From contig CAZZJC010000006.1 of assembly GCA_964654285.1 (NCBI GenBank), forward strand, positions 67,288-131,287: a stretch of 64,000 nucleotides of DNA, given 5' to 3'. Under the pieces are notes generated by a model. That model was not told where the DNA came from. It did not search any database and saw only the letters and a program-made list of their open reading frames with translations. This DNA is from an uncultured Candidatus Kuenenia sp. GTDB taxonomy: Bacteria; Planctomycetota; UBA11346. The translations under genes and the position numbers were made by a program. Below, piece after piece: positions 1-64,000 of this stretch; within the stretch, counting starts at the first letter, position 1, and the number at the start of each line of letters is the position of its first letter.

Positions 1-594
1 ACCCAGCACGTGTTCCAACCCGGCCGCGACCGCATCGGTCGAGGTCGGGTTGCCGATCTGGTCGTCGACCACGCGCAGCGCCGGGCCGTCCTGCCGCCCG
101 ACCTTGGTCAGGGTGTGGACGAAGCTCGGCCCACCCGCGCCATACAGCCACGCGATGCGCGCAATGACGTGGTCGGGGCAATGCGCCCGCACCGCCGCTT
201 CCCCGGCCAGCTTGCTCGCGCCGTACACCGTGCGCGGCCCGGTTGCATCCCATTCGTGGTAGGGCCGGTCGAGGTCGCCGCTGAACACGTAGTCGGTGCT
301 GATCGCGACCATCCGCGCCCCGCTCTGCCGGCACGCCGCGGCGACGTTCGCCGAGCCGATCGCGTTCAGGCGGTAGGCCAGATCGCGTTCACTCTCGCAC
401 TTGTCGACCTGGGTATGCGCGGCGCAGTGCACCACCGCATCCGGCCGCACCTGCGCCAGCATGGCGGTGCAGGCGCGCGCATCGGTGATGTCGAGTTCCT
501 CGCGGTCGGTGGCGACAAGGTCATGCCGGCCCTGCCATCGGCGCAGCAACGTCCGCCCAAGCATGCCCTTGGCACCGGTGATCAGGATCTTCAT
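1..594 (-). CDS. rmlD: dTDP-4-dehydrorhamnose reductase (RmlD/RfbD); 3' end runs off the window
   Basis: Reverse-strand translation starting at the complement of ATG 592-594 gives MKILITGAKGMLGRTLL...VHCAAHTQVDKCE...YVFSG...YGASKLAGE, the RmlD Rossmann and catalytic motifs. There is no stop before the window edge. The listed plus-strand ORF 10..630 is its mirror frame. Confidence 0.85.
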   Translation of the reverse strand, partial: MKILITGAKGMLGRTLLRRWQGRHDLVATDREELDITDARACTAMLAQVRPDAVVHCAAHTQVDKCESERDLAYRLNAIGSANVAAACRQSGARMVAISTDYVFSGDLDRPYHEWDATGPRTVYGASKLAGEAAVRAHCPDHVIARIAWLYGAGGPSFVHTLTKVGRQDGPALRVVDDQIGNPTSTDAVAAGLEHVLG

Positions 595-716
595 TGGGCC
601 TCACTGGGCTTGGACTGCATGGGAAACTAGACATACAAGGCGTTTTTAGACAACGCTTTATAACGATTCCTTAAATACGGGAATTGTATTCCCTGTTTTT
701 CCGGTACGGTCATGTC

Positions 717-1892
717 ATGATTCCCCGCCTGCTCGTCCACACCGTCACCCGGATCGCCGCCGGCTATCCCGTGGTGGTGCTCACCGGGCCGCGCCAGTCC
801 GGCAAGACCACGCTGGCCCGGACGTGCTTCCCCCACCTGCCCTATGTCAGCCTTGAGGACCCGCTGGAACGCACGGCCTTCCGTGCGGATCCGCGCGCCT
901 GGTTGTCGCGCTACCCGGACGGGGCGGTGCTGGACGAGGTCCAGCGTGCGCCGGATCTGCCGAGCTGGCTGCAAGGCATCGTCGACCGCGACCGCCGTCT
1001 GGGTCGGTGGGTGATCACCGGATCGCAGCAGTACCAGGTCATGGATCGGGTGACCCAGAGCCTGGCCGGCCGGGCCGCCCTGCTGGAACTGATGCCCTTC
1101 AGCCACGCCGAGCTGACTGCGGCGGGTTTGGCCCAGGCCGATCCCGCGACCGCGATCTGGACCGGCGGCTACCCTCCGCTGTACGACCGTCCGGTCGAGC
1201 CCGGTCGCTGGCTGGGCGACTACATAGCCACCTACCTGGAACGCGATGTGCGATCGATCGCCGCCGTGCGCGATCTCACCCGCTTCGCCGGTTTTCTGCG
1301 CCTGTGCGCGACCCGCACCGGACAGATGCTGAATCTGGCCAGCATGGCGGCGGAACTGGGCATCGATGCCAAGACCGCACGCGGCTGGCTGTCCGTCCTG
1401 GTCGCCGGCTACGTCGTCCACCTGCTGCCACCGCACCACGCCAACCTGGGCAAACGCATCGTCAAGCATCCCAAGCTGTACCTGCTCGATACCGGACTGG
1501 CGTGCCGCCTGCTGGCGATCGCTGATCCGGGCGCCTTGCGCACCCATCCCGCCTGGGGCGCGCTGGTCGAGACCTGGACCTTGGTCGAGGTGATCAAGGC
1601 GTTGCGCCATCGGGGCGGCAACGCAGACGGGTTGTACTACTGGCGCAGCCACGACGGTCTGGAGGTCGACCTGATCCACGAACGGGGACAGGCGCTCCAT
1701 TCCTGGGAGATCAAGGCCACGACCAGCCCCGCGCCCCACGATCAGACCGGCCTGCACCGCTTCCGCGCGCTGGTCGGCACGCGCCACGCAGGCAGCGCGC
1801 TGATCCACCTCGGCCCGGAAACCGGTGCGCAACGCGAGGTCAGCCTGGTCCCGTGGCATGGGATCGATACCGCCGTCGCAGCGATCCCCTGA
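717..1892 (+). CDS. AAA+ ATPase, DUF4143 family (COG1373-like)
   Basis: MIPRLL...PVVVLTGPRQSGKTTLAR contains a Walker A motif. The length and C-terminal region are typical of the DUF4143 ATPase family. It sits on the opposite strand between rmlC and rmlD. Confidence 0.8.
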   Translation: MIPRLLVHTVTRIAAGYPVVVLTGPRQSGKTTLARTCFPHLPYVSLEDPLERTAFRADPRAWLSRYPDGAVLDEVQRAPDLPSWLQGIVDRDRRLGRWVITGSQQYQVMDRVTQSLAGRAALLELMPFSHAELTAAGLAQADPATAIWTGGYPPLYDRPVEPGRWLGDYIATYLERDVRSIAAVRDLTRFAGFLRLCATRTGQMLNLASMAAELGIDAKTARGWLSVLVAGYVVHLLPPHHANLGKRIVKHPKLYLLDTGLACRLLAIADPGALRTHPAWGALVETWTLVEVIKALRHRGGNADGLYYWRSHDGLEVDLIHERGQALHSWEIKATTSPAPHDQTGLHRFRALVGTRHAGSALIHLGPETGAQREVSLVPWHGIDTAVAAIP

Positions 1893-1904
1893 GCCGCCCA
1901 CGTC

Positions 1905-2486
1905 TCAGATCCCGTGCACGTTCGCTGGATTCCACGCGAACAGGTCCGCGGGCGGAATGGCAGTCAGCCCGGGGAACCCCGCATCGCGGGCATTCAGGTC
2001 CGGTGCGACGCCGGTGTCGGGCCAGCGGATGCCGACGCCGGGATCATCCCAGCGCAGGCCGCGCTCGTGCTCCTTGGCCCAGTAGTCGCTGACCTTGTAG
2101 AGCACCTCGGCGGTGTCGCTGAGCACCAGGAATCCATGCGCGAAACCCTTGGGCACGAACAGCGCCCGCCGGTTCGCCGCCGTCAGTTCCGCCCCGACCC
2201 AGCGGCCGAAGGTCGGACTGCCGCGCCGCACATCGACCGCGACATCGTAGATCGCGCCGACCAGGCAGCGCACCAGCTTGTCCTGCGGCTGCCGCACCTA
2301 GTAGTGCAGCCCGCGCAGGATGCCGCGCCGCGACAGCGACTGGTTGTCCTGCACGAACGCCGCCGCGATGCCCAGGCCGGCCAGCACCTTGGCGTTGTAG
2401 TTTTCCATGAACCAGCCGCGCGCATCGCCGAACACCGCTGGTTCGAGCAGGCACACGCCGGGAATCTCGGTGTCGATGCGCTTCAT
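1905..2486 (-). pseudogene. rmlC: dTDP-4-dehydrorhamnose 3,5-epimerase (RmlC) interrupted by an in-frame TAG at 2298-2300
   Basis: Two abutting minus-strand ORFs (2298..2486 and 1905..2297) together read MKRIDTEIPGVCLLEP...[44 protein letters not shown]..., a contiguous cupin-type RmlC interrupted by a single amber codon where RmlC proteins normally have Gln. Confidence 0.7.
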
Positions 2487-2554
2487 GAGTCGGTTCTCTC
2501 AGGTTTGCCGGGAGTCCGGCTTCTTGCGACAAGGGCGATGGCGGCGCGAAGGAT

Positions 2555-3115
2555 TCAACGCAGATCACCCCTGGCGAGGTTCCAGGCATCGGCCACCCCG
2601 TAGCGGGAGGCCCAACGACTGACCATATCCCGGTCCAACGACGGCAGGAGGCGGACGATCGAGCGTACGTCGCGCAGGTGCTTGTCCTGACCGCTGATCG
2701 CAAAATAGCGGAGTTTCATCGCGATGATGTATTCGGGCGGGGCGACCGGGACAGACAGACCGGCCACCGGCAACCGTCGCGCGTGCGCCAGACCCCAGCG
2801 CATCAGGTCGTCGTCCCCGCTGGGATAGCAGTCGGCTTTGAAGCCGCTGTCGTGGTGGATGAGATTGAACGATCCGCGCGCCCCGCGCCGGATCTCGTGC
2901 GCGAGGACGGCAAGCGGCGGGCAATAGAAGACGTTTTCCGGAAAAATCGCGATCAAGCGCTCTTCCTGCCCTGGACGCAGGTCCAGGATGCAATCGACAT
3001 CCAGGGTCGCGCGCGGTTCGCTATAGCACATCGCGCCAACCGATCCCCCGAGCATCCACGGCACCCCGATCGCCTGCATGCCGCCAAGCAGCGCCGTCAT
3101 GCCCTCCAGCATCAT
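2555..3115 (-). CDS. Nucleotidyltransferase-fold protein (AbiEii/MNT-like), possible toxin-antitoxin component
   Basis: MMLEGMTALLGG...GGSVGAMCYSEPRATLDVDCILDL shows a nucleotidyltransferase G[GS]x9-13Dx[DE] motif. The start overlaps the upstream small ORF's stop in an ATGA arrangement. The N-terminal 116 aa of the listed 302-aa ORF look non-proteinaceous, so the start is placed at MML. Confidence 0.5.
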   Translation of the reverse strand: MMLEGMTALLGGMQAIGVPWMLGGSVGAMCYSEPRATLDVDCILDLRPGQEERLIAIFPENVFYCPPLAVLAHEIRRGARGSFNLIHHDSGFKADCYPSGDDDLMRWGLAHARRLPVAGLSVPVAPPEYIIAMKLRYFAISGQDKHLRDVRSIVRLLPSLDRDMVSRWASRYGVADAWNLARGDLR

Positions 3116-3429
3116 CGCGGCACCGGATCCGTACCCGGTTCCAACGCAAGGATTTCGCGGATCACCGCCCATTTGATCCCCTGCGCATCCGCTGCAGGGA
3201 ATCGGCGCTGCAACCGCTCGCGGCGCTGCTGCAGGGCGAACGCGGACATCTCCAGACCCAAGGCCAAGCGGCGTTCCGGCGTCATCGTGGCGAAGACCGC
3301 CCATTGGCGTTCGATGCCTTCCACCTCTTCCGCCGGAATCACCACCGGGGGGCGCGGCCTGGAATGACTGCGGTCGGAAGCGATCATGGCCGGTGAGATT
3401 GCTTCTGGATCCAGACAGGCAATCGGCAC
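3112..3429 (-). CDS. Small hypothetical protein, putative partner (antitoxin-like) of the downstream nucleotidyltransferase
   Basis: 105-aa ORF (…TPERRLALGLEMSAFALQQRRERLQRRF…IKWAVIREIL). It is translationally coupled (ATGA) to the nucleotidyltransferase gene. No family was recognised. Confidence 0.35.
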   Translation of the reverse strand: MPIACLDPEAISPAMIASDRSHSRPRPPVVIPAEEVEGIERQWAVFATMTPERRLALGLEMSAFALQQRRERLQRRFPAADAQGIKWAVIREILALEPGTDPVPR

Positions 3430-3585
3430 CTCGCTCCCTGGTCGGGCTCAGGCAGGTCACCACTTGGGTGCGTTGACCGACCCGCCAACCAGGTCGCCCG
3501 AGACGCGTCAGGCAGGGAGGGCGTGGGCTACCCCGGCCAGCATTTCCGGAATTTCAGCGGCAAGAATTTCTGGCATCCATATCAC

Positions 3586-3936
3586 TTACACCGTTGACTC
3601 CCGCACTAATAGAACGACTCCGATGAGCACAAATCCCATACCGATCAGTTTGACCATACCCAGGCTTTCACCGAACCACCACCAACTGGCGACCGCCACG
3701 ATGCCCATGCCCACCCCGGTCATGATCGGATAGCCGACCGTCAAAGGGATCCGGGTCAGGGCGTAACTGTAGGCAACCAGCGCAAGGCCGAAACTCGTCA
3801 TGCCCAGGATATACCAGGGATCGTGCAGAACGCGGTCGAGCAACGGCCGGCTGACATCCCGGACGCCGGCCTTGACCAGCACATTGGCGGCGGCGTTGAG
3901 CACGACCCCGATGGCGAGAGCGATCCAGGTGATCAC
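3586..3936 (-). CDS. Small 4-TM DMT/EamA(ArnE/GtrA)-like membrane protein; candidate lipid-linked sugar flippase subunit
   Basis: VETVITWIALAIGVVLNAAANVLVKAG...GMGFVLIGVVLLV gives about 116 aa with four predicted TM helices. A GTG start overlaps the DprE2-like stop (GTGA), making it the last gene of the DPA-like operon. It is analogous to GtrA-like Rv3789 next to the mycobacterial DPA genes. Confidence 0.6.
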   Translation of the reverse strand: MITWIALAIGVVLNAAANVLVKAGVRDVSRPLLDRVLHDPWYILGMTSFGLALVAYSYALTRIPLTVGYPIMTGVGMGIVAVASWWWFGESLGMVKLIGMGFVLIGVVLLVRESTV

Positions 3937-4700
3937 AGTTTCAACCGCTTGAAGAGGCACTCGGGGATGCGGGTGATGATGGCCATGATCCAACGCCAGA
4001 ACCAGCGCGTGTAGAGCACGTTCCGCTTGCGGTCGATGGCGCGCAGGATGTCCCGCGCCACCTGTTCCGGCGTGGCGACGAGCGGCGAACCTTCTTTCAG
4101 CAGACCCGCCGTCATCGGTGTGGCGACGAATCCTGGCTTGATCGTCAGCACGTGTTTGCGCTCATGGAACAGCCGGTTCCGCAAGCCTTGCAGGTAGGCT
4201 GCCAAACCGGCCTTGGTGCTGCCGTACAGGTAGTTCGATTGGCGGCCGCGATCGCCCGCTACCGAACCGATCACCGCCAGAACGCCACCTTCAACCAGCG
4301 ATGGCACCAACGCCTCGCAGAGGACCACTACTGAACTGAAGTTCACCTGGATCTGGCGCAGCGCCAAGGTGGCATCCTGTTGCGCAGCACGTTGATCGGC
4401 CATGGTGCCGTAGGCGATGAGCACGGCTTGGACCCCATGCGGCGCCAAGGTACGCAACCGCGCTAGCAGATCACCGTGCTGCGCCGGATCGCCAGGATCG
4501 CAGGTGATCGCCACGGCTTCGACCGCTCCCCGCAGCCGAGCATCGGCCGCCACGCGTTCGCCTTCGGCGGCATCGCGCGACGTGAGGATCACGCGGGCGC
4601 CGCGCCCGGCCCAGGCGCGGACACATGCCCGGGCGATGCCGGATGTGGCGCCGATGACCAGGATGGAAGCAGCCTTTGGATTTCCGGTTGCATCAGTCAC
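3933..4700 (-). CDS. dprE2: Short-chain dehydrogenase; DprE2-like decaprenylphospho-2'-keto-ribose reductase homolog
   Basis: VTDATGNPKAASILVIGATSGIARA...NYLYGSTKAGLAAYLQGL...WRWIMAIITRIPECLFKRLKL aligns along its whole length with mycobacterial DprE2 ([22 protein letters not shown]...NFVYGSTKAGLDGFYLGL...[20 protein letters not shown]). A GTG start is proposed at 4698-4700; the listed ORF extends to an upstream ATG at 4775. Confidence 0.8.
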   Translation of the reverse strand: MTDATGNPKAASILVIGATSGIARACVRAWAGRGARVILTSRDAAEGERVAADARLRGAVEAVAITCDPGDPAQHGDLLARLRTLAPHGVQAVLIAYGTMADQRAAQQDATLALRQIQVNFSSVVVLCEALVPSLVEGGVLAVIGSVAGDRGRQSNYLYGSTKAGLAAYLQGLRNRLFHERKHVLTIKPGFVATPMTAGLLKEGSPLVATPEQVARDILRAIDRKRNVLYTRWFWRWIMAIITRIPECLFKRLKL

Positions 4701-4796
4701 GAAGGTTGCACCCCTGATATTGAATTTGGTGGTAGAGCCGTGGCAGGATTCTTGGCAGAAATGACGATCGATCAACGTGCACGCGCATCCGTACGT

Positions 4797-6140
4797 TCAT
4801 CCCACCAGCCCCAATCGCACCGCCAAGCGCGAGCGGACTCGACCGTGCGGGTCCAACTTTGCCTGGAATTGCCTGAATTCATCCAGGCGCGGATACATCG
4901 CCTGGACGGCGGCGGCACTGCCCAAGGTATCCTTGGCGAAGTAGATCCGGCCCTGATGCGCGAGCAGGATCGCCTGCAGGCGTTCATGCAACGCATGGAT
5001 GCGGTCGGCAGCGAACGGGATGTCGAGCGCCAGGGTGAATCCCGGGGCGAGGTAGGACAGCCAGCCTGGTCCGGCCGCGCCGCTGCGCTTGAGCACGGCC
5101 AGGAAACTCGCCAGGCGCGCATCGCTGATCGCCTCCAGCACCTGGCGCAATCCCGCCGCCGCGGTCGTATCCGGGAACCATGCCTGGAACTGGATGAAAC
5201 CGCGCGTGCCATAGATCCGGTTCCACTGATGGACGGCATCGAGCGGATAGAAGAACGTGTCGTAATCGACAATCTTGGTGCCGTCGCCGTGTTTCCAGTA
5301 AAAAGCTTGGTTGAACGCACTTACCGACCACGACCCCAGGGCCCAGGACGGAAAATCGAAGGGCACCGTCTTGCGCCCCTTGCGAGGGACGCTCATCGGC
5401 CGGTCGCGGTAGGCACGCGGCAGTTCCTCCGGTTCGGCGTCGTTCCCGAGCATCAGCACCGACCGGCCGAGGGCCGCACCGCGGGCCAGGCAGTCGATCC
5501 ACGCCACGCTGTAGCGATGTCCCTGATCTTCCTCAGCCAGACGGGCCAGGGCACGGTCGAGCCCCCCCGCACGTTCATAGCGGACCCGGTACCACGCCGA
5601 GGGCACCCGTCGCAACCGCAGGGTCACCGCCAGGATGAACCCCGTCAGGCCCATGCCGCCGACACTGGCCCAGAACAGGTGCGGATCATTGGCCGGGGTG
5701 ACGGACCGGATCTCGCCGCTCGGCAATGCCAGCACCAGTTCCGTCACATGGGCAGAGAAAGAACCGTCCACATGATGGTTCTTGCCATGCACATCCGCCG
5801 CCACCGCCCCACCCAGGGTGACGAACTTGGTTCCGGGCGTGGTCGGCAGGAAGAATCCCCGGGGTTGGAAATGCTCGATGATCGTCGCCAGACTCACCCC
5901 GGCCTCGGCGGTGAGCAGTCCGCTAGCGGGATCGAAGGCCAGGAAGCGATCGAGACCGGTGTTGCCCAGCACCACGCCACCATCGACGGCGGGCACCGCC
6001 GCATCGCCATACGAACGCCCCAAGCCGCGCGCAATCCAGGGTTGCGCCAGAAGCCTGGGCAGTTCTGCCCAGGTGGTGGGCAGGATGACCTGGCCGGGAA
6101 CTACCGGCACCCGACCCCAACCGGACAGCAACGTGGTCAT
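4797..6140 (-). CDS. dprE1: FAD-linked oxidase; DprE1-like decaprenylphospho-beta-D-ribose 2'-oxidase homolog
   Basis: MTTLLSGWGRVPV...ARGLGRSYGDAAV...PGTKFVTLGGAVAADVHGKNHH...YPRLDEFR matches the DprE1 N-terminal (LTGWGRT...RGLGRSYGD...PGT..VT.GGA.A.D.HGKNHH) and C-terminal regions. The start overlaps the stop of the upstream HAD-UbiA gene (ATGA). The listed 728-aa ORF carries a spurious N-terminal extension. Confidence 0.85.
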   Translation of the reverse strand: MTTLLSGWGRVPVVPGQVILPTTWAELPRLLAQPWIARGLGRSYGDAAVPAVDGGVVLGNTGLDRFLAFDPASGLLTAEAGVSLATIIEHFQPRGFFLPTTPGTKFVTLGGAVAADVHGKNHHVDGSFSAHVTELVLALPSGEIRSVTPANDPHLFWASVGGMGLTGFILAVTLRLRRVPSAWYRVRYERAGGLDRALARLAEEDQGHRYSVAWIDCLARGAALGRSVLMLGNDAEPEELPRAYRDRPMSVPRKGRKTVPFDFPSWALGSWSVSAFNQAFYWKHGDGTKIVDYDTFFYPLDAVHQWNRIYGTRGFIQFQAWFPDTTAAAGLRQVLEAISDARLASFLAVLKRSGAAGPGWLSYLAPGFTLALDIPFAADRIHALHERLQAILLAHQGRIYFAKDTLGSAAAVQAMYPRLDEFRQFQAKLDPHGRVRSRLAVRLGLVG

Positions 6141-7564
6141 GGTGATCCTTTCGGCCCGGCCCCCAGGATGAGTCCGATCGCAAGGATCACCATCACCCAG
6201 GAACCTCGATCCTTGATCGCGAACACGATGGGGTCGTCGTGCAGTTCGCCGCGTCCGGCCTTCAACCAGACCCGGCACGACCACCACAGGATGAGCGGCA
6301 CCAGTCCCCACAGCATCTCGGGTCGCTGATAGAGACCCGGTGCCGCCGGCCCGGCCACATATAGTCCTACCACCAGGGCGGTGGCGAAGGCCGCCGCGAT
6401 GCCGCCCGTGGTCACAAAGGGCAGATCCTCGGCCCGCCAGCCCCGGCCCTTGGCCCCGGCACCACCGGTGGACACCACGCCATGCAATTCCGCCGCCCGC
6501 TTGCCCAGGGCCAGGGACAGGAACAGGAAGACCAGCACCGCCATCAACCAGGGCGACAACGGGATCCCCAACGCGACCGCCCCCGCCACCGACCGCAACA
6601 CATAGAGTCCGGCAAGGATGAACACATCCAGCAGCACCTTGCGTTTGAGGGCGAACGAATATGCGAACGTGACCGTGTAATAGATCCCCAGCATCATCGC
6701 CCCCAGCGGCGAGGCGCACCAGGCCAGGATCCCGGCGGCGATCAGCAACGCTGGGGCCAGGACGAGACCATACAGCACCGGCAAGGTGCCGGCGGCGAAC
6801 GGTCGCCGCCGTTTGCGCGCATGCGCGCGATCGTTTTCCAGATCCAGGAGGTCGTTGAGGAGGTACACCGACGAGGCGCACAGACAGAAGGCGAGGAACA
6901 ACCACCCGGCCGCCAACCAAGTTCCCGTGGCGGTGACATGCGCCGCCAACAGGGGCAGGAAGACCAGCAGGTTCTTCACCCACTGGTGCGGCCGCAGGGC
7001 CTTGATCAGGGCCTTGCCACGTGAGGTCGCGTCGGGATGCCGCCCGAGCACCGGTGCACCGACGCGGGCTTCCGACCAGCCAGCGGCCGGTCCGGCGAGC
7101 ACGGCACCTGCACTCGCGCGCCAGATCGGAAGGTCAGCCGCGCAATCCCCAGCGTAGCAGAACGGACCCTGGGCATCGGCCTGGATCGCCTCCAATTTCG
7201 CGGCACCCTTGCGATTCACCGTGCCGGTGGCGATCACGCCATCGAAGCACCCCAGGTGGTCCGCCACTGCCTGGGCGATGCGTTCGTGCGCGGCGGTGGC
7301 CAATACCACCCGCCGCCCCACTGCCCGCTCGGCGCGAATCCATTCGACCAGTTCGCTTCGGTACGGCAGCAAGGCTGCATCTGGCATCACCCGTTCAGCC
7401 AACCAGGATTTGGCTGACAGCGCTCCCCGCAGAAGCACGAACGGGATCCGCCACGCCATCCAGGGTTGGCGGCGCACCGCCAAAGCGACCGAATCCCATA
7501 GGGAATCGCCGGGGTAGAGGGTGCCGTCGAGGTCGATATAGAGCGGGGGCACGGGCGATTGCAT
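6137..7564 (-). CDS. Fusion protein: N-terminal HAD-family phosphatase domain plus C-terminal UbiA-family prenyltransferase (decaprenyl-phosphate 5-phosphoribosyltransferase-like)
   Basis: MQSPVPPLYIDLDGTLYPGD is a HAD motif I (DxDGT). After about 190 aa come ~9 TM helices with ALRPHQWVKNLLVFLPLL and NDLLDLENDRAHARKRRRPFAAG, the UbiA Asp-rich prenyl-PP binding motifs. It is homologous to Rv3806c-type DPPR synthase. Confidence 0.8.
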   Translation of the reverse strand: MQSPVPPLYIDLDGTLYPGDSLWDSVALAVRRQPWMAWRIPFVLLRGALSAKSWLAERVMPDAALLPYRSELVEWIRAERAVGRRVVLATAAHERIAQAVADHLGCFDGVIATGTVNRKGAAKLEAIQADAQGPFCYAGDCAADLPIWRASAGAVLAGPAAGWSEARVGAPVLGRHPDATSRGKALIKALRPHQWVKNLLVFLPLLAAHVTATGTWLAAGWLFLAFCLCASSVYLLNDLLDLENDRAHARKRRRPFAAGTLPVLYGLVLAPALLIAAGILAWCASPLGAMMLGIYYTVTFAYSFALKRKVLLDVFILAGLYVLRSVAGAVALGIPLSPWLMAVLVFLFLSLALGKRAAELHGVVSTGGAGAKGRGWRAEDLPFVTTGGIAAAFATALVVGLYVAGPAAPGLYQRPEMLWGLVPLILWWSCRVWLKAGRGELHDDPIVFAIKDRGSWVMVILAIGLILGAGPKGSP

Positions 7565-7682
7565 TAGGGTTTGCAGGGAGTGAGTATAATGGCGCTTGCG
7601 ACAAACGGCAACCACCAAGGCAAACGTGGATGTTGGAATCACGTTCAGACTCGGATCAGTTCGATTCATTTTAATTACATGA

Positions 7683-7691
7683 CCCCCCCCC
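7683..7691. repeat. Homopolymeric C9 tract in the divergent promoter region
   Basis: cccccccccc run at 7683-7691 between the HAD-UbiA operon start (7564, minus) and the acyltransferase start (7869, plus). Confidence 0.9.
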
Positions 7692-7868
7692 TCGATTGTC
7701 AAGCATCCCAACCACGTTAGGTTCCTCAACCATGATCCGATCCATTAAAATCACCTGGTCTTGCCCCACCCACAGTTGCCCTGAATACGAACAACCATTT
7801 GGTCATAGCGTCACTTCTTTTAAAGTCGTAGCCCGAAATAATGGGTTCAGACTCGGAACGATTGTCAA

Positions 7869-9059
7869 ATGACTGGACCAAAGTTGGAGGTTGCCACACT
7901 CGATCTGACTATCGCCAGATTCCACTCCCTCGATATTTTGAGAGGACTCGCTGCGCTTTGCGTTGTATTTTGGCACTGGCAGCATTTCTTCTATGAAGGT
8001 TCCGCACTCGGCCCATTTATACCGACTGATCAGCCGGGATTCAGATACCTCTCACTTCTGTATGCTCGTGGGTGGTTAGCTGTTGATCTATTTTTCTGCT
8101 TGTCGGGTTTTATATTCTATTGGTTGTATTCTCAGCGAATCGTGGACAGGACGATAACTCCCAGCCGATTCGCTTTATTGCGCCTCTCTCGTTTGTATCC
8201 GTTACATGTCGTCACTTTAGTTCTTGTCTTGATTGGTCAGTGGTGGCTGACTTCTGCAGGATCAAGGCCATTCGTCTACGCCCACAATGACGGATACCAC
8301 TTTTTGCTGAATCTGGCATTCGCCTCAAACTGGGGATTCGAGCGCGGATTTTCCTTCAATGCTCCGATCTGGTCTGTGTCGGTCGAAGTATTGCTGTATG
8401 CCATCTTCTTCTGCGTTTGCCGGTGGCTGCCGATTCGAGGGTTGGCCCTCGTGATCCTAGCGTTGATTGGACTCCTGGTTGTGCAACGGTTCAATCTCTT
8501 CCTCGGGAGAGGTGTTGGGTCGTTCTTTCTTGGTGGTTGCGCATTTCTTGTTTATATTAGAGTGCGAAGGTCGTCCTGTGTGGCAATTTTGACCTGGACT
8601 GTAATTGGAACCACGATGCTTTTTTGGACGATTGCTATCGTCATTGCAGTAAATCCTCAACTGAGCGCTGCCATCTCCTTGCGCGATACAACCTTATTGG
8701 CTAAATTCGATGACGCGTTGCAAGCAATGCTGGCAACTTGGCCTGTCGTTGTGCTGTTTCCTCTGACCATCCTCGCGCTGACCCTGTTCGAGACGCTACG
8801 TGGTTCGTTTGCCCGGCGATTTTCATGGATCGGGAACATTTCCTATTCATCGTATTTACTTCACTTTCCACTGCAATTTATCTTTCATGCAGTCGCTCTC
8901 CGTTGGACAACCGGCAACATGATCTTTTATGAGCCGTGGGTGATGGTATTATTCTTCACAATACTTATTGGACTGAGTATGCTGAGTTTTCATTTTTTCG
9001 AGATGCCGGTCCAGAATTATTTGCGGCGTTTCGAAATGAATTCCGTGGCCAAATGGTAA
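7869..9059 (+). CDS. Acyltransferase family 3 (OafA/YrhL-like) integral membrane O-acyltransferase
   Basis: FHSLDILRGLAALCVVFWHW...LAVDLFFCLSGF...RLYPLHV contains the characteristic acyltransferase-3 motifs and about 10 TM helices. It lies in a segment of lower GC. Confidence 0.8.
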   Translation: MTGPKLEVATLDLTIARFHSLDILRGLAALCVVFWHWQHFFYEGSALGPFIPTDQPGFRYLSLLYARGWLAVDLFFCLSGFIFYWLYSQRIVDRTITPSRFALLRLSRLYPLHVVTLVLVLIGQWWLTSAGSRPFVYAHNDGYHFLLNLAFASNWGFERGFSFNAPIWSVSVEVLLYAIFFCVCRWLPIRGLALVILALIGLLVVQRFNLFLGRGVGSFFLGGCAFLVYIRVRRSSCVAILTWTVIGTTMLFWTIAIVIAVNPQLSAAISLRDTTLLAKFDDALQAMLATWPVVVLFPLTILALTLFETLRGSFARRFSWIGNISYSSYLLHFPLQFIFHAVALRWTTGNMIFYEPWVMVLFFTILIGLSMLSFHFFEMPVQNYLRRFEMNSVAKW

Positions 9060-9188
9060 TCCAACAACGCTTTTACCTAGTGCCACCTGCCTAGATGAAC
9101 CTATCCGACCAATTAGATCGCAGTCTAAACGAATGCGAGGGATTTTCAACTCGTGTCTTTCCTCTGGTGACGTTTCGCTTACGCGATT

Positions 9189-10055
9189 TCAGATGAGCTG
9201 CTCAGGTGGATACGACCTGTAGAGCCATGACGGTTTGCGACCATCACAAGCATGGGTAGCCCTGGCGCGGCAAAATAGGTACTGGCCAAGGTCTTCTCCT
9301 CGATGCGCGACCAACGGAGCGATGGTTTTCAGGTCGTAGAATTCGCCGGCGTGATTGTCATGTACATCCGAAGAAATCAACAAATCAACCGTAAATCCGG
9401 CGTGAGTCAGCAATCGGTGGAGGTCGTGCTTGTTGTATTCACGGTTGTGCCGCCCATGCGGACCGTAATGCGAATAGGGATCGTATATATTCACGCCAGC
9501 AAGCATGCGGGCGACGTTCTCAAGTCGGCACACGTTGGGAGTGCTGAGGATAAGGGTACCCCCGGGCACCAGACTGCGGTGCAGACGAAGCAGGAACTGT
9601 AGTGGGTCGCGTATGAGATGCTCAATCACCTCGCAGCACAGGACGACCTCGAAGTTGGTTGCCCAGGGTGATTCAGCGACCTCCATGTCAAGGTTGGGAT
9701 ACGACATGTCGTAGCGTTCGCCCGTCATGGCATTAACCATCGTTTGCAAACCATTGGCAGGCAATCCCTCGAAATAATTAAGACATTGTACCTGCCAGGA
9801 TGTAAATCGTCGCAGGAGCAGGGTCGTAAAATATGGGTTTGAACCGACCTCAAGCAGACGGCCGCTGCCGGGCGGAACAAGTGACAATGTCAAGAGGAAT
9901 CGACGAAAATCCGTATCTAGGTACGAACGCAACGCTGATGGATCAGCATTGTCGAGCGAAAACCCGGCGAGCCAATCCCTGAGCGCTACTTCGTCCCATC
10001 CCGGTGGGCAGGTGAAGGGCAGCGGTGTAAGGAGCGGAAATAATTTGATCGTCAT
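9189..10055 (-). CDS. Class I SAM-dependent methyltransferase
   Basis: LLEVGSNPYFTTLLL...VVLCCEVIEHLIRDP...LVPGGTLILSTPN shows SAM-methyltransferase motifs I, II and III. The start overlaps the stop of the 1160-aa GT (ATGA). GC is lower here. Confidence 0.75.
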   Translation of the reverse strand: MTIKLFPLLTPLPFTCPPGWDEVALRDWLAGFSLDNADPSALRSYLDTDFRRFLLTLSLVPPGSGRLLEVGSNPYFTTLLLRRFTSWQVQCLNYFEGLPANGLQTMVNAMTGERYDMSYPNLDMEVAESPWATNFEVVLCCEVIEHLIRDPLQFLLRLHRSLVPGGTLILSTPNVCRLENVARMLAGVNIYDPYSHYGPHGRHNREYNKHDLHRLLTHAGFTVDLLISSDVHDNHAGEFYDLKTIAPLVAHRGEDLGQYLFCRARATHACDGRKPSWLYRSYPPEQLI

Positions 10056-13000
10056 GGGTGGTCCTGGGTTGCTTCATATAGCCCGCCTGAAACAAGCAAA
10101 GCCGTGATCTGTTCCGGCGCATGGCGCTGACGCACCCATGCGGCAGCTTGGCCCACCGTTCCCAGGTCAAGAGTGGCCCTGACGGCTGGGGCGAATTCGT
10201 GGGAATCTGCCCAGTCGCGTCCGCCACCGCTGCGTTGGGTGAGGTCGACAGTGACACCACAGCGACGGTTGACTAGAGTCGGGCGGCCAAGCGACCACGC
10301 CTCGAGGATGACCAGAGACAGGCTTTCATTGGGAGAAGGATTGATGAGCAGACCACAACCGGCTATGGCGTCCCACCGACTCGTCTCGTCTACGAAGCCC
10401 AATGCCTTCACGTCAGGATGATCGGGAACCTGCATCGCAGCCCTGCCGATCAAGACCAGGGGAGGAAGACCGGCACCGGCCGCCTGGGCAGCCAAGTAAT
10501 GGTCGAATAGAAGGTCGCACCCTTTGCCTGGGTCGATACGGCCCAGGTAGAGTATGTAACCGCGTTGCAGTCCATGACGGACCAAAAAGCGATCACTGTC
10601 CACGTTGGTAGGCGGTTGGATGGCAGCTGAGACCACAGGCCCATCCACGCTGAGGTCATGGAAACGCATCCGCACGTGCCTGCGTTCCCATTCACTGAGG
10701 TACCAGAACGCCTTGGGCAGGCGGAAAAGACGGTCCCAAAAGCCAAAACGCATGCACCATTCGTCATGAGCGCAGGGTGCCAGGATGGCACGATCAGCAA
10801 CGAGTGGCAGACCAAACCATGTGGTCGCATAGAGGTAGCCCACAAATATCACGGCATCGTATTGGTTTCCGTTGCGACGCAGGTGGTCGTTGAGGGAACT
10901 GCTCACCGGCCCTTGCAAACGCATCCATCGGTCGGCGTCGTCTGGTCCGGCATTCTCAAGTCCAGTTTGTACAAGTTCAGCACTGCACGCATCGAAGGCA
11001 GTGACGTTGCGGGGAATATCGACCTTGAAACGTCGCACCCGGACGCCCTCAACCTCGTCATCGCCAACTTGATAAAAATTCTCCCAGGTCATGTAATCAC
11101 GGGCGCAAGTTGTTAGTACCTCGACTTGGTTTCGTCCCAGACAACTACCCACCAGTCTGGCCCAAGCCAGGGCGAGGGCCTCGGCGCCGCCAGCAACCTC
11201 GCGCCCACAACGGGTGACCACCACAGCAACTTTAGGCGGAAAAGCCGCCTGCAGGGCCGACAACCAGATCGGACGAACAACAGCTGGAAGAAAGTCACGC
11301 AGTCGCTTTCGTTGGCCGATCAGGATCCGGCGGCGGTCTGCGGGTTCCATTGCGGCGGCGATGGCCGTCGCAATGGCGGTATCGTCTGCGTCTGGCGGCA
11401 AGCACACGCCAGCCCCACCCAAAGTCTCGCCCACTGCGGCATGGTTGAGGGCAACTACCGGCACTTCAAAGGCCATGGCTTCGACGAGCGGGACACCAAA
11501 GCCCTCGTGTTCTGACACTGATACGTAGACATCGGCGGCACGATACGCGGCAGCCAATTGAGCCTGGGTGGCCTTGGTAATTATGCGCACCTGTCCTGTC
11601 AGATCCTCGGCCGTGAGGTCGGCGAGAACAAAGCGAGACCAGTCATCACCAGCGTCAAAATGGCCAACTAAAATGAGACTGGCCGGTATTTTATTCGCGC
11701 GTAACCGGCGAAGGATGGCCAACAATCGATCCTGGCGTTTGTTGGGCGCTAAGCGCCCAACAAAAAGAAGGCGCGGCGACGGCAGTAAGAGCAATTCGGA
11801 TTCAAGAGCGTTCTCGGGCGGTTGACACCAGGTCTCGGGCTGAAAAGGGAGTGTCAGGATGTCACCGGCTGGCGGCAGATGGACGGCACGTGCAAACTCG
11901 TCCCGATTGAACACGGAATCGTGAAATCGTATCGGGAATGCCGCTGCCAATGCCGGCAAGGCTTCAATGCCGGCCTGCAGATTACTGGCTGTCTGAGGGT
12001 CATGCGCGAAGAACCGTGGCGGTGTGATATTGTGGTCAAGCAAAGCCTTGGGTCCGCGATATGAGACCGCCCAATCGGTCGCTGGCGAACCTATGCTGTG
12101 ATGGTAAATTATCGGTTCATCGGTAAGCGAAACCGACGGTAGCGGTAAAACTCGATCAGCTAGTGCAGGGTCGAGGTAGCGGGCGATCAGTTTGCTGTCC
12201 ATTCCCCAACTGCGAAACCAACTTTGTACTGCGATGGCCTCGGAACTAATGGCATCACCAGGGCGGCAGGCGGTCAGCACTTGGTGCAAGTGACGCCTGA
12301 TCAACGGGAATCCTGGCGGTCGGCTAAGGGAGTCGACCAGAGTAATAATGCGGTCAATGACCTTGTCCCAACTCGACAACTCGCGTCCAGTAGCTTGACC
12401 GACCTTGCCCCATGCCGCCAGTTTCTCTGCGTCTGCGTCGGCTAGTTCGCCAATGATTCGTTGCCAGTCATTATCCGAATTAGCCATGGGAGCGCCGGCT
12501 ATCGCCGCCGCCTCGGCGGTGGCGTTACACCGCGCATCGACTGCAACCGGCCGGCCTAGATGCCAGGCCTCCATGAGGACCCGTGAGTAGGCTTCGTGGC
12601 GGCTTGGAACTGCAAGGGCTAGGCAATTAGCCAGTAGCCAGTTGCGGGTGCCATTGTCGACTAAACCAAGATCATGGACGCAATTTGGCAGATCGGCATA
12701 GCTGCGCCCATCGCTACCCGGTCCAGCAAAGACAAGGTCGAGCCCGCAACCACCTGCCGCCCGCCAGCGGAGGAAGGCGTCAGTTAGAACATTGCAGCCC
12801 TTGGAGGGATCGCGACGTCCGAGACAAAGCAAAAATCGTCCAAGGCCAGAAGTCGCCGCAGGGGGCGAGGCTGGAATTGCCAACGTCTCGGGTTCGATAC
12901 CAGTGCCAACCATGTGCAGACGACCATGCAAACCGGCCCCGAGAAGCCGGATAGCCAGCGAGGCCTCGCCAGTGCTGATCGCGGCTATAGCAGGTACCGA

Positions 13001-13534
13001 CATCGCAAGACGCGAAACGGCGGCCATGCGCGCATAGCCTTCATCATGAAGGCAAGGCATCAGTATGCCACGCGATCCGGCTAGACGTACCGCATCGAGA
13101 ACTAAACCAAAACCATAGGGCAGACCTATAACTGCAGCGTAGTCTGTCACATGCCTGGCGATGCGCCGTAAAAGGCTTGGGCTATTGATCCCGTGTGCCA
13201 AGAAGGCGTCCTCGACCCCTGGAGGGATCGCTCCGACAGGTGCGTGATCCCACTCGCCGCGAATGAACCGGATGTTGGCATTATCAAAAGCCGTGCTGTC
13301 GCGCTGACTGACCAGAAAGCGGCGCACCAGCACCGGGCCATCCAGACTGAGACCGGGATGCAGGACGTTGTTCGACCAGGGATCTTGGAAACGTGGAACG
13401 CAGGTGGTCAGAATCTCCACCCGGCGTCCACGTTGACTCAAGCGATGGGCCAGGGCACGGGCCAGACTCTCGGCCCCTCCCTGGCAATTGGGGCCATACC
13501 ATGGCACGACGATAGCAATGGGTTGCCCGTTCAT
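10052..13534 (-). CDS. Three-module GT4 (GT-B) glycosyltransferase, 1160 aa, WbdA/WxcA-like polymerising mannosyl/rhamnosyltransferase
   Basis: Module 1 (aa 1-~400) IAIVVPWYGPNCQGGAESLARALAHRLSQRGRRVEILTTC; module 2 (~400-770) ...FVGRLAPNKRQDRLL...EHEGFGVPLVEAMAFEVPVVA; module 3 (~775-1160) KVAVVVTRCGREVAGGAEALALAWARLVG...VEVLTTC...LEAWSLGRPTLV. The modules are paralogous to the ORFs at 19293..21608 and 21605..22777. Confidence 0.85.
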   Translation of the reverse strand: MNGQPIAIVVPWYGPNCQGGAESLARALAHRLSQRGRRVEILTTCVPRFQDPWSNNVLHPGLSLDGPVLVRRFLVSQRDSTAFDNANIRFIRGEWDHAPVGAIPPGVEDAFLAHGINSPSLLRRIARHVTDYAAVIGLPYGFGLVLDAVRLAGSRGILMPCLHDEGYARMAAVSRLAMSVPAIAAISTGEASLAIRLLGAGLHGRLHMVGTGIEPETLAIPASPPAATSGLGRFLLCLGRRDPSKGCNVLTDAFLRWRAAGGCGLDLVFAGPGSDGRSYADLPNCVHDLGLVDNGTRNWLLANCLALAVPSRHEAYSRVLMEAWHLGRPVAVDARCNATAEAAAIAGAPMANSDNDWQRIIGELADADAEKLAAWGKVGQATGRELSSWDKVIDRIITLVDSLSRPPGFPLIRRHLHQVLTACRPGDAISSEAIAVQSWFRSWGMDSKLIARYLDPALADRVLPLPSVSLTDEPIIYHHSIGSPATDWAVSYRGPKALLDHNITPPRFFAHDPQTASNLQAGIEALPALAAAFPIRFHDSVFNRDEFARAVHLPPAGDILTLPFQPETWCQPPENALESELLLLPSPRLLFVGRLAPNKRQDRLLAILRRLRANKIPASLILVGHFDAGDDWSRFVLADLTAEDLTGQVRIITKATQAQLAAAYRAADVYVSVSEHEGFGVPLVEAMAFEVPVVALNHAAVGETLGGAGVCLPPDADDTAIATAIAAAMEPADRRRILIGQRKRLRDFLPAVVRPIWLSALQAAFPPKVAVVVTRCGREVAGGAEALALAWARLVGSCLGRNQVEVLTTCARDYMTWENFYQVGDDEVEGVRVRRFKVDIPRNVTAFDACSAELVQTGLENAGPDDADRWMRLQGPVSSSLNDHLRRNGNQYDAVIFVGYLYATTWFGLPLVADRAILAPCAHDEWCMRFGFWDRLFRLPKAFWYLSEWERRHVRMRFHDLSVDGPVVSAAIQPPTNVDSDRFLVRHGLQRGYILYLGRIDPGKGCDLLFDHYLAAQAAGAGLPPLVLIGRAAMQVPDHPDVKALGFVDETSRWDAIAGCGLLINPSPNESLSLVILEAWSLGRPTLVNRRCGVTVDLTQRSGGGRDWADSHEFAPAVRATLDLGTVGQAAAWVRQRHAPEQITALLVSGGLYEATQDHP

Positions 13535-15345
13535 GACCGTCCCCCCGGCTTGATGCTGATCAGGCCGAGATCCTGAGGACCATGGAGTGCGAGGTTAATC
13601 CTTGCCCGCGCATCCGTATCGCCGATGACAGTAGAGAGCGCCGCGCCGTCTGTATGTAAGTGCAATGGGCCGACCACCGTGAACCCGCCTTCGGCGACCA
13701 GTACTTCAAGAAGGGCGCGCGGCACCGGCCGCAAATGGGTTGGATCGAGCCAAAAAGTGTTGGCCCCCACCTGCAGGTTGGATGAATCTGGCGTCTCGAT
13801 CATCAACAGACCGCCCGGGGCCAGAGCGCGGTAGGAGGCCCGAATGAGACGCCAGATTCGATCAATCGGTAGATGCTCGACGACATGGAAGACAGAAACA
13901 ACGGCTAAGTTATCCTCAGGTTGAGACTCCAGCCAAGCGCAACCTTCATTAAGTTCAGCCCGCTGTCCCTTGATTCGGAGCGCTTCGACGAACTCTTTAT
14001 TAAGATCAATGCCGATAGGATCGCAATCTTCGGCAATCAACTCGAGCCATTCTCCACGACCACAACCGATATCAGCAACGGTGCGCAGTCCTGTGCGCGA
14101 CACAGCAGCCACAAGGTGCGGCCTATAGACTGCAACACGGTTGTGTATATCCACCATGGAACCGCGCAAACGCGCCTCGATTGCTGCGTAGACTCGGTCT
14201 AACTGCGCCTGCGTCGCATCAGAGGAGGAGAGGGGGGCCTGGGCGAGTGCGATCCGGTCGACCACAGAGGTCATTGCTGCAAGACGATGTTCGAGAGTCT
14301 GGCTTTGTAGGAGTAGGCCGGCTTCTGCCTCAACCTGATGCGCAACGCCCGCCTCCAAGTCGCCCAATTTTCCCACCTGGATTTGTAACGAGATTTCGAG
14401 AGCCTCCTGGCGTTCACCCATGGCCCGGATCTTGGCCTCGCATGGGGCGATGCGGTGTTGCGCGTCGACCACTTGCGCAAGCGCATGTGTCGTGCGCCGG
14501 GATTCCTGCTCTTGACGCTCGACGATGGTCTGAATATGCGCCTCAGTAGAACGAACGCGCTTGTCCGTGACGTCTGTCCGGGTCTCAACACCGGTCAACC
14601 TCGCGGATTGCGTGGCAAGGGATTGTTCACAGGCTTTCAGACGGGATCCAAGTTCCATTACCGATTCGGAGCCAACGTGGATGGCGTCCTCAATGGCCCC
14701 GATCTGATCGAGAATCGAGAGGATGGCCAAGTGGCGTTCGTGGTTGAGTTGGAGCACCAGATCGCGCAATGCCGTCGCTTTTGATTCCAGATTGGCGTCT
14801 ATTCGCTGAGTCTCGACAAACCGCTGATGGTTGAAATCAAGCATTTGCGCCGACAGCGCCGCGACCGATTGGTGGCGTTCGTGATTCAGAGTCAGCGCCA
14901 AGGAGCGCGTATGGGATAATTCGATCAACATATTGCGCATCTCGAGAACCTGACTCTCGATTCTTTCGCGGGCCTCAATCTCCATCCGTAATCGGCAACC
15001 GAGGGCATCACGATGGCGGTCCAGGAGTGAGAATGGAAGCAAGAGGCGTGCCAATCCAAGCAGTCGGCCGAGAATCGGGATGCGGGAAATGCGTTGACGC
15101 CAACGAAACCGGCTTAACCCCGGGAATGGTGCTGTAGCTGATCTGGACTTTCCTTCCATTGATTCAGCCAAGGCAAGGACAATTTCTAGCTTTGATAAAC
15201 GCCCGTCAGTCAAGGCGGACAGATGTAAGTTCATACCCGACGAATCGGGCCCTCTACCAAGAATCGAATGATATGCGGCAAGCAGGAACTCAGGTCCATC
15301 CAACGCCAGTAGAGCATCCATATCCACCGGATTCGGATAATTCAT
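13531..15345 (-). CDS. WbdD-like chain terminator/ruler candidate: N-terminal DUF4214, central coiled coil, C-terminal class I SAM methyltransferase
   Basis: N-terminal FLLAAYHSILGRGPDSSGMNLHLSALTDG...LALAES resembles DUF4214. About 250 aa follow with heptad-like repeats (LTLNHERHQSV..., LVLQLNHERHLAIL...). The C-terminus has VADIGCGRGEWLELI...VFHVVEHLP...LAPGGLLMIETPD, the methyltransferase motifs. The gene is ATGA-coupled to both neighbours. Confidence 0.7.
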   Translation of the reverse strand: MNYPNPVDMDALLALDGPEFLLAAYHSILGRGPDSSGMNLHLSALTDGRLSKLEIVLALAESMEGKSRSATAPFPGLSRFRWRQRISRIPILGRLLGLARLLLPFSLLDRHRDALGCRLRMEIEARERIESQVLEMRNMLIELSHTRSLALTLNHERHQSVAALSAQMLDFNHQRFVETQRIDANLESKATALRDLVLQLNHERHLAILSILDQIGAIEDAIHVGSESVMELGSRLKACEQSLATQSARLTGVETRTDVTDKRVRSTEAHIQTIVERQEQESRRTTHALAQVVDAQHRIAPCEAKIRAMGERQEALEISLQIQVGKLGDLEAGVAHQVEAEAGLLLQSQTLEHRLAAMTSVVDRIALAQAPLSSSDATQAQLDRVYAAIEARLRGSMVDIHNRVAVYRPHLVAAVSRTGLRTVADIGCGRGEWLELIAEDCDPIGIDLNKEFVEALRIKGQRAELNEGCAWLESQPEDNLAVVSVFHVVEHLPIDRIWRLIRASYRALAPGGLLMIETPDSSNLQVGANTFWLDPTHLRPVPRALLEVLVAEGGFTVVGPLHLHTDGAALSTVIGDTDARARINLALHGPQDLGLISIKPGGRS

Positions 15346-16583
15346 ACCGGCACCAGCGCCTTTTTATCCGTGGCTTCCGACAAGGTGGCTCGTAATCGGG
15401 TGTGACCTATAAACATTGGCCCAATGATGCCTTTCACTGTGAAGCTCGTAAGGTTGTCATGCCAATGGTAGCAGTCCTTAAGATGATGGTCCTGACTGTG
15501 GATGGCTACAGTGAGCGAATATTTTCCCGGGGCAATATCCATGTCCATGGTGAATCGGAAACAATAACGCTTACCGGGAACAACCTCGGGACGATGACCG
15601 AGATGCCAGGAATTGGTACCGAAGACATCCTGGCCGAAACGGTCGGTGATCTTGATCCCGATGGTCGCCTGGGGAATGGGGTGCTCGCAGTCGATCTCGA
15701 TCTCGATGGTGGTCGACTCTCCACTCTGGACCACATCGCCATGCGAGATCGAACCCAGGATGCGGGCGGCGACGATCCGGGCGGCATAGGTCCCGTAGGA
15801 TTGCTCGGCTTGCCTGGCTAAGGTGGAGATCTTCTGCGCCTGGATCCGATCCTCGCTATCTCCCATCTTGGCGAGAAGGAAATTGTAGGCGTTGGTCACC
15901 GGCTCAGGCAGTCCATCTTCGATCACCCGACCGCGATGGAGGAGGATCGCCCGATCGGTCAGGAGTTTGATCGAGTTCATGTCGTGGGAGACGAGGATCA
16001 GACTGCCGCCCTTGGCCTTGAAGGCGCGGATCCGTTCCAGGCATTTGGCGCCGAAGTGGGCGTCGCCCACCGACAGGGCCTCGTCGACGATGAAGCAGAC
16101 CGGTTCACTGTGGATGGCTATGGAGAATCCCAACCGCATCAACATGCCGCTGGAATAGGTCTTGACTGGTTCGTGGATGAAATCGCCGAGTTCGGTGAAG
16201 TCGATGATGGCCTGACGTTTGCTGGCGATTTCTGGTGGCGTCATGCCAAGAATGAGACCGCTGAGATGGATGTTTTCGATCCCGGAGAGTTGATTATTGA
16301 AACCGGCGCCGATCGCGAGCAGTCCGATCCGGCCGGCGCCATCGACGGAGATCCGGCCCTGGTCCGGGAGAAGCATGCCGGCCAGAATCCTGAGCAGGGT
16401 GCTCTTGCCGGCACCATTAGGGCCGATCACGCCGAGAGATTCACCCGGTTGCAAGGTGAAGGAGATGTCGTCCAGTGCCTGGAAATCCTTGTGATAGGGC
16501 CGCCGAAAGAGGATCTCCTTGAGCCGGTCCGCAGGATTGCGATACAGGCGAAACCGCTTGCTGATGTGGTCGACCGAAATCAT
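15342..16583 (-). CDS. wzt: O-antigen/teichoic-acid export ABC transporter ATP-binding protein (Wzt/TagH family) with a C-terminal glycan-binding domain
   Basis: [20 protein letters not shown] is the Walker A; [14 protein letters not shown] is the ABC signature; [11 protein letters not shown] is the Walker B. An extra C-terminal domain of about 160 aa is typical of Wzt. Confidence 0.9.
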
Positions 16584-17347
16584 AGGAAATCCCGGACATC
16601 ACGTTCAAGACGGCGGAAGAGCAGCACTGCCACCAGACTCAGGAGGCATCCGACGAGGAGCATCCCCATCAGGACATGCCAATCAGGGAATTGGTGCAGG
16701 ATGAAGATCCGGTGGTAGCAGTCGATGCCGATCGCGGTCGGGTTGGCCTCGACCACTGGTCGTACCGCCGCCGGCACGATGTCCTTGAGGTAGACGATCG
16801 GAGTGAGCCAGAACCAGAGCTGGAAGACGATGTTGGCAACTTCCTTGAGGTCGGGCAGGAAGACCGTGAAGGTGGCAAGGAGCAGGCCGATGCCGTAGGC
16901 GATGAGTTGCTGCGCGATGAACACCGGGATCAGGGCCACCAGCGGCCAACCAGGAAATTCCCCGTTGGCGAAAGTCAACACCAGGAGGATGCCGGTAGTC
17001 ACCAGGTAGGTGAAGGTCTCGGCCAGGATGATGTAAATTGGCAACAGAGGCAGACTGGTCTGCATCTGCTGGATCATCGGCTTTTTGTCGCTGAAGACGG
17101 TGGCGCATCGCAAGCACGTCATGCTGAAGGCGGTCCAGGGCAGCAGTCCGCTCATCAGGTAGATGCCATAACCCCAGGCGGAACCGTTGCCCGGCAGGCG
17201 GGCGGACATGATCTGGGAAAAGATCACCGTGAAGATGAAGACCATCACCAACGGCTGGATCAGGGCCCAGGTGCCGCCCAGGGCGGAGCCGCTGAACCGG
17301 TCGGTGAGGTCCCGTCGGGCGAGATGGAGGAGCAGGGCCGGCGACAT
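16580..17347 (-). CDS. wzm: ABC-2 type polysaccharide export permease (Wzm)
   Basis: MSPALLLHLARRDLTDRFSGSALGGTWALIQPL... has six TM helices in an ABC-2 permease architecture. Its stop overlaps the wzt start (ATGA). The listed 302-aa ORF has an N-terminal extension, so the start is placed at M48. Confidence 0.85.
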   Translation of the reverse strand: MSPALLLHLARRDLTDRFSGSALGGTWALIQPLVMVFIFTVIFSQIMSARLPGNGSAWGYGIYLMSGLLPWTAFSMTCLRCATVFSDKKPMIQQMQTSLPLLPIYIILAETFTYLVTTGILLVLTFANGEFPGWPLVALIPVFIAQQLIAYGIGLLLATFTVFLPDLKEVANIVFQLWFWLTPIVYLKDIVPAAVRPVVEANPTAIGIDCYHRIFILHQFPDWHVLMGMLLVGCLLSLVAVLLFRRLERDVRDFL

Positions 17348-17418
17348 GGAAGGCGCGGCACCATATAGGAGCCTTGCGCAGTATCCAGGGGGCTTGAGGT
17401 GGCGGCAACGATCCAAGG

Positions 17419-18531
17419 TCATCCCGCAGCACTGCGGGTCCGGGCGAGTTCGAGCATGGCCCACATGACCTGGGCAGAACAGTGCCAACCGCCCGGTTGA
17501 GCAGGCTGTGGTCGATGAATCCCGCCCTGTGCCAGCGCAGCCAAGGCATCAGCGAATCCCGACACCGTCAGGGACACCGGGCGCAGTGCGTCGCTGGCCG
17601 CCTCGCGCAATTCCGGCAAATCTCCCGCAATCACCGGGGTGCCGCAGCGGGCTGCTTCCAGGGCGGGCATGCCGAAACCCTCATACCGGGTAGGAAACAG
17701 CAGGGCTTCTGCCCCGGTCATCAACGCGGGGAGATCAGTCCGCGGAACATAGCCGAGATGGTGGATGGGTGCACCCGATACGCGGGCAGAGCGTGCCAAA
17801 GGATCCGCGCCCCAACCGCTACGCCCGGCGACCGCCAATTTGAGCCTGCCCAGGCGTCCAGCGGTGTGGACCTGTTCCGCAGCGGCAAGAAGCAGTCCAT
17901 AGTTTTTGCGGGGTTCCCTGGTACCGACTGCGAGGGCATAGGGTTTCTCCAAACCGTGCCGACGCAGGACCGCGCTCACCTCTGCCACCGGCCTGGGTGA
18001 GAAACCCGGGTCGGCATCCGGTCGGGCGATACCATCAACAGTATGACCATAGCGGTCCTGGATGCGCTTGGCTGTGCCCGCCGAGATGGCAACTGCGGCA
18101 TCTGCGCGCCGCAAATCACTGGCAAAGAACATCTTGGCGACGATCCGCCCGCCCAGGGTCATGGAATCAGGCGCTTCGAGGTGGACCACATCGTAGAGTG
18201 TGAGCAGTCCGGGGATCCCCTTGGGGCAACGCGGCATGGCCATGCTGCACCCCCAGAAGGCATCGATGCGGTCGCCGCGCAGCATGGCCCCGACTCGTTC
18301 GCGCATCCATACGGTCTGCGGCACGCCTCTGGGCCACCAGGGATCGGTACGCCAGAAGTGTTCGATCCCAGGCAGGTCGATATCCTGCCGACACGGCAGG
18401 TAGATGACCACTTCCAGGGGGCGGATCGCTGCCATCGCCCGCAGCAGGGCCGCGACATAGAGGCCAATTCCTGCGACGGGAGCGCGCACAGCACGGCCAT
18501 CGATGGCGAGGCGGAAGGGAGGGTCTGACAT
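17419..18531 (-). CDS. GT4 family glycosyltransferase (group 1)
   Basis: MSDPPFRLAIDGRAVRAPVAGIGLYV...VGTREPRKNYGLLL...RYEGFGMPALEAARCGTPVIAGD carries the GT4 EX7E region. The start is placed at M99 of the listed ORF because the N-terminal 98 aa look non-proteinaceous. Confidence 0.8.
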   Translation of the reverse strand: MSDPPFRLAIDGRAVRAPVAGIGLYVAALLRAMAAIRPLEVVIYLPCRQDIDLPGIEHFWRTDPWWPRGVPQTVWMRERVGAMLRGDRIDAFWGCSMAMPRCPKGIPGLLTLYDVVHLEAPDSMTLGGRIVAKMFFASDLRRADAAVAISAGTAKRIQDRYGHTVDGIARPDADPGFSPRPVAEVSAVLRRHGLEKPYALAVGTREPRKNYGLLLAAAEQVHTAGRLGRLKLAVAGRSGWGADPLARSARVSGAPIHHLGYVPRTDLPALMTGAEALLFPTRYEGFGMPALEAARCGTPVIAGDLPELREAASDALRPVSLTVSGFADALAALAQGGIHRPQPAQPGGWHCSAQVMWAMLELARTRSAAG

Positions 18532-18603
18532 CGTCGCGGGAACCCGGCTGAGGGCGAGGCCTGCATAGGCTGCTATCGGAGCGGGGCAAGATGTCCGTCG
18601 CCG

Positions 18604-19296
18604 GTGCGATCTCCGGCATGGACAGGCCCAAGCAGTCGGGATCATGGCCAACCCATGACAGGACCCAGCCCCGTCGATGAACTCATGCAGCGGGTCGCCG
18701 CCAGGGCCGCCTGGTACCGCCGGGCGGACGCCCGGGATGGTCTGGCCCTGCCGGAACCATTGCCGGCGCTGAGCCGGCCGGAAGCGCCGCGCGCGGTTCC
18801 GCAGCATCCCCGGGTCGGCCTGCATGAATTGCTCTCGCTACGAGGGGGTGATGTCGTTTCATCAGCCTATGAACGCCTGCTCTGGCGCTGCGCGAGTCCC
18901 GAGGAACTGGCCTTCCGGCTCGAACTGTTCCGCAGCGGCCGCCAAGATGTCTTCACCCTGATCCATGATCTTCGCCACAGTCCCGAGGGCATCCGTTGCG
19001 GGGTGCGGATCACCGGCAAAGGTTGGCGAAGGATCATCTTCGCCGTGCTCCGTCTTCCGATGGGCCGGCGCATGTGGCTTGGTTTGCGGGCCTTATTCGC
19101 CCTGCCCCGCTTGCGGGTCGACATCGGAGCCGAGTTGAGGCGTCAGGATCAACGTGTCGAGCGAATCGAGCACGCCCTGGGCGGCTTCGGACCGAAAGCT
19201 GCCCATGATCCGGAAACCGCTCAGGCTCTGCGGTGCCGGCTCGCGGCCCTTGAGCGTAGGGTCGCGGTCCTTGAACAGACGGTAGACCGTCCGTGA
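18604..19296 (+). CDS. DUF4214-like domain protein with a short C-terminal coiled coil (truncated WbdD-like paralog without a catalytic domain)
   Basis: VVSSAYERLLWRCASPEELAFRLELFRSGRQDVFTLIHDLRHSPEG has a DUF4214-like pattern. The C-terminus LRRQDQRVERIEHAL...LRCRLAALERRVAVLEQTV is a predicted coiled coil. An alternative start is at 18655. The stop overlaps the start of the following GT (ATGA). Confidence 0.5.
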   Translation: MRSPAWTGPSSRDHGQPMTGPSPVDELMQRVAARAAWYRRADARDGLALPEPLPALSRPEAPRAVPQHPRVGLHELLSLRGGDVVSSAYERLLWRCASPEELAFRLELFRSGRQDVFTLIHDLRHSPEGIRCGVRITGKGWRRIIFAVLRLPMGRRMWLGLRALFALPRLRVDIGAELRRQDQRVERIEHALGGFGPKAAHDPETAQALRCRLAALERRVAVLEQTVDRP

Positions 19297-21608
19297 TGAA
19301 TAAACGCATCGGCATCGTCGTCCCCTGGTATGGTGAAGCCCTGCGTGGCGGGGCAGAGACCGTGGCGCGGCAAGTGGCGCTCCGACTTGCCGCACGTGGT
19401 CATACGGTCGAAGTCCTCACCACGTGCTGCCGGTCCTTCCTGGACGACTGGGCGGTGAACCACCTGCCAGAGGGTTCGTCCGCCGATGGTCCGATACGGG
19501 TTAGCCGCTTCCCCGTCGATCCGCGCGATGCGCATGCTTTCAACTCGGCCAATGGATTTCTGCTTGGGCTGCCACCGCATCATTTCTCGCCTGGATTGGC
19601 CATTCCAGATCCGGGGTTCGTACCGCACAACCTCCACAGCGCCGCGCTCGTCCGCCATGTGGTTGACCATGCCGCAGAATACCACCGCGTTCTTTTTACG
19701 CCCTATCTGTACGGACCGATCCTGCGTGGTGCCCCGGCGGTCGCCGAACGGGCGGTTCTGCAACCCTGCCTGCATGACGAATCCTACGCCTACCTGGAAC
19801 CCATCCACGCCATGTTCCAGACAGTGCGTCGGTGCGCCTTCCTGTCCCATGGCGAGGCGGACCTTGCCGAGCGGATCTACGGTCCTGCGGTGATCGATGG
19901 TTCCATCGTGGTCGGATCGGGGATCGAAAGCGAAGAGTTAACCACGTCGGTCGCCGCCGGGGCTGATTCCCCGCTCATCCCCGAAGGGCCGTTCCTGCTC
20001 TACCTTGGTCGGCGCGATGCCACCAAGGGGGCCGACCTGCTGATCGACGGTTGGCGCCGCTACCAGGCTGCCCATCCAGGCAATCCGCTGGCATTGGTCC
20101 TGGCCGGACCAGGCCCGAAATCCTACACCGACCATGCGCTGCGGGTGACAGATCTCGGCCTGGTCAATGCCGCAACCAAGGCGGCTTTGCTGCGGGGTTG
20201 CCTTGCCCTGGTCCACCCCAGCCGCAATGAAAGCTACTCGCGCAGTCTGATGGAAGCCTGGCATTGCGGCCGCCCGGCGGTGGTTCATGCGCATTGCCCC
20301 GCCACCGCCGGGGCCATGGCGCGGGCGGGGGCAGGATGGCTTGCTAGTGAAGATCCGGATGCGTGGGCCCAGGCCATCGAGTGCGTCGCGGTATCGACGC
20401 AGGCCGAACGAGATGCGTTTGGTTCCCGTGGCGTCGCCTATGCGGCCGAGCACGCAGACTGGGAACGCTGTATCGACCGCTACGAGCAGCTCCTTGATCT
20501 TGCACCTACAACGGTGGCGACCATCCCGTTGCGAGCACGCCTGGGTCGGATCGATCAGGTCCTGACCGGATTCGACCTCGGAGATGCTATCTCGGAGGAG
20601 GCGCTCACGATCCAGCGTTGGTTGCGATCCCATGGGTGGCTCTCCGACATCGTTGCCCAGTATATCCAGGGACCGTTGCGCAGCGCCTGTGTGCCATGGC
20701 GAACTGGTCTGGTGAACCCTTCAGCCGGTATCATCTACCATCATTCGATCGGATCTGAGATCGCGACCGACGCAATTGCCCACCCCGGGCCCAAAGCCTT
20801 GATCTACCACAATATCACCCCGCCAAAATTTTTCACGGCGTATAAACCGGAACTCGCCAAGATGCTTCAGGATGGGCTCGACCATCTGCCCAGCGCTTGC
20901 GCCAGTTTCCCGCACCTCTGGGCGGATTCGGCCTTCAATGCCCGGGAATTGGCAGTTGCTGCGGGTCGACCCGTGGAGGTGCTGCCCCTGTCGGTGCCGC
21001 CCGCCAAATGGGCGGTGACGCCCGACCAGGGACTTCTCGCCGCCTTGCGCCGGGATCAGGTGCGCAACGTGCTGTTCGTCGGCCGGGTGGCGCCCAACAA
21101 GTGCCAGCATGATCTGGTGCGGATGTTCTGGCATCTGCTGCGGATGGGGGTCAATGCCAGACTCTGCCTGGTCGGACAGGTCTTCCCTGGGGATCCCTAT
21201 GTGGAGGAGGTCCAATCGCTCGCCGCCAATCTCGGCATCGCGAGCCGCGTCTGGATGCCCAACAAGATCACGGTGAGCGAATTGACCGCGGTCTGGAAGG
21301 TGGCGGATGTCTTCGTCAGCCTGAGTGAGCACGAAGGCTTCGGTGTGCCCCTGGTCGAAGCCATGCTGTTCGGCGTTCCCGTCGTCGCGTTTTCATGCAC
21401 CGCGATTGCCGAAACGCTGGGCGGTGTCGGTGTTCTGATGCCCGACAAGGGCGACCTGGTTGAAACTGCAGCAACCGTCGAGACCATCCTGGAAGATGCC
21501 AATCTGAGTGCGGAAATCGTCGCGCGCCAACGCGTGCGACGGATGGATTTCCTGCCTGCGGCAATAGAAAAAAGATATGAAACCTTGATTGGGGGGGCGT
21601 TTCATTGA
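19293..21608 (+). CDS. Two-module GT4 glycosyltransferase, 771 aa (paralog of modules 1 and 2 of the 1160-aa GT)
   Basis: IGIVVPWYGEALRGGAETVARQVALRLAARGHTVEVLTTC (module 1) and ...NVLFVGRVAPNKCQHDLV...EHEGFGVPLVEAMLFGVPVVAFS (module 2). The sequence is colinear with aa 1-~770 of ORF 10052..13534. Confidence 0.85.
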   Translation: MMNKRIGIVVPWYGEALRGGAETVARQVALRLAARGHTVEVLTTCCRSFLDDWAVNHLPEGSSADGPIRVSRFPVDPRDAHAFNSANGFLLGLPPHHFSPGLAIPDPGFVPHNLHSAALVRHVVDHAAEYHRVLFTPYLYGPILRGAPAVAERAVLQPCLHDESYAYLEPIHAMFQTVRRCAFLSHGEADLAERIYGPAVIDGSIVVGSGIESEELTTSVAAGADSPLIPEGPFLLYLGRRDATKGADLLIDGWRRYQAAHPGNPLALVLAGPGPKSYTDHALRVTDLGLVNAATKAALLRGCLALVHPSRNESYSRSLMEAWHCGRPAVVHAHCPATAGAMARAGAGWLASEDPDAWAQAIECVAVSTQAERDAFGSRGVAYAAEHADWERCIDRYEQLLDLAPTTVATIPLRARLGRIDQVLTGFDLGDAISEEALTIQRWLRSHGWLSDIVAQYIQGPLRSACVPWRTGLVNPSAGIIYHHSIGSEIATDAIAHPGPKALIYHNITPPKFFTAYKPELAKMLQDGLDHLPSACASFPHLWADSAFNARELAVAAGRPVEVLPLSVPPAKWAVTPDQGLLAALRRDQVRNVLFVGRVAPNKCQHDLVRMFWHLLRMGVNARLCLVGQVFPGDPYVEEVQSLAANLGIASRVWMPNKITVSELTAVWKVADVFVSLSEHEGFGVPLVEAMLFGVPVVAFSCTAIAETLGGVGVLMPDKGDLVETAATVETILEDANLSAEIVARQRVRRMDFLPAAIEKRYETLIGGAFH

Positions 21609-22777
21609 TTAAGCCGCGCATCGCGATGGTCGTCCAGCGGTATGGCCTCGAGGTCGCCGGCGGGGCCGAGTCTGTCGCGCGCGGGATCGCCCAGAAGATG
21701 GCTTCGGGTCCTTGGGAGGTTGAAGTCCTGACTACCTGCGCGATTCATTACGGCACCTGGAGGAACCATTATCCTTCAGGAAAGCTGCAAGACGGACCAG
21801 TCCTCGTGCGCCGTTTCCCGGTCGCAAGGGAGCGTCAAGAGTCTGCCTTCACCGCGTGGTGCAACCGGATCGGACACCAACCCGAACACGTCAGCCCTGC
21901 CGAAGCGGAAGCATGGATGCAGGCCCAGGGCCCTGATTGTCCGCAACTCACCGACTGGGTCGCCGAGAACGGCCATTGCTATGCTGGCGTGATGGCGTTC
22001 ACCTATCTCTATGCGACCACGGTGAACGCCTTGCGAGCCGCGCCAAAGGGAAGACGGATCCTGGTCCCCTTTGCCCACGATGAGTGGACTTTGCGTCTGC
22101 CGATCTGGCTTGAGTGGTTCGCGAACGTCGATCGCCTCGTGTACAGCACCGAAGAAGAGGAGAGCCTGCTGACATCCCGTTTTCCCGCATTGCGCGGGCG
22201 TGGGAGCGTGGTTGGTCAAGGTTTCACGCCACCGCCCCTTGGCAATGCCGACCGGTTCCGACAGACATTCGGTATCTACCGGGATTTCCTGCTCTACTGC
22301 GGCAGAATCGATCTGAACAAAGGGGTCGACATCCTGCTCGAACAACACGCGCGCTGGCGCAGGGTCGATGCAACCGCCCCCGATCTGGTGCTGATCGGCC
22401 AGGAAATGATCCAATTGCCCGCGCAACCAGGGGTGCATCGACTCGGGTTCGTCACCGACACCGTACGCGTTGATGCCCTGGCTGCGTGCCGGGCTTTGAT
22501 CAATCCCAGTGCCCTGGAGAGTTTAAGCCTCGTATTGCTCGAAGCCTGGTCCGCCGGTCGGCCGACGCTGTGCAATGCCGCCTGCGCGGTGATGGTCGGT
22601 CAGAGCCGGCGCAGTGGCGGGGGACTCTGGTATCGGGATGACGCCGAACTGCGCGCCGCGTGGGATATGATTAGGCATTCCCCACCGGATGCCGCCTCAG
22701 CCGGGCGTTGGGCCCGCGAGCGCTACGCGTGGCCGGCCATCATCGCCGGCTATGCGGCGTCTCTTCCCACGATGTGA
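21605..22777 (+). CDS. Single-module GT4 glycosyltransferase, 390 aa (paralog of module 3 of the 1160-aa GT)
   Basis: IAMVVQRYGLEVAGGAESVARGIAQKMASGPWEVEVLTTC...LLEAWSAGRPTLCNAACAVM. The start overlaps the stop of the upstream GT (ATGA). Confidence 0.85.
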   Translation: MIKPRIAMVVQRYGLEVAGGAESVARGIAQKMASGPWEVEVLTTCAIHYGTWRNHYPSGKLQDGPVLVRRFPVARERQESAFTAWCNRIGHQPEHVSPAEAEAWMQAQGPDCPQLTDWVAENGHCYAGVMAFTYLYATTVNALRAAPKGRRILVPFAHDEWTLRLPIWLEWFANVDRLVYSTEEEESLLTSRFPALRGRGSVVGQGFTPPPLGNADRFRQTFGIYRDFLLYCGRIDLNKGVDILLEQHARWRRVDATAPDLVLIGQEMIQLPAQPGVHRLGFVTDTVRVDALAACRALINPSALESLSLVLLEAWSAGRPTLCNAACAVMVGQSRRSGGGLWYRDDAELRAAWDMIRHSPPDAASAGRWARERYAWPAIIAGYAASLPTM

Positions 22778-23819
22778 TCACGGGGTCGCGGCCGCAGTAC
22801 CATCAGCCCAGACCCGCAGGCCCTGTCGAGCCAGATACAATGGGATGACCGTGAATCCGGCCTGGGTAAGGTCGCGCTGGAGGATCCGCTTGGCCTCGGA
22901 TCGATGCCTGCAGAGCAGGGTCACGGAACCGCCGTCACCACCAGCACCATTGACCTTGCATCCAAGCACGCCATGCGCCTGGGCGATGGTGATCACACGT
23001 TCGAAATCGGTGCCAACCAAGGCAGGATGCAAGGCGCGTTGGGCCTCGGTGTTCTCGTTCCACACTGTACCCAGGCCTGACCAATCTCCACGCATCAGTG
23101 CGTCTTTAGCCCGCAGGGCCAGACTGCGGAAACGTTCGAGGCGGACATCGGCATGAGCTTCAGGTCCGAGGTGCCGGATGACGTCCTGATGCACGGCAGA
23201 CGATTGGTGCGGTTTTCCTATGTAGACCAGCACCATGCGCCGTTCGAGTTCCCACCAGAGAGGGTTGGAAAGTTGGATCGGAGACACCGACGCATCGGGG
23301 AAACGGCTCATCTCGATCAGGTTGACTCCACCGTAGGCGGCACAGAGTTGATCCTGGATGCCGCTTTGAAGGGACAGGTCTTCCGTTTCGATGCGATGCG
23401 CCAACCGCGCGATCTCGTAGGGAGTGAGCGTTCCGGCAGAAAGCCGGTCGAGAGCGGCGATGATCGCCACCGAGACCGAGGCCGAGGTGCCGGTCGAGGC
23501 CCCTGGCGGGACCTCGCAAAAGATGCTGACATCGATGGAGGTGCGTTCCGGGATCTGCAGCCGGCGCAGGGCGCATTCCAGGAGCGGCAGCTTGTCGTAG
23601 GCCCGGTCGAGCTCTTCCATGGTGAAGTGCAGGCCGAAGTTCTCGGCATGGACGGCAACCCGGGGCTGGTCAGGACGTCGTTCCCGGGTGGTAATCTGCA
23701 CCTCGACGTAGGGATAGACCGCAATGTTGCACACCCGGCCGTGACCGGCGAACCAGGTATCGGTCCAGCCTCCTACATCGGCGACGCGGATCGGGGCGAC
23801 AGCGGTGATGGTGGTCATG
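22778..23819 (-). CDS. GHMP-family sugar kinase (HddA-like), copy 1
   Basis: MTTITAVAPIRVADVGGWTDTWF...CEVPPGASTGTSASVSVAIIAAL (GHMP motif II)...KVNGAGGDGGSVTLL (motif III). The second half of the gene has lower GC3. Confidence 0.8.
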
Positions 23820-23963
23820 CGGATCGGTTTCCTTGTTTGGGCGCGCAGCCTGCCGGCAATGGGCCGGTTCGTAAAGAGGCTGTCGGTCAAGGCGGAACTA
23901 CTAGGAAAGCGGCACCCAGGATGAGCCCCTGGCATCGATGTCTGCTGTGCGAAGATCACGGGC

Positions 23964-25361
23964 ATGAACCGTGCGCAGCAATCGGGGATTCTCTGGTGCG
24001 ATATCGGGGATCTCCTCGACTATTTCGCTCTTTATTCTCGTCCATCTGGAATTCAACGGGTAGTGGTAGAGGTTCTGCGGATGGCGCGACTGCGGTGCCT
24101 GCCCGAAGTGCGTTTGTGCCGGATCACCCCGGGTGGACGGCTGCTGCACCTGGACTGGAGTTGGCTTGATCAGGTGTCCAAACCCCCGACACCGCCGGTA
24201 GTAGCCGCCCCAGGCAAACCTCATCTCATTTCGGTGAAATTGGCCACCCACCTGCGCCAATGTGCGAAAAACGCTGTGCATTTGACATTCGCGTGTTTCC
24301 CGGGCGACAGCGGTGATCGATTCCGTCGATGGATCCGCCCCTTGCGCATTCCGCCAGCCCGACGGAAATGGCATGCGTCACTGGCGGCCGCAGGTGTTCC
24401 CTCGCTGCCGTCCGCTAGCGATCTGGTGGTGACCCTTGGTGCCCCCTGGATCCGACCTGGCTGCGAAAAGGATATGGAGCAGGTCCTGGCGCAAAGTGGG
24501 GCACGTTACGCGGTGCTCGTCTACGACTTGATTCCGCTCACCCATCCGCATCTGTTTCCGGATGAGCCGAACCCGTTCATGCCCTGGTTGGATTGGGCCC
24601 TCAAGCGGGCCTGTCTGGTGCAGACGATATCCCATTATTCTGCCCGGACGATTGCAGCCTACCGGGAAAATCGTGGCTTTCCCCTGGTCCCTACCGAGGT
24701 CATCCGCCTCGGCGATCCCCTGCAGGCATCGACGCGTGCCCCCAATCCGCTGCCCCCTCATATCAGGTTCATCCTCTGCGTTGGCACCATCGAAGCCCGC
24801 AAGAACCATCGCTTGCTGCTGGATACCTGGTTGATCCTGCGGGAGCGATTGGGGGAAAGATGCCCGCATCTGGTCTGGGCCGGACGCAAGGGCTGGTTGG
24901 TGGACGACCTGTTCACCCAACTCCGCGCCGCCCGCTGGCTCGAGGGACGCATCATCCATCTTCCCCAGGCCAGTGACGCCGAGTTGGAAACCCTGTACCG
25001 GGATTCGCTGTTCACTGTCTATCCCAGCCTGGCGGAAGGATGGGGCTTGCCGGTCGCTGAAAGTTTGTCCCGGGGCAAGGTGTGTATTGCCTCCAATAGC
25101 ACGTCGATCCCGGAAATCGCAGGCGACTTGCCTTACTTCATTGATCCCTTCGATCCACGTTCTTTGGCCGAACTAATCTGTCGTCTCCTCGACCAACCAG
25201 CCGAACTTGCTGCCCGGGAAGTCCGTATCCGGGAAACGTGGCGGGCACAACCCTGGTCGGTCTGTGCGGATCAGGTGTTGCGAGGTCTGGAAGAAACATT
25301 GGTCCTGAACGAATCCTGCCGATCACAAAGCACTGGTCCGAGCTGGTTGGGTCAGTCTTGA
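23964..25361 (+). CDS. GT4 family glycosyltransferase
   Basis: ...ILCVGTIEARKNHRLLLDTW...YPSLAEGWGLPVAESLSRGKVCIASNSTSIPEIAGD carries the GT4 EX7E motif region. Confidence 0.8.
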   Translation: MNRAQQSGILWCDIGDLLDYFALYSRPSGIQRVVVEVLRMARLRCLPEVRLCRITPGGRLLHLDWSWLDQVSKPPTPPVVAAPGKPHLISVKLATHLRQCAKNAVHLTFACFPGDSGDRFRRWIRPLRIPPARRKWHASLAAAGVPSLPSASDLVVTLGAPWIRPGCEKDMEQVLAQSGARYAVLVYDLIPLTHPHLFPDEPNPFMPWLDWALKRACLVQTISHYSARTIAAYRENRGFPLVPTEVIRLGDPLQASTRAPNPLPPHIRFILCVGTIEARKNHRLLLDTWLILRERLGERCPHLVWAGRKGWLVDDLFTQLRAARWLEGRIIHLPQASDAELETLYRDSLFTVYPSLAEGWGLPVAESLSRGKVCIASNSTSIPEIAGDLPYFIDPFDPRSLAELICRLLDQPAELAAREVRIRETWRAQPWSVCADQVLRGLEETLVLNESCRSQSTGPSWLGQS

Positions 25362-27127
25362 CCGTAAACGCGACGTATCGGTTGCCAATCCGACCAGTCC
25401 CAGATCCGATCCGGACGGGAATCAACCGAGACTGGGGTGCTATTCCATTCGTGCGGACCAAAGGACCTGACTGCCCGCCAATGCACCACCGCCCCAGCGG
25501 CCACTAACAAGCCGATGAACAGGAGAACGGGTTTTTGCCAGGCTGAATGGCATTTGAGGATCTTGATGATGAAAGGCACGCATAGCAAGGCGATGCTGAC
25601 GTATAGAGGTGCTTGTAAGCGGGGTCCGAAACTCCACCCACCCCACCAGTGTGGAAAGCAGGCAATGAGTATGGTTCCGACCACGACGTGCGCCGTAACT
25701 CCAATCCACAACCAGCGTCGATCCCGGTCGTAGACGATTCCTACTACCGCCCCCGGGATCGCGGCCAACATGACCGGATTGAAAATGAAAAAGCCGCGGT
25801 TGGGACTGAACCACTGGCCGAGGATGGCCTGCGGGAATACGGACGGATCAATGCGATTCCCACCATAATAGGGTGGGAATATCGTGCCGAATGCCGTCCA
25901 GGACCATGTGATAAAAAAAACGAGGACTAGCCCACATCCAAGCGCGAACCCAACCAACGGTGCGATGCGCCAACGATTGCCCAGAATCAGAAAGAGCAGC
26001 GCCACGGGTCCAATTAGCGCACCGTCTGGTCGGCACACGAAGGCAAATCCGACCAGCAGACCGGCCGCCAACGCGAGCAGCGGACCTCTGGCAGCGAGGG
26101 CCGCCCACCACGCAGCGGTCAGGCACGCTAGCATGGTGGAACTCGACCAGATAGAAAGCCCGTGTATACTGAGATGGGACGTAGCGAGTGTGAATACGGA
26201 TGCGCATATCGTTGCCGTCATCAAACCAGTTCCGACCTCCAATAGAAGGCCAAGGAATAGGGTTGCGGTCAAGGCGGTCATCACTCGGGAGGCCCATACG
26301 GCCACCGTTTGATCATCGAACCCCAAGATGTTCTGCACTGCCACGAAAGGGAGCAGCAGGCAGGAAGTTCCTGGTGGGAAGTAGTTGTATGGATTCCCGG
26401 TCGCGCCTAGGCGTATCCCGTAACTTTGCACAGTTACGATCTGCTCCTGCCACGCTGATAGGTCCAACGTCCTCTGGTAGAGGATTGCCTGAGCACCAGG
26501 AACATTCCACATATTATCACCAGTTCCAGCCAAGTTTTGGTGCCCGGTACCCAACCCAACCAGTACCAGGATGACAAGGAAGAAACCTGCCAACATGCGA
26601 AATCGCCCCGACGGGGTCAAAGCCACCAAGGCGATGGAAAGCACCCCCAAGCCGGCCAGCAGCCAACTAACTCCGTTAGCGGTCCCTGATCGGACCGCGA
26701 TGCGAAGTTGGTCAATGACTAACTCGGGTGTAGAAAGCTGGGAAAAAACACGCAATTCTACTTGCGCTGGAACCTTGGGGCCGGTCTGAAATGCGCGTAT
26801 TGCGTGCTTAGCCGATGGTGGGAATACCACCTCCTGAGCACCATCATCGTATCCCGGGGCCATGAGATCTATATGGATTTGTACAGGGGTGCGAGTTGAA
26901 AGCCACACGGTATAGGTAGACGAAGGTAGGGGCTTAATCACCCGCCACGTGAGCGACGGCAACCGGACTGTTCCATTGGCATCGACGGGAATCGACGACT
27001 GCCAAGCAGCTGGACTTTCCACCAACACGGTGTCGCCAATGCCCAGTCGGATGGAAATTCCCCAGGCGAGCAACAATATTCCTATGGCAACACCAAGCAA
27101 CCGGAAGAGAAACCAGCGGTTGATCAT
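25352..27127 (-). CDS. Large polytopic membrane protein (one N-terminal TM helix, ~170-aa periplasmic domain, then ≥10 TM helices); candidate GT-C-type lipid-linked-sugar glycosyltransferase
   Basis: MINRWFLFRLLGVAIGILLLAWG is a signal-anchor. A soluble β-rich segment follows, then a long hydrophobic region. The start overlaps the cysC stop (ATGA). GC is lower than in flanking DNA. No family was recognised from sequence alone. Confidence 0.55.
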   Translation of the reverse strand: MINRWFLFRLLGVAIGILLLAWGISIRLGIGDTVLVESPAAWQSSIPVDANGTVRLPSLTWRVIKPLPSSTYTVWLSTRTPVQIHIDLMAPGYDDGAQEVVFPPSAKHAIRAFQTGPKVPAQVELRVFSQLSTPELVIDQLRIAVRSGTANGVSWLLAGLGVLSIALVALTPSGRFRMLAGFFLVILVLVGLGTGHQNLAGTGDNMWNVPGAQAILYQRTLDLSAWQEQIVTVQSYGIRLGATGNPYNYFPPGTSCLLLPFVAVQNILGFDDQTVAVWASRVMTALTATLFLGLLLEVGTGLMTATICASVFTLATSHLSIHGLSIWSSSTMLACLTAAWWAALAARGPLLALAAGLLVGFAFVCRPDGALIGPVALLFLILGNRWRIAPLVGFALGCGLVLVFFITWSWTAFGTIFPPYYGGNRIDPSVFPQAILGQWFSPNRGFFIFNPVMLAAIPGAVVGIVYDRDRRWLWIGVTAHVVVGTILIACFPHWWGGWSFGPRLQAPLYVSIALLCVPFIIKILKCHSAWQKPVLLFIGLLVAAGAVVHWRAVRSFGPHEWNSTPVSVDSRPDRIWDWSDWQPIRRVYGQD

Positions 27128-27843
27128 TTAATGTTCCCGGGATAATCCATGAATCGGCCAGTGGACAGCGTTCGTGGCATGATATTAGACCTCTCCCTTG
27201 AAGGCCGGTTTGACAAAGTGATCAACTCAAGGTTGATTGATTGCACCAAGTGTTGAACTCTGCTTTCCGAAGTAGTGTCAATGATGGAAAGGTTCCGAGC
27301 CTTACATTCGGTTAATGTCTGGCACATCGTATCCAAACGCAATTCCGGCCGTTCCGGCTCTTCATACGGCGCATCGCAGCCGGTCAGGCCGGTCATCTGG
27401 CCGGCGCGGAAGCGGCGGTAGAGGCCCTTGGGATCGCGTTGTTCGCAGACGGCGAGGGGGGTGGCGACGTGGACTTCGATGAAGCGGCCAGCGGGGGCGG
27501 CAGCGCGGGCTTGGGCACGGCTGGCGGCGTAGGGGCTGATCAGGGCGACGAGGGCGATCAGGCCGGCGTCCGCGAACAGCGCGGCGACCTCGCCGGCGCG
27601 ACGGATGTTCTCCTGCCGATCGAAGGCGGACAGGCCGAGATCGCGGCAGAGGCCCTGGCGCAGCAGGTCGCCGTCGAGGACGTAGCAGGGCCGGCCCTGC
27701 GCCAGCAGGTCCGCCTCGACGGCGCGTGCGAGGGTGGTCTTGCCGCTGCCGCTCAGGCCGGTGAACCAGACGACCAGACCGGGTTGGCGTGGTGACGCGC
27801 GATCAGCGGATCCGCTGAGTGGCGGTTGGGGGAAATCAGGCAT
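27124..27843 (-). CDS. cysC: Adenylyl-sulfate (APS) kinase CysC with an atypical ~45-aa AT-rich C-terminal extension
   Basis: VVWFTGLSGSGKTTLA is the P-loop; YVLDGDLLRQGL and ...APYEEPERPELRLDT are canonical CysC blocks. The ORF continues about 45 codons beyond the usual C-terminus into low-GC DNA. Confidence 0.8.
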   Translation of the reverse strand: MPDFPQPPLSGSADRASPRQPGLVVWFTGLSGSGKTTLARAVEADLLAQGRPCYVLDGDLLRQGLCRDLGLSAFDRQENIRRAGEVAALFADAGLIALVALISPYAASRAQARAAAPAGRFIEVHVATPLAVCEQRDPKGLYRRFRAGQMTGLTGCDAPYEEPERPELRLDTMCQTLTECKARNLSIIDTTSESRVQHLVQSINLELITLSNRPSRERSNIMPRTLSTGRFMDYPGNIK

Positions 27844-27961
27844 GCGCTGAGATGATGTTGCGGTCTTGATGGTCGCAAGCTGTCAGGCGGTGAGATGAAC
27901 GGCGGATTCGGGATCGGTGGCCTGCTTGCGTTGCCTGCGCCTGTGGGAATGACAGCCGCCC

Positions 27962-28525
27962 ATGGCGACGCCCACGGTGACGACTTCCGGTGTGATGCTG
28001 GCTTGGCCCGACGGGTTTGCGGCGGCGTTGCCGCGCAGCGGGTGGGTGGTGGCGCATGCCAAGCCGCGCACCGAGAAGAAACTCGCCGAGGATCTGCTGC
28101 GCCTGGGGATCGCCGGGTGCCTGTTCCTGGAACGCCGCATCAAGCGTTATCCCGGCAAAGGGGTGCAGGAGAGCCAGGTGCCGCTGCTGGGCGGGTACCT
28201 GTTCGTGCACCTGGGCGAGGGCCGGGATCCCGAGCCGGTCTACCGCACCGAACGCGTGGTGCGGCTGATCCGGGTGCCGGATCCGGGCCGGCTGGCGGAT
28301 GATCTGGCGGCCCTGCAGCGGCTGATCGAGGGCGCGCAACGGCCGCTGGTGGTGCGGCCGGAACTGATGCCTGGCCAGGTCGTGACGATCGCCAGCGGCG
28401 TCTTTTCCGGCTGCCGGGGCGTGATCGTGCGGCGCGAAGGGGCGGCCGAGCTGGTGGTGAACATCGAGGCGCTCGGGCATTCGGTGGCGGTGCGGATGGG
28501 GGCCGACCTGGTCGGCACGGAATAG
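27962..28525 (+). CDS. NusG-family paralog (RfaH/UpxY/TaA-like transcription antiterminator)
   Basis: WVVAHAKPRTEKKLAEDLLRLGIAGCLFLERRIKRYPGKG...LLGGYLFVHL is an NGN domain. The C-terminal KOW domain is GQVVTIASGVFSGCRGVIVRREGAAELVVNIEALGHSVAVRM. An alternative start is at 27995. Confidence 0.75.
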   Translation: MATPTVTTSGVMLAWPDGFAAALPRSGWVVAHAKPRTEKKLAEDLLRLGIAGCLFLERRIKRYPGKGVQESQVPLLGGYLFVHLGEGRDPEPVYRTERVVRLIRVPDPGRLADDLAALQRLIEGAQRPLVVRPELMPGQVVTIASGVFSGCRGVIVRREGAAELVVNIEALGHSVAVRMGADLVGTE

Positions 28526-28579
28526 CTCGACGGCGTCCCCGTCCGCCGCCTGCGGCCGGGCCAGCCCGCGGCGTTGCGG

Positions 28580-29614
28580 TCAGCCCGCGGCGTTGCCGTC
28601 AGTCCAGACGCGCAGGCCCTGGCGGGCAAGGTAGAGCGGGATGACGGTGAAGCCGGCCTGGACGAGGTCGCGCAGCAGGGCGCGCTTGGCGTCGGAACGC
28701 GGGCCGCACAGCAGGGTGACGGAACCGCCGTCGCCGCCGGCGCCGTTGACCTTGCAGCCCAGGATGCTGTGGGCGGTGGCGATCGCGATGACCTTCTCGA
28801 AATCGGGGCCGACCAGGGCGGGATGCAGGGCGCGCTGGGCCTCGGTGTTCTCGTTCCAGACCCGGCCCAGTCCGGCCCAGTCGCCGCGCAGCAGGGTGTC
28901 CTTGGCGCGCAGGGCGAGGCTGCGGATACGTTCCAGGCGCGGATCCGCGTGCGCATCGGGGCCGAGGTGGCGGATGACCTCCTGGTGCACGGCCGATGAC
29001 TGGTGCGGCCGGCCGATATAGACCAGCGCCATGCGCCGTTCGAGTTCCCACCACAGGGCATTGGGCAGGTGGAGCGGCGACACCGACGCGTCCGGGAAGC
29101 GGGTCATCTCGATCAGGTTGACGCCGCCGTACGCGGCGCAGAGCTGGTCCTGGATGCCGCTCTGCAGGGAAAGATCCTCGGCCTCGATGCGGTGCGCCAG
29201 GCGGGCGATCTCGTAGGCGGTGAGGGTGCCCCCGGACAGGCGGTCGAGCGCGGCGATGATCGCGACCGATACCGAGGCCGAGGTGCCGGTGGACGCGCCC
29301 GGCGGCACCTCGCAGAAGAGGCTGACATCGATCGAGATGCGCTCCGGGACCTGGAGCCGGCGCAGGGCGCATTCCAGCAGCGGCAGCTTGTCGTAGGCGC
29401 GGTCGAGCTCCTCCATCGAGAAGCGCAGGCCGAAGTTCTCGGCGTGCACCGCGACCCGGGGCTGGTCGGGGCGGCGTTCGCGCGTGGTGATCTGGACTTC
29501 GACGTAGGGATAGACCGCGATGTTGCAGACCCGGCCATGACCGGCGAACCAGGTGTCGGTCCAGCCGCCGACGTCGGCGACGCGGATCGGGGCGACGGCG
29601 GTGATGGTGGTCAT
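28580..29614 (-). CDS. GHMP-family sugar kinase (HddA-like), copy 2 (about 89% aa identity to copy 1)
   Basis: MTTITAVAPIRVADVGGWTDTWF...CEVPPGASTGTSASVSVAIIAAL...KVNGAGGDGGSVTLL. GC is high throughout. It is embedded in the listed 487-aa ORF 28580..30043, whose N-terminal extension is spurious. Confidence 0.8.
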   Translation of the reverse strand: MTTITAVAPIRVADVGGWTDTWFAGHGRVCNIAVYPYVEVQITTRERRPDQPRVAVHAENFGLRFSMEELDRAYDKLPLLECALRRLQVPERISIDVSLFCEVPPGASTGTSASVSVAIIAALDRLSGGTLTAYEIARLAHRIEAEDLSLQSGIQDQLCAAYGGVNLIEMTRFPDASVSPLHLPNALWWELERRMALVYIGRPHQSSAVHQEVIRHLGPDAHADPRLERIRSLALRAKDTLLRGDWAGLGRVWNENTEAQRALHPALVGPDFEKVIAIATAHSILGCKVNGAGGDGGSVTLLCGPRSDAKRALLRDLVQAGFTVIPLYLARQGLRVWTDGNAAG

Positions 29615-29808
29615 GGGCGGTTTTCCTGGGGAAGGATCGAGCCTGCCGCCCGGCGGCGGTGAGGGAAGATGGCGTGCCAGGTCGCAGGCGCCGGGTACGC
29701 GCGATGGCGGCGATGCCGGAAACGCATCCGCCCCGGCCGCAACCGCGCCGGATCGCCCACCCGCTGCGTCGGGCGGTTGAGTCCCCCGGCGGGGGGCGAC
29801 ACTCGCCG

Positions 29809-30924
29809 ATGTCCATGTCCACGACCGCTGTCTCTCCATCGGCCGGATTGGCCACCGATCGCGCCACGCTCGCCGCCTGGCTGGCGTGCGAGGACGACGT
29901 CCGGCTGGAGGACCTCTGGGCGGCGGCCGATGCGGTGCGGCGCGAGCATGTCGGCGATGACGTCCACCTGCGCGGGCTGATCGAGATCTCGAACCACTGC
30001 GTGCGGCAGTGCGCGTACTGCGGCCTGGCGGGCAGTCGCGCACCGGAACCGGCCGGACCGCTGCCGCGTTATCGCATGACGCACGACGAGATCCTCGCCT
30101 GCGCGCACCAGGCGCGCGGGTACGGCTACGGCACGGTGGTGCTGCAAGGCGGCGAGGACTACGGCCTTACCGCCGACTGGGTCGCGGCGGTGGTGCGGGC
30201 GATCAAGGCCGAGACCGGGTTGTCGGTGACGCTCAGCCTGGGCGAGCGGCGCGAGGACGAATTGCAGGCCTGGCGCGCGGCCGGGGCGGATCGCTACCTG
30301 CTGCGCTTCGAGACCGCGAACCGGGACCTCTACCGCCGCATCCATCCGGATCTCGGCCGCGAGGTGTCCGACCGGCTGGCGCTGCTGCAGCGGTTGCGCG
30401 CGATCGGCTACGAGATCGGCACCGGCATCATGGCCGGCATCCCGGGGCAGACGTTCGCGGATCTGCTCGACGACCTGGAGACCTTCCGCCGGTTGGATCC
30501 CGACATGATCGGCATCGGGCCGTACCTGCCGCATCCGCAGACCCCGCTCGGCCGCGAGGCGATCGGCATCTTCGCCGACACGCCGGGGCAGGTGCCCTCC
30601 AGCGAACGGATGACCTGCATCCTGGTGGCGCTGACGCGGCTGGTCTGCCCCGAGGCGAACCTGCCCGCGACGACCGCGCTGGCGACGATCAACAAGCGCG
30701 ATGGGCGCGAGAACGGCCTGCGCCGGGGGGCGAACATCCTGATGCCGAACCTGACCCCGGTGCGCTATCGCGCCCTCTACGAGATCTATCCCGCCAAGGC
30801 CTGCGTCGACGAGACCGCGGAGCAGTGCCACGGCTGCCTGGACGGCCGCATCCGCGCGCTCGGCCGGGTGCCGGGGCGCGGGCCGGGCAGCCGGCGGCGG
30901 TCGCTGGCCGGGGGAGGCGCATGA
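29809..30924 (+). CDS. hydE: [FeFe]-hydrogenase maturase HydE (radical SAM, BioB-like)
   Basis: LRGLIEISNHCVRQCAYCGL is the CX3CX2C radical-SAM motif in a HydE-type context. VLQGGEDYGL and GANILMPNLTPVRYRALYEIYP are HydE-like C-terminal blocks. The start is placed at M51 of the listed ORF. The stop overlaps the hydG start (ATGA). Confidence 0.75.
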   Translation: MSMSTTAVSPSAGLATDRATLAAWLACEDDVRLEDLWAAADAVRREHVGDDVHLRGLIEISNHCVRQCAYCGLAGSRAPEPAGPLPRYRMTHDEILACAHQARGYGYGTVVLQGGEDYGLTADWVAAVVRAIKAETGLSVTLSLGERREDELQAWRAAGADRYLLRFETANRDLYRRIHPDLGREVSDRLALLQRLRAIGYEIGTGIMAGIPGQTFADLLDDLETFRRLDPDMIGIGPYLPHPQTPLGREAIGIFADTPGQVPSSERMTCILVALTRLVCPEANLPATTALATINKRDGRENGLRRGANILMPNLTPVRYRALYEIYPAKACVDETAEQCHGCLDGRIRALGRVPGRGPGSRRRSLAGGGA

Positions 30925-32366
30925 CCTCTGCCGCGATCGGCACCGACTTCATCGACGATGCGTATCTCGAAGGCCTGCTCGCTGAGACCCCGGCGGATCC
31001 CGGGCACGTGCGCGAGATCATCGCGAAAAGCCTGGCGAAGCAGGCGCTGACGGTCGAGGAGACCGCCGTGCTGCTGACCATCCGCGACCCCGCCCTCAAG
31101 GCCGAGATCCAGGAAGGGTCGCGCCGGCTGAAGCGCCAGGTCTACGGCAACCGCATCGTGCTCTTCGCGCCGCTCTACGTCGGCAATCTGTGCGTGAACG
31201 ATTGCACCTACTGCGGCTTCAAGCGCTCGAACCACGACGCGGTGCGCACCACGCTCGACCGCGACGCCCTGGTCAGCCAGGTGAAGGCCCTGGAGGACGC
31301 CGGGCACAAGCGCCTGATCCTGGTCTTCGGCGAGCATCCGCGCTACGACGCCGCATTCATCGCCGACAGCGTGCGCACGGTGTACGGGGTCACCAGCGGC
31401 GCGACCGGCGAGATCCGCCGGGTGAACGTCAACGCAGCGCCGTTCGACATCGACGGCTTCCGCACCGTGAAGGCGGCCGGCATCGGCACCTGGCAGGTCT
31501 TCCAGGAGACCTACCACCACGCGACCTACGCCGCGATGCATTCCGCCAGGCAGGACCGGCCGGCGCCCGGTGTGAATTCGGCGCAACGGCCCAAAAGCGA
31601 TTACCTCTGGCGCCTGTCCGCCTTCGACCGCGCGATGCAGGCGGGCATCGACGATGTCGGCCTGGGCGCGCTGTTCGGCCTGTACGACTGGCGCTTCGAG
31701 GTGCTCGGCCTCGTCCGCCATGCCCTGCACCTGCAGGAATGCTTCGGCGTCGGGCCGCACACCATCAGCTTCCCGCGCCTGCAACCGGCCTCGGGGGTCA
31801 CCCTCGACCCGCGCTGGGCGGTCTGCGACGACGACTTCCGCCACCTCGTCGCGGTACTGCGCCTCGCGGTGCCGTACACCGGGCTGATCCTGACCGCACG
31901 CGAACCGGTGGCGATCCGCAATGAACTGATGGAATTCGGGGTGAGCCAGATCGATGGCGGCACCCGCATCGGCCTCGGCGCCTACACCGCCGGCGACGAC
32001 GGGCAGCACCTCGAACGCGAGCAGTTCCGCATCGGCGACAGCCGCAGCCTGGACCAGGTCGTGCAGGAACTCATCGCCCGCCACGAACTGCCGAGCTTCT
32101 GCACCGCCTGCTACCGCCTCGGCCGCACCGGCGAGCATTTCATGGAGTTCGCCATCCCGGGCTTCATCAAGCGCTTCTGCACCCCGAACGCGCTCACCAC
32201 CTTGCAGGAATACCTCGTCGACTACGCCCCGCCGGACACTCGCGCCCAGGGCCAGGCCGTGATCGCGGCGGAACTGGCCCGCATGGAAGACGGCGACCTC
32301 AAGCGCGAACTGGTCGCGCGGCTTGAACGCATCCGCACCACGGCGGCGCGCGACCTGTATTTCTGA
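30921..32366 (+). CDS. hydG: [FeFe]-hydrogenase maturase HydG (radical SAM tyrosine lyase)
   Basis: YVGNLCVNDCTYCGFKRSN is a ThiH/HydG N-terminal radical-SAM motif. The C-terminus carries SFCTACYRLGRTGEHFMEFAIPGFIKRFC, a CX2CX22C motif that distinguishes HydG from ThiH. It is embedded in the listed 785-aa ORF, and the start is taken at MTSAAIGTDF. Confidence 0.8.
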   Translation: MTSAAIGTDFIDDAYLEGLLAETPADPGHVREIIAKSLAKQALTVEETAVLLTIRDPALKAEIQEGSRRLKRQVYGNRIVLFAPLYVGNLCVNDCTYCGFKRSNHDAVRTTLDRDALVSQVKALEDAGHKRLILVFGEHPRYDAAFIADSVRTVYGVTSGATGEIRRVNVNAAPFDIDGFRTVKAAGIGTWQVFQETYHHATYAAMHSARQDRPAPGVNSAQRPKSDYLWRLSAFDRAMQAGIDDVGLGALFGLYDWRFEVLGLVRHALHLQECFGVGPHTISFPRLQPASGVTLDPRWAVCDDDFRHLVAVLRLAVPYTGLILTAREPVAIRNELMEFGVSQIDGGTRIGLGAYTAGDDGQHLEREQFRIGDSRSLDQVVQELIARHELPSFCTACYRLGRTGEHFMEFAIPGFIKRFCTPNALTTLQEYLVDYAPPDTRAQGQAVIAAELARMEDGDLKRELVARLERIRTTAARDLYF

Positions 32367-32613
32367 GCCCAGCGGGGCTTGCGCCCCAGCCCGACTGCGC
32401 CGCTCTGCGGCTGGCATGCTGCGCATGTCCCCGCTGCGCGGGGATCGACCTGTGGCGACGGTGGCTGCGCCACCGAGTTCCGCTGCGCGGAACCAAGCCC
32501 GTCCCCGCTCGCTCGCTTCGCTCCTCGGGGGATTGCTCCTCGCGGGGCGCTGCCCCGCTACGCCCCGCCAGGGGCCCTCGCCCCTGGACCCGCACGGACC
32601 CAACCAGTGCGAA

Positions 32614-32636
32614 AGTTTGACTTCCTGAGTCAAACT
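32614..32636. promoter_or_regulatory. Perfect 8-bp inverted repeat (agtttgac-N7-gtcaaact), candidate MarR operator
   Basis: agtttgacttcctgagtcaaact lies about 115 bp upstream of the MarR-family gene that starts at 32751. Confidence 0.4.
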
Positions 32637-32750
32637 ACCTGCATTCAAGAACCCTAGCGCCGCCTCCGGCCTGCGGGCTGCGCAGCACGTGTCGAAGGTT
32701 GCCGTTTCGTTGTCTGGACGATATCCGTTGCAACGACTATTTAGCTGCCC

Positions 32751-33248
32751 ATGCCCGGGCTGCTGCAATCCGAACTCCGCCTGACGCGGCCGCTGCCCAG
32801 CGCCGAGGTCGAGGGCTACCTCAACCTCATGCGGACGGCCGAACTGCTGCGGCGGCAGGTGACCGAACTGCTGCGGTCCTCCGACCTGACCCCGGCGCAG
32901 TACAACGTCCTGCGCATCCTGGCTGGCGCGGGAGCGCGGGGGTGCTCGTGTGCGACCATGGCCGAACGGATGGTCCACTTCGATCCCGACGTGACCCGGC
33001 TGGTCGACCGCCTGGCGGCGCGCGGCCTGGCGCAGCGCGACCGCGATCCCGGCGATCGCCGCCTGGTCATCACCCGCATCACGGCCGAAGGTTCCGCGCT
33101 GATCGAGCGCCTGGCGCGACCGATCGCCGACCTCCACCGCCGCCAGTTCGCCGCCCTGGGCGGCGAACGCCTGCATATGCTCATCGTCGCGCTGGAAGAC
33201 CTCCGGCGCGATCGTGAATCCCAACCCCAACCCATGGAGAAACCATGA
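32751..33248 (+). CDS. MarR-family transcriptional regulator
   Basis: LTPAQYNVLRILAGAG...MAERMVHFDPDVTRLVDRLAARGLAQRDRDPGDRRLVITRITAEG is a winged-helix MarR core. Confidence 0.8.
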   Translation: MPGLLQSELRLTRPLPSAEVEGYLNLMRTAELLRRQVTELLRSSDLTPAQYNVLRILAGAGARGCSCATMAERMVHFDPDVTRLVDRLAARGLAQRDRDPGDRRLVITRITAEGSALIERLARPIADLHRRQFAALGGERLHMLIVALEDLRRDRESQPQPMEKP

Positions 33249-33832
33249 CCAGCCGCATCCTGTCCGCCCTCGCCCTCACCGGCTTCACCCTTGCCTCGGC
33301 CTCCGCTGCCGACCAGTACACCCTCGACCCGGTGCATACCTTCGCCCTCTTCAAGGTGCAGCACTTCGGCGCCGGCATCTCGGTCGGCCGCTTCGACACC
33401 GCCGGCGGCACCCTGACCTGGGACGCGGCGGATGCGTCGAAGAATGCGATCTCCGTCACCATCCAGGCCGACAGCATCAGCACCGGCAGCGATGAGGCGT
33501 CGAAGAAGCGCGACGGCCACCTGAAGTCGGCCGACTTCCTCAGCGCCAAGGAATTCCCCACCCTGTCGTTCAAGTCGACCGCCTTCACCAAGGTCGATGA
33601 CGCGACCTTCAAGGTCGATGGCGACTTCACCCTGCGCGGCAAGAGCAAGCCGCTGAGCATCACGGTGAAGAAGACCGGCCAGGGCAAGCTGCCCGCCGCG
33701 ATGGGCGGCAAGGACGTGGTCGGCTTCGAGACCGTGTTCACCATCTCGCGCAAGGATTTCGGCATGGAATACGGCGCCGGCGCGGTGGGCGATACGGTGA
33801 CGATCGAGTTCTATACCGAAGCCAATAAGTAA
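33245..33832 (+). CDS. YceI-family periplasmic polyisoprenoid-binding protein
   Basis: A signal peptide is followed by DQYTLDPVHTFALFKVQHFGAGISVGRF...FTLRGKSKPLSITVKK, the YceI family signature. ATGA coupling links it to marR. Confidence 0.85.
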   Translation: MTSRILSALALTGFTLASASAADQYTLDPVHTFALFKVQHFGAGISVGRFDTAGGTLTWDAADASKNAISVTIQADSISTGSDEASKKRDGHLKSADFLSAKEFPTLSFKSTAFTKVDDATFKVDGDFTLRGKSKPLSITVKKTGQGKLPAAMGGKDVVGFETVFTISRKDFGMEYGAGAVGDTVTIEFYTEANK

Positions 33833-33868
33833 GGACTCGCGCCAATACATCTGGCGCGTTCGGGTGCA

Positions 33869-33980
33869 GTAGCGCCGGCTTCAGCCGGCTCGGACGGCGG
33901 GCTTCAGCCCGCCAGCCAAGGCAGTAATAACGCTGGGGCGACTGAAGTCGCCCCTCCTTGCCGGCTGAAGCCGGCGCTAC
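33869..33980. repeat. Perfect 21-bp inverted repeat (gtagcgccggcttcagccggc ... gccggctgaagccggcgctac) separated by 70 bp, with internal smaller hairpins
   Basis: Read directly from the sequence. Both arms and the spacer contain GC stems with TTCAG/CTGAA loops (gccggcTTCAgccggc, ggcgggcTTCAGcccgcc, ggcgacTGAAgtcgcc). Confidence 0.85.
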
Positions 33981-34050
33981 GGCAAACCTGTTGAAAGCGT
34001 CAGTTATCAATGCGCGAGCCTTTAGTCGAACTCTGACGCAGTCGCTTGCG

Positions 34051-34146
34051 CCTGGGACCGCCGGTTTCCAACCGGCCGAAAGCCGTGAGATGCTGATCCG
34101 AGGGCTTTTCCTGGGTTCCTGCCGGTTGAAAACCGGTGGTCCCAGG
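34051..34146. repeat. 26-bp imperfect inverted repeat (cctgggaccgccggtttccaaccggc ... gccggttgaaaaccggtggtcccagg) separated by ~45 bp
   Basis: Read directly from the sequence; 24 of 26 positions are complementary. Each arm contains a ccgg-loop-ccgg mini-hairpin. Confidence 0.8.
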
Positions 34147-34180
34147 GAAGGCCAGCTTCATCCTGAGACAGGGATTGACC

Positions 34181-35044
34181 ATGCCTGACTTCAATTCCTT
34201 CCTGTTCGGCGTTGCCCTGCCTGCGGGCATAGCGCTGGTGTTCGCGGCCCTGGCCCGGTTGGGAGGGGTGGCGGTGGGACTCGCACCGCTGGGCGTCGGC
34301 CTGGCGGTCGCGGTGGCGCACGTCGCCCTGGTGGGCTGGCGCGGTCTGCCGCCGCCAAGTGTCGCGCATTGGCCGGGTCTGCTGGCGGGGTTTGCCGGAC
34401 TGGCGGCGGGGGTCGCGGTCGGCACGTCCGGGCGGTGGCGCTGGGTCGGGGCAGGGCTGCTCCTGGCGGTGATCGTCGCCGGGCAGTATCTGACCCATGA
34501 CGTTGCGGCGCATCGCGGGTTGTCGACGGGCTCGTTCGCCGCCCTGGTGGCGTGGTGGACGCTGGGAACCATCGTCGCAGCCGCCCTGTGGGCCGTTCCG
34601 GCGTGGGTGCAGCTGCCGTGGGCCGGTGCGCTCGCCCTGGTGGTCGGGGCCGCCGCGACGGCCGCATGCCATGAACGTCTGGCGGGCAGTCTGAGCCTGA
34701 TCCAGCTCTGCGGCGCCCTGGCCGCCGCCCTTGGGGCTGCGGGCGTGCTGGCGCGCTGGAAACCGTCACCGGCTATTGCGGCCGGTATCGGTCTTGCCGC
34801 TGCGGTCATCCTGGCCACCACGGTCAGCGTGGCCTACGAGACCAACGACCGGCCGTTCCCCTGGCCTTCCGTGATCGCCCTCGCCCTCGCTCCGCTCGGG
34901 CTGTTCGTCGCGCAGGCGCCGGGGCTCGCCAGCCGGCCGCGCCTGGGGCCGGCGCTCGGTCTGGTCGCGGTGGCGCTGATCGCCGGTTTCGCCGTGGCGT
35001 GGATCGTGCTGACGGCCGGCCCCGCGAAATCCTACGGGTACTGA
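34181..35044 (+). CDS. Hypothetical polytopic membrane protein
   Basis: MPDFNSFLFGVALPAGIALVFAAL... gives 287 aa with about 8 hydrophobic helices. GC3 is high in this frame. No family was recognised. Confidence 0.5.
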   Translation: MPDFNSFLFGVALPAGIALVFAALARLGGVAVGLAPLGVGLAVAVAHVALVGWRGLPPPSVAHWPGLLAGFAGLAAGVAVGTSGRWRWVGAGLLLAVIVAGQYLTHDVAAHRGLSTGSFAALVAWWTLGTIVAAALWAVPAWVQLPWAGALALVVGAAATAACHERLAGSLSLIQLCGALAAALGAAGVLARWKPSPAIAAGIGLAAAVILATTVSVAYETNDRPFPWPSVIALALAPLGLFVAQAPGLASRPRLGPALGLVAVALIAGFAVAWIVLTAGPAKSYGY

Positions 35045-35122
35045 CGTGCACTGACCTGGGCCGCCCCGGACTGGAAATCGGTGGCTGGGCCGCATCCTGC
35101 GCCGCCCACCCCGGAGGAACCC

Positions 35123-35884
35123 ATGGCCGAGTCTCCCGAAATCCCCGAAGCGAAAGACCCGTTCGGGCGCCGTGTCGCCATCACCATCGCGATCATCGCG
35201 ATCGTCCTCTCCGCGTTCACCGCCGTTGGCGACAACGCCAAGACCGAGGCGCTGGTGCGTACCACCGAGGCGGCCAACCGCTGGGCCTACTTCCAGTCCA
35301 AGAGCATCAAGGAGCACTCCTACGAACTGCAGAAGGAGCTGCTCCAGACCATGGCCCCGGGCACGATCGATGAGGGCAAACGCGTGGAACTGGTGAAGAA
35401 ATACGACAAGAAGATCGCCAAATACAAGGAGGAGAAGACCGACATCGGCTTCGGCCGCAAGGATGAGCACGGCCACTGGAAGGAGATCCAGGACGACCAG
35501 GGCAAGCCGCTCATCAGCGCGACCCAGCTCGAAGGCGAAGCCAAGCATGAACTGGCCGTGAACGACCGGTGTGACAATGCGGTGCTGCTCCTCCAGATCG
35601 CAGTGGTCCTGTGCTCGGTCGCCATTCTCGTGGAATTGCATGCGTTCTGGTACATCGGCATGGGTGTCGCGCTGGTCGGCGCCATCGTCGGGACCACCGC
35701 CCTGTTCATGCCCGAACACCATGAGGAGCACGGCACCGCGGTCAGCGCCCAGCCGCACGCGGCCAAGCCCGCTCAGGGCCCCGGCCACGAGGCGAAAGCG
35801 GCGGAGGGCAAGGCCGGTGATGGCAAGGCCGAATCCGCAGTGCCGAAGGGCGAGGTACCGATCGCCAGGCCGGACGCGCACTGA
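35123..35884 (+). CDS. DUF4337-family membrane protein
   Basis: MAESPEIPEAKDPFGRRVAITIAIIAIVLSAF...ANRWAYFQSKSIKE...ELLQ matches the DUF4337 N-terminal pattern. A second TM pair lies near residues 150-190. Confidence 0.6.
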   Translation: MAESPEIPEAKDPFGRRVAITIAIIAIVLSAFTAVGDNAKTEALVRTTEAANRWAYFQSKSIKEHSYELQKELLQTMAPGTIDEGKRVELVKKYDKKIAKYKEEKTDIGFGRKDEHGHWKEIQDDQGKPLISATQLEGEAKHELAVNDRCDNAVLLLQIAVVLCSVAILVELHAFWYIGMGVALVGAIVGTTALFMPEHHEEHGTAVSAQPHAAKPAQGPGHEAKAAEGKAGDGKAESAVPKGEVPIARPDAH

Positions 35885-35998
35885 ACCCTCAGGTGGACGT
35901 GGGAAGGCACCAGGAAGCCGCATACGGCAGCCGGCGGCGCGTGCTTGCGCGCTGACGCCGGGTCCGCAAGCATCCCGGCCCGCCCCAGGAGCTTCCCC

Positions 35999-37465
35999 AT
36001 GCCCGTCCTCGGCATCGATCTCGGCACGTCCGGCTGCAAAACGGTCCTCGTCGACCGTGACGGCCGCATCCTCGCCTCGGCCACCGCGTCGTATCCGCTC
36101 TCCAGCCCGAAGCCGCTGTGGAGCGAGCAGGATCCCGCCGACTGGTGGAAGGGCGTGGTCGCGTCGGTGCGCGAGGTGCTCGCCGCCGCGCCGGGCCAGA
36201 CCGTCGAGGGCCTCGGCATCGGCGGCCAGATGCACGGCGCGACGCTGCTCGACGCTGATGATCAAGTGGTGCGCCCGGCGATCCTCTGGAACGACGGCCG
36301 CTGCCAGGAGGAGTGCGACCTTCTCCACACGAAGGTGAAGGATCTCATCAAGGAGACCGGCAACCGCGCCCTGGTCGGCTTCACCGCGCCGAAGCTGCTG
36401 TGGGTGCAGCGGCATGAGCCGAAAGTCTGGAAACGCGTGCGCAGCGTTCTGCTGCCCAAGGACTACGTGCGCTTCCTGCTCACCGGCGAGAAGGTCGCCG
36501 AGATGTCGGACGGCGCCGGCATGCTGCTCATGGATGTCGCCAGGCGGCGCTGGTCGGCGAAGCTGCTCAAGGCCTGCAACATCACCGAAGCCTACCTCGG
36601 CCGCCTGATCGAGGGCAGCGAGGTCGCCGGCCTCGTCACCGCTGCGGCAGCGGCGGAGCTCGGCATCCCCGCCGGCACGCCGGTGGTCGGCGGCGCGGGC
36701 GACCAGGCGGCGGGCGCGATCGGTGCCGGCTGCGTGACGCCCGGCTTCACCACCATCGCGATCGGCACTTCCGGCGTGGTGTTCACCACCACCGCCGGCT
36801 ACAAGCCCGACCGCCTGGGCCGCCTGCACACGTTCTGCCACGCCCTGCCGGGGCGCTGGCACCAGATGGGCGTGATGCTGTCGGCCGCTGGTTCCTTCCA
36901 GTGGTTCCGCGACACCCTCGCCCCCGGCCAGGATTTCGGCGCCTTGGCCGAGGCCGCCGGCGCCGCGCCCATCGGCTGCGAAGGCCTGACCTTCCTGCCC
37001 TACCTGACCGGCGAGCGCACCCCGCACGCCGACGCCCTCGCGCGCGGCGCGTTCGTCGGCCTCACCCGCCGCCACGACCTGCCGCACCTGACGCGCGCGG
37101 TGCTCGAAGGCATCTGCTGCGGCCTGGCCGACAGCCTGGCGCTGATCCGCGCCGGCGGCACCACGGTCAGCGAAGCCACCGTCACCGGCGGCGGCACCCG
37201 TTCCGCCGTGTGGATGCAGATGCTCGCCGACATCGGCAACGTGCGCATCGTCCTGCGCGACGGTGCCGACGCCGGGCCCGCACTTGGCGGCGCGCGCCTC
37301 GCCCTCATCGGCTGCTGCGGCGTCAGCGCCGCGAAGGCCTGCAAGCCCGGCCCGATCGTGAAGACGTTCTCCCCGATCCGCGCCAACGTGAAGGCCTACC
37401 AGCCGGTGCTGGCGCGCTTCGCCGGGCTATGGCCGGCGCTCAAGCCGTATTGCCATTCGGTCTAA
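35999..37465 (+). CDS. FGGY-family carbohydrate kinase, xylulokinase (XylB)-like
   Basis: MPVLGIDLGTSGCKTVLVD...GIGGQMHGATLLDADDQVVRPAILWNDGR...TGGGTRS are FGGY N- and C-domain motifs. Confidence 0.8.
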   Translation: MPVLGIDLGTSGCKTVLVDRDGRILASATASYPLSSPKPLWSEQDPADWWKGVVASVREVLAAAPGQTVEGLGIGGQMHGATLLDADDQVVRPAILWNDGRCQEECDLLHTKVKDLIKETGNRALVGFTAPKLLWVQRHEPKVWKRVRSVLLPKDYVRFLLTGEKVAEMSDGAGMLLMDVARRRWSAKLLKACNITEAYLGRLIEGSEVAGLVTAAAAAELGIPAGTPVVGGAGDQAAGAIGAGCVTPGFTTIAIGTSGVVFTTTAGYKPDRLGRLHTFCHALPGRWHQMGVMLSAAGSFQWFRDTLAPGQDFGALAEAAGAAPIGCEGLTFLPYLTGERTPHADALARGAFVGLTRRHDLPHLTRAVLEGICCGLADSLALIRAGGTTVSEATVTGGGTRSAVWMQMLADIGNVRIVLRDGADAGPALGGARLALIGCCGVSAAKACKPGPIVKTFSPIRANVKAYQPVLARFAGLWPALKPYCHSV

Positions 37466-37559
37466 TCGGAGCGTCGATGTCCACATCGACGGGGTTCGCT
37501 AACAGCGACGGTGATGTGGACATCGCCGCTCCTTGATTCGCGCCGTGCAGCGCCAACCC

Positions 37560-38705
37560 CTACTTCGCCGCGCGGCACAGCGCCTGCAATTTGTCGCCGT
37601 AGAGGCCGATGCGCTTGGCCCCGAGCTGCGGCACGGCGGTGAGATCCTCGGCGCCGTGCCGCTTGAGGTGTTCGAGCGCCTTCGCCGGCAGCACCGCCTG
37701 GAGCGGCACCTGGCGCCGTTCGGCTTCGCTGCGGCGCCAGTCCTTCAGGCGGCGTTCGCGGTCCTCCTCCGCCGGTTCGACCTCGCGGTGGTGCGCGCGC
37801 GGCGGCAGGTCGGGCGGCGCCGTGCGCGCGCTGCGGATGACCTCGATCAGGGCGTCGCCGTGGCTGGCGAGCAATCTGCCATGCACACCGCAATGCTTGA
37901 GCTGCTGGTAGCTGGTCGGCGTCTTGCGTGCGAGCACCAGCAGGAGTTCGCCGTTGAGCAGCCGGCCGGGCGGCAGGTCGAGCTCGCGCGCGACGGCGTC
38001 GCGCCAGGACCACAGCGCGGCGAGCACCCCGTGCGCGTTCGGCCCGAGGTCGCGCACGCCCTTGATGCGCCAGAAGCCGCCCGGATCGAAGCCGCCGCTC
38101 CAGCGCGCGTCGCGCACGGCGGCGTTGGCGATCGCCAGCTCCTCGACCAGGTCGGCGGCGGCGATCGCGGCCGTCAGGTGCTCGTGCACCGCCGGCAGGT
38201 GGACGACATCATCGACGGCGTAGCGCAGCGCACCGGGATCGATCGGGCGCTTGGCCCAGTCGTAGTGGGTGAAGGCTTTTTCCAGCTTCACGCCGCAGAT
38301 CTTCTCGACCACGGCGGCGTAGCCGGTCTGCGGCCAGCCGAGCATCGACGCGGCCTGCTGCGAGTCCCAGACCCGGCCGAGGCCGATCCCGAAGTCGCGG
38401 CGCAGCGTCCCCGCGTCGTATTCGCCGCCATGCAGCAGCACGGTGCGGGCGGGGTCCGCGAGCAGCGCCGCGAGCGGGGCCAGGGCCGCGCTGGGCGTGG
38501 TTTCCGCGCCGCCCATCAGCGCCAGCGTGTCGATCAGGAACAGCGTCCCGCCCGCGTTGAGCTGGAGCAGGCACATCCGCTCGCGGTAGGCGTGCATCGA
38601 ATTGCCTTCGCTGTCGAGCCCGAGCCACGGGCTGGCGGCCACCGCCGCCACCACCGCCGGCAGGTCTTCACGGCGATCGATCCACGTCCAATGGGGGTCA
38701 GGCAT
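37560..38705 (-). CDS. rnd: Ribonuclease D (3'-5' exonuclease DEDDy domain plus HRDC domain)
   Basis: WLGLDSEGNSMHAYRERMCLLQL is Exo motif I; ...YAVDDVVHL is Exo motif III; a C-terminal HRDC-like region follows. Confidence 0.85.
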   Translation of the reverse strand: MPDPHWTWIDRREDLPAVVAAVAASPWLGLDSEGNSMHAYRERMCLLQLNAGGTLFLIDTLALMGGAETTPSAALAPLAALLADPARTVLLHGGEYDAGTLRRDFGIGLGRVWDSQQAASMLGWPQTGYAAVVEKICGVKLEKAFTHYDWAKRPIDPGALRYAVDDVVHLPAVHEHLTAAIAAADLVEELAIANAAVRDARWSGGFDPGGFWRIKGVRDLGPNAHGVLAALWSWRDAVARELDLPPGRLLNGELLLVLARKTPTSYQQLKHCGVHGRLLASHGDALIEVIRSARTAPPDLPPRAHHREVEPAEEDRERRLKDWRRSEAERRQVPLQAVLPAKALEHLKRHGAEDLTAVPQLGAKRIGLYGDKLQALCRAAK

Positions 38706-38920
38706 GCCGGGATCACAGAATGCGGGGGGCGGGGGTCAATGACGGCGGTCGGCGGCGGGAGCGACTGCGGAAGACGATGGTGCTCATATCACCCCCTAGT
38801 TATTGCAAATGGTTCTCAGTACTATTTACTATTAACATAGTACTTATTCGTGGTCATGCTTGGTCCCAGCGCCGCCGCCACCCTGATGTCCAGGAGTGGC
38901 GCAACCCGGCCGGAAATCCC

Positions 38921-39781
38921 ATGCCCGTCCATCCCCTCCCGACCCGCCGCCATCAGTTCAGCCAGTTCCAGATTGTCGCTTCGCTGGGCCTGGCGGTGCT
39001 CGCCCTTGCGCCAGCCGCTGCGAGCGAGCGCCTGTTCACCTACACCAGCCAGAGCGATGTCCTGGCCGAAGGCGAACACGAAGCCGAGTTGTGGACCACC
39101 GTCCGGCATGGCCGCCTGGGATACTACCACGCGGTCGACACCCGTCTGGAGCTCGAAATCGGGGTCGCCCCCGGCTGGATGGCGGCGGCCTACCTCAACT
39201 GGTCGAGCGCCACCGAGACCGATCCCGCCACCGACATCACGACCCACACCAGCGAAGTACAGGGCGCCTCCTTCGAGGTGGTGCGGAAGTTCAGCGACGC
39301 CAGCGCCGACCTGGTGGGGTTCGCCCTGTATACCGAGGCGACCCTGGGATCGGAGGAGAACGAATACGAAGTGAAGGCGATCGCCGACAAGCGCCTGGGG
39401 CGCGGCCTCGCGGCGATGAACCTCGTCTACGCCCTGGAGCAGGAGAACGATGGCCACCACGGCCGGCCCGAGCACGAATTCGGCCTGAACCTGGCCTACA
39501 GCCATCCGGTGGGCACCGGCCTGGCGGTCGGACTCGAAGCCCGCCTGGTATCGGCGTTCATCCATGACGACCAACGTGGATCCTGGCGCGCCGAATACGC
39601 GACCCTGTACGCCGGTCCGGCGGTGCACTTCAGCCGGGGCCAGTTCTGGGCGACGTTGACCTTCACTCCGCAGCTGCATGCGTTCGTCAACGACACCGGC
39701 AGCGATCAGGCCGGGAAGAATCTCGAACTGGAACACCAGGAGCGCTGGCATGCGCGGCTCATCGTCGGCACCCACTTCTGA
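38921..39781 (+). CDS. Putative outer-membrane β-barrel protein
   Basis: The signal peptide is MPVHPLPTRRHQFSQFQIVASLGLAVLALAPAAAS. Alternating amphipathic strands follow, and the C-terminal residue is Phe (…LIVGTHF). The start is placed at M68 of the listed ORF. Confidence 0.5.
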   Translation: MPVHPLPTRRHQFSQFQIVASLGLAVLALAPAAASERLFTYTSQSDVLAEGEHEAELWTTVRHGRLGYYHAVDTRLELEIGVAPGWMAAAYLNWSSATETDPATDITTHTSEVQGASFEVVRKFSDASADLVGFALYTEATLGSEENEYEVKAIADKRLGRGLAAMNLVYALEQENDGHHGRPEHEFGLNLAYSHPVGTGLAVGLEARLVSAFIHDDQRGSWRAEYATLYAGPAVHFSRGQFWATLTFTPQLHAFVNDTGSDQAGKNLELEHQERWHARLIVGTHF

Positions 39782-39824
39782 ACCGTCTGCATGCAGGACG
39801 CGGCCCTGGCTCGTCGTTCCCGTC

Positions 39825-40118
39825 GTGGCCGGTTGCCTGGTCACCGCCGCCGCCTGTGCGCCGGCGGTGCCGCGGGTGACGCCCCGCCTCGTCGCGGTGG
39901 CGGGGCCGGGAGCGGACGCGACCACGCTGGAACAGGGCCGGCGGATCTACGTCGAACGCTGTTCGACCTGCCACGCCCTGCCGCGACCGGCCGACTACAC
40001 CGCCGAGCAGTGGCGGGATTGGCTGCGACGCATGGCGCCCAAGGGCAAGCTGGATGCGACGGAATCGGCGCGTGCGCTCGATTTCCTGCTCGCCGCCCGG
40101 CAGGTGCCACCGGAGTGA
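39825..40118 (+). CDS. Small putative c-type cytochrome-like lipoprotein (CXXCH)
   Basis: ...AGCLVTAAACAPA resembles a lipobox. RRIYVERCSTCHALPRPADYTAEQWRDWLRRM contains a CXXCH haem-binding motif. A GTG start is proposed; the listed ORF 39678..40118 has a dubious upstream extension. Confidence 0.4.
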   Translation: MAGCLVTAAACAPAVPRVTPRLVAVAGPGADATTLEQGRRIYVERCSTCHALPRPADYTAEQWRDWLRRMAPKGKLDATESARALDFLLAARQVPPE

Positions 40119-40176
40119 ATCGCGTCCGTCTGGCGATTGCCTCGGCCGATCGCACGGATCTCATCCGTGCCGCATG

Positions 40177-40470
40177 ACTGACCCCGCCGTCGATTCCGGC
40201 TTGGCCGCCCAGACCAACCTGCCCTGCCACGCCGACCTGTTCGACCTGCTGGTCTGCCCCGAGGCCCGTGCGCCGCTGAAGTGGGTGGAGAACCGGCTCG
40301 TCTCGACCGATCCGGCGACGCGCCGGGCCTATCGTGTGGAACAGGGCATCCCGATCATGCTGGTGCAGGAATCCGTGGTACTCGCCGAGGCGGAATGGAA
40401 CCGGCTGATGGCGCTGCCCGGCCCGGTCGGGGCGGGCGCCGCTGCCGTGCGGGCGCGGCCGCAGGCCTGA
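40177..40470 (+). CDS. Trm112/YcaR-like (DUF343) small protein
   Basis: LFDLLVCPEARAPLKW...YRVEQGIPIMLVQESV matches the Trm112p-like family signature (LL.CP......L.........Y.V..GIP.ML..E). Confidence 0.6.
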   Translation, partial: TDPAVDSGLAAQTNLPCHADLFDLLVCPEARAPLKWVENRLVSTDPATRRAYRVEQGIPIMLVQESVVLAEAEWNRLMALPGPVGAGAAAVRARPQA

Positions 40471-40474
40471 ACCG

Positions 40475-40756
40475 TTGGCGATGGACCAGGCTTGCGGGCC
40501 AGGTGGCGCGCTGCACCCGCACTGGCGGCAGGTGCGGATCCTGCTCCACCGCACCGGGACCGGGATGCACCTCGACCTCATCTTCACCGGCGGAGCCCGT
40601 TGTCCGACCCTGACGGTGCATGGACGCGATCCGCGCCGGTTCCTCGCCCGTCTGGGCCGTCAGCGGATCACCCTCCGCTGCGGCGCCGGACCGGCATGCC
40701 GGAGCCACGGCATGATCGCCGTTTGGAACAAGCCACATCGTCGCCGATACCTGAGT
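40475..40756 (+). CDS. Hypothetical small protein (uncertain)
   Basis: High GC3 is seen in this frame for about 90 codons (MAMDQACGPGGALHPHWRQVRILLHRTGTGMHLDLIFTGG...), then decays. No family was recognised. Confidence 0.25.
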
Positions 40757-41088
40757 TGTTCCGGCCCGATCGGCGGTGGTCGCGGGGTGGTCGAAACGAC
40801 CCGGATCGCCGCGCGTGGGCGTTTCATGCGATTGCGTCATGGATGGTCAATCGTCATCGCCGCAGTCACTTTTATTGAGGATTCACCAACGGGTTGACGA
40901 ACCCAGGTACGGTTCCGGTAGCCGCGAGTGATTGATCCATAGGTAAAAACCAGAGATTCGTGCGGGCCGAGGCCCGCCGATCACGGCACTATCCGTCAAT
41001 CTGTTGGTGAATCCTGAATAGTCGGAATTTTCACGGGCGTTCCCGATCCCAGGGTTGTCCTGACTGGCAGAGGTCCGAGGATCCGGGC

Positions 41089-42177
41089 ATGAGCGATCGG
41101 GACACGACCGACACCCACGACTATGGGGACAGCACGGCCGAGATCCGCACCAGCGCCCTGCTGCAGCGGCGGCAGGAGCACAGCGCCGCGTTTGAAGCCA
41201 CGCTCAAGGAGATCTTCCTCACCCAGCAGGTGCAGCTGATCGAACCGCTCGCCAAGGGCACCAAGGAGACGGTGGTCTATGGCGGCGTCTACCACGGCGA
41301 GGAGGTCGCGGTCAAGATCTACGCCCCGGCGGTGGACGAGCTCGACGACTGCATCTCGGCCTATGGCGCCTTCAAGGTCGAGTGCGAGAAGACGATGATC
41401 CTGTCGCGCCGCTCGAAGGCGATCCTGCAAGTCATCGAGTACGGCGACGCCGAACTGCCGCGCGACCTGCCGGATGAGCTCAAGGACTTCTTCCCGCTCC
41501 GGCTGCTGCCGTTCATGATCACCGAACGGGCCCGATTCGGTTCGCTCGACAAGGTGCTGCGCCAGCGCCGCCACCTGCCCGGCTTCGACCGCACCAGCCT
41601 GCTCGAAGCGCTGACCACCGCGACCGACGGCATCAAGGAGGCGCACGACCACTTCGTCGCGCACCGCGACATCAAGCCGCAGAACATCCTGATCTTCAGC
41701 CCCGGCCAGGGGAAGATCGCCGACTTCGGCATCGCCCGCTGGCGTTCGCGCCGGGTCAACCGCGAGTCCGCCCTGCTGACGCCCAAGTACGCCAGCCCGG
41801 AACAGGCGTTCTACGCCCTCACCGGTGAACGCGAATCGCTGGTCGACATGCGCGGCGACGTGTATTCGTGGGCGATCATGGTGTTCGAGGTCGTCACCGG
41901 CGTGCATCCCTTCGCCTGGGTCATCCGCAACGATGTCGAACCGCTGGTCAACCAGCGCGCGATCCTCAAGACCATCGCCGCCAACGACCGCCGCGGCTTC
42001 ACCCCGACCGGCGACATCACCTTCGACAGCCTGATGTACAACTGCACCTGCGACATGAAGCACCGCATTGCCGACATCTCGCTCGCCAACCGCGTCCTGC
42101 GCCAGCTCGTGCAGCGCCGGCGGCTGCGCAGCGAGGAGGAGCAGAGCAGCAGTTTTCCCGGCAGCCGGCGGCCCTGA
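41089..42177 (+). CDS. Hanks-type Ser/Thr protein kinase
   Basis: VAVKIY carries the VAIK lysine; HRDIKPQNIL is the catalytic loop; KIADFGIA is the DFG motif; ASPEQ is the APE motif. Confidence 0.85.
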   Translation: MSDRDTTDTHDYGDSTAEIRTSALLQRRQEHSAAFEATLKEIFLTQQVQLIEPLAKGTKETVVYGGVYHGEEVAVKIYAPAVDELDDCISAYGAFKVECEKTMILSRRSKAILQVIEYGDAELPRDLPDELKDFFPLRLLPFMITERARFGSLDKVLRQRRHLPGFDRTSLLEALTTATDGIKEAHDHFVAHRDIKPQNILIFSPGQGKIADFGIARWRSRRVNRESALLTPKYASPEQAFYALTGERESLVDMRGDVYSWAIMVFEVVTGVHPFAWVIRNDVEPLVNQRAILKTIAANDRRGFTPTGDITFDSLMYNCTCDMKHRIADISLANRVLRQLVQRRRLRSEEEQSSSFPGSRRP

Positions 42178-42319
42178 CCGGCAACGCGGCGTCCGGGTCG
42201 GACGCGGGTCCGCATCGCCGGTGATCGCAGCGGGGCCTTGCCGGATGCGACGGTGCATCTAGCTTCACCGCGTTCCTGGCCGCACCCCCTGCGCCTCCGC
42301 GCGCCCATCCGGAGCCACC

Positions 42320-42994
42320 ATGCCCTCCACCCTGCGCCTGCTGCTCGTTCCCGCCGCCCTCCTCGCCATCGCCGGCTGCGAACTGCGTCCGCCGAGCGAC
42401 GACGGCGCCGCCTCCAGCGCGGGGCCCGAGGCGGTGGTGATCGCCGAGGGCCAGCGCAACCAGGCGGTCGAGAACTCGGCGCGGGCCCAGGCCCTGGAAA
42501 AGGAGAACCGGGCGCTCAAGGCGAAGATCAGCAACCAGGAGGCCGCCCTCCAGGAACGCCAGGGTTCGTCCCTGGGCTCCACCCTCAGCGTCGGCGGCCT
42601 GTCCGGCACCGGCTTCGAGACCACCTCCGACGGCGCGATCGCGCTCTCCGACGACTTCGCCTTCGCCAAGGGCAAGGCCGAGCTGACCAGCGACGGGCAC
42701 AAGGCGATCAAGACCATCGCCGCCAAGCTCAACGAGGGCGACCTCGCCGGCGCCAAGGTCATCGTCGAAGGCCACACCGACGACACCAAGGTGTCGCGCG
42801 CCAGCACCAAGGAGCGCTTCGGTGACAACTGGGGCCTCTCGGCCGCCCGTGCCGCCGCCGTGGTCACCGCCCTGGAAGAGGCCGGCGTGAAGGCCGACCG
42901 CCTGCGCGGCGCCTTCCGTGGCGAGCACGCCCCGCGCGTGACCGGTTCCGACAAGGCCAAGAACCGCCGGGTCGAGATCCGCGTCCAGCGCTGA
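42320..42994 (+). CDS. OmpA-family lipoprotein (C-terminal OmpA-like peptidoglycan-binding domain)
   Basis: LLAIAGC is a lipobox. The C-terminus has FAFAKGKAELT...VEGHTDDT...NWGLSAARAAAV...NRRVEIRV, the OmpA_C motifs. Confidence 0.85.
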   Translation: MPSTLRLLLVPAALLAIAGCELRPPSDDGAASSAGPEAVVIAEGQRNQAVENSARAQALEKENRALKAKISNQEAALQERQGSSLGSTLSVGGLSGTGFETTSDGAIALSDDFAFAKGKAELTSDGHKAIKTIAAKLNEGDLAGAKVIVEGHTDDTKVSRASTKERFGDNWGLSAARAAAVVTALEEAGVKADRLRGAFRGEHAPRVTGSDKAKNRRVEIRVQR

Positions 42995-43065
42995 ACCTGC
43001 GATCAGCGCCTGTTTCCCGTGCGGGCGGCCATCCCGGCCGCCCGCCGTCGTTGGTGGAACCGTCC

Positions 43066-44355
43066 ATGCCGAGAACGCCCATCCTTGCCTGCGTGGCGCT
43101 GGCCGCCGTCCTCGCGGCCGCAGCGGGTGAACCGCCGCCCGTCGCGCCCGCCCAGGATCCGACCGTGAGCGGACCCGAGAACCGCATCGACCGCGAGATC
43201 CGCCGGGTCAACCAGACCACCATCACCTTCGTCGAGGTCTTCGTCCGCGCGCTCGAACGCCAGCGCGACCTCGAGGAGCGCGGCCGGCCGCTGCCCGCCC
43301 GCGCCGACATGCCGCGCTTCCTCCTCGAATGCCTGGAGGAGCTCACCGACGAGGAGCTGATCATCCAGAAGGCGACCGAGCTCGGGATCAAGCCCGACAG
43401 CGAACGCATCAAGCGCGAAGTGCTGGAGGACGCCAGGCGCATCGGCCGCGGGATCGACCAGCGTTCGCTCGTCATGGAGCGCAAGCGGCGCGAACGCACG
43501 ACCACCATCAACTACGTGCTGGGCTGGTTCGAGCAGCGCACCTCGCTCGTCACGCCCGAGGCGATGATCGACGAATACCGGCGCTCCAGCGCGGAATTCA
43601 AGCGGCCGGCGCGGGCGCACGTGCTGCAGATCTGCGTCGCCCCCGCCGGGGCGGCCGAACGCGCCGCCGTCGCGCGCGACCAGGCGGATCTGCTCAAGCG
43701 CGCCCAGCGCGCCGGCGTCGGGGCCGAGGTCAAGGCCCTCGCCGACGCCTGCCTCGCGGAATACCTCGAGGCCGCACCGGCGCGGCAGGCGGAACTGCTC
43801 GACCGCCTGACCGCCGGACTGGCCGACCTCGCCGGCCGCGAGGGCCTGTCGGCCGATGATGCCGCCCTGGCGGCCACGGCCCGCAAGCTGCGCGAGGCCG
43901 CCGCCAACCTGCGCGATGAGGCCCAGACCCGCGCCGCCCTCGAAGCGCTGCGCCAGCGTCTCGACGGCCTGGAACCCGCCGCGCGCGAGGCGGAGTTCCG
44001 CGCCGCCGCCAAGGCCATGTCGAGCGGGCCGAACGCCGCCGAGGGCGGCGACCTCGGCGCCACCGTCGAACCCGGCACGTATTCCGCCGAGTTCGACGCC
44101 CAGGCCTTCTCCATCCCGGTCGGCCGGGTCTCGCCGGTCTTCACCGCGCGCGGCCTGCTCTGCCTGATCCTGGTGCGCGAGCGCCGCGAGGCGCGCGTGC
44201 TCTCCTTCGACGAGGTGTCCGGGGGGCTGGATCGCAGCCTGACCCAGGCGCGGCGCGAGGCGCTGCGCACCGCGATCGTGCGCGTGCTGCGCTCCCGCGC
44301 GCAGATCAGCGACCTCGATCTCAGCAGCCTGCGCGAACTGCCGCCGCCCCGTTAG
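43066..44355 (+). CDS. SurA/PpiD-like periplasmic chaperone with a parvulin-type PPIase domain
   Basis: A signal peptide is followed by a SurA_N-like helical region, then GGDLGATVEPGTYSAEFDAQAFSIPVGRVSPVFTARGLLCLILV, a parvulin rotamase motif. Confidence 0.7.
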   Translation: MPRTPILACVALAAVLAAAAGEPPPVAPAQDPTVSGPENRIDREIRRVNQTTITFVEVFVRALERQRDLEERGRPLPARADMPRFLLECLEELTDEELIIQKATELGIKPDSERIKREVLEDARRIGRGIDQRSLVMERKRRERTTTINYVLGWFEQRTSLVTPEAMIDEYRRSSAEFKRPARAHVLQICVAPAGAAERAAVARDQADLLKRAQRAGVGAEVKALADACLAEYLEAAPARQAELLDRLTAGLADLAGREGLSADDAALAATARKLREAAANLRDEAQTRAALEALRQRLDGLEPAAREAEFRAAAKAMSSGPNAAEGGDLGATVEPGTYSAEFDAQAFSIPVGRVSPVFTARGLLCLILVRERREARVLSFDEVSGGLDRSLTQARREALRTAIVRVLRSRAQISDLDLSSLRELPPPR

Positions 44356-44522
44356 CAGCGGGGTTCCACCCTGCCTGTTTTTTCAGCGGGGTTCCACCCC
44401 GCCACGCCCCGCCAGGGCTCTGCCCTGGACCCGGATTGCCCGGAAGGGCTGTTAGCCGCGGGGTTCCACCCCGCCACGCCCCGCCAGGGCTCTGCCCTGG
44501 ACCCGGATTGCCCGGAAGGGCT
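44351..44522. repeat. Tandem direct repeat, 72-bp unit, two full copies plus one diverged partial copy, internally palindromic
   Basis: The unit is gttagccgcggggttccaccccgccacgccccgccagggctctgccctggacccggattgcccggaagggct. Identical copies lie at 44386-44450 and 44458-44522, with a partial copy at 44351-44385. It contains the hairpin cagggcTCTgccctg. Confidence 0.9.
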
Positions 44523-44526
44523 CACC

Positions 44527-44772
44527 GCGCGTCCTTGCGTTTGCCACGCGTTTGCCCAATCGGGCGGGGGGGCGCTGCGCTGCCCCGCCGGGGTCTGATG
44601 TCAGTTTGTTCGGCCTGCTGCGCGTCCTTGCGTTTGCTACGCGGTTGCCCGTTCGGGCGGGGGCGCTGCGCTGCCCCGCCGGGGTTGGATGTCAGTTTGT
44701 TCGGCCTGCCGCGCGTCCTTGCGTTTGCCACGCGGTTGCCCGTTCGGGCGGGGGGCGCTGCGCTGCCCCGCC
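44527..44772. repeat. Tandem direct repeat, ~92-bp unit × 2.7 copies
   Basis: The unit is gcgcgtccttgcgtttgccacgcggttgcccgttcgggcgggggcgctgcgctgccccgccggggtctgatgtcagtttgttcggcctgc(t/c). Copies start at 44527, 44620 and 44711, the last truncated. There are a few SNPs between copies. The cgcg...cgcg and G-rich stems are palindromic. Confidence 0.9.
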
Positions 44773-44790
44773 TACGTCGATATCTGATTT

Positions 44791-45759
44791 TCAGGCAGGA
44801 CGCGCTGTGGCGAGGCAGTCGCGGATGAGGGTGTCGAGACCGCGTTCGGGCGTCCAGCCGGTCAGGCGCGCGATCTTCGCCAGGGCGGGGAGACGGCGGC
44901 GCATGTCCTCGAAACCGCCGCCCGGGTAGGCGCTGTGGTAGGGCACCAGGCGCACCTCGGCGCGGCTGCCGGCGAGCGCGAGCACGCGGTGCGCGAGGGC
45001 GAGGATGCTGATCTCCTCGGCGCCGCCGATGTTCACCACCTCGCCCACCGCCGCCGGCGTGTCGACCAGGCGGCGCACCGCCGCGACCGCGTCGGCGACA
45101 TGGCAGAAGGTGCGGGTCTGCTGGCCGTCGCCGTGCACGTCGAGCGGCTTCCCGGCCGCCGCAGCGGCGCAGAAGCGCGGCAGCACCATGCCGTAGGCGC
45201 CGCTCTGGCGCGGGCCGGCGACGTTGAAGAAGCGACCGACGACGACCGGCAGGCCGCGTTCGCGGTGCCAGGCGAGGGCGAGGAACTCGTCGATCAGCTT
45301 CGACGCGGCGTAGCTCCAGCGCTGCAGCCGGCTCGCGCCCAGGACGCAGTCGTCGTCCTCGTTGAACGGCACCCGATCCTGCTTGCCGTAGGCCTCGCTG
45401 GTCGAGGCGATGAAGACCGGCGCGCGGCCGTGCACCTCGGCGGCGCGCAGGACGACCTCGGTGCCGCGCACGTTGGTGACGATCGAGGCGACCTGGCGCT
45501 CCAGGATCCGGCGCACGCCCACCGCCGCCGCGAGGTGGATGATGCGGTCGCAGCCGCGGCAGGCCTCGTCCATCGCCAGCTCATCGCACACGGAACCATG
45601 CACGATGGTCAGGCGCGGCTCGCCCTGGTGCTGCGCCAGGTTGGCGAGCGACCCGGTCGAGCAGTCATCGAGCACCACCGCCTCGTGCCCGTCCGCAAGA
45701 AGCGCGTCGACCAGGTGCGAGCCGATGAACCCGGCTCCGCCGGTGACGAGGTAGCGCAT
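44791..45759 (-). CDS. NAD-dependent epimerase/dehydratase (UDP-sugar epimerase or decarboxylase type SDR)
   Basis: MRYLVTGGAGFIGSHLVDALL is the Rossmann fold; ...YAASKLIDE is the YxxxK motif. The listed 414-aa ORF has a spurious N-terminal extension. Confidence 0.85.
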   Translation of the reverse strand: MRYLVTGGAGFIGSHLVDALLADGHEAVVLDDCSTGSLANLAQHQGEPRLTIVHGSVCDELAMDEACRGCDRIIHLAAAVGVRRILERQVASIVTNVRGTEVVLRAAEVHGRAPVFIASTSEAYGKQDRVPFNEDDDCVLGASRLQRWSYAASKLIDEFLALAWHRERGLPVVVGRFFNVAGPRQSGAYGMVLPRFCAAAAAGKPLDVHGDGQQTRTFCHVADAVAAVRRLVDTPAAVGEVVNIGGAEEISILALAHRVLALAGSRAEVRLVPYHSAYPGGGFEDMRRRLPALAKIARLTGWTPERGLDTLIRDCLATARPA

Positions 45760-46015
45760 GGCGGGTTCGTACCAGCGGGCCACTGCTGCGCCAGTTGGAT
45801 GAGCGCGACGCCGTCTTCGCCCGAGCACAGCCCTTTGCCAGTACGTGGCCCGCACGCACCTCGTCAAGGCTCGCGACCAGCCGCGGGCCCTGGCGCACGC
45901 CCCAACCTTCCACAGGGAAATTAGTTCCGCATCGAAACATATTGCACCACGGGCCGCGTCGCTATTGTTTCGACACGACACCAATAAAGGTGATCCCAGC
46001 CCAACGAGGTCTCCC

Positions 46016-46258
46016 ATGTCCACGACTACCGCCATCTTCTACCACGCTGGCTGCCCGGTGTGCATCACCGCTGAACGCCAGCTGGCCGCAGCGCTCGACC
46101 CCTCCCGGTACGCCCTGCAGGTCGTCCACCTGGGCCAGCACAAGGACCAGATCGCCGCCGCCCGCGCTGCCGGTGTCACCTCGGTTCCCGCCCTGGTCAT
46201 CGATGGGCAGGCGTTCCACATCAACTTCGGCGCGAGCCTCGATGCCGTCGCAGGCTGA
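46016..46258 (+). CDS. Small thioredoxin-fold protein (glutaredoxin-like, CPVC motif)
   Basis: MSTTTAIFYHAGCPVCITAERQL...VTSVPALVIDGQAF has a CxxC motif in a thioredoxin-fold context and is about 80 aa. Confidence 0.55.
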   Translation: MSTTTAIFYHAGCPVCITAERQLAAALDPSRYALQVVHLGQHKDQIAAARAAGVTSVPALVIDGQAFHINFGASLDAVAG

Positions 46259-46303
46259 ATCGCACCGCTCAGTTCAACAAAACCCACAAACCACACAAAC
46301 CCC

Positions 46304-47068
46304 ATGAACCCGCGAAAGGCTCCCATGCTGCGGATCTCGTCCCTCGTCGTCCTCACCGCCACCGTTCTCTCGGCCTGCGAAACCACGGCCTGCAAGACCA
46401 AGCTGGCGCCGACCGCCAATGCGGATCTGCAGGTGACCGCCGCCTCGGTGCGCTACCTGTCCGACATCGACCATCTGGTCTTCTCCATCACCGTGGCCGG
46501 CACGGCTGGAGGAACCTCGGTGACCAAGCGCGGCAGCGTCGATGGTGCTCCCGTGCTCGGATATGTCTTCCCCACCACCCTGTCGGCGGCCGATGTCGGA
46601 TTCGCAGCCACCGAGGGCATCGTCGCCCTGGCGGCCACCCAGCATCCCGACTTCGACGATTCCCCAATCTGGGACGAGAATCTCGACGGCAACTACGACA
46701 ATGACGGAGCGACCTGGCACACCCACTGGGTCGTGCTGACGAAGGACGAACGCGTTCCCGGTGGGCTGGCGGTGAAGGAGCGCAAGCCCACCGAACGGCT
46801 GCCGCCCACGGCGCCGGCGATGCCGATGTTCATGGATTCGCCTGGCTTCCCGGTCGTGATCAATGGCAAGGATGTGCGGATCGCCGTTCCGGCGCCTCGG
46901 GTGAATCGTCGCATCGACTTCCGTTTCGATGCGGTCGCAGCCTACATGGCGGTGAGCGCCCCCGGCGGCGAACACAAAGGGCCGGCCGCGCTGCCCATGC
47001 TGGGCGTCTACCAGGTCTATTCGGTGCTGTCGGGCAATCTGTCGCTCCCCTACTCGGTCACCCGCTGA
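46304..47068 (+). CDS. Hypothetical secreted lipoprotein
   Basis: LVVLTATVLSAC is a signal peptide with lipobox. GC3 is high. No family was recognised. Confidence 0.55.
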   Translation: MNPRKAPMLRISSLVVLTATVLSACETTACKTKLAPTANADLQVTAASVRYLSDIDHLVFSITVAGTAGGTSVTKRGSVDGAPVLGYVFPTTLSAADVGFAATEGIVALAATQHPDFDDSPIWDENLDGNYDNDGATWHTHWVVLTKDERVPGGLAVKERKPTERLPPTAPAMPMFMDSPGFPVVINGKDVRIAVPAPRVNRRIDFRFDAVAAYMAVSAPGGEHKGPAALPMLGVYQVYSVLSGNLSLPYSVTR

Positions 47069-47102
47069 CACCTCCATTCCAACCAGCTCACGCGAGATCC
47101 CC

Positions 47103-47573
47103 ATGACCACACCCGATCCCATCCCCTTGACCCTGGACGTCTCGCGCTGGTTCCATGCCCCGGCGGGATTCTCACTGGCCGACCTGCGCGGTCGGCCGGT
47201 GCTGCTGCATACCTTCCAGCTGCTCTGCCCAGGTTGCGTCCAGCATGCGATTCCGCAGATCCGGCGCATCGAGGCCCTCGGCGACGAGGTGGCCGTGGTC
47301 GGACTCCACACCGTCTTCGAGCATCATGACGCGATGACGCCGACCGTGCTCGAAGCCTTCTTGCATGAAAATCATCTGCACCATCCGGTCGGCGTCGACG
47401 CTTCGGTTCCCGGGCAGCGCATCCCTTCGACGATGGCCCGGCTGCGCCTCCAGGGCACGCCTTCGCTGCTCCTGCTGGATCGCGAGGGGCGAGAGCGCCG
47501 ACGCTGGTTCGGCGCGGTGTCCGATCTGGAAATCGGATGGGAGCTTGGCCGGATCACCGCCTCAGGCGGCTGA
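47103..47573 (+). CDS. Thiol-disulfide oxidoreductase, TlpA/AhpC-TSA-like (CPGC)
   Basis: RGRPVLLHTFQLLCPGCVQHAIPQI has a CxxC in a redoxin-fold context. A second conserved block is GTPSLLLLDREG. Confidence 0.65.
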   Translation: MTTPDPIPLTLDVSRWFHAPAGFSLADLRGRPVLLHTFQLLCPGCVQHAIPQIRRIEALGDEVAVVGLHTVFEHHDAMTPTVLEAFLHENHLHHPVGVDASVPGQRIPSTMARLRLQGTPSLLLLDREGRERRRWFGAVSDLEIGWELGRITASGG

Positions 47574-47725
47574 TCCGGCCCGGGCCGCCCTCGGGGGCTG
47601 GGGTCCACGATCCACCTGGTGGCGAGCCCGCTCAGTCCTGATGTCCAGCGGGAGCGCGGGCGATCGTGCGCTTCCCGGCGCGGGGAAGCGGGCGGCGCAG
47701 CCACGACCGCGTCCAGGCAACGGCG

Positions 47726-48298
47726 TCAGCCGGCATCCAGCCGCGCGGGGTCGTGCTCGCGGCACCACAGCTGCCGATCTGCCGCGGTCAGGGATTCGCG
47801 GGTGAGTCCGCAGCGGAAACGCCCTTCGCCTTCCTGCACGTGATGGCGGCAGCTGTGGCAGGCGCCGAAGCTGCGTTTTCCGCCCGCCTGCTGCAGTCGC
47901 GTCAGCATGGCGGCCAGACCGGCTCCGATGCGCGGATCGGCCTGCTGCACCACCGTCTTCCAGGCGGCTGGCGGATTGGAGTCGCGCAGGATCCGGCGAC
48001 CCTCGCGGGTCAGCCTGAGATGCGACACCCGCTGATCGTCCTGGTCTGCGAGACGTTCCACCAGGCCGCGTGCCACCAGCAGTTCGACGCTCTGGGATAC
48101 CGTGCCCTTGGTTGCACCCAGGTATTCGACCAGGGCCGTGAGCGTATCGCTGTAACGGTTGGCGTGGGCGAGGTAGACGAGGATCCTTCCATGCACCGGA
48201 TGCAGGCCCAGGGCGTCCCAGTGCGAGCGCGCCAAGCCCGCCAGCACCGAGGACAGGCGTTCGATGAGTTCGTCGAGACCGGGAGATTCCTCGTCCAC
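47726..48298 (-). CDS. MarR-family transcriptional regulator with a Cys/His-rich C-terminal extension
   Basis: LGLHPVHGRILVYLAHAN...GTVSQSVELLVARGLVERLADQDDQRVSHLRLTREG is a MarR winged helix. The C-terminal tail is ...SFGACHSCRHHVQEGEGRFRCGLTRE...WCREH. Confidence 0.8.
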   Translation of the reverse strand: MDEESPGLDELIERLSSVLAGLARSHWDALGLHPVHGRILVYLAHANRYSDTLTALVEYLGATKGTVSQSVELLVARGLVERLADQDDQRVSHLRLTREGRRILRDSNPPAAWKTVVQQADPRIGAGLAAMLTRLQQAGGKRSFGACHSCRHHVQEGEGRFRCGLTRESLTAADRQLWCREHDPARLDAG

Positions 48299-48475
48299 GG
48301 CAATATGGTATCGTAGCGAAACGAATTGAAACCCCCAACATGGCGTCCGCTCTCTGGCGCCCCGTTCGCGTCCATCCGGGGCGGCGACGGGCTGATCACC
48401 CGGAGATGACGACGGGTCCGTGTCGGCCGGATCGGCGGGAACGGGTCGGCTGGTGTCGCCCTACCAGCGCCTAGC

Positions 48476-49405
48476 ATGCGGCTCCGGATGCTCGCCGCGT
48501 TCGTCACCGTCTGCCTCTGGTCGTGTTCGGCTATTGCCTCGGCGCGCACGGCCCGCTGGCTCGGGGCGGTGGCGGCCAACCGCTGGCGCATGGTGATCGC
48601 CGGCGGCGTGCTCGGCGGGTTGTGGCTGGCCTGCGGCGGCGATCCGGGGCCGGCGGCGTGGTGGTTCCTGCTCTCGGGCGCGATCGGGCTGGGCCTGGGC
48701 GATCTCTGCATGTTCGCCGCCTATGAGCGCCAGGGGGCGCGGCTGACCTCGCTGATGACGCACTGCCTGGCGGTGCCGGTCGCGGTCGCGGTGGAATGGG
48801 TCTGGCTCGGCCATGGGCTGGGCTGGCTCGAACTCGCCCTCTGCCTGGCGATCCCGGCGGTGGTCGCGGTGGCGCTGGCCCCGGGCGTGCATCTGGTCGC
48901 CGATCCGGCGGCGCGGCGCTGGGGCATCTGCTTCGGGATCGGCGCGGGTATCGGGTATGGGCTGGGCAGCGTCATCGCGCGCAAGGGCTATGCGATGGCC
49001 GCCGCCGCGGGCCAGCCGCTCGCGGGGTTCCCGGGCGCCGCCACCGCCGGCTTCATCCGCACCCTGGGCGGGATCGCCTTCGTCCTCCTGCTGCAGGGGC
49101 TCGCCGTGCGCCTGCTGCGGGTCGGGCATGGGCCCGGCACCGGGCACGAACGGTCCTGGCGGCGGGCCCTGCCCTGGCTGCTGTTCACCGCCAGCGTCGG
49201 GCCGGGAGTCGGCATGGTCACCTACCAGTGGGCGCTGGCCCAGGGCCAGGCCGGGCCGGTGCATGCGGTGCTGTGCCTGTCTCCGATCATGGTGATGCCG
49301 CTGACCTGGCTGATCGACGGCGACCGGCCGCCGCCCCTGGCCATCGCCGCCGGCGTGCTCGCCGCGGCCGGCGCCGCCACGGTGGCGCTGCTGCATCACG
49401 GCTGA
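48476..49405 (+). CDS. EamA/DMT-family transporter
   Basis: About 10 TM helices with a duplicated EamA-like architecture. GC3 is high. Confidence 0.6.
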   Translation: MRLRMLAAFVTVCLWSCSAIASARTARWLGAVAANRWRMVIAGGVLGGLWLACGGDPGPAAWWFLLSGAIGLGLGDLCMFAAYERQGARLTSLMTHCLAVPVAVAVEWVWLGHGLGWLELALCLAIPAVVAVALAPGVHLVADPAARRWGICFGIGAGIGYGLGSVIARKGYAMAAAAGQPLAGFPGAATAGFIRTLGGIAFVLLLQGLAVRLLRVGHGPGTGHERSWRRALPWLLFTASVGPGVGMVTYQWALAQGQAGPVHAVLCLSPIMVMPLTWLIDGDRPPPLAIAAGVLAAAGAATVALLHHG

Positions 49406-49462
49406 GTCCGGCGCGGCGGCGCCCCCTGGGCTGGGGATCGGCCGGCATAGCATGGCGCGACC

Positions 49463-50647
49463 ATGGCAAACACCGACATCCTTCCGTCCGAACGCACCGT
49501 GTCCGCCGATGCCGGGACCGGCCGCCCGGTCGTGCGCTGGACCGCCGGGGCCTGGAAGGACCAGCACCTCTACTTCACCGGGCCGTCGGTCACCGCCGAC
49601 GACCGCTGGCTGGTGGTCATCAGCGAACGCGACGGCCATCCCAACCTGTGGGCGATCGACCGCCAGGATGGCCGCCTGCACCGACTGACCGCCAACCGCG
49701 CCGGCAAGCGCCGATCCTACTGCCATGGCGCCGGCGGTTCGCGCGGCTTCAGCAAGAGCGCGCCCTGCCTGGATGCGGTGCGGCGCCGGGCCTATGCCAT
49801 CATCGATGACCGCATCCAGCGCATCGATCTCGACGACCGCCGGGTGGTCGACCTGGGTGCGCTGCCGGAGGGCTGGATCACCTCGTTCACCCAGGTCTCG
49901 CCCGATGGCCGCTGGCTCTGCGTACCGGTCACCAACCCCGAGGCGTTCGCCGGCCCCGCCGCGGTCGCGGACCAGGCGACCCAGATGCGGGCGGTGTGGG
50001 CCCAGGTCGTCGCCGGCACGGTGCGCAGCCGGCTGCTGCTCATCGACACCGAAACCGGGGCGCAGCGCACCCTGGCCGAGGTGCCCTTCTGGGTCACCCA
50101 TGTGCAGTTCGATCCCTGCGGATCCGGCCGCATCCTCTTCAACAGCGAATGCCTGTGGCATGAGCAGGACCGCATCCCGCGCATGTGGATCGCCGAGACC
50201 GATGGCCGCACCCATCCCCTCTTCGCCCAGCCTGCGGGCGAACGCATCGGGCACGAGAACTGGTCCGCCGACGGCCGGCACGTGGTCTACCATGGGTATG
50301 CCTCGGGTGACGATTTCTTCGGCAAGACCGGCGGGCACTTCCTCGCCCGGCGCACCGCCGAGGGCGCGCTGGTCGAGCGCGTGGCGATCGGCGATCTCGG
50401 TATCCACCACGCCACCCTGATGGCGGACGGCGGCTATCTGGTCGACACCCTCGACGGCCGCCTCGGCCTCGTCCATCCCGCCGGCGCCGCGACCGCCATC
50501 CGGACCCTCTGCCGCAGCGACACCCGCGACCGCGCCGACCAGGACACCCACGCCCACGCCATCGCCTGCCCGCACGGCCGCAGCGCGGTGTTCAGCAGCG
50601 ATCGCGCCGGCGGGGTCGATGTGTACGAGATCGGCCTGCCGGCGTGA
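49463..50647 (+). CDS. β-propeller protein, oligogalacturonate-lyase/TolB-like family
   Basis: ...PSVTADDRWLVVISERDGHPNLWAIDRQDGRLHRLTAN... and ...VSPDGRWLCVPVTN... are repeated propeller-blade motifs. Confidence 0.5.
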   Translation: MANTDILPSERTVSADAGTGRPVVRWTAGAWKDQHLYFTGPSVTADDRWLVVISERDGHPNLWAIDRQDGRLHRLTANRAGKRRSYCHGAGGSRGFSKSAPCLDAVRRRAYAIIDDRIQRIDLDDRRVVDLGALPEGWITSFTQVSPDGRWLCVPVTNPEAFAGPAAVADQATQMRAVWAQVVAGTVRSRLLLIDTETGAQRTLAEVPFWVTHVQFDPCGSGRILFNSECLWHEQDRIPRMWIAETDGRTHPLFAQPAGERIGHENWSADGRHVVYHGYASGDDFFGKTGGHFLARRTAEGALVERVAIGDLGIHHATLMADGGYLVDTLDGRLGLVHPAGAATAIRTLCRSDTRDRADQDTHAHAIACPHGRSAVFSSDRAGGVDVYEIGLPA

Positions 50648-51420
50648 CCGCGCCGTTGCGCCTGACCTTCGCGATCGGCCTGGCCGGCGGCCTGCTCGGG
50701 GCCCTGGTCGGGCTCGGCGGCGGGGTGGTGATGATCCCGCTGATGCTCGCGTGCTGCGGCCTGTCCCGGCACCAGGCGCACGCGACCAGCCTGGCGGCGG
50801 TGATCGCCACCGGCACCGCCGGGACGCTGCCCTACCTCCTCCAGGGCAGGTTCGATGCCCACGCGGCGGGCCTGCTGGCCGGCACCGCGATGACGTTCTC
50901 CTGGGCTGGGGCCCGGCTCGCGCATCGTCTCAAGGCCCAGACCCTGCGCCGCGTGTTCGGGGTGATGGTCCTCACGCTCGCCGCCCTGCTGCTCGCCAAG
51001 CCCTGGCTGCTGCAGCAGGGATCCGGGGCCGGTCATGCGCTGGGCTGGATCGGCCTCGGCATCCTGGGCGCGGTGGCGGGGTTCTTCGCCGGGCTGATGG
51101 GCGTCGGCGGCGGCGGGATCATGGTGCCCGGCATGGTCCTGCTCGCCGGCCTCGACCAGCACACCGCCCAGGGCACCTCCCTGCTGGTCATGGTGCCGGC
51201 GGCGATCATCGGCACCTGGACCCACGCCCGCGCCGGCCTGGTCGCCACCGGCCTGCTGCCCGGCCTGATACCCGGCGTGCTGCTCGGCGCGCTGCTCGGC
51301 GGCTTCGGGGCCAACCTCATCCCGCAGGATGGGCTGCGCTGGATGTTCGGCTTGTTCATGTGCTGGCTCGGCTGGCGCGACCTGCGTCCGGCGCCGGCCC
51401 GGCCGCCGGAGAGGACCTGA
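50644..51420 (+). CDS. TauE/SafE (DUF81) family sulfite/anion exporter
   Basis: LAGGLLGALVGLGGGVVMIPLM and a repeated LMGVGGGGIMVPGMVLLAGL form the two internal repeats typical of TauE. Confidence 0.8.
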   Translation: MTAPLRLTFAIGLAGGLLGALVGLGGGVVMIPLMLACCGLSRHQAHATSLAAVIATGTAGTLPYLLQGRFDAHAAGLLAGTAMTFSWAGARLAHRLKAQTLRRVFGVMVLTLAALLLAKPWLLQQGSGAGHALGWIGLGILGAVAGFFAGLMGVGGGGIMVPGMVLLAGLDQHTAQGTSLLVMVPAAIIGTWTHARAGLVATGLLPGLIPGVLLGALLGGFGANLIPQDGLRWMFGLFMCWLGWRDLRPAPARPPERT

Positions 51421-51465
51421 GGTCGTGCGGCATCGCCGCATCCTTGCCCGATCGTCCAGGCGTTC

Positions 51466-53682
51466 TCAGCGCGGGTCGTCCCCTGCTGGCGCGGATCCGG
51501 CCGGCTGCCCCGGCAAGCGCACGCCGGCGGCCAGCAACGCCTGCACACTGCGTTCCATCGGGTGGCCGACGTGGTTGCGCCGATGGGCGCTGAGCGGTGC
51601 GGGGTCGAGGCGATCGATCAGCGCCTGCGCCTCGGCGACGCGGCCCTGGCGGGTCAGCGCCACGGCGTGCAGGACTTCGACCTCGGTGCTGCCGGCGACC
51701 AGCGAGCGTCCACGGGCGACGTGGCGCACCAGGGCCGCGACATCGTCGCGCGCGAGCGCGACATAGGCGAGGAGGAGCGGCGGCAGCACGCTGTCGGGTT
51801 CGGCGCCGGAGGCGATCAGCGCCAGGCGTTCGGTGGTGCCGACGTCGCCTTCGGCCAGGCTGGCGCGGGCGCTGGCGATGAGCGGCCAGAAGTCGCCGGG
51901 GCGGTCGGCCATGCGGTGCTGCGCCGCGACGGTGAGGCGCGGTTCAGGCGCGAACAGGGCGAGCGCGGTGGCGGCGGAGGGGGCCTCGGTCAAGGTGGCG
52001 TCGGAGTCGGCGCAGGGGCAGAACAGCGGTTCGCCGCCGGCGAACCGGCTGCGCCCCAGGAGCCGGCCGAGGGCCTGCCAGCCCGGGGTCGGTCCGCCGG
52101 CGGCCAGCAGCGCGACGGTGGCGTCGGCGTGCGAGTCGGCCCCGCGTTCCTTCTCTGCACGCCAGAGAAAAGCCAGGGATTCGGCGAGCAGCGACCGGAG
52201 CGGACTGGCGGCGAGCGCGACCGCATCGGCGGCGATGCGGTCGACATCCAGGCTCAGGCCGGCGTCGCGGATCGCCTGGCGCCAGGCCTGCACCTGGTCG
52301 GCCCACGGGCCGAGGGTGCGGGTGCGATGGAGCAGTCCGGTCAGGCGCACCCGCACCGCGTCCTCGCGTTCGCGCCGCGCCGCGAGGTCGAACGCGGTCT
52401 GGAGCCTCGCCTCGACCGGGGCCGCCAGGCGGGGATGGCGGATGGCGATCGCGCGCACCTCGGCCAGCGCCACCGCCACCGTGGTGCTGCGGTCGAGCAC
52501 GGCATCCGCCGCGATCCGGGCGAGGCGGGCCTCGGCCTCGGCCCGCGCCTGCCGCGCCTGCCAGGCCCAGCCGGCGAGGACGAGCGCGAGCGCGACCAGC
52601 CCGGCGGCGAGGCCCGCGCGGACGCGCGGCGAGCGGCGCAGGCGGAGCCAGGCCCGCTCCAGGCGGTTGGCGTCCTGGGCCAGGGTGATGCCGTCGCCGA
52701 GCCAGCGCCGCAGGTCGTCGGCCACCGCGCCGGCATGGGGATAGCGGGCGGCGGGATCCGGCGCCAGGCAGCGGCGGATGAGCGCGGCGATGCCCCGCGG
52801 GATGGCCTTGGGGAGGTTCCCCGGAGCGCGGACCTCCGGTCCGCTCGTGTGCCGTGCTCCGGGTTCCGGGGCCAGCCCCGTGAAGCCGAAGCGGACGAGC
52901 GCGCCGAGGGCGTAGACATCCTGGCGCGGATCGGCGGCGGCGACGCCCTGCTCCGGCGCCATCCAGGCCGGGGTGCCGGCGCGCACCCCGTCGCGCGTGC
53001 CGACCGGCACCGCCAGCCCCCAGTCGAGCACGTACACCGCGCCGAACTCCGCGACCAGGATGTTGCGCGGGGTGAGATCGCGGTGCACCACGCCGCGGCT
53101 GTGGGCGTAGCCGACCGCCTCCGCGACGCGCACCAGGATGGCGACCAGCTCGCTCAGCGGCACGCCGCCGGCGGTGATCAGCGCGTCCAGGGTGCGCCCG
53201 TCCAGGCGCTTCATCGCGAAGGCGGGCAGGCCGTCGCTGCGGCCGACATCGTAGACCGGCGGGATGGCGGGATGCTCCAGCCCGGCGGTGAGGGCGGCTT
53301 CGCACCGGAAGGCGGCCTCGCGCGCCTGGAACTGCTCCAGCGGCTCGTCGACGCGGCGCGGGCGCAGCACCTTCAGCGCCACCACCCGGTCGAGGACGCG
53401 ATCGTGCGCCGCGCTGACCACCGCCATGCCGCCAGCGCCCAGCGGCAGGCCAGGACGCAGGCGGCCGCGCGGGAGATCGCTGGTGAAACCCGGTGCGGGC
53501 CGGGTCGGCGCAAGCACCCCGTCCAGTCCCGGCTGATCGCCTGCCGCCTCGGCCAGGACGCAGGCGGCCTCGGCCTCATCCAGCGCCGCCAGCCAGGCGT
53601 CGACCGCGCTGAAGCGCGCGGGCGGCAGCGAACCGGCGCAGAAGGCGCGCAGTTCGTCGGGACTGGGCGGGGCATCCGGCAT
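51466..53682 (-). CDS. Ser/Thr protein kinase with a C-terminal TPR/helical repeat region
   Basis: VALKVL; [11 protein letters not shown] is the catalytic loop; LDWGLA is the DFG-like motif; MAPEQ is the APE motif. About 450 aa of Ala/Leu-rich helical repeats follow a TM segment. The start is placed at MPDAPPSP, which is M129 of the listed ORF. Confidence 0.8.
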
Positions 53683-53811
53683 GCTGGGACCATGCTGCCG
53701 CGCCGGCGGCACCACCCAAGCTCCAACCCGAGCGGCACCGGGCGGCACCCGCTGCGCCGCGCAGCCCGCCACGGCTTGCACCGGCCGCCGGCGCATGCCA
53801 GCCTTGCCGCC

Positions 53812-54168
53812 ATGGGCGATCCGCAGCAGGAAGGACGGCGGGCCGAGGACCGCGTCTGCATGCATCTGCGGTGGCGCGGCTGGCGCCTCTGCGCCCGCAA
53901 CTGGATCGGCGGCGGGGGTGAACTCGATCTCGTCGCCAGCCGCTGGACGACGCTGCTCGTGGTCGAGGTCCGCCGCCGCGCCAGCGCCGAGGCAGCCCTC
54001 GCCTCGGTCGACCGCGCCAAGCTCGATCATGTGATCGCCGCCGCCCAGGCGCTGGTGCGCACCCACCGGCTGCAGCGGTACCGCCTGCGCCTCGATCTCG
54101 CCGCCGTCGATGAACGCGGGCGCATCACCTGGACCCGCGATGTCCTCGCCGGGCAGCCCGGCTGGTGA
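53812..54168 (+). CDS. yraN: YraN-family (UPF0102) endonuclease-like protein
   Basis: GRRAEDRVCMHLRWRGWRLCARNWIGGGGELDLVASRWTTLLVVEVRRR...RLDLAAVD matches the YraN pattern (GEIDLI....LVFVEVK.R...RFDV.A). It is the 3' terminal part of the listed 868-aa plus ORF; the rest of that ORF is antisense to the kinase gene. Confidence 0.7.
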   Translation: MGDPQQEGRRAEDRVCMHLRWRGWRLCARNWIGGGGELDLVASRWTTLLVVEVRRRASAEAALASVDRAKLDHVIAAAQALVRTHRLQRYRLRLDLAAVDERGRITWTRDVLAGQPGW

Positions 54169-54177
54169 TGCCCGTAG

Positions 54178-55530
54178 TCAGGTGCGGCGGCGCACGAGCA
54201 GCACACCGGTGGAGAACAGCAGCAGCGACAGGCCGAGCCCGAGATAGGCGTAGTCGATCACGCCCTTGGTCGAGGCGCCCTGGAGCCAGGGCACCAGGTA
54301 CGGTCCGGCGAAGCCGCCCAGGCAGCCGAGGCCGTTGATGAGCGCGATGCCCCCGGCGGCGGCGGACCCGCGCAGGTATTCGGTGGCCAGCGACCAGAAG
54401 GGGCCGAGCGCGCTGAAGGTGCCGAGGCAGGCGCAGGTGGTGGCGGCGAGGGCGAGCCAGTTGCGCCCGTCGCTGCCGTCGGGCGGCAGCAGGCCGACCA
54501 GCGCCAGCCCGGCCACGCCGACCAGCCCGGCGAGGGCAGCGTGCCAGCGCCGCTCCTGGCGGCGATCGCTCGATCGGCTCCACAGCACCATCGCCACCCC
54601 GGTGGCCAGGTAGGGGACGGTCAGGGCCCAGCCGAGGTTGACGTTGCTGGGCTCGACCGCGTACCACTGGCGCCAGAGCTGCTGCACGAGCGGCTTCCAG
54701 AACGACGGCAGCCATTGGGTGACGCCGTAGAACGCGGTGATGAGCAGGAAATACAAACCGACCAGCAGCCACAGGCGCGGCTGGGCCAGGGCCTGGACGA
54801 AGGTCAGATGCTGGTCCGGCCGGGCCTGGCGCTCGCGGTCGAGCACCTCGGCGACGCGGCGACGTTCGTCCGCGCTCAGCCAGCGCGCGGTCTGCGGCCG
54901 ATCCGGCAGCACCACCAGCACGAGCAGCCCGACGAGCACCGAGGGCAGGCCCTGGAGGAGGAACACCCACTGCCAGCCCGCCAGGCCGCCGACCTGGTCG
55001 AGTTCGAGGCAGTACGCCGTGAGCGGGCCGGTGACGGTGTTGGCGACGCAGATCGAGGTGAGGAACAGCGCCGCCGCGCGCGCCCGCCGCTGGGCCGGGA
55101 ACCAGTAGGTCAGGTAGAGGACGACGCCGGGGAAGAATCCCGCCTCGGCCACGCCGAGCAGGAAGCGGAGTCCATAGTAGCTCGCCGGCCCCTGGATGCA
55201 CATCATCAGGACCGCGATGAGCCCCCACGAGACCATGATGCGCGCGATCCAGCGCCGCGCTCCGATGCGCTCCAGGAGCAGGTTCGAGGGGATCTCGAAC
55301 ACGCAGTAGCCGAGGTAGAAGATGCCGATGCCCAGGCCCCAGACATAGGCGTCGAAGCCCAGCGCCGCGAACTGCGGCCCCGCCATCGCCTTGAGCACGC
55401 CGACGTTGCTGCGGTCGATATGCGCCAGGACGTACAGCAGCAGCAGGAACGGCAGCAGGCGCCAGGCGATGCGCGCGAACACCGGATCGTCGGAGGTGGT
55501 CGGAGCAAGAGCGGGTGCGGTGGGCATCAT
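54178..55530 (-). CDS. MFS transporter (anion:cation symporter/phthalate-permease-like)
   Basis: 12 TM helices. HIDRSNVGVLKA and GYCVFEIPSNLLLERIGARRW are MFS motifs. Confidence 0.85.
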   Translation of the reverse strand: MMPTAPALAPTTSDDPVFARIAWRLLPFLLLLYVLAHIDRSNVGVLKAMAGPQFAALGFDAYVWGLGIGIFYLGYCVFEIPSNLLLERIGARRWIARIMVSWGLIAVLMMCIQGPASYYGLRFLLGVAEAGFFPGVVLYLTYWFPAQRRARAAALFLTSICVANTVTGPLTAYCLELDQVGGLAGWQWVFLLQGLPSVLVGLLVLVVLPDRPQTARWLSADERRRVAEVLDRERQARPDQHLTFVQALAQPRLWLLVGLYFLLITAFYGVTQWLPSFWKPLVQQLWRQWYAVEPSNVNLGWALTVPYLATGVAMVLWSRSSDRRQERRWHAALAGLVGVAGLALVGLLPPDGSDGRNWLALAATTCACLGTFSALGPFWSLATEYLRGSAAAGGIALINGLGCLGGFAGPYLVPWLQGASTKGVIDYAYLGLGLSLLLFSTGVLLVRRRT

Positions 55531-55694
55531 CGTCCCGCCGTCCTACGCTTGGCGCGGGCCCGTGTCGAGCCGGTCCTTCCGCCCCCTGCGCGGTGGCCGA
55601 TCCGGAAGGATGGCGATCCGGTTCCAGGAAATCCCCCTGCACACGCGGCCGCGCCCGCCTTTCCCCGCGCCGCTTCCTGGGTTAAGCTGAGAGG

Positions 55695-58600
55695 ATGCCT
55701 TTTTCCGATGATGCCGATTCCGGCCAGACCGCCGGGGTCGCCGGCACGACCGGCACCCGCCGGTCGTCGCGACCCGATCGCGTATCCGGCCTGCGCTGGC
55801 TGACCGCCGCGCTGATCCTGGCCGTCCTCCTGGCCGGCACCGGGCTGACCTGGTGGCAGGTGCGGCAGAGCGACCACCAGATGCGGGTCGATCTGCAGCG
55901 TCAGGCGGATCTCATGGCAGATGGCATCCATCTCGACGAGCTGAAAGCCCTGACCGGCACGCCCGCCGACGCCGCGCTGCCGGCCTACCAGCGGTTGAAG
56001 AGCCAGTTCGGCGCCCTGCGCCGGGCGACCCCGCATTGCCGGTTCGTCTACCTGCTCGGCCGCGACGCGGCCGGGAAGGTGATCTTCCTCCTCGACAGCG
56101 AACCGCCGGACTCGCCGGACTGCTCGCCACCCGGCCAGGTCTATGAGGAGGCCTCGCCGGCGACGCGCGGAGTCTTCTCATCCCACCTCGGCTGCGTCGA
56201 TGGTCCCTATCCCGATCGCTGGGCCACCTGGGTCTCGGCGCTCGCCCCGATCCACGATCCGTCCACCATCCGCAGCGATCTGGCGCGGCCGGTCGAGGCC
56301 CAGCGCCATGTGGACAAGGCGGTCGCGCTGTACCGGCAGCTCGGCCGCGAACGGTTCCTGGCGGCGCTGAACACGCGCAACGGGCCGCTGCACACCGGCG
56401 ACCTCTATGCCTTCGCTTACGACCGCGGCATGACCCTGCTCGCCAACCCGGTCCGGCCGGAGCTGGTCGGACGCAACCTGATCGACGAGAAGGACTGGCC
56501 TGGCGGCAAGCCCTTCCGCCGCGAGCTGCAGCAGGTCGCCGCCGCCGGCGGCGGCTGGGTGGACTACGAATACGTGAATCCCGTCAGCCGGGCGATCGAA
56601 CCCAAGACCACGTTCGTGCTGGCGGTGGATGACCTCGTCATCTGCGCCGGGGCCTATCGCGGCACCGGTTCGATCGTCGCGGTGCTGGGGATGGACATCG
56701 ACGCCCGCGACTGGGATTCGCGGCTGGTCCGGGCCGGGCTGCCGCCGGCCCTGCTCACCCTGATGCTGCTCGCGACCGGGCTGCTCGGCAGCTGGTTCAT
56801 CGCCCGGCCCCGGCCGCGCGAGCAGGCCCGGCGCTGGTACGCGCATCCCGAAGCCATCCTGGTCCTGGTGATCGGCGCCGAGCTGACCACCTACGCCACC
56901 TGGAAGGCGCACACGGTCGAGGTGGCCAACCGCCACAACTCGTTCGCCCCGCTCGGGGCGGCGCAGACGGCGCAGCTCAACGAACTGCTGCTCAACCTGC
57001 GCAACCTCGAACTGAGCAGCCTCGCGGCGTTCCATGCCCATGAGGCGCTGATCCCGGCGGACCAGTTCGCCGGTTTCGCCAGCATGCTGTTGCGCAACCG
57101 CGCCATCCACGCCTGGGAATGGATCCCGGCGGTGGCGGCGGAGGGCCGTCCGGCCTTCGAGGCCGCCGTCCGGGCGGAAGGCCAGGCCGATTTCGCGATC
57201 TGGGAACGCGACGCCGAGGGTCGGCGCATCCCCGCCGCCGTCCGTCCGGTCCACTTCCCGGTCCTGCGCGTGGCCCCGGTCAGCGGCAATGAATCCGCCA
57301 TCGGTTTCGATCTCGGTTCGGATCCTGTCCGCCGCCAGGCGCTCGATCTGGCGGCGCAGGTCGGCCTGACCACCGCCTCTGAGCCCATCACCCTGGTCCA
57401 GGAACGGGGGACGCAGAAGGGCATGCTGGTGGTCCAGCCGGTCTTCGACGCCCGCGACCGCCGCCTGCGGGGATTCGCGATCGCCGTGCTGCGTCTGGGA
57501 TCGATGCTGGACCACGCCGGCCTGCCGCCCACGGCCTGCATCGACCTGGCCTTCCAGCCCGACAAGGGCGAAGCGGTGGTCCTCGCCCGGACCGGGGCCG
57601 ACGGGCAGCCGCCCGATCCCGCCTGGCCGACCGTGCTGCGCCCGATCGTCGCCTGCGGCCGGACCTTCCTCGTCACCGCCCATGCCGACGCCGGTTTCAT
57701 GGCCCTGCATGCGACCCATGCGGATTGGCTCACGGCGGTGCTCGGCGGCCTGCTCTGCACCGGCATCGCCGTGCTGGTCGGGGTCCTGGTCGGCAAGCAG
57801 GAGTCGCTCGCGCGCCAGGTCGCGCGCCGCACCGATGACCTGCGCCGCAGCGAGGAGCGCCATCGCCTGCTCTTCGAGAAATCGCCGGACGCCTACCTGA
57901 TCCTGGATGGCATGCAGTTCACCGACTGCAACGATGCCGCCCTGGCCATGCTGCGGGCGAACCGGGACGAGGTCGTCGGCATCGCCCCGGCCGCGCTGTC
58001 GCCCGAATTCCAGCCCGACGGCACGCGGTCGGTCGACCGGGCGCAGCGGCTGATGGCCGATGTCCTGGCACGCGGAACCGCCCGCTTCGACTGGCTGCAT
58101 CGGCGGCTCGATGGCACCATCTTCCTGGCCGACGTCTCGCTGCTCCTCCTGCCCGCCGCCCGGCCGGTCGACGGGCCGCCGCGCATCCTCGTGACCTGGC
58201 GCGACATCACCGCGCGCAAGCAGGCCGAGGAGGCCCTGGTCGCCGCGAACCTGGCGCTTGAACGGCAGACCGTGCTGGCGAACCACATGGCGGCCGAGGC
58301 CGAACTGGCGAGCCAGGCCAAGGGCGAGTTCCTCGCCAACATGAGCCACGAGATCCGCACCCCGATGAACGGCATCCTCGGCATGACCGAGCTGCTGATC
58401 GGCACCGGGTTGAACCCGGAGCAGGAGGACTACGCCCGCACCGCCTACCGTTCGGCCGAGGCCCTGCTGACCCTGCTCAACGACATCCTGGACTTCTCCA
58501 AGATCGAGGCGGGCAAGATGGTGTTCGAGGCCATCCCGTTCGACCCCCGCCAGGCGGCCTACGACAGCGTCGACCTCTTCCGCCAGAAGGCGGCCGAGCA

Positions 58601-59945
58601 CGAGGTCGAGCTGCTGGTGCGCATCAGTCCCGACCTGCCGGCGCGCTTCATCGGCGACCCTGGGCGCTGGCGCCAGATCCTCGCCAACCTGGTCGGCAAT
58701 GCGGTGAAGTTCACCAGGCGCGGGCACATCCTGGTCGAGGTCGGCCGCGAGCCGCGCGATCCCGGGCCGGAATGCGGGACATGCGCGCATCGCGGCTGCT
58801 GCGAGCACATGCTGGTGCTCAGCATCACCGACACCGGCATCGGCATCCCGGCCGACCGCCTGCCGCATCTGTTCGCGGCCTTCGTCCAGGCCGACCAGTC
58901 GACCAGCCGGCGCTTCGGCGGCACCGGCCTGGGCCTGGCGATCTGCCGCCGGCTGGCCGAGCTGATGGGGGGCAGCATCGGCGTGACCAGCGTCGAAGGC
59001 CAGGGTTCGACCTTCACCGTCCGCCTGCCGCTGCTGGTCGACGCGACCCCGGCGATGCCGGCCCCGGAGACGGCCGGGACGCTCGCCGGCCTTCGCCTCC
59101 TGGTCGTCGACGACAACATCGTCAACGGCCGCATCGTCTGCGAGCAGCTCGAGATGCTGGGGGCGCGGCCGGAACACGAGGCCGACCCGGTGCAGGCCCT
59201 CGCCACCGTCTGCGCCGCCGCCACGGGCGACGATCCCCATGCCGGCCTGATCCTCGACCTGCACATGCCGGTCCTGGATGGCGTCGCGCTGGCGACCACC
59301 CTGCTCGCGGATCCGACCACCGCCGCGATCCCCCTCATCCTGCTGACCTCCTCGGGCGCACGCGGCGATGCCCAGCGCATGGCCGAGGTCGGGTTCAGCG
59401 GCTACCTGGTCAAGCCGGCCCGGCTGGAGGTGCTGGGCGCGGTGGTCGCCGCCGCGATCGCCAACCGGCGCGCCGGGCGGAAGCAGCTCGTCACCCGCCA
59501 CAGCGTGCGCGAAAGCCAGGAAGGCGCCCCCGGCGCCCTCCGGCCGGCGATCTCCGGCCGCGTCCTGCTGGTCGAGGACAACCTGGTGAACCAGAAGCTC
59601 GGCCGGATCATGCTGGCCCACCTCGGGGTCGACGTGGTCCTCGCCGGCGACGGCCAGGAGGCGCTCGACCGGCTGGCGGCGCAGGATTTCGACCTCGTGC
59701 TCATGGACTGCCAGATGCCGGTCCTGGATGGCTACGAGGCCACCGCCGCGATCCGCACCCGCGAAGCCAATGAGGGCCGTGCCCGCGTGCCCATCATCGC
59801 CATGACCGCCAACGCGCTGGCCGGCGACCGCGAACGCTGCCTGGCGGCCGGCATGGACGACCACCTCGCCAAGCCGGTGCGCGAAGCGCAGCTCGCCGCG
59901 ATCCTGCGGCGGTGGCTGCCGGCTTCGGACCGCCCCTCGCCGTGA
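55695..59945 (+). CDS. Hybrid sensor histidine kinase/response regulator (periplasmic sensor, CHASE, PAS, HisKA, HATPase_c, two REC domains)
   Basis: The CHASE-like block is WEWIPAV...[31 protein letters not shown]. The PAS region is ...[16 protein letters not shown]. The H-box is [17 protein letters not shown]. The G-boxes are DTGIGIP...GGTGLGLAI. The REC domains are LLVVDDN...LDLHMP and LLVEDN...[10 protein letters not shown]. Confidence 0.9.
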
Positions 59946-60000
59946 GCGGCGCCTTCCCTTGCCGTTGCCCGTTGCCGGCCCGAGGGAGACTTCCGACGCC

Positions 60001-60918
60001 ATGCACATCACTTCCGATCCTGCGCACACCCCAGGACGATCCTGGCCGACGCAAGGTGGCGGCCGTGCGCTGCGGCTGCGTTGCGGCGGCATCCACCTCA
60101 ATCTGCGCATCGAAGGCGACGGCCCGCCGCTGATCCTGCTCCACGGCTATCCCCAGACGCATCGCTGCTGGCGGCGCTGCCTGCCGAGGCTGGCCCGCAC
60201 CCACACCGTCATCCTGCCCGATCTGCGCGGCTACGGCGACAGCGACAAGCCTTTGCCCGAGGTCGACGCCAGCGCCTACAGCAAACGGGCGATGGCCGCC
60301 GACATCATCGCGCTCATGGATCGCCTGGACATCGCCGCCTGCCCGGTCATCGGCCACGATCGCGGAGCGCGCGTCGCGCATCGTCTGGCCCTCGACCATC
60401 CGACGCGCCTCACCGCCCTGGGGGTGGTCGACATCCTGCCCACGATCTGGCACGACCGCCATCCCGACCGGGCCTTCGCGCACGCCTACTGGCACTGGCC
60501 CTTCCTGGCTGCGGGCGACGAGCCGGCCCGGCTCATCGGCGCGGATCCGGCCGGATTCCTGGAGCGGCGTCTGGCCGCATGGTCGCGCACCCCGGACGCC
60601 TTCGCCGCCGAGGATCTCGCCGACTACCGCCGCTGCTTCGCCGATCCCGCCTGCATCGCCGCCACTTGCGCCGACTACCGCGCCGCCGCCGGGATCGACC
60701 TCGACCACGATGCGATCGATCTCGGCCGTCGCCTGACGCTGCCGGTCCTGGTGCTGTGGGGTGCGCGCGGCTTCATCGGCAGCACCTACGATCCGGCCGC
60801 CGTGTGGCGCGACTTCGCCGAGCGCATCCGCCCGGTGCCGGTCGCCTGCGGTCATTTCCCAGCCGAGGAGAGTCCAGGCGGAACCGCAGCCGCCATCAGC
60901 GCCTTCCTCGCAGGCTGA
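60001..60918 (+). CDS. α/β-hydrolase (haloacetate dehalogenase/epoxide-hydrolase-like)
   Basis: PPLILLHGYPQTHRCW; VIGHDRGARVAHRLAL carries the nucleophile elbow D/S; a His lies near the C-terminus. Confidence 0.8.
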   Translation: MHITSDPAHTPGRSWPTQGGGRALRLRCGGIHLNLRIEGDGPPLILLHGYPQTHRCWRRCLPRLARTHTVILPDLRGYGDSDKPLPEVDASAYSKRAMAADIIALMDRLDIAACPVIGHDRGARVAHRLALDHPTRLTALGVVDILPTIWHDRHPDRAFAHAYWHWPFLAAGDEPARLIGADPAGFLERRLAAWSRTPDAFAAEDLADYRRCFADPACIAATCADYRAAAGIDLDHDAIDLGRRLTLPVLVLWGARGFIGSTYDPAAVWRDFAERIRPVPVACGHFPAEESPGGTAAAISAFLAG

Positions 60919-60999
60919 GGAGCCGGGTCGGGAAGCGCCCCGCCGCCGCATCGGGGCAGGGTCCATCTACCACGTCAGGGCGGGGGATCCGGAAGGCGG

Positions 61000-61875
61000 T
61001 CACACCGCCACCGCCGGCCAGCGGCCGGACTTGGGATCCTTGGGCGGGGTCTCGTCGCTGCGGAGTTTCCGGTAGAGGCCGGCGCGGTCGAAGGGCACCC
61101 GCACCCACTGGCTGTCGAGGTTGAGCGGGGACTCCGCCCCGCCGAGGTAGAGGAACCCGTGCGGAGCCAGCACCTTGCCGACCCGCATGAGCAGCTGCGA
61201 CTTCACCTCGGTGTTGAAGTAGATCAGCACATTGCGGATGAAGACGATGTCGAAGGTGCCGAGGTTGAACCACGATTCGAGCAGGTTCAGTTCGCGGAAC
61301 TCCCACATCTTCCGCAGGTTCTCGTTCACCTGCCATTCGCCGGGCGCGATCTGGGAAAAATGCCGTTTGAGCAGCTCCGGCGCGAGGCCGCGGTCGACCT
61401 CGGCCTGGGTGTAGCGCCCGGCGCGCGCCTTGGCGATCACCCGCGGCGAGAGGTCGGTGGCGAGGAACTGGAGCTGCCACGCCGCGAGCTGCGGGAAGTG
61501 GTCGCGGATGATCATCGCGATGGTGTAGGGCTCCTGCCCGGTCGAGCTCGCGGCGCACCAGATCGCGAGCTTGCGCGTCGACTGGTTCGCCCCGGCGAGG
61601 AACGGCAGGACCTTCTCCTTCAACGCGTCGAAGGGCGCGCCGTCGCGGAACCAGAAGGTCTCGTTGGTGGTCATCGATTCGACCACCTCGGCATGGAGCG
61701 GGCTGTTGGCCTTCTCGCGCAGGCGCTGGACGAGCTGGCCGAGGTCGGCCAGACCTTGGCGCTGGCAGACCGGGCCGAGGCGCGACTCGAAGAGGTAGAG
61801 CTTGTCGTCGCCGAGCACGATGCCGGACCGGTCCTGCACGAACTTGCGCAGGAAATTGAGGTCGGTGGGGGTCAT
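61000..61875 (-). CDS. cheR: Chemotaxis protein methyltransferase CheR
   Basis: MTPTDLNFLRKFVQDRSGIVL is the CheR N-terminal domain. ...LAIWCAASSTGQEPYTIAM is the SAM-binding block. ...FDIVFIRNVLIYF. The start overlaps the cheB stop. Confidence 0.85.
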   Translation of the reverse strand: MTPTDLNFLRKFVQDRSGIVLGDDKLYLFESRLGPVCQRQGLADLGQLVQRLREKANSPLHAEVVESMTTNETFWFRDGAPFDALKEKVLPFLAGANQSTRKLAIWCAASSTGQEPYTIAMIIRDHFPQLAAWQLQFLATDLSPRVIAKARAGRYTQAEVDRGLAPELLKRHFSQIAPGEWQVNENLRKMWEFRELNLLESWFNLGTFDIVFIRNVLIYFNTEVKSQLLMRVGKVLAPHGFLYLGGAESPLNLDSQWVRVPFDRAGLYRKLRSDETPPKDPKSGRWPAVAV

Positions 61876-63098
61876 GGACGCACTCCGCCCCGACGCGTGC
61901 GGGTGTTGATCTCGTCGGCGATCTTCGCCAGCGGCAGCACCTGGTCGGCGACGCCGTGGCGGCTGATCTGGCCGGGCATGCCCCAGACCACGGAACTCGC
62001 CTGGTCCTGCGCGATGACCCAGGCGCCGCGGCTGCGCAGCTGATGTCCGCCGCGCAGGCCGTCCTCGCCCATGCCGGTGAGGACGACGGTGAGGACGTGC
62101 TCGCCCCACACCGCGCAGCACGAACGGAAGAGCGGATCGACCGCCGGGCGGCAGGAGTTCTCCGGCGGATCGGAATTGGTGCGCAGGCGCACGCCGGCGC
62201 CATGGCGTTCGACCACCATGTGCACGCCGCCGGGCGCGATGTGGACGCGGCCGGGCATGACCTCCATGAGGTCGGCGCCCTCGACCACCGCGACCTGGGC
62301 CTTGGCGGCGAGCCGTTCGGCGAGCAGGCGGGTGAAGGTCGGCGGCATGTGCTGGACGAGCAGCACCGGCACCGGCAGATCCTTGACCAGGCGCGGGATC
62401 AGCTCGGCGAGCGCGTTGGGGCCGCCGGTCGAGACGCCGATCGCCACCGCATCGACCCTCGGCGCCGGGCCGGTGCGCGGGGGGATGGGTCCGAGCACGG
62501 CGGCGCGGGCGCCGGAATTGCCGCCGTTCCCATGGATGGCCATGGGACGGGGTGCAGGGGCGCCCTGGCCCGGACCGGCCGGTGGAGTGGACCGGATGGT
62601 CGACGTGCCACCGGAGGCGGGGCGTTGCTCCGGCGGTTTGGGTTGCAGGGCGCCCTCGCCGCCGGGCCGCGTCTCGGGGGTCGGCGGATGCTCGTGGCGC
62701 TGGCACAGGCCGCGGATGCGGCGGCCGAGCTCATGCCGCACCTGCTCGACCGAGGCCCCGATCGAACCGCCGCTGGGCTTGGCGACCACGTCGTCGGCGC
62801 CGCGTTCGAGCGCCTCCAGCGTGGCGGAGGCGCCCTCGGTGGTGACCGCCGAGAACATCACCACCCGCAGCTTCGGCCACTGCTTGCGGATCTCGACCAG
62901 GGTGGTCAGGCCGTCCATCTCGGGCATCTCGACGTCGAGCACGACCAGATCGGGATTGAGCACCGGGATCTTGGCGAGGGCGATCTTGCCGTTGGCGGCG
63001 GTGCCCACGACCTCGATCTGGGGATCTCCCGCCAGGGCGTCGCTGACCATGCGCCGCACCAGGACGGCGTCGTCGACGATCAGGACCTTGTGCCGCAT
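61872..63098 (-). CDS. cheB: Chemotaxis response regulator protein-glutamate methylesterase CheB (REC domain plus methylesterase, with a long Pro/Gly-rich linker)
   Basis: MRHKVLIVDDAVLVRRM...LDVEMPEMDG is the REC domain. An approximately 100-aa P/G-rich linker follows, then AIGVSTGGPNAL...HIAPGGVHM...VLTGMGEDG, the esterase Ser-His-Asp region. Confidence 0.85.
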   Translation of the reverse strand: MRHKVLIVDDAVLVRRMVSDALAGDPQIEVVGTAANGKIALAKIPVLNPDLVVLDVEMPEMDGLTTLVEIRKQWPKLRVVMFSAVTTEGASATLEALERGADDVVAKPSGGSIGASVEQVRHELGRRIRGLCQRHEHPPTPETRPGGEGALQPKPPEQRPASGGTSTIRSTPPAGPGQGAPAPRPMAIHGNGGNSGARAAVLGPIPPRTGPAPRVDAVAIGVSTGGPNALAELIPRLVKDLPVPVLLVQHMPPTFTRLLAERLAAKAQVAVVEGADLMEVMPGRVHIAPGGVHMVVERHGAGVRLRTNSDPPENSCRPAVDPLFRSCCAVWGEHVLTVVLTGMGEDGLRGGHQLRSRGAWVIAQDQASSVVWGMPGQISRHGVADQVLPLAKIADEINTRTRRGGVRP

Positions 63099-63099
63099 C

Positions 63100-63579
63100 T
63101 CAGCCGGCCTTGGGCAGCGCACCGGCGGCGGCGAGAACCGCCGCCGGCATCACCGCCGCCGCCACGTCGAGGACGAGCAGCAGCTCGTTCTCGAGCTTGA
63201 ACACGCCGGAGGTCACGTCGCGCGCCGGCCCGCGGACGCTCTCGTGGGTCGCTTCGAAGGTTTCCGGATCCATCACCCGGACATCGCCGACCACGTCGAC
63301 CAGCAGGCTGGTCGCGCCGATCGGCGAGCGCACCACGACGTGGCCCGGGCGGGCGCCGGCCGGCCGGGGCGGCAGGCCGAGTCGGCAGGCGAGATCGATC
63401 GCGACCACGAGCTGGCCGCGCAGGTTGATGAGGCCGCGCACCTCGGGCGGGGCGAGCGGCACCGGAGTGATGTCCTGGTGCCGCATGACCTCCTGCACGA
63501 ACAGCACATCGACCCCGAAGTTGTAGGGTTCCAGCCGGAAGGTGCACAGCTGGCTGGGGATCCGCGAGTCGTCGCTCAT
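63100..63579 (-). CDS. cheW: Chemotaxis coupling protein CheW
   Basis: LCTFRLEPYNFGVDVLFVQEVM...VRGLINLRGQLVVAIDLACRLG is a CheW-like domain. Confidence 0.85.
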   Translation of the reverse strand: MSDDSRIPSQLCTFRLEPYNFGVDVLFVQEVMRHQDITPVPLAPPEVRGLINLRGQLVVAIDLACRLGLPPRPAGARPGHVVVRSPIGATSLLVDVVGDVRVMDPETFEATHESVRGPARDVTSGVFKLENELLLVLDVAAAVMPAAVLAAAGALPKAG

Positions 63580-64000
63580 GCCGCCCCCGTCGCCGGTGCC
63601 GGCCCGGCCGGGATGGCCGGGGTGTCGTAGAAGTCGGGCACGACCGATCTGACCAGGGCGGGCACGTCGAGCACCTCGGTGACCTTGTTGCGGATCACCA
63701 GGCAGCCGGTCATGAACGGCCGGCTGGCGCCGCGTTGCAGGGCCATGGCCTCGTCGACGGTGTCGAGGATCCGTCCGATCACGAGGCCGACCGTGCGCCC
63801 GTTCGGGGCGGTGTGGATGACCACGTCGAGGCGGCCGGTGTTCGCTTCCTCGTCCGCCGTCTTGCGCAGCTCGCGCCGGCGTTCGGGCACGATCTGGAAG
63901 ACGCGCAGGATGGGGATGACGCTGCCGCGATGCTGCACCACCTCGTTATCGCCCAGGTGCTCGATCTCGGTCTCGGCGATCTCCTCCAGCCGGGCGATGC
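63576..64000 (-). CDS. cheA: Chemotaxis histidine kinase CheA, C-terminal CheW-like domain only (5' part lies outside the window)
   Basis: The minus-strand ORF is open to the window end. ...VIPILRVFQIV...VGLVIGRILDTVDEA...VIRNKVTEVLDVPALV matches the CheA regulatory (CheW-like) domain. The stop overlaps the cheW start. Confidence 0.75.
   Translation of the reverse strand, partial: IARLEEIAETEIEHLGDNEVVQHRGSVIPILRVFQIVPERRRELRKTADEEANTGRLDVVIHTAPNGRTVGLVIGRILDTVDEAMALQRGASRPFMTGCLVIRNKVTEVLDVPALVRSVVPDFYDTPAIPAGPAPATGAA

Follow-up and report, generated by a model that had tools for sequence, protein, structure and literature searches.

Two hairpin-filled spacers in the window

The window (the whole stretch of 64,000 nucleotides analysed here) carries two intergenic spacers occupied by short hairpins, one between hydG and marR and the other between a PPIase gene and an epimerase gene. 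The first spacer, 32367-32654, is a run of 10 short hairpins of about 290 nt. The hydG gene lies upstream of it in the same orientation, with its TGA stop codon 4 nt before the core element (32371), and the HydG protein had a 100% match in a 136-kb NCBI contig. The gene names hydG and marR in the first-pass annotation were correct, as indicated by the Pfam domains and by homologues named HydG, and the hairpins it had quoted from this spacer (H1, H4, H6, and H8) were all found in place. The features of the locus are:

30939..32366, + strand: hydG ([FeFe]-hydrogenase maturase), Pfam Radical_SAM and BATS, homologues named HydG
32367..32654, + strand: complete composite hairpin element, long subfamily, filling the spacer right after the hydG stop codon
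32371..32595, + strand: core 9-hairpin element, common to several Planctomycetota MAGs
32374-32387: hairpin H1, GGGGCttgcGCCCC
32399-32411: hairpin H2
32415-32427: hairpin H3
32428-32444: hairpin H4, TCCCCGCtgcGCGGGGA
32459-32475: hairpin H5, CGGTGGCtgcGCCACCG
32477-32493: hairpin H6, GTTCCGCtgcGCGGAAC
32502-32532: hairpin H7
32542-32558: hairpin H8, GCGGGGCgctGCCCCGC
32568-32587: hairpin H9, CCAGGGGCcctcGCCCCTGG
32538..32593, + strand: two-hairpin core module, made of H8, linker TACGCCCCG, H9, and tail ACCC (covariance model R1, 56.4 bits, E=5.6e-8)
32614..32636, + strand: perfect 9-bp palindrome AGTTTGACTtcctgAGTCAAACT (arms AGTTTGACT and AGTCAAACT around tcctg), within the 3' extension of the element
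32751..33248, + strand: marR, the downstream gene, Pfam MarR/MarR_2

Perfect hairpins with a stem of at least 7 were strongly concentrated in this region (6 in 294 nt versus 0.35 expected from the density in the window, P=2e-6). When the hydG-marR element was folded, as the first-pass annotation had suggested for the repeat units, the z-score was -4.2 for the + strand and -3.7 for the - strand, meaning that both strands folded about equally. The palindrome at 32614-32636 was considered as a marR operator, and this reading was ruled out because the palindrome was also kept in a related copy (L050) where no marR follows; it is thus part of the element. A terminator scan of 32200-32900 found 0 intrinsic terminators. 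We also noticed four C-runs, which may have G-quadruplex or i-motif potential.

In the second spacer, the whole distance between the PPIase and epimerase stop codons is taken up by a repeat array (44351-44772), with the following features:

43051..44355, + strand: PPIase (SurA-like) gene, Pfam Rotamase
44351..44385, + strand: degenerate first copy of hairpin 1 of the core module (GCGGGGTTCCACCCTGC), then T6; direct repeat family D19
44386..44522, + strand: 72-bp unit x1.9, 100% identity, TRF score 274
44525..44772, + strand: 91-bp unit x2.7, 92% identity, TRF score 431; families D3, D4, and D20
44791..45759, - strand: NAD-dependent epimerase/dehydratase, Pfam Epimerase, convergent with the PPIase gene

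Both tandem arrays reported in the first-pass annotation were thus recovered, and its description of the family as occasionally tandemised holds for this spacer; local amplification took the form of perfect tandem duplications. Each copy of the 72-bp unit contains one core module (44382-44434 and 44454-44506) and a GCCC-GGAA-GGGC hairpin, and the copies of the 91-bp unit terminate in a stem of the hairpin-1 type, GGCGGGG..CCCCGCC (44567-44589, 44658-44680, and 44750-44772). The core hairpin had been said to recur in a unit of about 92 bp; the same hairpin was indeed present there, but gcggggcgctgccccgc did not occur exactly, being replaced by GGGGGCGCTGCGCTGCCCCGCC with an internal duplication of 5 nt. 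Related copies, for example L029, have the unduplicated GGGGCGCTGCCCCGCC at this position. The 91-bp array was 89-91% identical to loci L097, L101, and L029, and in related genomes the 72-bp and 91-bp units jointly form one composite of about 150 nt.

The TAG stop codon of the PPIase gene falls within a repeat-associated heptamer, GTTAGCA, and the same layout of heptamer and stop codon was found in a close relative. The heptamer resembles the integron core site GTTRRRY; an attC site was rejected on the basis of a consensus mismatch, the lack of an inverse core site, and the housekeeping flanks. A CRISPR array was rejected as well, as the hairpins differ from one another and are irregularly spaced (0-35 nt), and the 72-bp and 91-bp tandem units have no unique spacers. 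The sole intrinsic-terminator-like site that the scan detected in either spacer was 44358-44374 followed by CTGTTTTTTC, and it involves only the degenerate hairpin.

A two-hairpin module shared by both loci

Both loci have in common a two-hairpin module of about 52 nt. The window contains exactly three copies of it, each on the + strand. The similarity of 32561-32592 to the core of the 72-bp unit, noticed already in the first-pass annotation, proved to be true and longer than claimed: in the alignment of 32541-32592 with 44457-44507, 42 of the 54 columns were identical, the upstream hairpin included. Between these two copies, the upstream hairpin shows a compensatory change from C:G to T:A, and the second stem has one additional G:C pair. 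A scan of the window with covariance model R1, which was made from 100 modules outside the window, returned three places at 55.7-56.7 bits (the two copies in the 72-bp units scored 56.7 and 55.7 bits, in order of position), and the next best place scored 17.6 bits.

The layout of the module (about 50 nt) is hairpin 1, (G)CGGGGY-NNN-RCCCCG(C), then a C-rich linker, (YA)CGCCCCG, then hairpin 2, CCAGGG(G)-loop-(C)CCCTGG, and a tail, ACCC. The loops are 3 to 10 nt long, and the loop sequence of hairpin 2 is without conservation. Composites of two kinds were found in this Phycisphaerae-like genome, the 9-10-hairpin element of about 225-290 nt and the composite of about 150 nt that corresponds to the 72-bp and 91-bp units. 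Such lineage-specific composites would be built from the core module and further small hairpins.

Pairing in the stems

At the stem positions left free, the 100 modules had 840 Watson-Crick pairs, 2 G.T, and 5 A.C, and 89 cells of the alignment were altered on both sides. In the alignment of the 9-hairpin element (A1), 91.6% of the cells paired, in comparison to 39-52% with the partners slid, and both sides were changed in 17 of 56 pairs. The triloops of the elements were mostly of the TNC type (TNC 26, GNA 0, other 16, versus 9, 7, and 114 in the background), which together with the closing pairs corresponds to the C-TNC-G/C-GNA-G type of DNA mini-hairpin. Hairpins of this type have been documented, and DNA hairpins with GNA and TNC triloops closed by C:G are exceptionally compact and stable (PMC5449611). 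The stems stay strictly palindromic by Watson-Crick pairing and the triloops are of the DNA type, and since the compensatory changes are nearly all Watson-Crick and there is no excess of G.U, this suggests a DNA palindrome rather than a structured RNA. Rfam gave 0 matches at the gathering score in the whole window, and at E<=10 both spacers had only chance-level matches of up to 19 bits; tRNA and tmRNA were not found in a dedicated scan.

Copies in related genomes

The hydG-marR element (32367-32654) was 87% identical over 289 nt to the minus strand of locus L050 (6346-6632), where the copy sits between convergent hflX and fmt, a context unlike that of hydG and marR. The core 9-hairpin element was 78-81% identical to L085, L024, L062, and L041. 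One Planctomycetota MAG contained at least 5 copies of the hydG-marR element (L033, L062, two in L066, and L080), and the composite of the 72-bp and 91-bp units was found at 5 or more loci of another MAG (L029, L038, L095, L097, and L101). The genes flanking the copies did not align between loci at the DNA level. Thus the copies are multi-copy in related genomes and lie in unrelated gene contexts, and the dispersed family postulated in the first-pass annotation was supported: the cores were not confined to the two spacers, further loci being present in other genomes, and the indirect tests all favoured dispersal. The short-read contigs of the source organism end exactly at element edges.

A close relative, whose HydG is 89% identical, has hydG followed after 119 nt by yceI (L113), with neither the element nor marR; the comparison of presence and absence behind hydG is confounded because marR is also missing. 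The same relative has a 322-aa epimerase orthologue with 98% identity, and its spacer between PPIase and epimerase holds two composites and a 30-nt x2.4 array, versus 72 x1.9 and 91 x2.7 in the window. Copies are therefore present, absent or rearranged among close relatives. At the boundaries that were inspected, neither a target-site duplication nor a clean empty site was obtained.

Distribution across phyla

A pattern search with the core module gave more than 108 loci, whereas a reversed control pattern of the same composition and symmetry gave 2 loci, in a larger metagenome collection. Hairpin 1 was not part of the search pattern, yet it was present in about 90% of the matches, with its spacing and KCY loops kept. 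Isolate genomes with the module belong to Actinomycetota, Desulfobacterota, Bacillota, and Alphaproteobacteria (genera Streptomyces/Kitasatospora, Fundidesulfovibrio, Acutalibacter, and Lichenicola), and Planctomycetota, Myxococcota, and further groups come in through MAGs, whose labels bring the number of phyla to about nine at most. Streptomyces, Planctomycetota, Desulfovibrionaceae, and Clostridia have the core in nearly the same sequence at every base, and in Clostridia loci of 54-57% GC the module forms a GC-rich island. To judge from these matches, the shared core is not genome-specific and occurs across several phyla, which could not be seen by the first-pass annotation.

Inverted doublets and long palindromes built of modules were found at Acetobacteraceae, Desulfovibrionaceae, Magnetococcales, and Eubacteriales loci; inverted dimers were seen in such other lineages, and the copies in the window are single and unpaired. 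An Acetobacteraceae MAG has an element of about 170 nt with an inverted module at each end and the termini GGAAGG...CCTTCC. The module had 0 matches in viral contigs and was absent from 5,426 E. coli genomes; in plasmids, the 230-nt element had no match and the module had three weak matches only. Literature string searches with k-mers of the module returned only unrelated eukaryotic or viral papers. In the Desulfovibrionaceae and Clostridia copies, an SD-like purine run and an ATG precede the module, and a leader peptide or small ORF was considered; the idea was rejected because other lineages lack the ATG, the frame to the hairpin varies, the loop lengths of hairpin 2 are no multiples of three, and the purine run of the Acetobacteraceae is the outer end of the inverted-repeat element.

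We consider it possible, at somewhat less than even chances, that the module is a hitherto unrecognised, near-invariant DNA element, present in at least four phyla by isolates and up to about nine by MAG labels, which serves as a universal building block for REP-, REPIN- or MITE-like composites peculiar to each lineage. If this were true, it would be a third, untagged REP superfamily, and it would imply either that an enzyme which processes DNA hairpins specifically is widespread, or that 50 nt of non-coding sequence often pass from phylum to phylum.

Position relative to genes and search for a mobilising partner

Upstream genes co-oriented with the module outnumbered the others by 57 to 20, the median distance from the stop codon being 25 nt, and 10 of the 15 copies of the Planctomycetota type begin 0-8 nt past a co-oriented stop codon. 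The copies thus usually start a few nucleotides behind a co-oriented stop codon, and the same distribution has been reported for REPs (PMC3733652). In Desulfovibrionaceae, the module lies between the stop codon and a separate canonical terminator, which indicates that it is transcribed. In at least 11 species, the Streptomyces copy occupies the same orthologous spacer, ispF-cysS, and this conservation in place indicates long-term stability there rather than mobility. The 3:1 orientation bias and the position after stop codons could also reflect RNA-level selection.

All-against-all clustering of 1,067 ORFs near the copies revealed no protein family common across phyla, and the sole clusters were the syntenic Streptomyces ispD/ispF/cysS. 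Pairs of copies 2-3 kb apart bracket ordinary genes (prfB, a cNMP-binding protein, and a CydD-like ABC transporter). In tblastn searches of the window and about 0.9 Mb of loci, IS200 TnpA and E. coli RayT queries gave spurious weak matches only, which fell in V-ATPase D and PyrD.

Discussion

Probably, the two spacers belong to one family of non-coding, non-autonomous GC-rich palindromic DNA repeats of the REP/BIME/REPIN kind, and our verdict is that this is an orphan REP-like family. Its members would fold into hairpins on single-stranded DNA and spread as such, at the level of DNA, and could be dispersed by a candidate trans-acting hairpin-specific enzyme, for which HUH/Y1-type enzymes may serve as a model by analogy. 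Local growth may proceed via slippage or template switching. Being co-transcribed with the upstream gene, the elements would become very stable 3'-UTR stem-loops, and by analogy these might block 3'-5' exonucleases, or insulate or terminate transcripts. Such effects on transcript 3' ends have been shown for E. coli REPs.

The elements could also be structured cis-acting RNAs (3'-UTR stabilisers, sRNA precursors or terminators/attenuators), in which the fold of the transcript is conserved and no repeat is spreading. The sense orientation past stop codons (57 versus 20, median 25 nt), the strong covariation of the stems, the C-rich linkers of the sense strand, and the transcribed Desulfovibrionaceae module between stop codon and terminator are all consistent with it. 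We regard it as unlikely nevertheless, since G.U pairs are not enriched (2 G.T versus 5 A.C in about 850 pairs, despite 89 double-sided changes), both strands fold equally, and the module occurs in inverted doublets and in head-to-head and tail-to-tail arrangements alike; moreover, the genes upstream of the copies are unrelated, no Rfam family was found even at E<=10, and loop lengths range between 3 and 10 nt, the loop sequence of hairpin 2 being unconserved.

Alternatively, the elements could be classical MITEs: a DDE-type (or Tn3-like) transposon would carry the module as its terminal inverted repeat, and the short elements would be its deletion derivatives, moved by cut-and-paste. The Acetobacteraceae element of about 170 nt, with inverted modules at both ends and GGAAGG...CCTTCC termini, and the long near-perfect palindromes in L003, L037, and L086 point in this direction. 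Yet a target-site duplication was visible at no boundary, no transposase was found between or beside the copies, the direction in which the module faces, outward or inward, differs between lineages, and it is single and unpaired in the window, as in the majority of Planctomycetota copies, which makes this origin improbable. Convergence, by which GC-rich genomes would independently evolve G4/C4 hairpins as terminators without U and the loci would not be homologous, appears very remote to us. Hairpins behind genes are abundant in high-GC genomes, and the short cores were just marginally enriched inside the window; chance does not account, however, for the 2 matches of the reversed pattern against more than 108 of the true one, for the unspecified hairpin 1 with its spacing and KCY loops in about 90% of matches, or for elements of 225-290 nt that can be aligned end to end between genomes. 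The GC-rich islands in the Clostridia loci of 54-57% GC and the clean gap in covariance model scores (55-57 bits versus at most 17.6) also speak against it.

The orphan REP-like family shares with REP/BIME and the REPIN-RAYT systems of Enterobacteria and Pseudomonas the short GC-rich extragenic palindromes, the many copies, the non-autonomous character, and the arrangement in singletons, inverted doublets, and clusters. According to PMC3733652, REPs lie about 20 nt or less from the 3' ends of ORFs, between unidirectional or convergent genes, and sometimes supply the stop codon; the present copies likewise lie behind 3' ends of ORFs, and the PPIase stop codon is within the repeat heptamer. The expected effect at the RNA level, as 3' stem-loops, would by analogy be similar too. 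The differences concern the canonical definition, which requires a 5' GT[AG]G tetranucleotide at the hairpin foot (PMC6006769): in the 100 aligned modules it was found at neither foot and on neither strand, the sequences there being variable or purine-rich 5' of hairpin 1, CGCCCCG 5' of hairpin 2, and GGGT on the reverse strand. The stems of the module are perfect and those of REPs are bulged, and the module is absent from the 5,426 E. coli genomes. REPIN populations are described as lineage-specific and vertically inherited, whereas the present core sequence is common to several phyla. Of the REP- or MITE-like nature suggested in the first-pass annotation, the REP-like behaviour stands, though not as a canonical REP, as the GT[AG]G foot was missing and the loci searched yielded no RAYT. 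For the MITE-like side, neither a target-site duplication nor a transposase came to light.

The CGTC-tagged REP superfamily (Di Nocera et al. 2013, PMC3733652) is spread over several phyla (mainly Alphaproteobacteria, and also deeper phyla), without a dedicated transposase, mostly downstream of ORFs, and able to form inverted dimers; the spread over several phyla, the lack of a detected transposase, the position downstream of ORFs, and the inverted dimers are shared by our module. According to the same paper, these REPs have an unpaired CGTC (TGTC/CCTC) tag, a stem of 8-9 bp that starts from two A:T pairs, a loop of 4-5 nt, and a CCA tail. Compared with this description, the module has no CGTC/TGTC/CCTC tag, its G:C-rich stems of 6-8 bp do not open with two A:T pairs, its loops are mostly of 3 nt, and its tail is ACCC. 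Hairpin H6, (C/T)GTG-TTCCGC-tgc-GCGGAA-CCA, resembles the description in its CGTC-like tag, two-A:T stem start, and CCA tail, and may be taken as a lead only.

GC-rich stem-loops right behind genes are also typical of intrinsic terminators; unlike these, neither the module nor the 9-hairpin element is followed by a U-tract. MITEs and the Correia, ERIC, RPE, and RIME sequences are small non-coding repeats near genes, sometimes with long inverted termini, and the present elements resemble them in size, location, and, in some cases, inverted termini. They differ in being modular and made of small hairpins, in showing no target-site duplication or related transposase, and in crossing phyla. Packed short palindromes with GNA/TNC triloops are known from Streptomyces telomeres, the single-strand promoters of phage N4, and d(GCGNAGC). 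The telomere and N4 structures belong to linear replicon ends or phage promoters, with Tap/Tpg and N4 vRNAP as partners, whereas the present elements are internal, dispersed, and located behind genes; the hairpin chemistry is common to them, without homology.

Repeats of the REP type are regarded as lineage-specific populations that depend on a RAYT of the same genome, except that CGTC REPs count as orphans without a known origin. Here, a core of about 50 nt is nearly invariant across phyla, always set in different local composites and just behind stop codons. If upheld, it would provide a searchable handle on how orphan palindromic repeats spread (enzyme, strand) and whether they move between phyla, as well as on how mRNA 3' ends are shaped in high-GC bacteria without U-tract terminators. 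In practical terms, the elements cause short-read assemblies to fragment at the ends of genes and give rise to spurious small ORFs.

Hairpin-rich loci of the window

All hairpins that the first-pass annotation had listed in the hydG-marR spacer (32367-32750) were found in place. Six perfect hairpins (stem of at least 7 bp, loop of 3-8 nt) fell within 294 nt, versus 0.35 predicted from the window-wide density (P = 2e-6), and 32367-32660 folded better than dinucleotide shuffles on the two strands (z = -4.2 and -3.7). The proposed similarity between this spacer and the 72-bp tandem unit was real and longer than first claimed (32541-32592 vs 44457-44507, 42 of 54 columns identical), since the alignment also takes in an upstream hairpin, GCGGGGC-gct-GCCCCGC in one copy and GCGGGGT-tcc-ACCCCGC in the other. 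The two forms of this hairpin differ by a compensatory exchange of C:G for T:A, and the second stem has an extra G:C pair in one of the copies. The core had also been reported in the adjoining unit of ~92 bp (91 bp here), where we found a variant of the first hairpin, GGGGGCGCTGCGCTGCCCCGCC, but not the identical sequence; the variant carries an internal 5-nt duplication that related copies lack. A covariance model (R1) of the ~50-nt module, which consists of hairpin 1, a C-rich linker, hairpin 2 and the tail ACCC, was built from 100 distinct modules located outside the window and recognized exactly three sites in the 64 kb, all on the + strand, the next best hit scoring 17.6 bits.

Module sites, tandem units and flanking genes
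32538-32593, + strand: module, R1 56.4 bits
44382-44434, + strand: module, R1 56.7 bits
44454-44506, + strand: module, R1 55.7 bits
44386-44522: 72-bp tandem unit, x1.9, 100% identity
44525-44772: 91-bp tandem unit, x2.7, 92% identity, directly after the 72-bp array
First locus: hydE and hydG before, marR and yceI after the hairpin spacer
Second locus: SurA-like PPIase gene, convergent with an NAD-dependent epimerase gene

A degenerate first hairpin followed by T6 (44358-44374) is the sole exception among elements otherwise without a U-tract. Ahead of marR, at 32614-32636, lies a perfect palindrome, AGTTTGACT-tcctg-AGTCAAACT, which resembles a MarR operator; this role was rejected, as the palindrome is also kept in the L050 copy, with no marR nearby.

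Dispersal and turnover of the elements

When fetched loci were compared with the window by blastn, the whole segment 32367-32654 was 87% identical to locus L050 over 289 nt, and 32371-32595 was 78-81% identical to L085, L024, L062 and L041, all from Planctomycetota MAGs. The genes flanking the matching loci gave no DNA-level alignment to those of the window in this comparison; the L050 element sits between convergent hflX and fmt, whereas that of the window lies between hydG and marR. The named HydG homologues came from Phycisphaerae/Planctomycetes MAGs, which assigns the window to a Phycisphaerae-like planctomycete. At least five copies of the long element were present in the MAG VAR_61_metabat_487_sub. 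In the MAG CAMCMZ01, the 72- and 91-bp units formed a single composite of ~150 nt, found at no fewer than five loci with 89-91% identity, its 5ʹ hairpin frequently with partial tandem duplications. Several composite copies start with two or three of these (L038 5937-6000; L095 7434-7490; L097, reverse strand, ~4390-4450), each ending within or just past the hairpin 1 loop, e.g. CTTTGACCACGGGGCTCCG three times, a pattern suggestive of slippage at the hairpin or of copying aborted there. Unrelated gene contexts, multiple copies per MAG and tandem arrays thus support the earlier proposal of a dispersed, sometimes tandemised REP/MITE-like family. Logan short-read contigs of the window's organism end 34 nt past the hydG stop codon and begin ~145 nt before marR, and one from a close relative (ERZ27280257) ends 115 nt past the epimerase stop codon; these breaks fall at the element edges, as unresolved repeats would have it.

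The relative's HydG and epimerase are 89% and 98% identical to those of the window. Between its hydG and the next gene, yceI, lie 119 nt of unrelated sequence (L113 7411-7529), and no module, element or marR was found in this spacer; in the window, marR (32751-33248) overlaps the yceI start. The PPIase/epimerase spacer measures 639 nt in the relative versus 435 nt in the window, and in the relative contains two full composites with ~330 nt of other sequence between them, as well as an array in which a 30-nt unit, GTTAGCA-hairpin 1-ACGCC, is repeated perfectly 2.4 times. The heptamer GTTAGCA contains the TAG stop of the PPIase gene in window and relative alike (44351-44357; L116, reverse strand, ~5100-5110), and since this heptamer is tandemly duplicated along with hairpin 1, the end of the PPIase gene is part of the repeat unit. 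The array differences at this spacer therefore indicate that the arrays evolve far more quickly than the genes beside them, much of the change being local tandem duplication.

A near-invariant module in several phyla

Scanning the pattern CGCCCCGCCAGGG-N(3-10)-CCCTGGACCC against one genome per species gave at least 108 loci, grouped below by record title.

Module loci by lineage (minimum counts)
Streptomyces/Kitasatospora: at least 22
Acetobacteraceae and other Alphaproteobacteria: at least 18
Planctomycetota-type: at least 18
Desulfovibrionaceae and relatives: at least 16
Myxococcota-type: at least 14
Clostridia: at least 7
Magnetococcales: at least 4
Acidobacteriota, Chloroflexota and unclassified: the remainder

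Not all MAG labels are trustworthy. The contigs of 'Candidatus Kuenenia stuttgartiensis AH-24oct19-121' (CAMCMZ01; L029, L038, L050, L095, L097, L101) are high-GC with Phycisphaerae-type elements, those of 'Acidobacteriota bins.47' (JBKICO01; L043, L074, L089, L091, L096; ~1.3x coverage) carry a Fundidesulfovibrio-type module and the same downstream terminator, and both labels look wrong. Isolate genomes alone cover Actinomycetota, Desulfobacterota (Fundidesulfovibrio agrisoli), Bacillota (Acutalibacter caecimuris) and the acetobacter Lichenicola cladoniae, the last from the plasmid search.

Hairpin 1, though outside the search pattern, stood directly upstream in ~90% of the matches listed, and a reversed control pattern of the same composition and symmetry gave two loci in a larger metagenome collection; we take both as evidence for probable homology rather than convergence. 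Hairpin 1 loops are KCY, with a closing pair that covaries (C:G, T:A or A:T). Such a near-invariant core common to several phyla was unexpected. Each lineage has its subfamily, with linker TA in Planctomycetota, AA in Myxococcota-type loci and none elsewhere, and its own composite: an Acetobacteraceae MAG has an element of ~170 nt that carries the module at either end, in inverted orientation, L003, L037 and L086 contain near-perfect palindromes of 200-260 nt, Acutalibacter has 101-nt units in tandem, and Desulfovibrionaceae have a single module between stop codon and canonical terminator. In at least 11 species of Streptomyces/Kitasatospora, one copy lies in the orthologous spacer between ispF and cysS (L004, L011, L016, L025, L036, L046, L060, L061, L063, L100, L107; e.g. 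L016 4316-4367). There a conserved tract, CGGCCTATGCCCACCCACCACCCGACTCGG, comes after the module, and the two may form a conserved feature of cysS, regulatory or RNA. The module was rare on plasmids and was found in none of 2.9 million viral contigs or 5,426 E. coli genomes. We found no description of it in Rfam or the searchable literature, an absence that is no proof of novelty.

Maintenance and proposed mobility

In an alignment of nine Planctomycetota copies, 91.6% of cells pair, versus 39-52% with partners slid, and 17 of 56 pairs show both-side changes; H3-H6 vary freely in sequence with pairing kept, and the 3ʹ ~100 nt (H7-H9) are nearly invariant. Among 100 aligned modules, 96.3% of cells pair, with both-side changes in 89, and the stem positions left free by the search pattern hold 840 Watson-Crick pairs, 2 G.T and 5 A.C. 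A structurally selected RNA would tolerate G.U but not A.C. The equal rarity of G.T and A.C, together with equally good folding of the two strands, points to DNA as the level at which complementarity is maintained. An established mechanism, the template-switch correction of quasipalindromes, would have this effect. Triloops of the small hairpins show a strong polarity: on the + strand, 26 of 42 are TNC and none is GNA, compared with 9 and 7 of 130 elsewhere in the window. Compact, nuclease-resistant DNA mini-hairpins of the type C-GNA-G, with the complement C-TNC-G, have been described for the telomere palindromes of Streptomyces and the single-strand promoters of phage N4 (PMC5449611).

Among the module matches listed, the nearest upstream gene was co-oriented in 57 and opposed in 20, a count that takes in a syntenic Streptomyces group; the median distance to the stop codon of that gene was 25 nt. 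Of the Planctomycetota-type copies, 10 of 15 start 0-8 nt past a co-oriented stop codon. This placement agrees with the distribution described for REPs, which lie under 20 bp from the 3ʹ ends of ORFs and sometimes supply the TAG (PMC3733652).

No protein family common to the copy neighbourhoods was found across phyla, and copy pairs flank ordinary genes. Approximate IS200 TnpA and RayT queries gave no genuine match in the fetched DNA and the window, and no target-site duplication was visible at the inspected boundaries. With no mobiliser found, the element therefore resembles CGTC REPs, which are likewise described as without a dedicated transposase (PMC3733652); compared by description, however, it falls outside the definitions of both CGTC REPs and canonical GT[AG]G REPs. 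The best-supported reading is a palindromic DNA repeat that is non-autonomous and an orphan. Its upkeep and amplification would take place in DNA, by way of single-strand hairpins and slippage or template switching, and its dispersal, we infer, would depend on a putative trans-acting enzyme. Given its position a short way past stop codons, in sense orientation, the repeat would also be transcribed into very stable 3ʹ stem-loops, through which it might act at the RNA level.

Other repeats in the window

The spacer after yceI (33838-34140) holds a second, different hairpin family with loops CTTCAG/CTGAAG and TTCC/GAAA (GCCGGCttcaGCCGGC, GGCGGGCttcaGCCCGCC, GGGGCGACtgaaGTCGCCCC, GCCGGTTtccAACCGGC), in which R1 had no match, and a 43-nt inverted repeat, 84% complementary (33865-33907 / 33942-33984). 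A paralogous 300-nt repeat lies at 22791-23090 and 28587-28886 (76%). The region 8000-27000 is a low-GC island (50-62% GC vs ~70% elsewhere), in which 52-nt inverted repeats (12005-12056 / 20786-20837, 77%) enclose 8.7 kb; the island could represent acquired DNA or form a composite element.

Follow-up and report, generated by a model that had tools for sequence, protein, structure and literature searches.

A tandem array between two convergent genes

In the 64,000-nt stretch of DNA analysed here (the window), a gene for a PPIC-type peptidyl-prolyl isomerase (PPIase, + strand) and a gene for a sugar epimerase (- strand) converge on an intergenic gap of 435 nt (44356-44790), which is filled by a repeat array. 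The locus raises the question of what these repeats are, how they arose and what they may do at the ends of two genes. A preliminary description had taken the two genes for a SurA-like PPIase and a UDP-sugar epimerase in convergent orientation, and these identities were found to be correct (PPIC rotamase; NAD-dependent epimerase/dehydratase). In Pfam, the PPIase ORF matched PPIC Rotamase (3.7e-09), with SurA_N_3 below cutoff. The stop codon of the gene is TAG at 44353-44355, and an independent contig calls the identical 429-aa product. An exact look-up of the epimerase protein returned no record.

Tandem Repeats Finder resolved the repeats into two abutting arrays, as had been described (72 bp ×2+ and ~92 bp ×2.7): one at 44386-44522 (period 72, 1.9 copies, 100% matches, score 274) and one at 44525-44772 (period 91, 2.7 copies, 92% matches, 1% indels, score 431). 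The best remaining score elsewhere in the window was 76. The '2+' is justified by a partial third copy of the first 17-nt hairpin at 44358-44374. Altogether, 44358-44772 is composed of a 28-nt unit of a hairpin and T6, two identical 72-nt copies of unit A and 2.7 copies of a 91- to 93-nt unit B (Table 1), and the B copies are spaced 93 nt and then 91 nt apart. Identity was 100% between A1 and A2, as stated in the preliminary description, and 97% between B2 and B3. The 92-bp copies had been said to differ by about 3 SNPs; B1 and B2 differ by more, namely 6 substitutions and a 2-nt indel, and 2-3 substitutions and a 1-nt indel were found both for B2/B3 and for B1/B3.

Hairpins h1 and h2 are 17 nt long and h5 is 27 nt long, h5 being h1 with its loop CGCTG duplicated. 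Searches with sub-patterns of 43 nt and 27 nt matched the array copies only, at a chance expectation of 0.00. All units and loop polarities are direct, head-to-tail, and alternation of the BIME type was not seen. The array is not a CRISPR, in agreement with the first reading, as the units abut head-to-tail with no unique spacers and the sole spacer-like segment (27-30 nt in B), seen only in this window, is itself repeated. An origin of this B-B spacer as a duplicated 3' flank of the epimerase gene was rejected (shuffle p = 0.33-0.81).

The junction between A1 and A2 (GGGCTGTTAGCCGCGGGG) differs from that between A2 and B (GGGCTCACCGCGCG), and therefore at least two A copies must exist. The independent Logan contig L029 matches the sequence of the T unit and was 100% identical as far as the inside of A1, where it breaks, as expected at a repeat. 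Comparable arrays were assembled by independent projects (L019, L020, L022 and L039), and L031 and L037 agree with each other.

Table 1. Features of the window discussed in the text
Feature	Position	Strand	Composition and remarks
Second family member, 'long type'	32367..32605	+	About 9 hairpins ending in the h1-linker-h2 module; begins at the base after TGA
Upstream gene, PPIC-type peptidyl-prolyl isomerase	43066..44355 (ORF 43051/43066-44355)	+	Weak SurA_N-like N-terminus; ORF list and Pfam
Boundary motif GTTAGCA	44351..44357	+	Includes the stop codon; again as GTTAGCC at 44451-44457 (A1/A2 junction)
Unit T	44358..44385	+	Hairpin h1' (GCGGGGTTCCACCCTGC, 7 pairs), then CTGTTTTTTC; begins 2 nt past the stop codon; terminator scan
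Unit A1	44386..44457	+	72 nt; h1 44386-44402, linker CACGCCCCG, h2 44412-44428, tail ACCCGGATTGCCCGGAAGGGC, junction TGTTAGCC
Unit A2	44458..44524	+	65 nt identical to A1 (h1 44458-44474, h2 44484-44500), then CA/C into B
Unit B1	44525..44617	+	93 nt; CGCGT..ACGCG hairpin, GCCC-NNNN-GGGC hairpin, h5 44563-44589, 27-30-nt spacer
Unit B2	44618..44708	+	91 nt; h5 44654-44680
Unit B3	44709..44772	+	64-nt core without the spacer; h5 44746-44772; ends 18 nt before the epimerase stop codon
Convergent gene, NAD-dependent sugar epimerase/dehydratase family	44791..45765	-	Stop codon 44791-44793; ORF list and domain matches

The units belong to a dispersed family of palindromic elements

Beyond what had been described, the units of the array belong to a dispersed family of palindromic elements that abut stop codons, and a second member of this family is present in the window. 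A and B are the halves of a single composite element found at several unrelated gene ends. A related MAG holds at least four other such loci, and the tandem layout is different at each. The composite was found in L019, L020, L022 and L009, plus twice in L039, and the layouts seen were (AB)2, A-B-B and T-T-A-B-A-B. Moreover, two 28-nt units of h1 and TTTT homologous to the T unit are present in L019. Between loci and genomes, identity was 94-98% for A and 75-98% for B, and arrays were found at 6 or more loci.

The h1-linker-h2 core of A is common to a wider, structurally conserved family. The 21-nt core was found at 23 loci in 9 Planctomycetota MAGs and on 9 metagenome contigs; up to 7 loci were counted per MAG (7 in one and 5 in another), these per-genome counts covering only loci around exact 21-mer core matches. 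Two family loci lie in the 64-kb window, the second of them downstream of an ORF (30009-32366) that is unrelated to the PPIase. Every copy seen was extragenic and at a distinct locus, and element size across the family was 130-640 nt.

Five genome matches outside Planctomycetota were bare 21- to 22-nt matches without hairpins and were attributed to chance, and five viral-contig matches were all one coding 21-mer that had no element architecture. BLAST of the array in distant mode gave no match among PLSDB plasmids. A metagenome scan with a 24-mer specific to A/B gave no match, indicating that the A/B subtype is narrowly distributed. In a distant relative of the PPIase (L042, 43% identity), the array is missing and another gene is the neighbour, and the array is therefore lineage-specific.

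The elements lie on the sense strand, adjacent to stop codons

Wherever the upstream gene was identifiable, the element was found on the sense strand of that gene and started no more than a few bases from the stop codon. The distance between the core and the stop codon of the upstream same-strand ORF was fixed for each subtype, at 176-192 nt in 8 long-type loci, 123-135 nt in 8 short-type loci and 14-15 nt in 3 A/B loci. On its other side, the element lay 5 to 597 nt from the neighbouring gene. In the MFE folds, the first paired base was at most 4 nt from the stop codon (18/18 loci). TGA, TAG and TAA were all found as adjoining stop codons. The upstream genes are unrelated housekeeping genes (among them IF-2, HflX, PurH, a sigma54 activator and an ABC ATPase), and a reading of them as transposase or TnpB genes (omega-RNA-like) was rejected. 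Orthologous positions were retained across species-level MAGs, at IF-2 in L016/L027 and at a porin-like gene in L003/L007. Convergent ORFs flank each of the five A/B-type arrays. Many members of the family are located between co-directional genes, and the downstream gene begins 10-70 nt past the element in L030, L035, L036 and L013.

Read-through, recoding or a coding extension beyond the stop codon was rejected. The median number of open codons after the stop was 97, 87 and 85.5 in the three frames, with no frame preferred. The frame of the conserved module is inconsistent, with all three in use, and the indels of the module are not multiples of 3.

The longer members share a conserved nested fold

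The fold of the longer members is nested and comprises multiple hairpins, and its compensatory covariation is strong. In the covariation test, 97% of cells were paired compared to 35-47% in slid controls, and double changes were found in 21 pairs compared to 3-5 in slid controls (0/500 shuffles). In the long-range helix, 5 of 6 pairs covary. The nested architecture is conserved, with an outer helix closing two to four small hairpins, followed by a conserved g-h1-h2 domain, and the sequence of the outer helix is wholly different between subfamilies. The A/B type has neither the outer helix nor the g hairpin, and covariation of the A/B composite was not significant (3 pairs, covariation term +2.24). 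As near-perfect Watson-Crick palindromes, the hairpins fold as well on one strand as on the other. Alifold of both strands gave -89.7 and -95.8 for the long type, and -51.0 and -47.9 for A/B, and the strand test (G·U versus A·C, alifold and single-sequence energies) showed a symmetric structure. The hairpins fold alike on both strands and therefore do not separate an RNA-level from a DNA-level role.

The repeats had been suggested to act as bidirectional terminators. This is supported in part, as the hairpin and T6 at 44358-44384 fit the intrinsic-terminator consensus on the + strand in a terminator scan. A U-tract follows only one of about nine hairpins in the window array and none on the - strand, and the orthologous array in L039 has no T-run at the position of the T unit. 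The A, B and long-type hairpins have no U-tract. A hairpin followed by a T-run was also found in some units of L019, L020 and L009, and T-runs after hairpins occur on the sense strand only.

A repeated small-RNA structure had been a further suggestion, to be checked against Rfam. The whole 64-kb window gave 0 Rfam hits at the gathering threshold, and at E<=10 the two elements of the window gave only noise, far under gathering scores. No promoter-like site was found in the array. These results, together with the A/B covariation, give no support to a small-RNA gene. A tRNA/tmRNA scan of the window found none.

The array has been rearranged in a close relative

The syntenic locus of a close relative (L039) has flanks 88-93% identical to those of the window, and the arrangement of the epimerase orthologue is unchanged. 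The array itself is re-shuffled and 639 nt long. The layout in the window is T-A-A-B-B-B, compared to a different order of the same modules in L039, and the array therefore turns over fast. The window array arose in place, with a layout unlike that of the orthologous array. The boundary motif (GTTAGCA/GTTAGCC) occurs four times in L039, and in the window the A1/A2 junction repeats the stop-codon flank of the PPIase gene. Repeat copies were more alike within one locus than between loci. Two copies were found in L031 and L037 compared to one in L034, and the number of tandem units thus varies between relatives at several dispersed loci, in the manner of a MIRU-like VNTR. The L039 array also holds a further insert bounded by inverted repeats. 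The recent expansion that had been proposed for the array is borne out by the identities among its copies, and the region behaves like the proposed hotspot, with rearrangement between such closely similar flanks.

Discussion

The region is best explained as a locally amplified mosaic of T (hairpin and T-run), A (two hairpins and a tail) and B (three hairpins), three modules of one dispersed, lineage-specific family of GC-rich palindromes in high-GC Planctomycetota. The family is similar in kind to the REP/BIME elements of E. coli. We favour the reading that it is a REP/BIME-like family of 3'-end hairpins, amplified in place by slippage or unequal recombination, and that it probably serves as terminator and RNA-decay barrier. 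Identical hairpins would promote replication slippage or unequal recombination, leading to minisatellite-like gain and loss of units. The modules would be transcribed as the 3'UTR of the upstream gene, where the stacked stable hairpins may form a leaky terminator, with a fully canonical site in the T unit alone, as well as a barrier to 3'->5' exonucleases. The convergent epimerase transcript would meet the hairpins as a roadblock, and the two genes would be insulated from each other. Such a mode of action, suggested by analogy, would be that of the REP/BIME arrays of E. coli, which are documented leaky terminators and exonuclease barriers (PMC3733652; bioRxiv 10.64898/2026.03.23.713779). REP325 works as a terminator and also stabilises mRNA, and the presence of REPs between two convergent genes is correlated with a higher expression of the pair (bioRxiv 10.64898/2026.03.23.713779). 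Most REPs follow an ORF and separate genes that are unidirectional or convergent (PMC3733652).

REP/BIME units are imperfect palindromes of about 20-50 bp. In E. coli and other Proteobacteria, the elements are strictly extragenic and dispersed in many copies, and they occur singly or in mosaic clusters of 1-12 units that differ between strains (PMC3733652; bioRxiv 10.64898/2026.03.23.713779). The family described here likewise consists of short, GC-rich palindromic units of conserved sequence, single or in variable mosaic clusters, and located downstream of ORFs or between convergent genes; the copies seen were all extragenic and at distinct loci. At every informative locus, in contrast to REP/BIME, the element is sense-oriented to the upstream gene and touches the stop codon. 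Furthermore, the longer members form a nested fold with several branches and a long-range helix, and a GTAG tag is present on one hairpin of the widespread variant only and is absent from the A units. No RAYT was found in the ~290 kb examined, and the family differs from REP/BIME in sequence as well as in phylum (uncultured high-GC Planctomycetota). The palindromic units of BIMEs are in alternating orientation, and those of the present arrays are all direct.

The MIRU-VNTR loci of Mycobacterium, a high-GC genome, are head-to-tail units of 40-100 bp at many dispersed intergenic loci, strain-variable in number and with boundaries that overlap flanking stop codons. The present arrays are alike in unit length, in intergenic dispersal, in unit number varying between relatives and in their stop-overlapping boundaries. 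However, MIRUs have no hairpin stacks and lie within operons, where their small ORFs are translationally coupled to the neighbours; the present elements are hairpin stacks that use all three frames indiscriminately. Intrinsic terminators share the GC-rich hairpin directly 3' of the stop codon, the U-tract of the T unit and the restriction of T-runs to the sense strand. Unlike them, most hairpins of the family have no U-tract, 130-640 nt is far more than termination needs, and the elements are multi-copy with a conserved primary sequence. A sequence-conserved, repeated terminator motif, TRIT, has reportedly been found in mycobacteria.

The elements could instead be selfish, non-autonomous mobile DNA with no host function, either REPs/REPINs moved by a RAYT-type Y1 transposase or a MITE, whose insertion is merely tolerated at 3' ends and whose arrays are by-products of transposase processing or slippage. 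This is possible but rather doubtful. REPINs of Pseudomonas are inverted doublets, and the present arrays are direct. A likeness to GTAG-tagged REPs/REPINs (RAYT; Di Nocera et al. 2013, PMC3733652) is found in the dispersal of the family and in the widespread variant, the antisense strand of which reads GTAG and then h1 (CCCCGCTACG; GTAG-CGGGGCAGCGCCCCGC), a tagged palindrome like the substrates of RAYT. In R. baltica, a planctomycete, both GTAG REPs and numerous tyrosine transposases have been described (PMC3733652). The multi-copy spread over loci and genomes, the insert bounded by inverted repeats in L039, and the A units, which at unrelated loci and in another genome are more alike (94-98%) than the orthologous flanking genes (88-93%), also favour mobility. 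On the other hand, the A units here carry GTGG (CCCCGCCACG) in place of GTAG, and a tag of the GTAG/CGTC type is absent from the other hairpins of the family. Strict sense orientation and abutment to stop codons of all three kinds are unexpected from tolerance or from a fixed tetranucleotide target, and the retention of orthologous positions between species-level MAGs and the compensatory evolution of the stems also argue against selfish DNA. A MITE is not indicated: the ends of long-type and A/B elements are not mutually inverted beyond generic GCGGGG/CCCCGC palindromes (71-75%), and the 5' edge, where any of the stop codons may stand, shows no duplication of the flank. In the ~290 kb of DNA examined, neither a transposase nor another vehicle of dispersal was found, and a regex for HUH and Y motifs (HUH/Y1 transposase) matched nothing; a REPtron check found that the inverted pair in L013 flanks a dCTP-deaminase-like gene, and both are weak negatives.

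A function at the level of translation would make the family (long, short and A/B types) a new class of structured 3'-end RNA, which we regard as unlikely. In this model, an outer helix at or inside the stop codon would be melted by the terminating ribosome, whose arrival would remodel the fold and so sense complete translation, coupling it to termination, decay or control of the next cistron, or to pausing and trans-translation. The A/B arrays would be amplified derivatives in which the number of units tunes the effect. The distance of at most 4 nt between stop codon and first paired base, the conservation of the nested architecture around an outer helix whose sequence differs completely per subfamily, and the co-directional genes that begin shortly past the element are consistent with the model. 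In line with the model, REPs of E. coli located within about 15 nt of a stop codon reportedly stall ribosomes and trigger tmRNA tagging. However, the structure is symmetric in the strand test, the A/B type is without the outer helix and the g hairpin, and the same observations would also suit a terminator or stabiliser that is passive and has simply become packed against the stop codon.

A role at the DNA level, in which the palindromes extrude cruciforms or bind gyrase or nucleoid proteins and thereby absorb positive supercoiling between convergent genes, appears very unlikely. Such a supercoil-absorbing role was proposed for the BIMEs of E. coli, and it would agree with the strand-symmetric structure and with the convergent ORFs around all five A/B-type arrays. 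It is opposed by the many members between co-directional genes, and orientation to the upstream gene and stop abutment have no obvious rationale in topology. Moreover, no chromosome-organising role was found for REP325 in E. coli (bioRxiv 10.64898/2026.03.23.713779).

Lastly, that the tandem copies are an assembly artefact or a collapsed or expanded repeat absent from the real genome is scarcely credible, because the B copies are told apart by SNPs and indels, the junctions differ, L029 agrees and independent projects hold similar arrays, two of them concordant, even though the short-read contigs L029, L040 and L041 all end within the first A unit and the identity of A1 with A2 makes the exact number of A copies the least secure detail.

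Work on small dispersed palindromic repeats is extensive for a few Proteobacteria but has hardly touched Planctomycetota, a phylum known mostly through metagenomes. The present family is a clean natural experiment, given its invariable sense orientation flush with any stop codon, its compensatory evolution including that of the long-range helix, the orthologous gene ends that keep elements across species, and its quick amplification and reshuffling. If the hairpin stacks are tunable terminators and stabilisers, the number of units would be a fast, promoter-independent dial for the expression of the flanking genes. If the elements are selfish, such exact placement would suggest that targeting or selection follows an unusual mechanism. 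Short-read assemblies break at arrays of this kind, as in the three independent contigs that stop within unit A. In uncultured planctomycetes, the arrays could be used as strain markers of the VNTR type.

Organization of the array

Two long, abutting tandem-repeat arrays had been reported between convergent genes for a SurA-like PPIase and a UDP-sugar epimerase, and this description was found to be correct: Tandem Repeats Finder delimited both arrays, which abut, and all remaining tandem repeats of the 64-kb window scored 76 or less. The domains and stop positions of the two genes agreed with the reported flanks. In a pattern search, 43-nt and 27-nt sub-patterns were confined to the array (0.00 expected by chance). 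The modules are ordered T-A-A-B-B-B'. In B, h5 is h1 with its loop CGCTG duplicated, and the spacer was seen in this window only; its derivation from the epimerase flank was rejected (p = 0.33).

The copies had been described as well preserved, which holds for A1 and A2, which are identical; the "about 3 SNPs" between 92-bp copies does not, as B1 and B2 differ by six substitutions and a 2-nt indel. At the A1/A2 junction, GTTAGCC followed by h1 is a copy of the PPIase gene end, stop codon included (GTTAGCA followed by h1), which shows that the duplication arose in place. The proposal of a bidirectional terminator was borne out in part: T resembles an intrinsic terminator, but it was the sole such site in the region in a terminator scan.

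Features of the array, its flanks and related loci (window positions unless a contig is named)
Feature	Position	Strand	Description
PPIC-rotamase protein (PPIase)	stop TAG 44353-44355	+	weak SurA_N-like similarity
T	44358-44385		hairpin GCGGGGTTCCACCCTGC then CTGTTTTTTC; starts 2 nt past PPIase stop
Additional partial copy of first hairpin	44358-44374
Tandem array 1	44386-44522		period 72, 1.9 copies, 100% identity, score 274
Tandem array 2	44525-44772		period 91, 2.7 copies, 92% identity, score 431
NAD-dependent epimerase/dehydratase	stop 44791-44793	-
A			h1 (GCGGGG-TTCCA-CCCCGC), linker CACGCCCCG, h2 (CCAGGGC-TCT-GCCCTGG), tail ACCCGGATTGCCCGGAAGGGC
B			CGCGT...ACGCG hairpin, GCCC-NNNN-GGGC hairpin, h5, spacer 27-30 nt
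Diverged h1-linker-h2 copy	32542-32590
Long-type element	32367-32605 (to ~32658)		directly after stop of unrelated radical-SAM-like ORF (30009-32366)
Palindrome	~32612-32632		GTTTGACT-TCCTG-AGTCAAAC, just 3' of long-type element
L039 insert	4517-4710		lower G+C; perfect 16-nt inverted repeats CTGGGGATTGGCCATT / AATGGCCAATCCCCAG, h1 hairpins outside
L026 h1-h2 linker	~2100-2146		five tandem copies of CCCCGCTACG
L031 duplication	11440-11920		period 229 nt
L037 duplication	1600-2080		period 229 nt
L034	5270-5480		one copy
L013 long-type copies	216-363	+	inverted pair, 1.4 kb apart
	1749-1902	-

A dispersed family of palindromic repeats

A sensitive search of the window detected the diverged h1-linker-h2 copy. 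When the 21-nt core shared with A was scanned against one genome per species (GTDB), 28 loci were found, 23 of them in nine high-GC Planctomycetota MAGs with at most seven per MAG; the five in other phyla were rejected as bare 21-22-nt matches without hairpins. Nine contigs were gained in a further scan, of metagenomes. In the MAG CAMCMZ01, B-like sequence came immediately after A at four loci (L019, L020, L022 and L009), in layouts that differed at each (T-T-A-B-A-B, A-B'-A-B, A-B-B and a variant). These arrangements show that A and B together make up a single composite element of approximately 135 nt, each being one half, and that amplification of its parts is habitual in the family. An A/B-specific 24-mer had no match in JGI metagenomes, so this subtype is narrowly distributed. 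The family consists of dispersed palindromic repeats not described before, as far as the searched literature and tools show; the suggested Rfam scan matched neither the array nor the 32367-32605 element to any family.

In another subtype, the whole-element duplication in L031 and L037 was assembled identically in two projects, compared to a single copy at the orthologous locus L034; this is copy-number variation. The expanded linker of L026 indicates that even the 10-nt linker of the family undergoes slippage. The palindrome beside the long-type element also follows elements in L010 and L026; it may be an additional module, or else an operator or promoter element. The inverted copies of L013 were considered as flanks of a transposase; this was rejected, since a dCTP-deaminase-like protein is encoded between them. 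The MAG CAMCMZ01 is titled 'Candidatus Kuenenia stuttgartiensis', and its loci (L009, L010, L018-L020, L022 and L026) have 63-71% G+C. Kuenenia has roughly 41%, and the label or binning therefore looks wrong.

Placement at stop codons

At every locus with an identifiable upstream gene, the element was on the sense strand and abutted the stop codon (TGA, TAG or TAA). The distance from stop to core was fixed for each subtype: 176-192 nt in the long type (8 loci), 123-135 nt in the short type (8 loci) and 14-15 nt in the A/B type (3 loci). The far-side gene lay at a variable 5-597 nt. In MFE folds, the first paired base was at most 4 nt from the stop codon at 18 of 18 loci. The genes that precede the elements have housekeeping roles and are unrelated (the window's radical-SAM enzyme, HflX, IF-2, PurH, a response regulator, a sigma54 activator, YicC, an ABC ATPase and GspE), and the native C-termini of their products look intact. 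Two pairs of occupied loci are orthologous between MAGs (L016/L027 at IF-2 and L003/L007 at a porin-like gene), and the element can therefore outlast speciation. The five A/B arrays were all flanked by convergent ORFs; other members separate co-directional genes, and there the following start codon is at 10-70 nt.

Secondary structure and covariation

For the long type, nine copies (this window and six MAGs) were aligned, giving a consensus of 11 helices. Paired cells amounted to 97.0% and pairs changed on both sides to 21, compared to 35-47% and 3-5 in slid-partner controls, respectively, and none of 500 column shuffles matched the observed values. The long-range helix closing the small-hairpin junction covaried at five of six positions, and quite different sequences take its role in other subfamilies (CGGGTCTG/CAGACCCG, CGGGGCCGC/GCGGCCCCG and CTGTATTCGTCC/GGACGAATACAG). 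The inner hairpins differ in their stems and share the loop context GC-TGC-GC. The 32367-32605 element, which shares 78-87% identity with its counterparts in several further MAGs, has approximately nine hairpins with strong compensatory covariation, including the long-range helix. The A/B composite gave a plausible consensus fold with only three covarying pairs and an unfavourable covariation term, because its copies are too alike. For both elements, folding was equally good on the two strands.

Interpretation

The best fit is a REP/BIME-like palindromic family seated at the 3' ends of genes, of which this array is a locally amplified member. In E. coli, arrays of REPs serve as terminators and at the same time stabilise mRNA, and where REPs lie between convergent genes, expression of both tends to be higher (bioRxiv 10.64898/2026.03.23.713779; PMC3733652). 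By analogy, a terminator/roadblock function like that in E. coli is most likely; the array would act in the 3'UTR as stacked leaky terminators and as roadblocks to exonucleases, insulating the convergent genes. Strictly speaking, the array is no BIME: its units are direct rather than alternating, and they carry GTGG, whereas the GTAG tag is restricted to the widespread variant, next to h1.

A purely selfish element is possible, but strict sense orientation and abutment to any of three stop codons are hard to square with it, and neither retention at orthologous sites nor compensatory evolution is easily selfish. It is unlikely that the family is a translation-coupled structured RNA with the stop codon embedded in an outer helix. 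Coding or read-through, viral and small-RNA gene readings were rejected, the last having been raised in the preliminary description; CRISPR, already dismissed there, was rejected too; an omega-RNA-like association was rejected because the upstream genes are unrelated. The placement, flush with the stop and always sense, and the nested covarying fold are worth following up.

Dynamics of the PPIase-epimerase locus

The PPIase recurs in identical form on L029, an independent short-read contig, and has a 90% identical orthologue (P0002) on contig L039, from a close relative. On L039, synteny is kept (kinase-OmpA-PPIase -> <- epimerase), with DNA identities of 88% and 93% in the flanks; the gap, of 639 nt, is differently organised: a 30-nt unit (h1 + CAYGCCGTTAGCA), A-B, a degenerate A, an insert, 2.4 copies of the 30-nt unit and A-B. 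The insert, approximately 195 nt long and h1-flanked, has 16-nt inverted repeats at its ends and resembles a MITE-type insertion into the array. In L042, a relative with 43% identity, the array is absent and the neighbouring gene is another one.

Copies within a locus were the most alike (A1 = A2; B2/B3, 97%; Ba/Bb of L019, 98%); A units of unrelated loci were 94-98% identical. These similarities and the rearrangement in L039 point to a young, local and fast-changing array whose modules are conserved family-wide, in agreement with the recent expansion initially proposed. Identical hairpins probably gave rise to the amplification, through slippage or unequal recombination. Three independent Logan contigs, L029 (ending at 3454), L040 and L041 (both at 4362), end inside the first A, 50-80 nt past the PPIase stop; repeats of this kind break short-read assemblies systematically.
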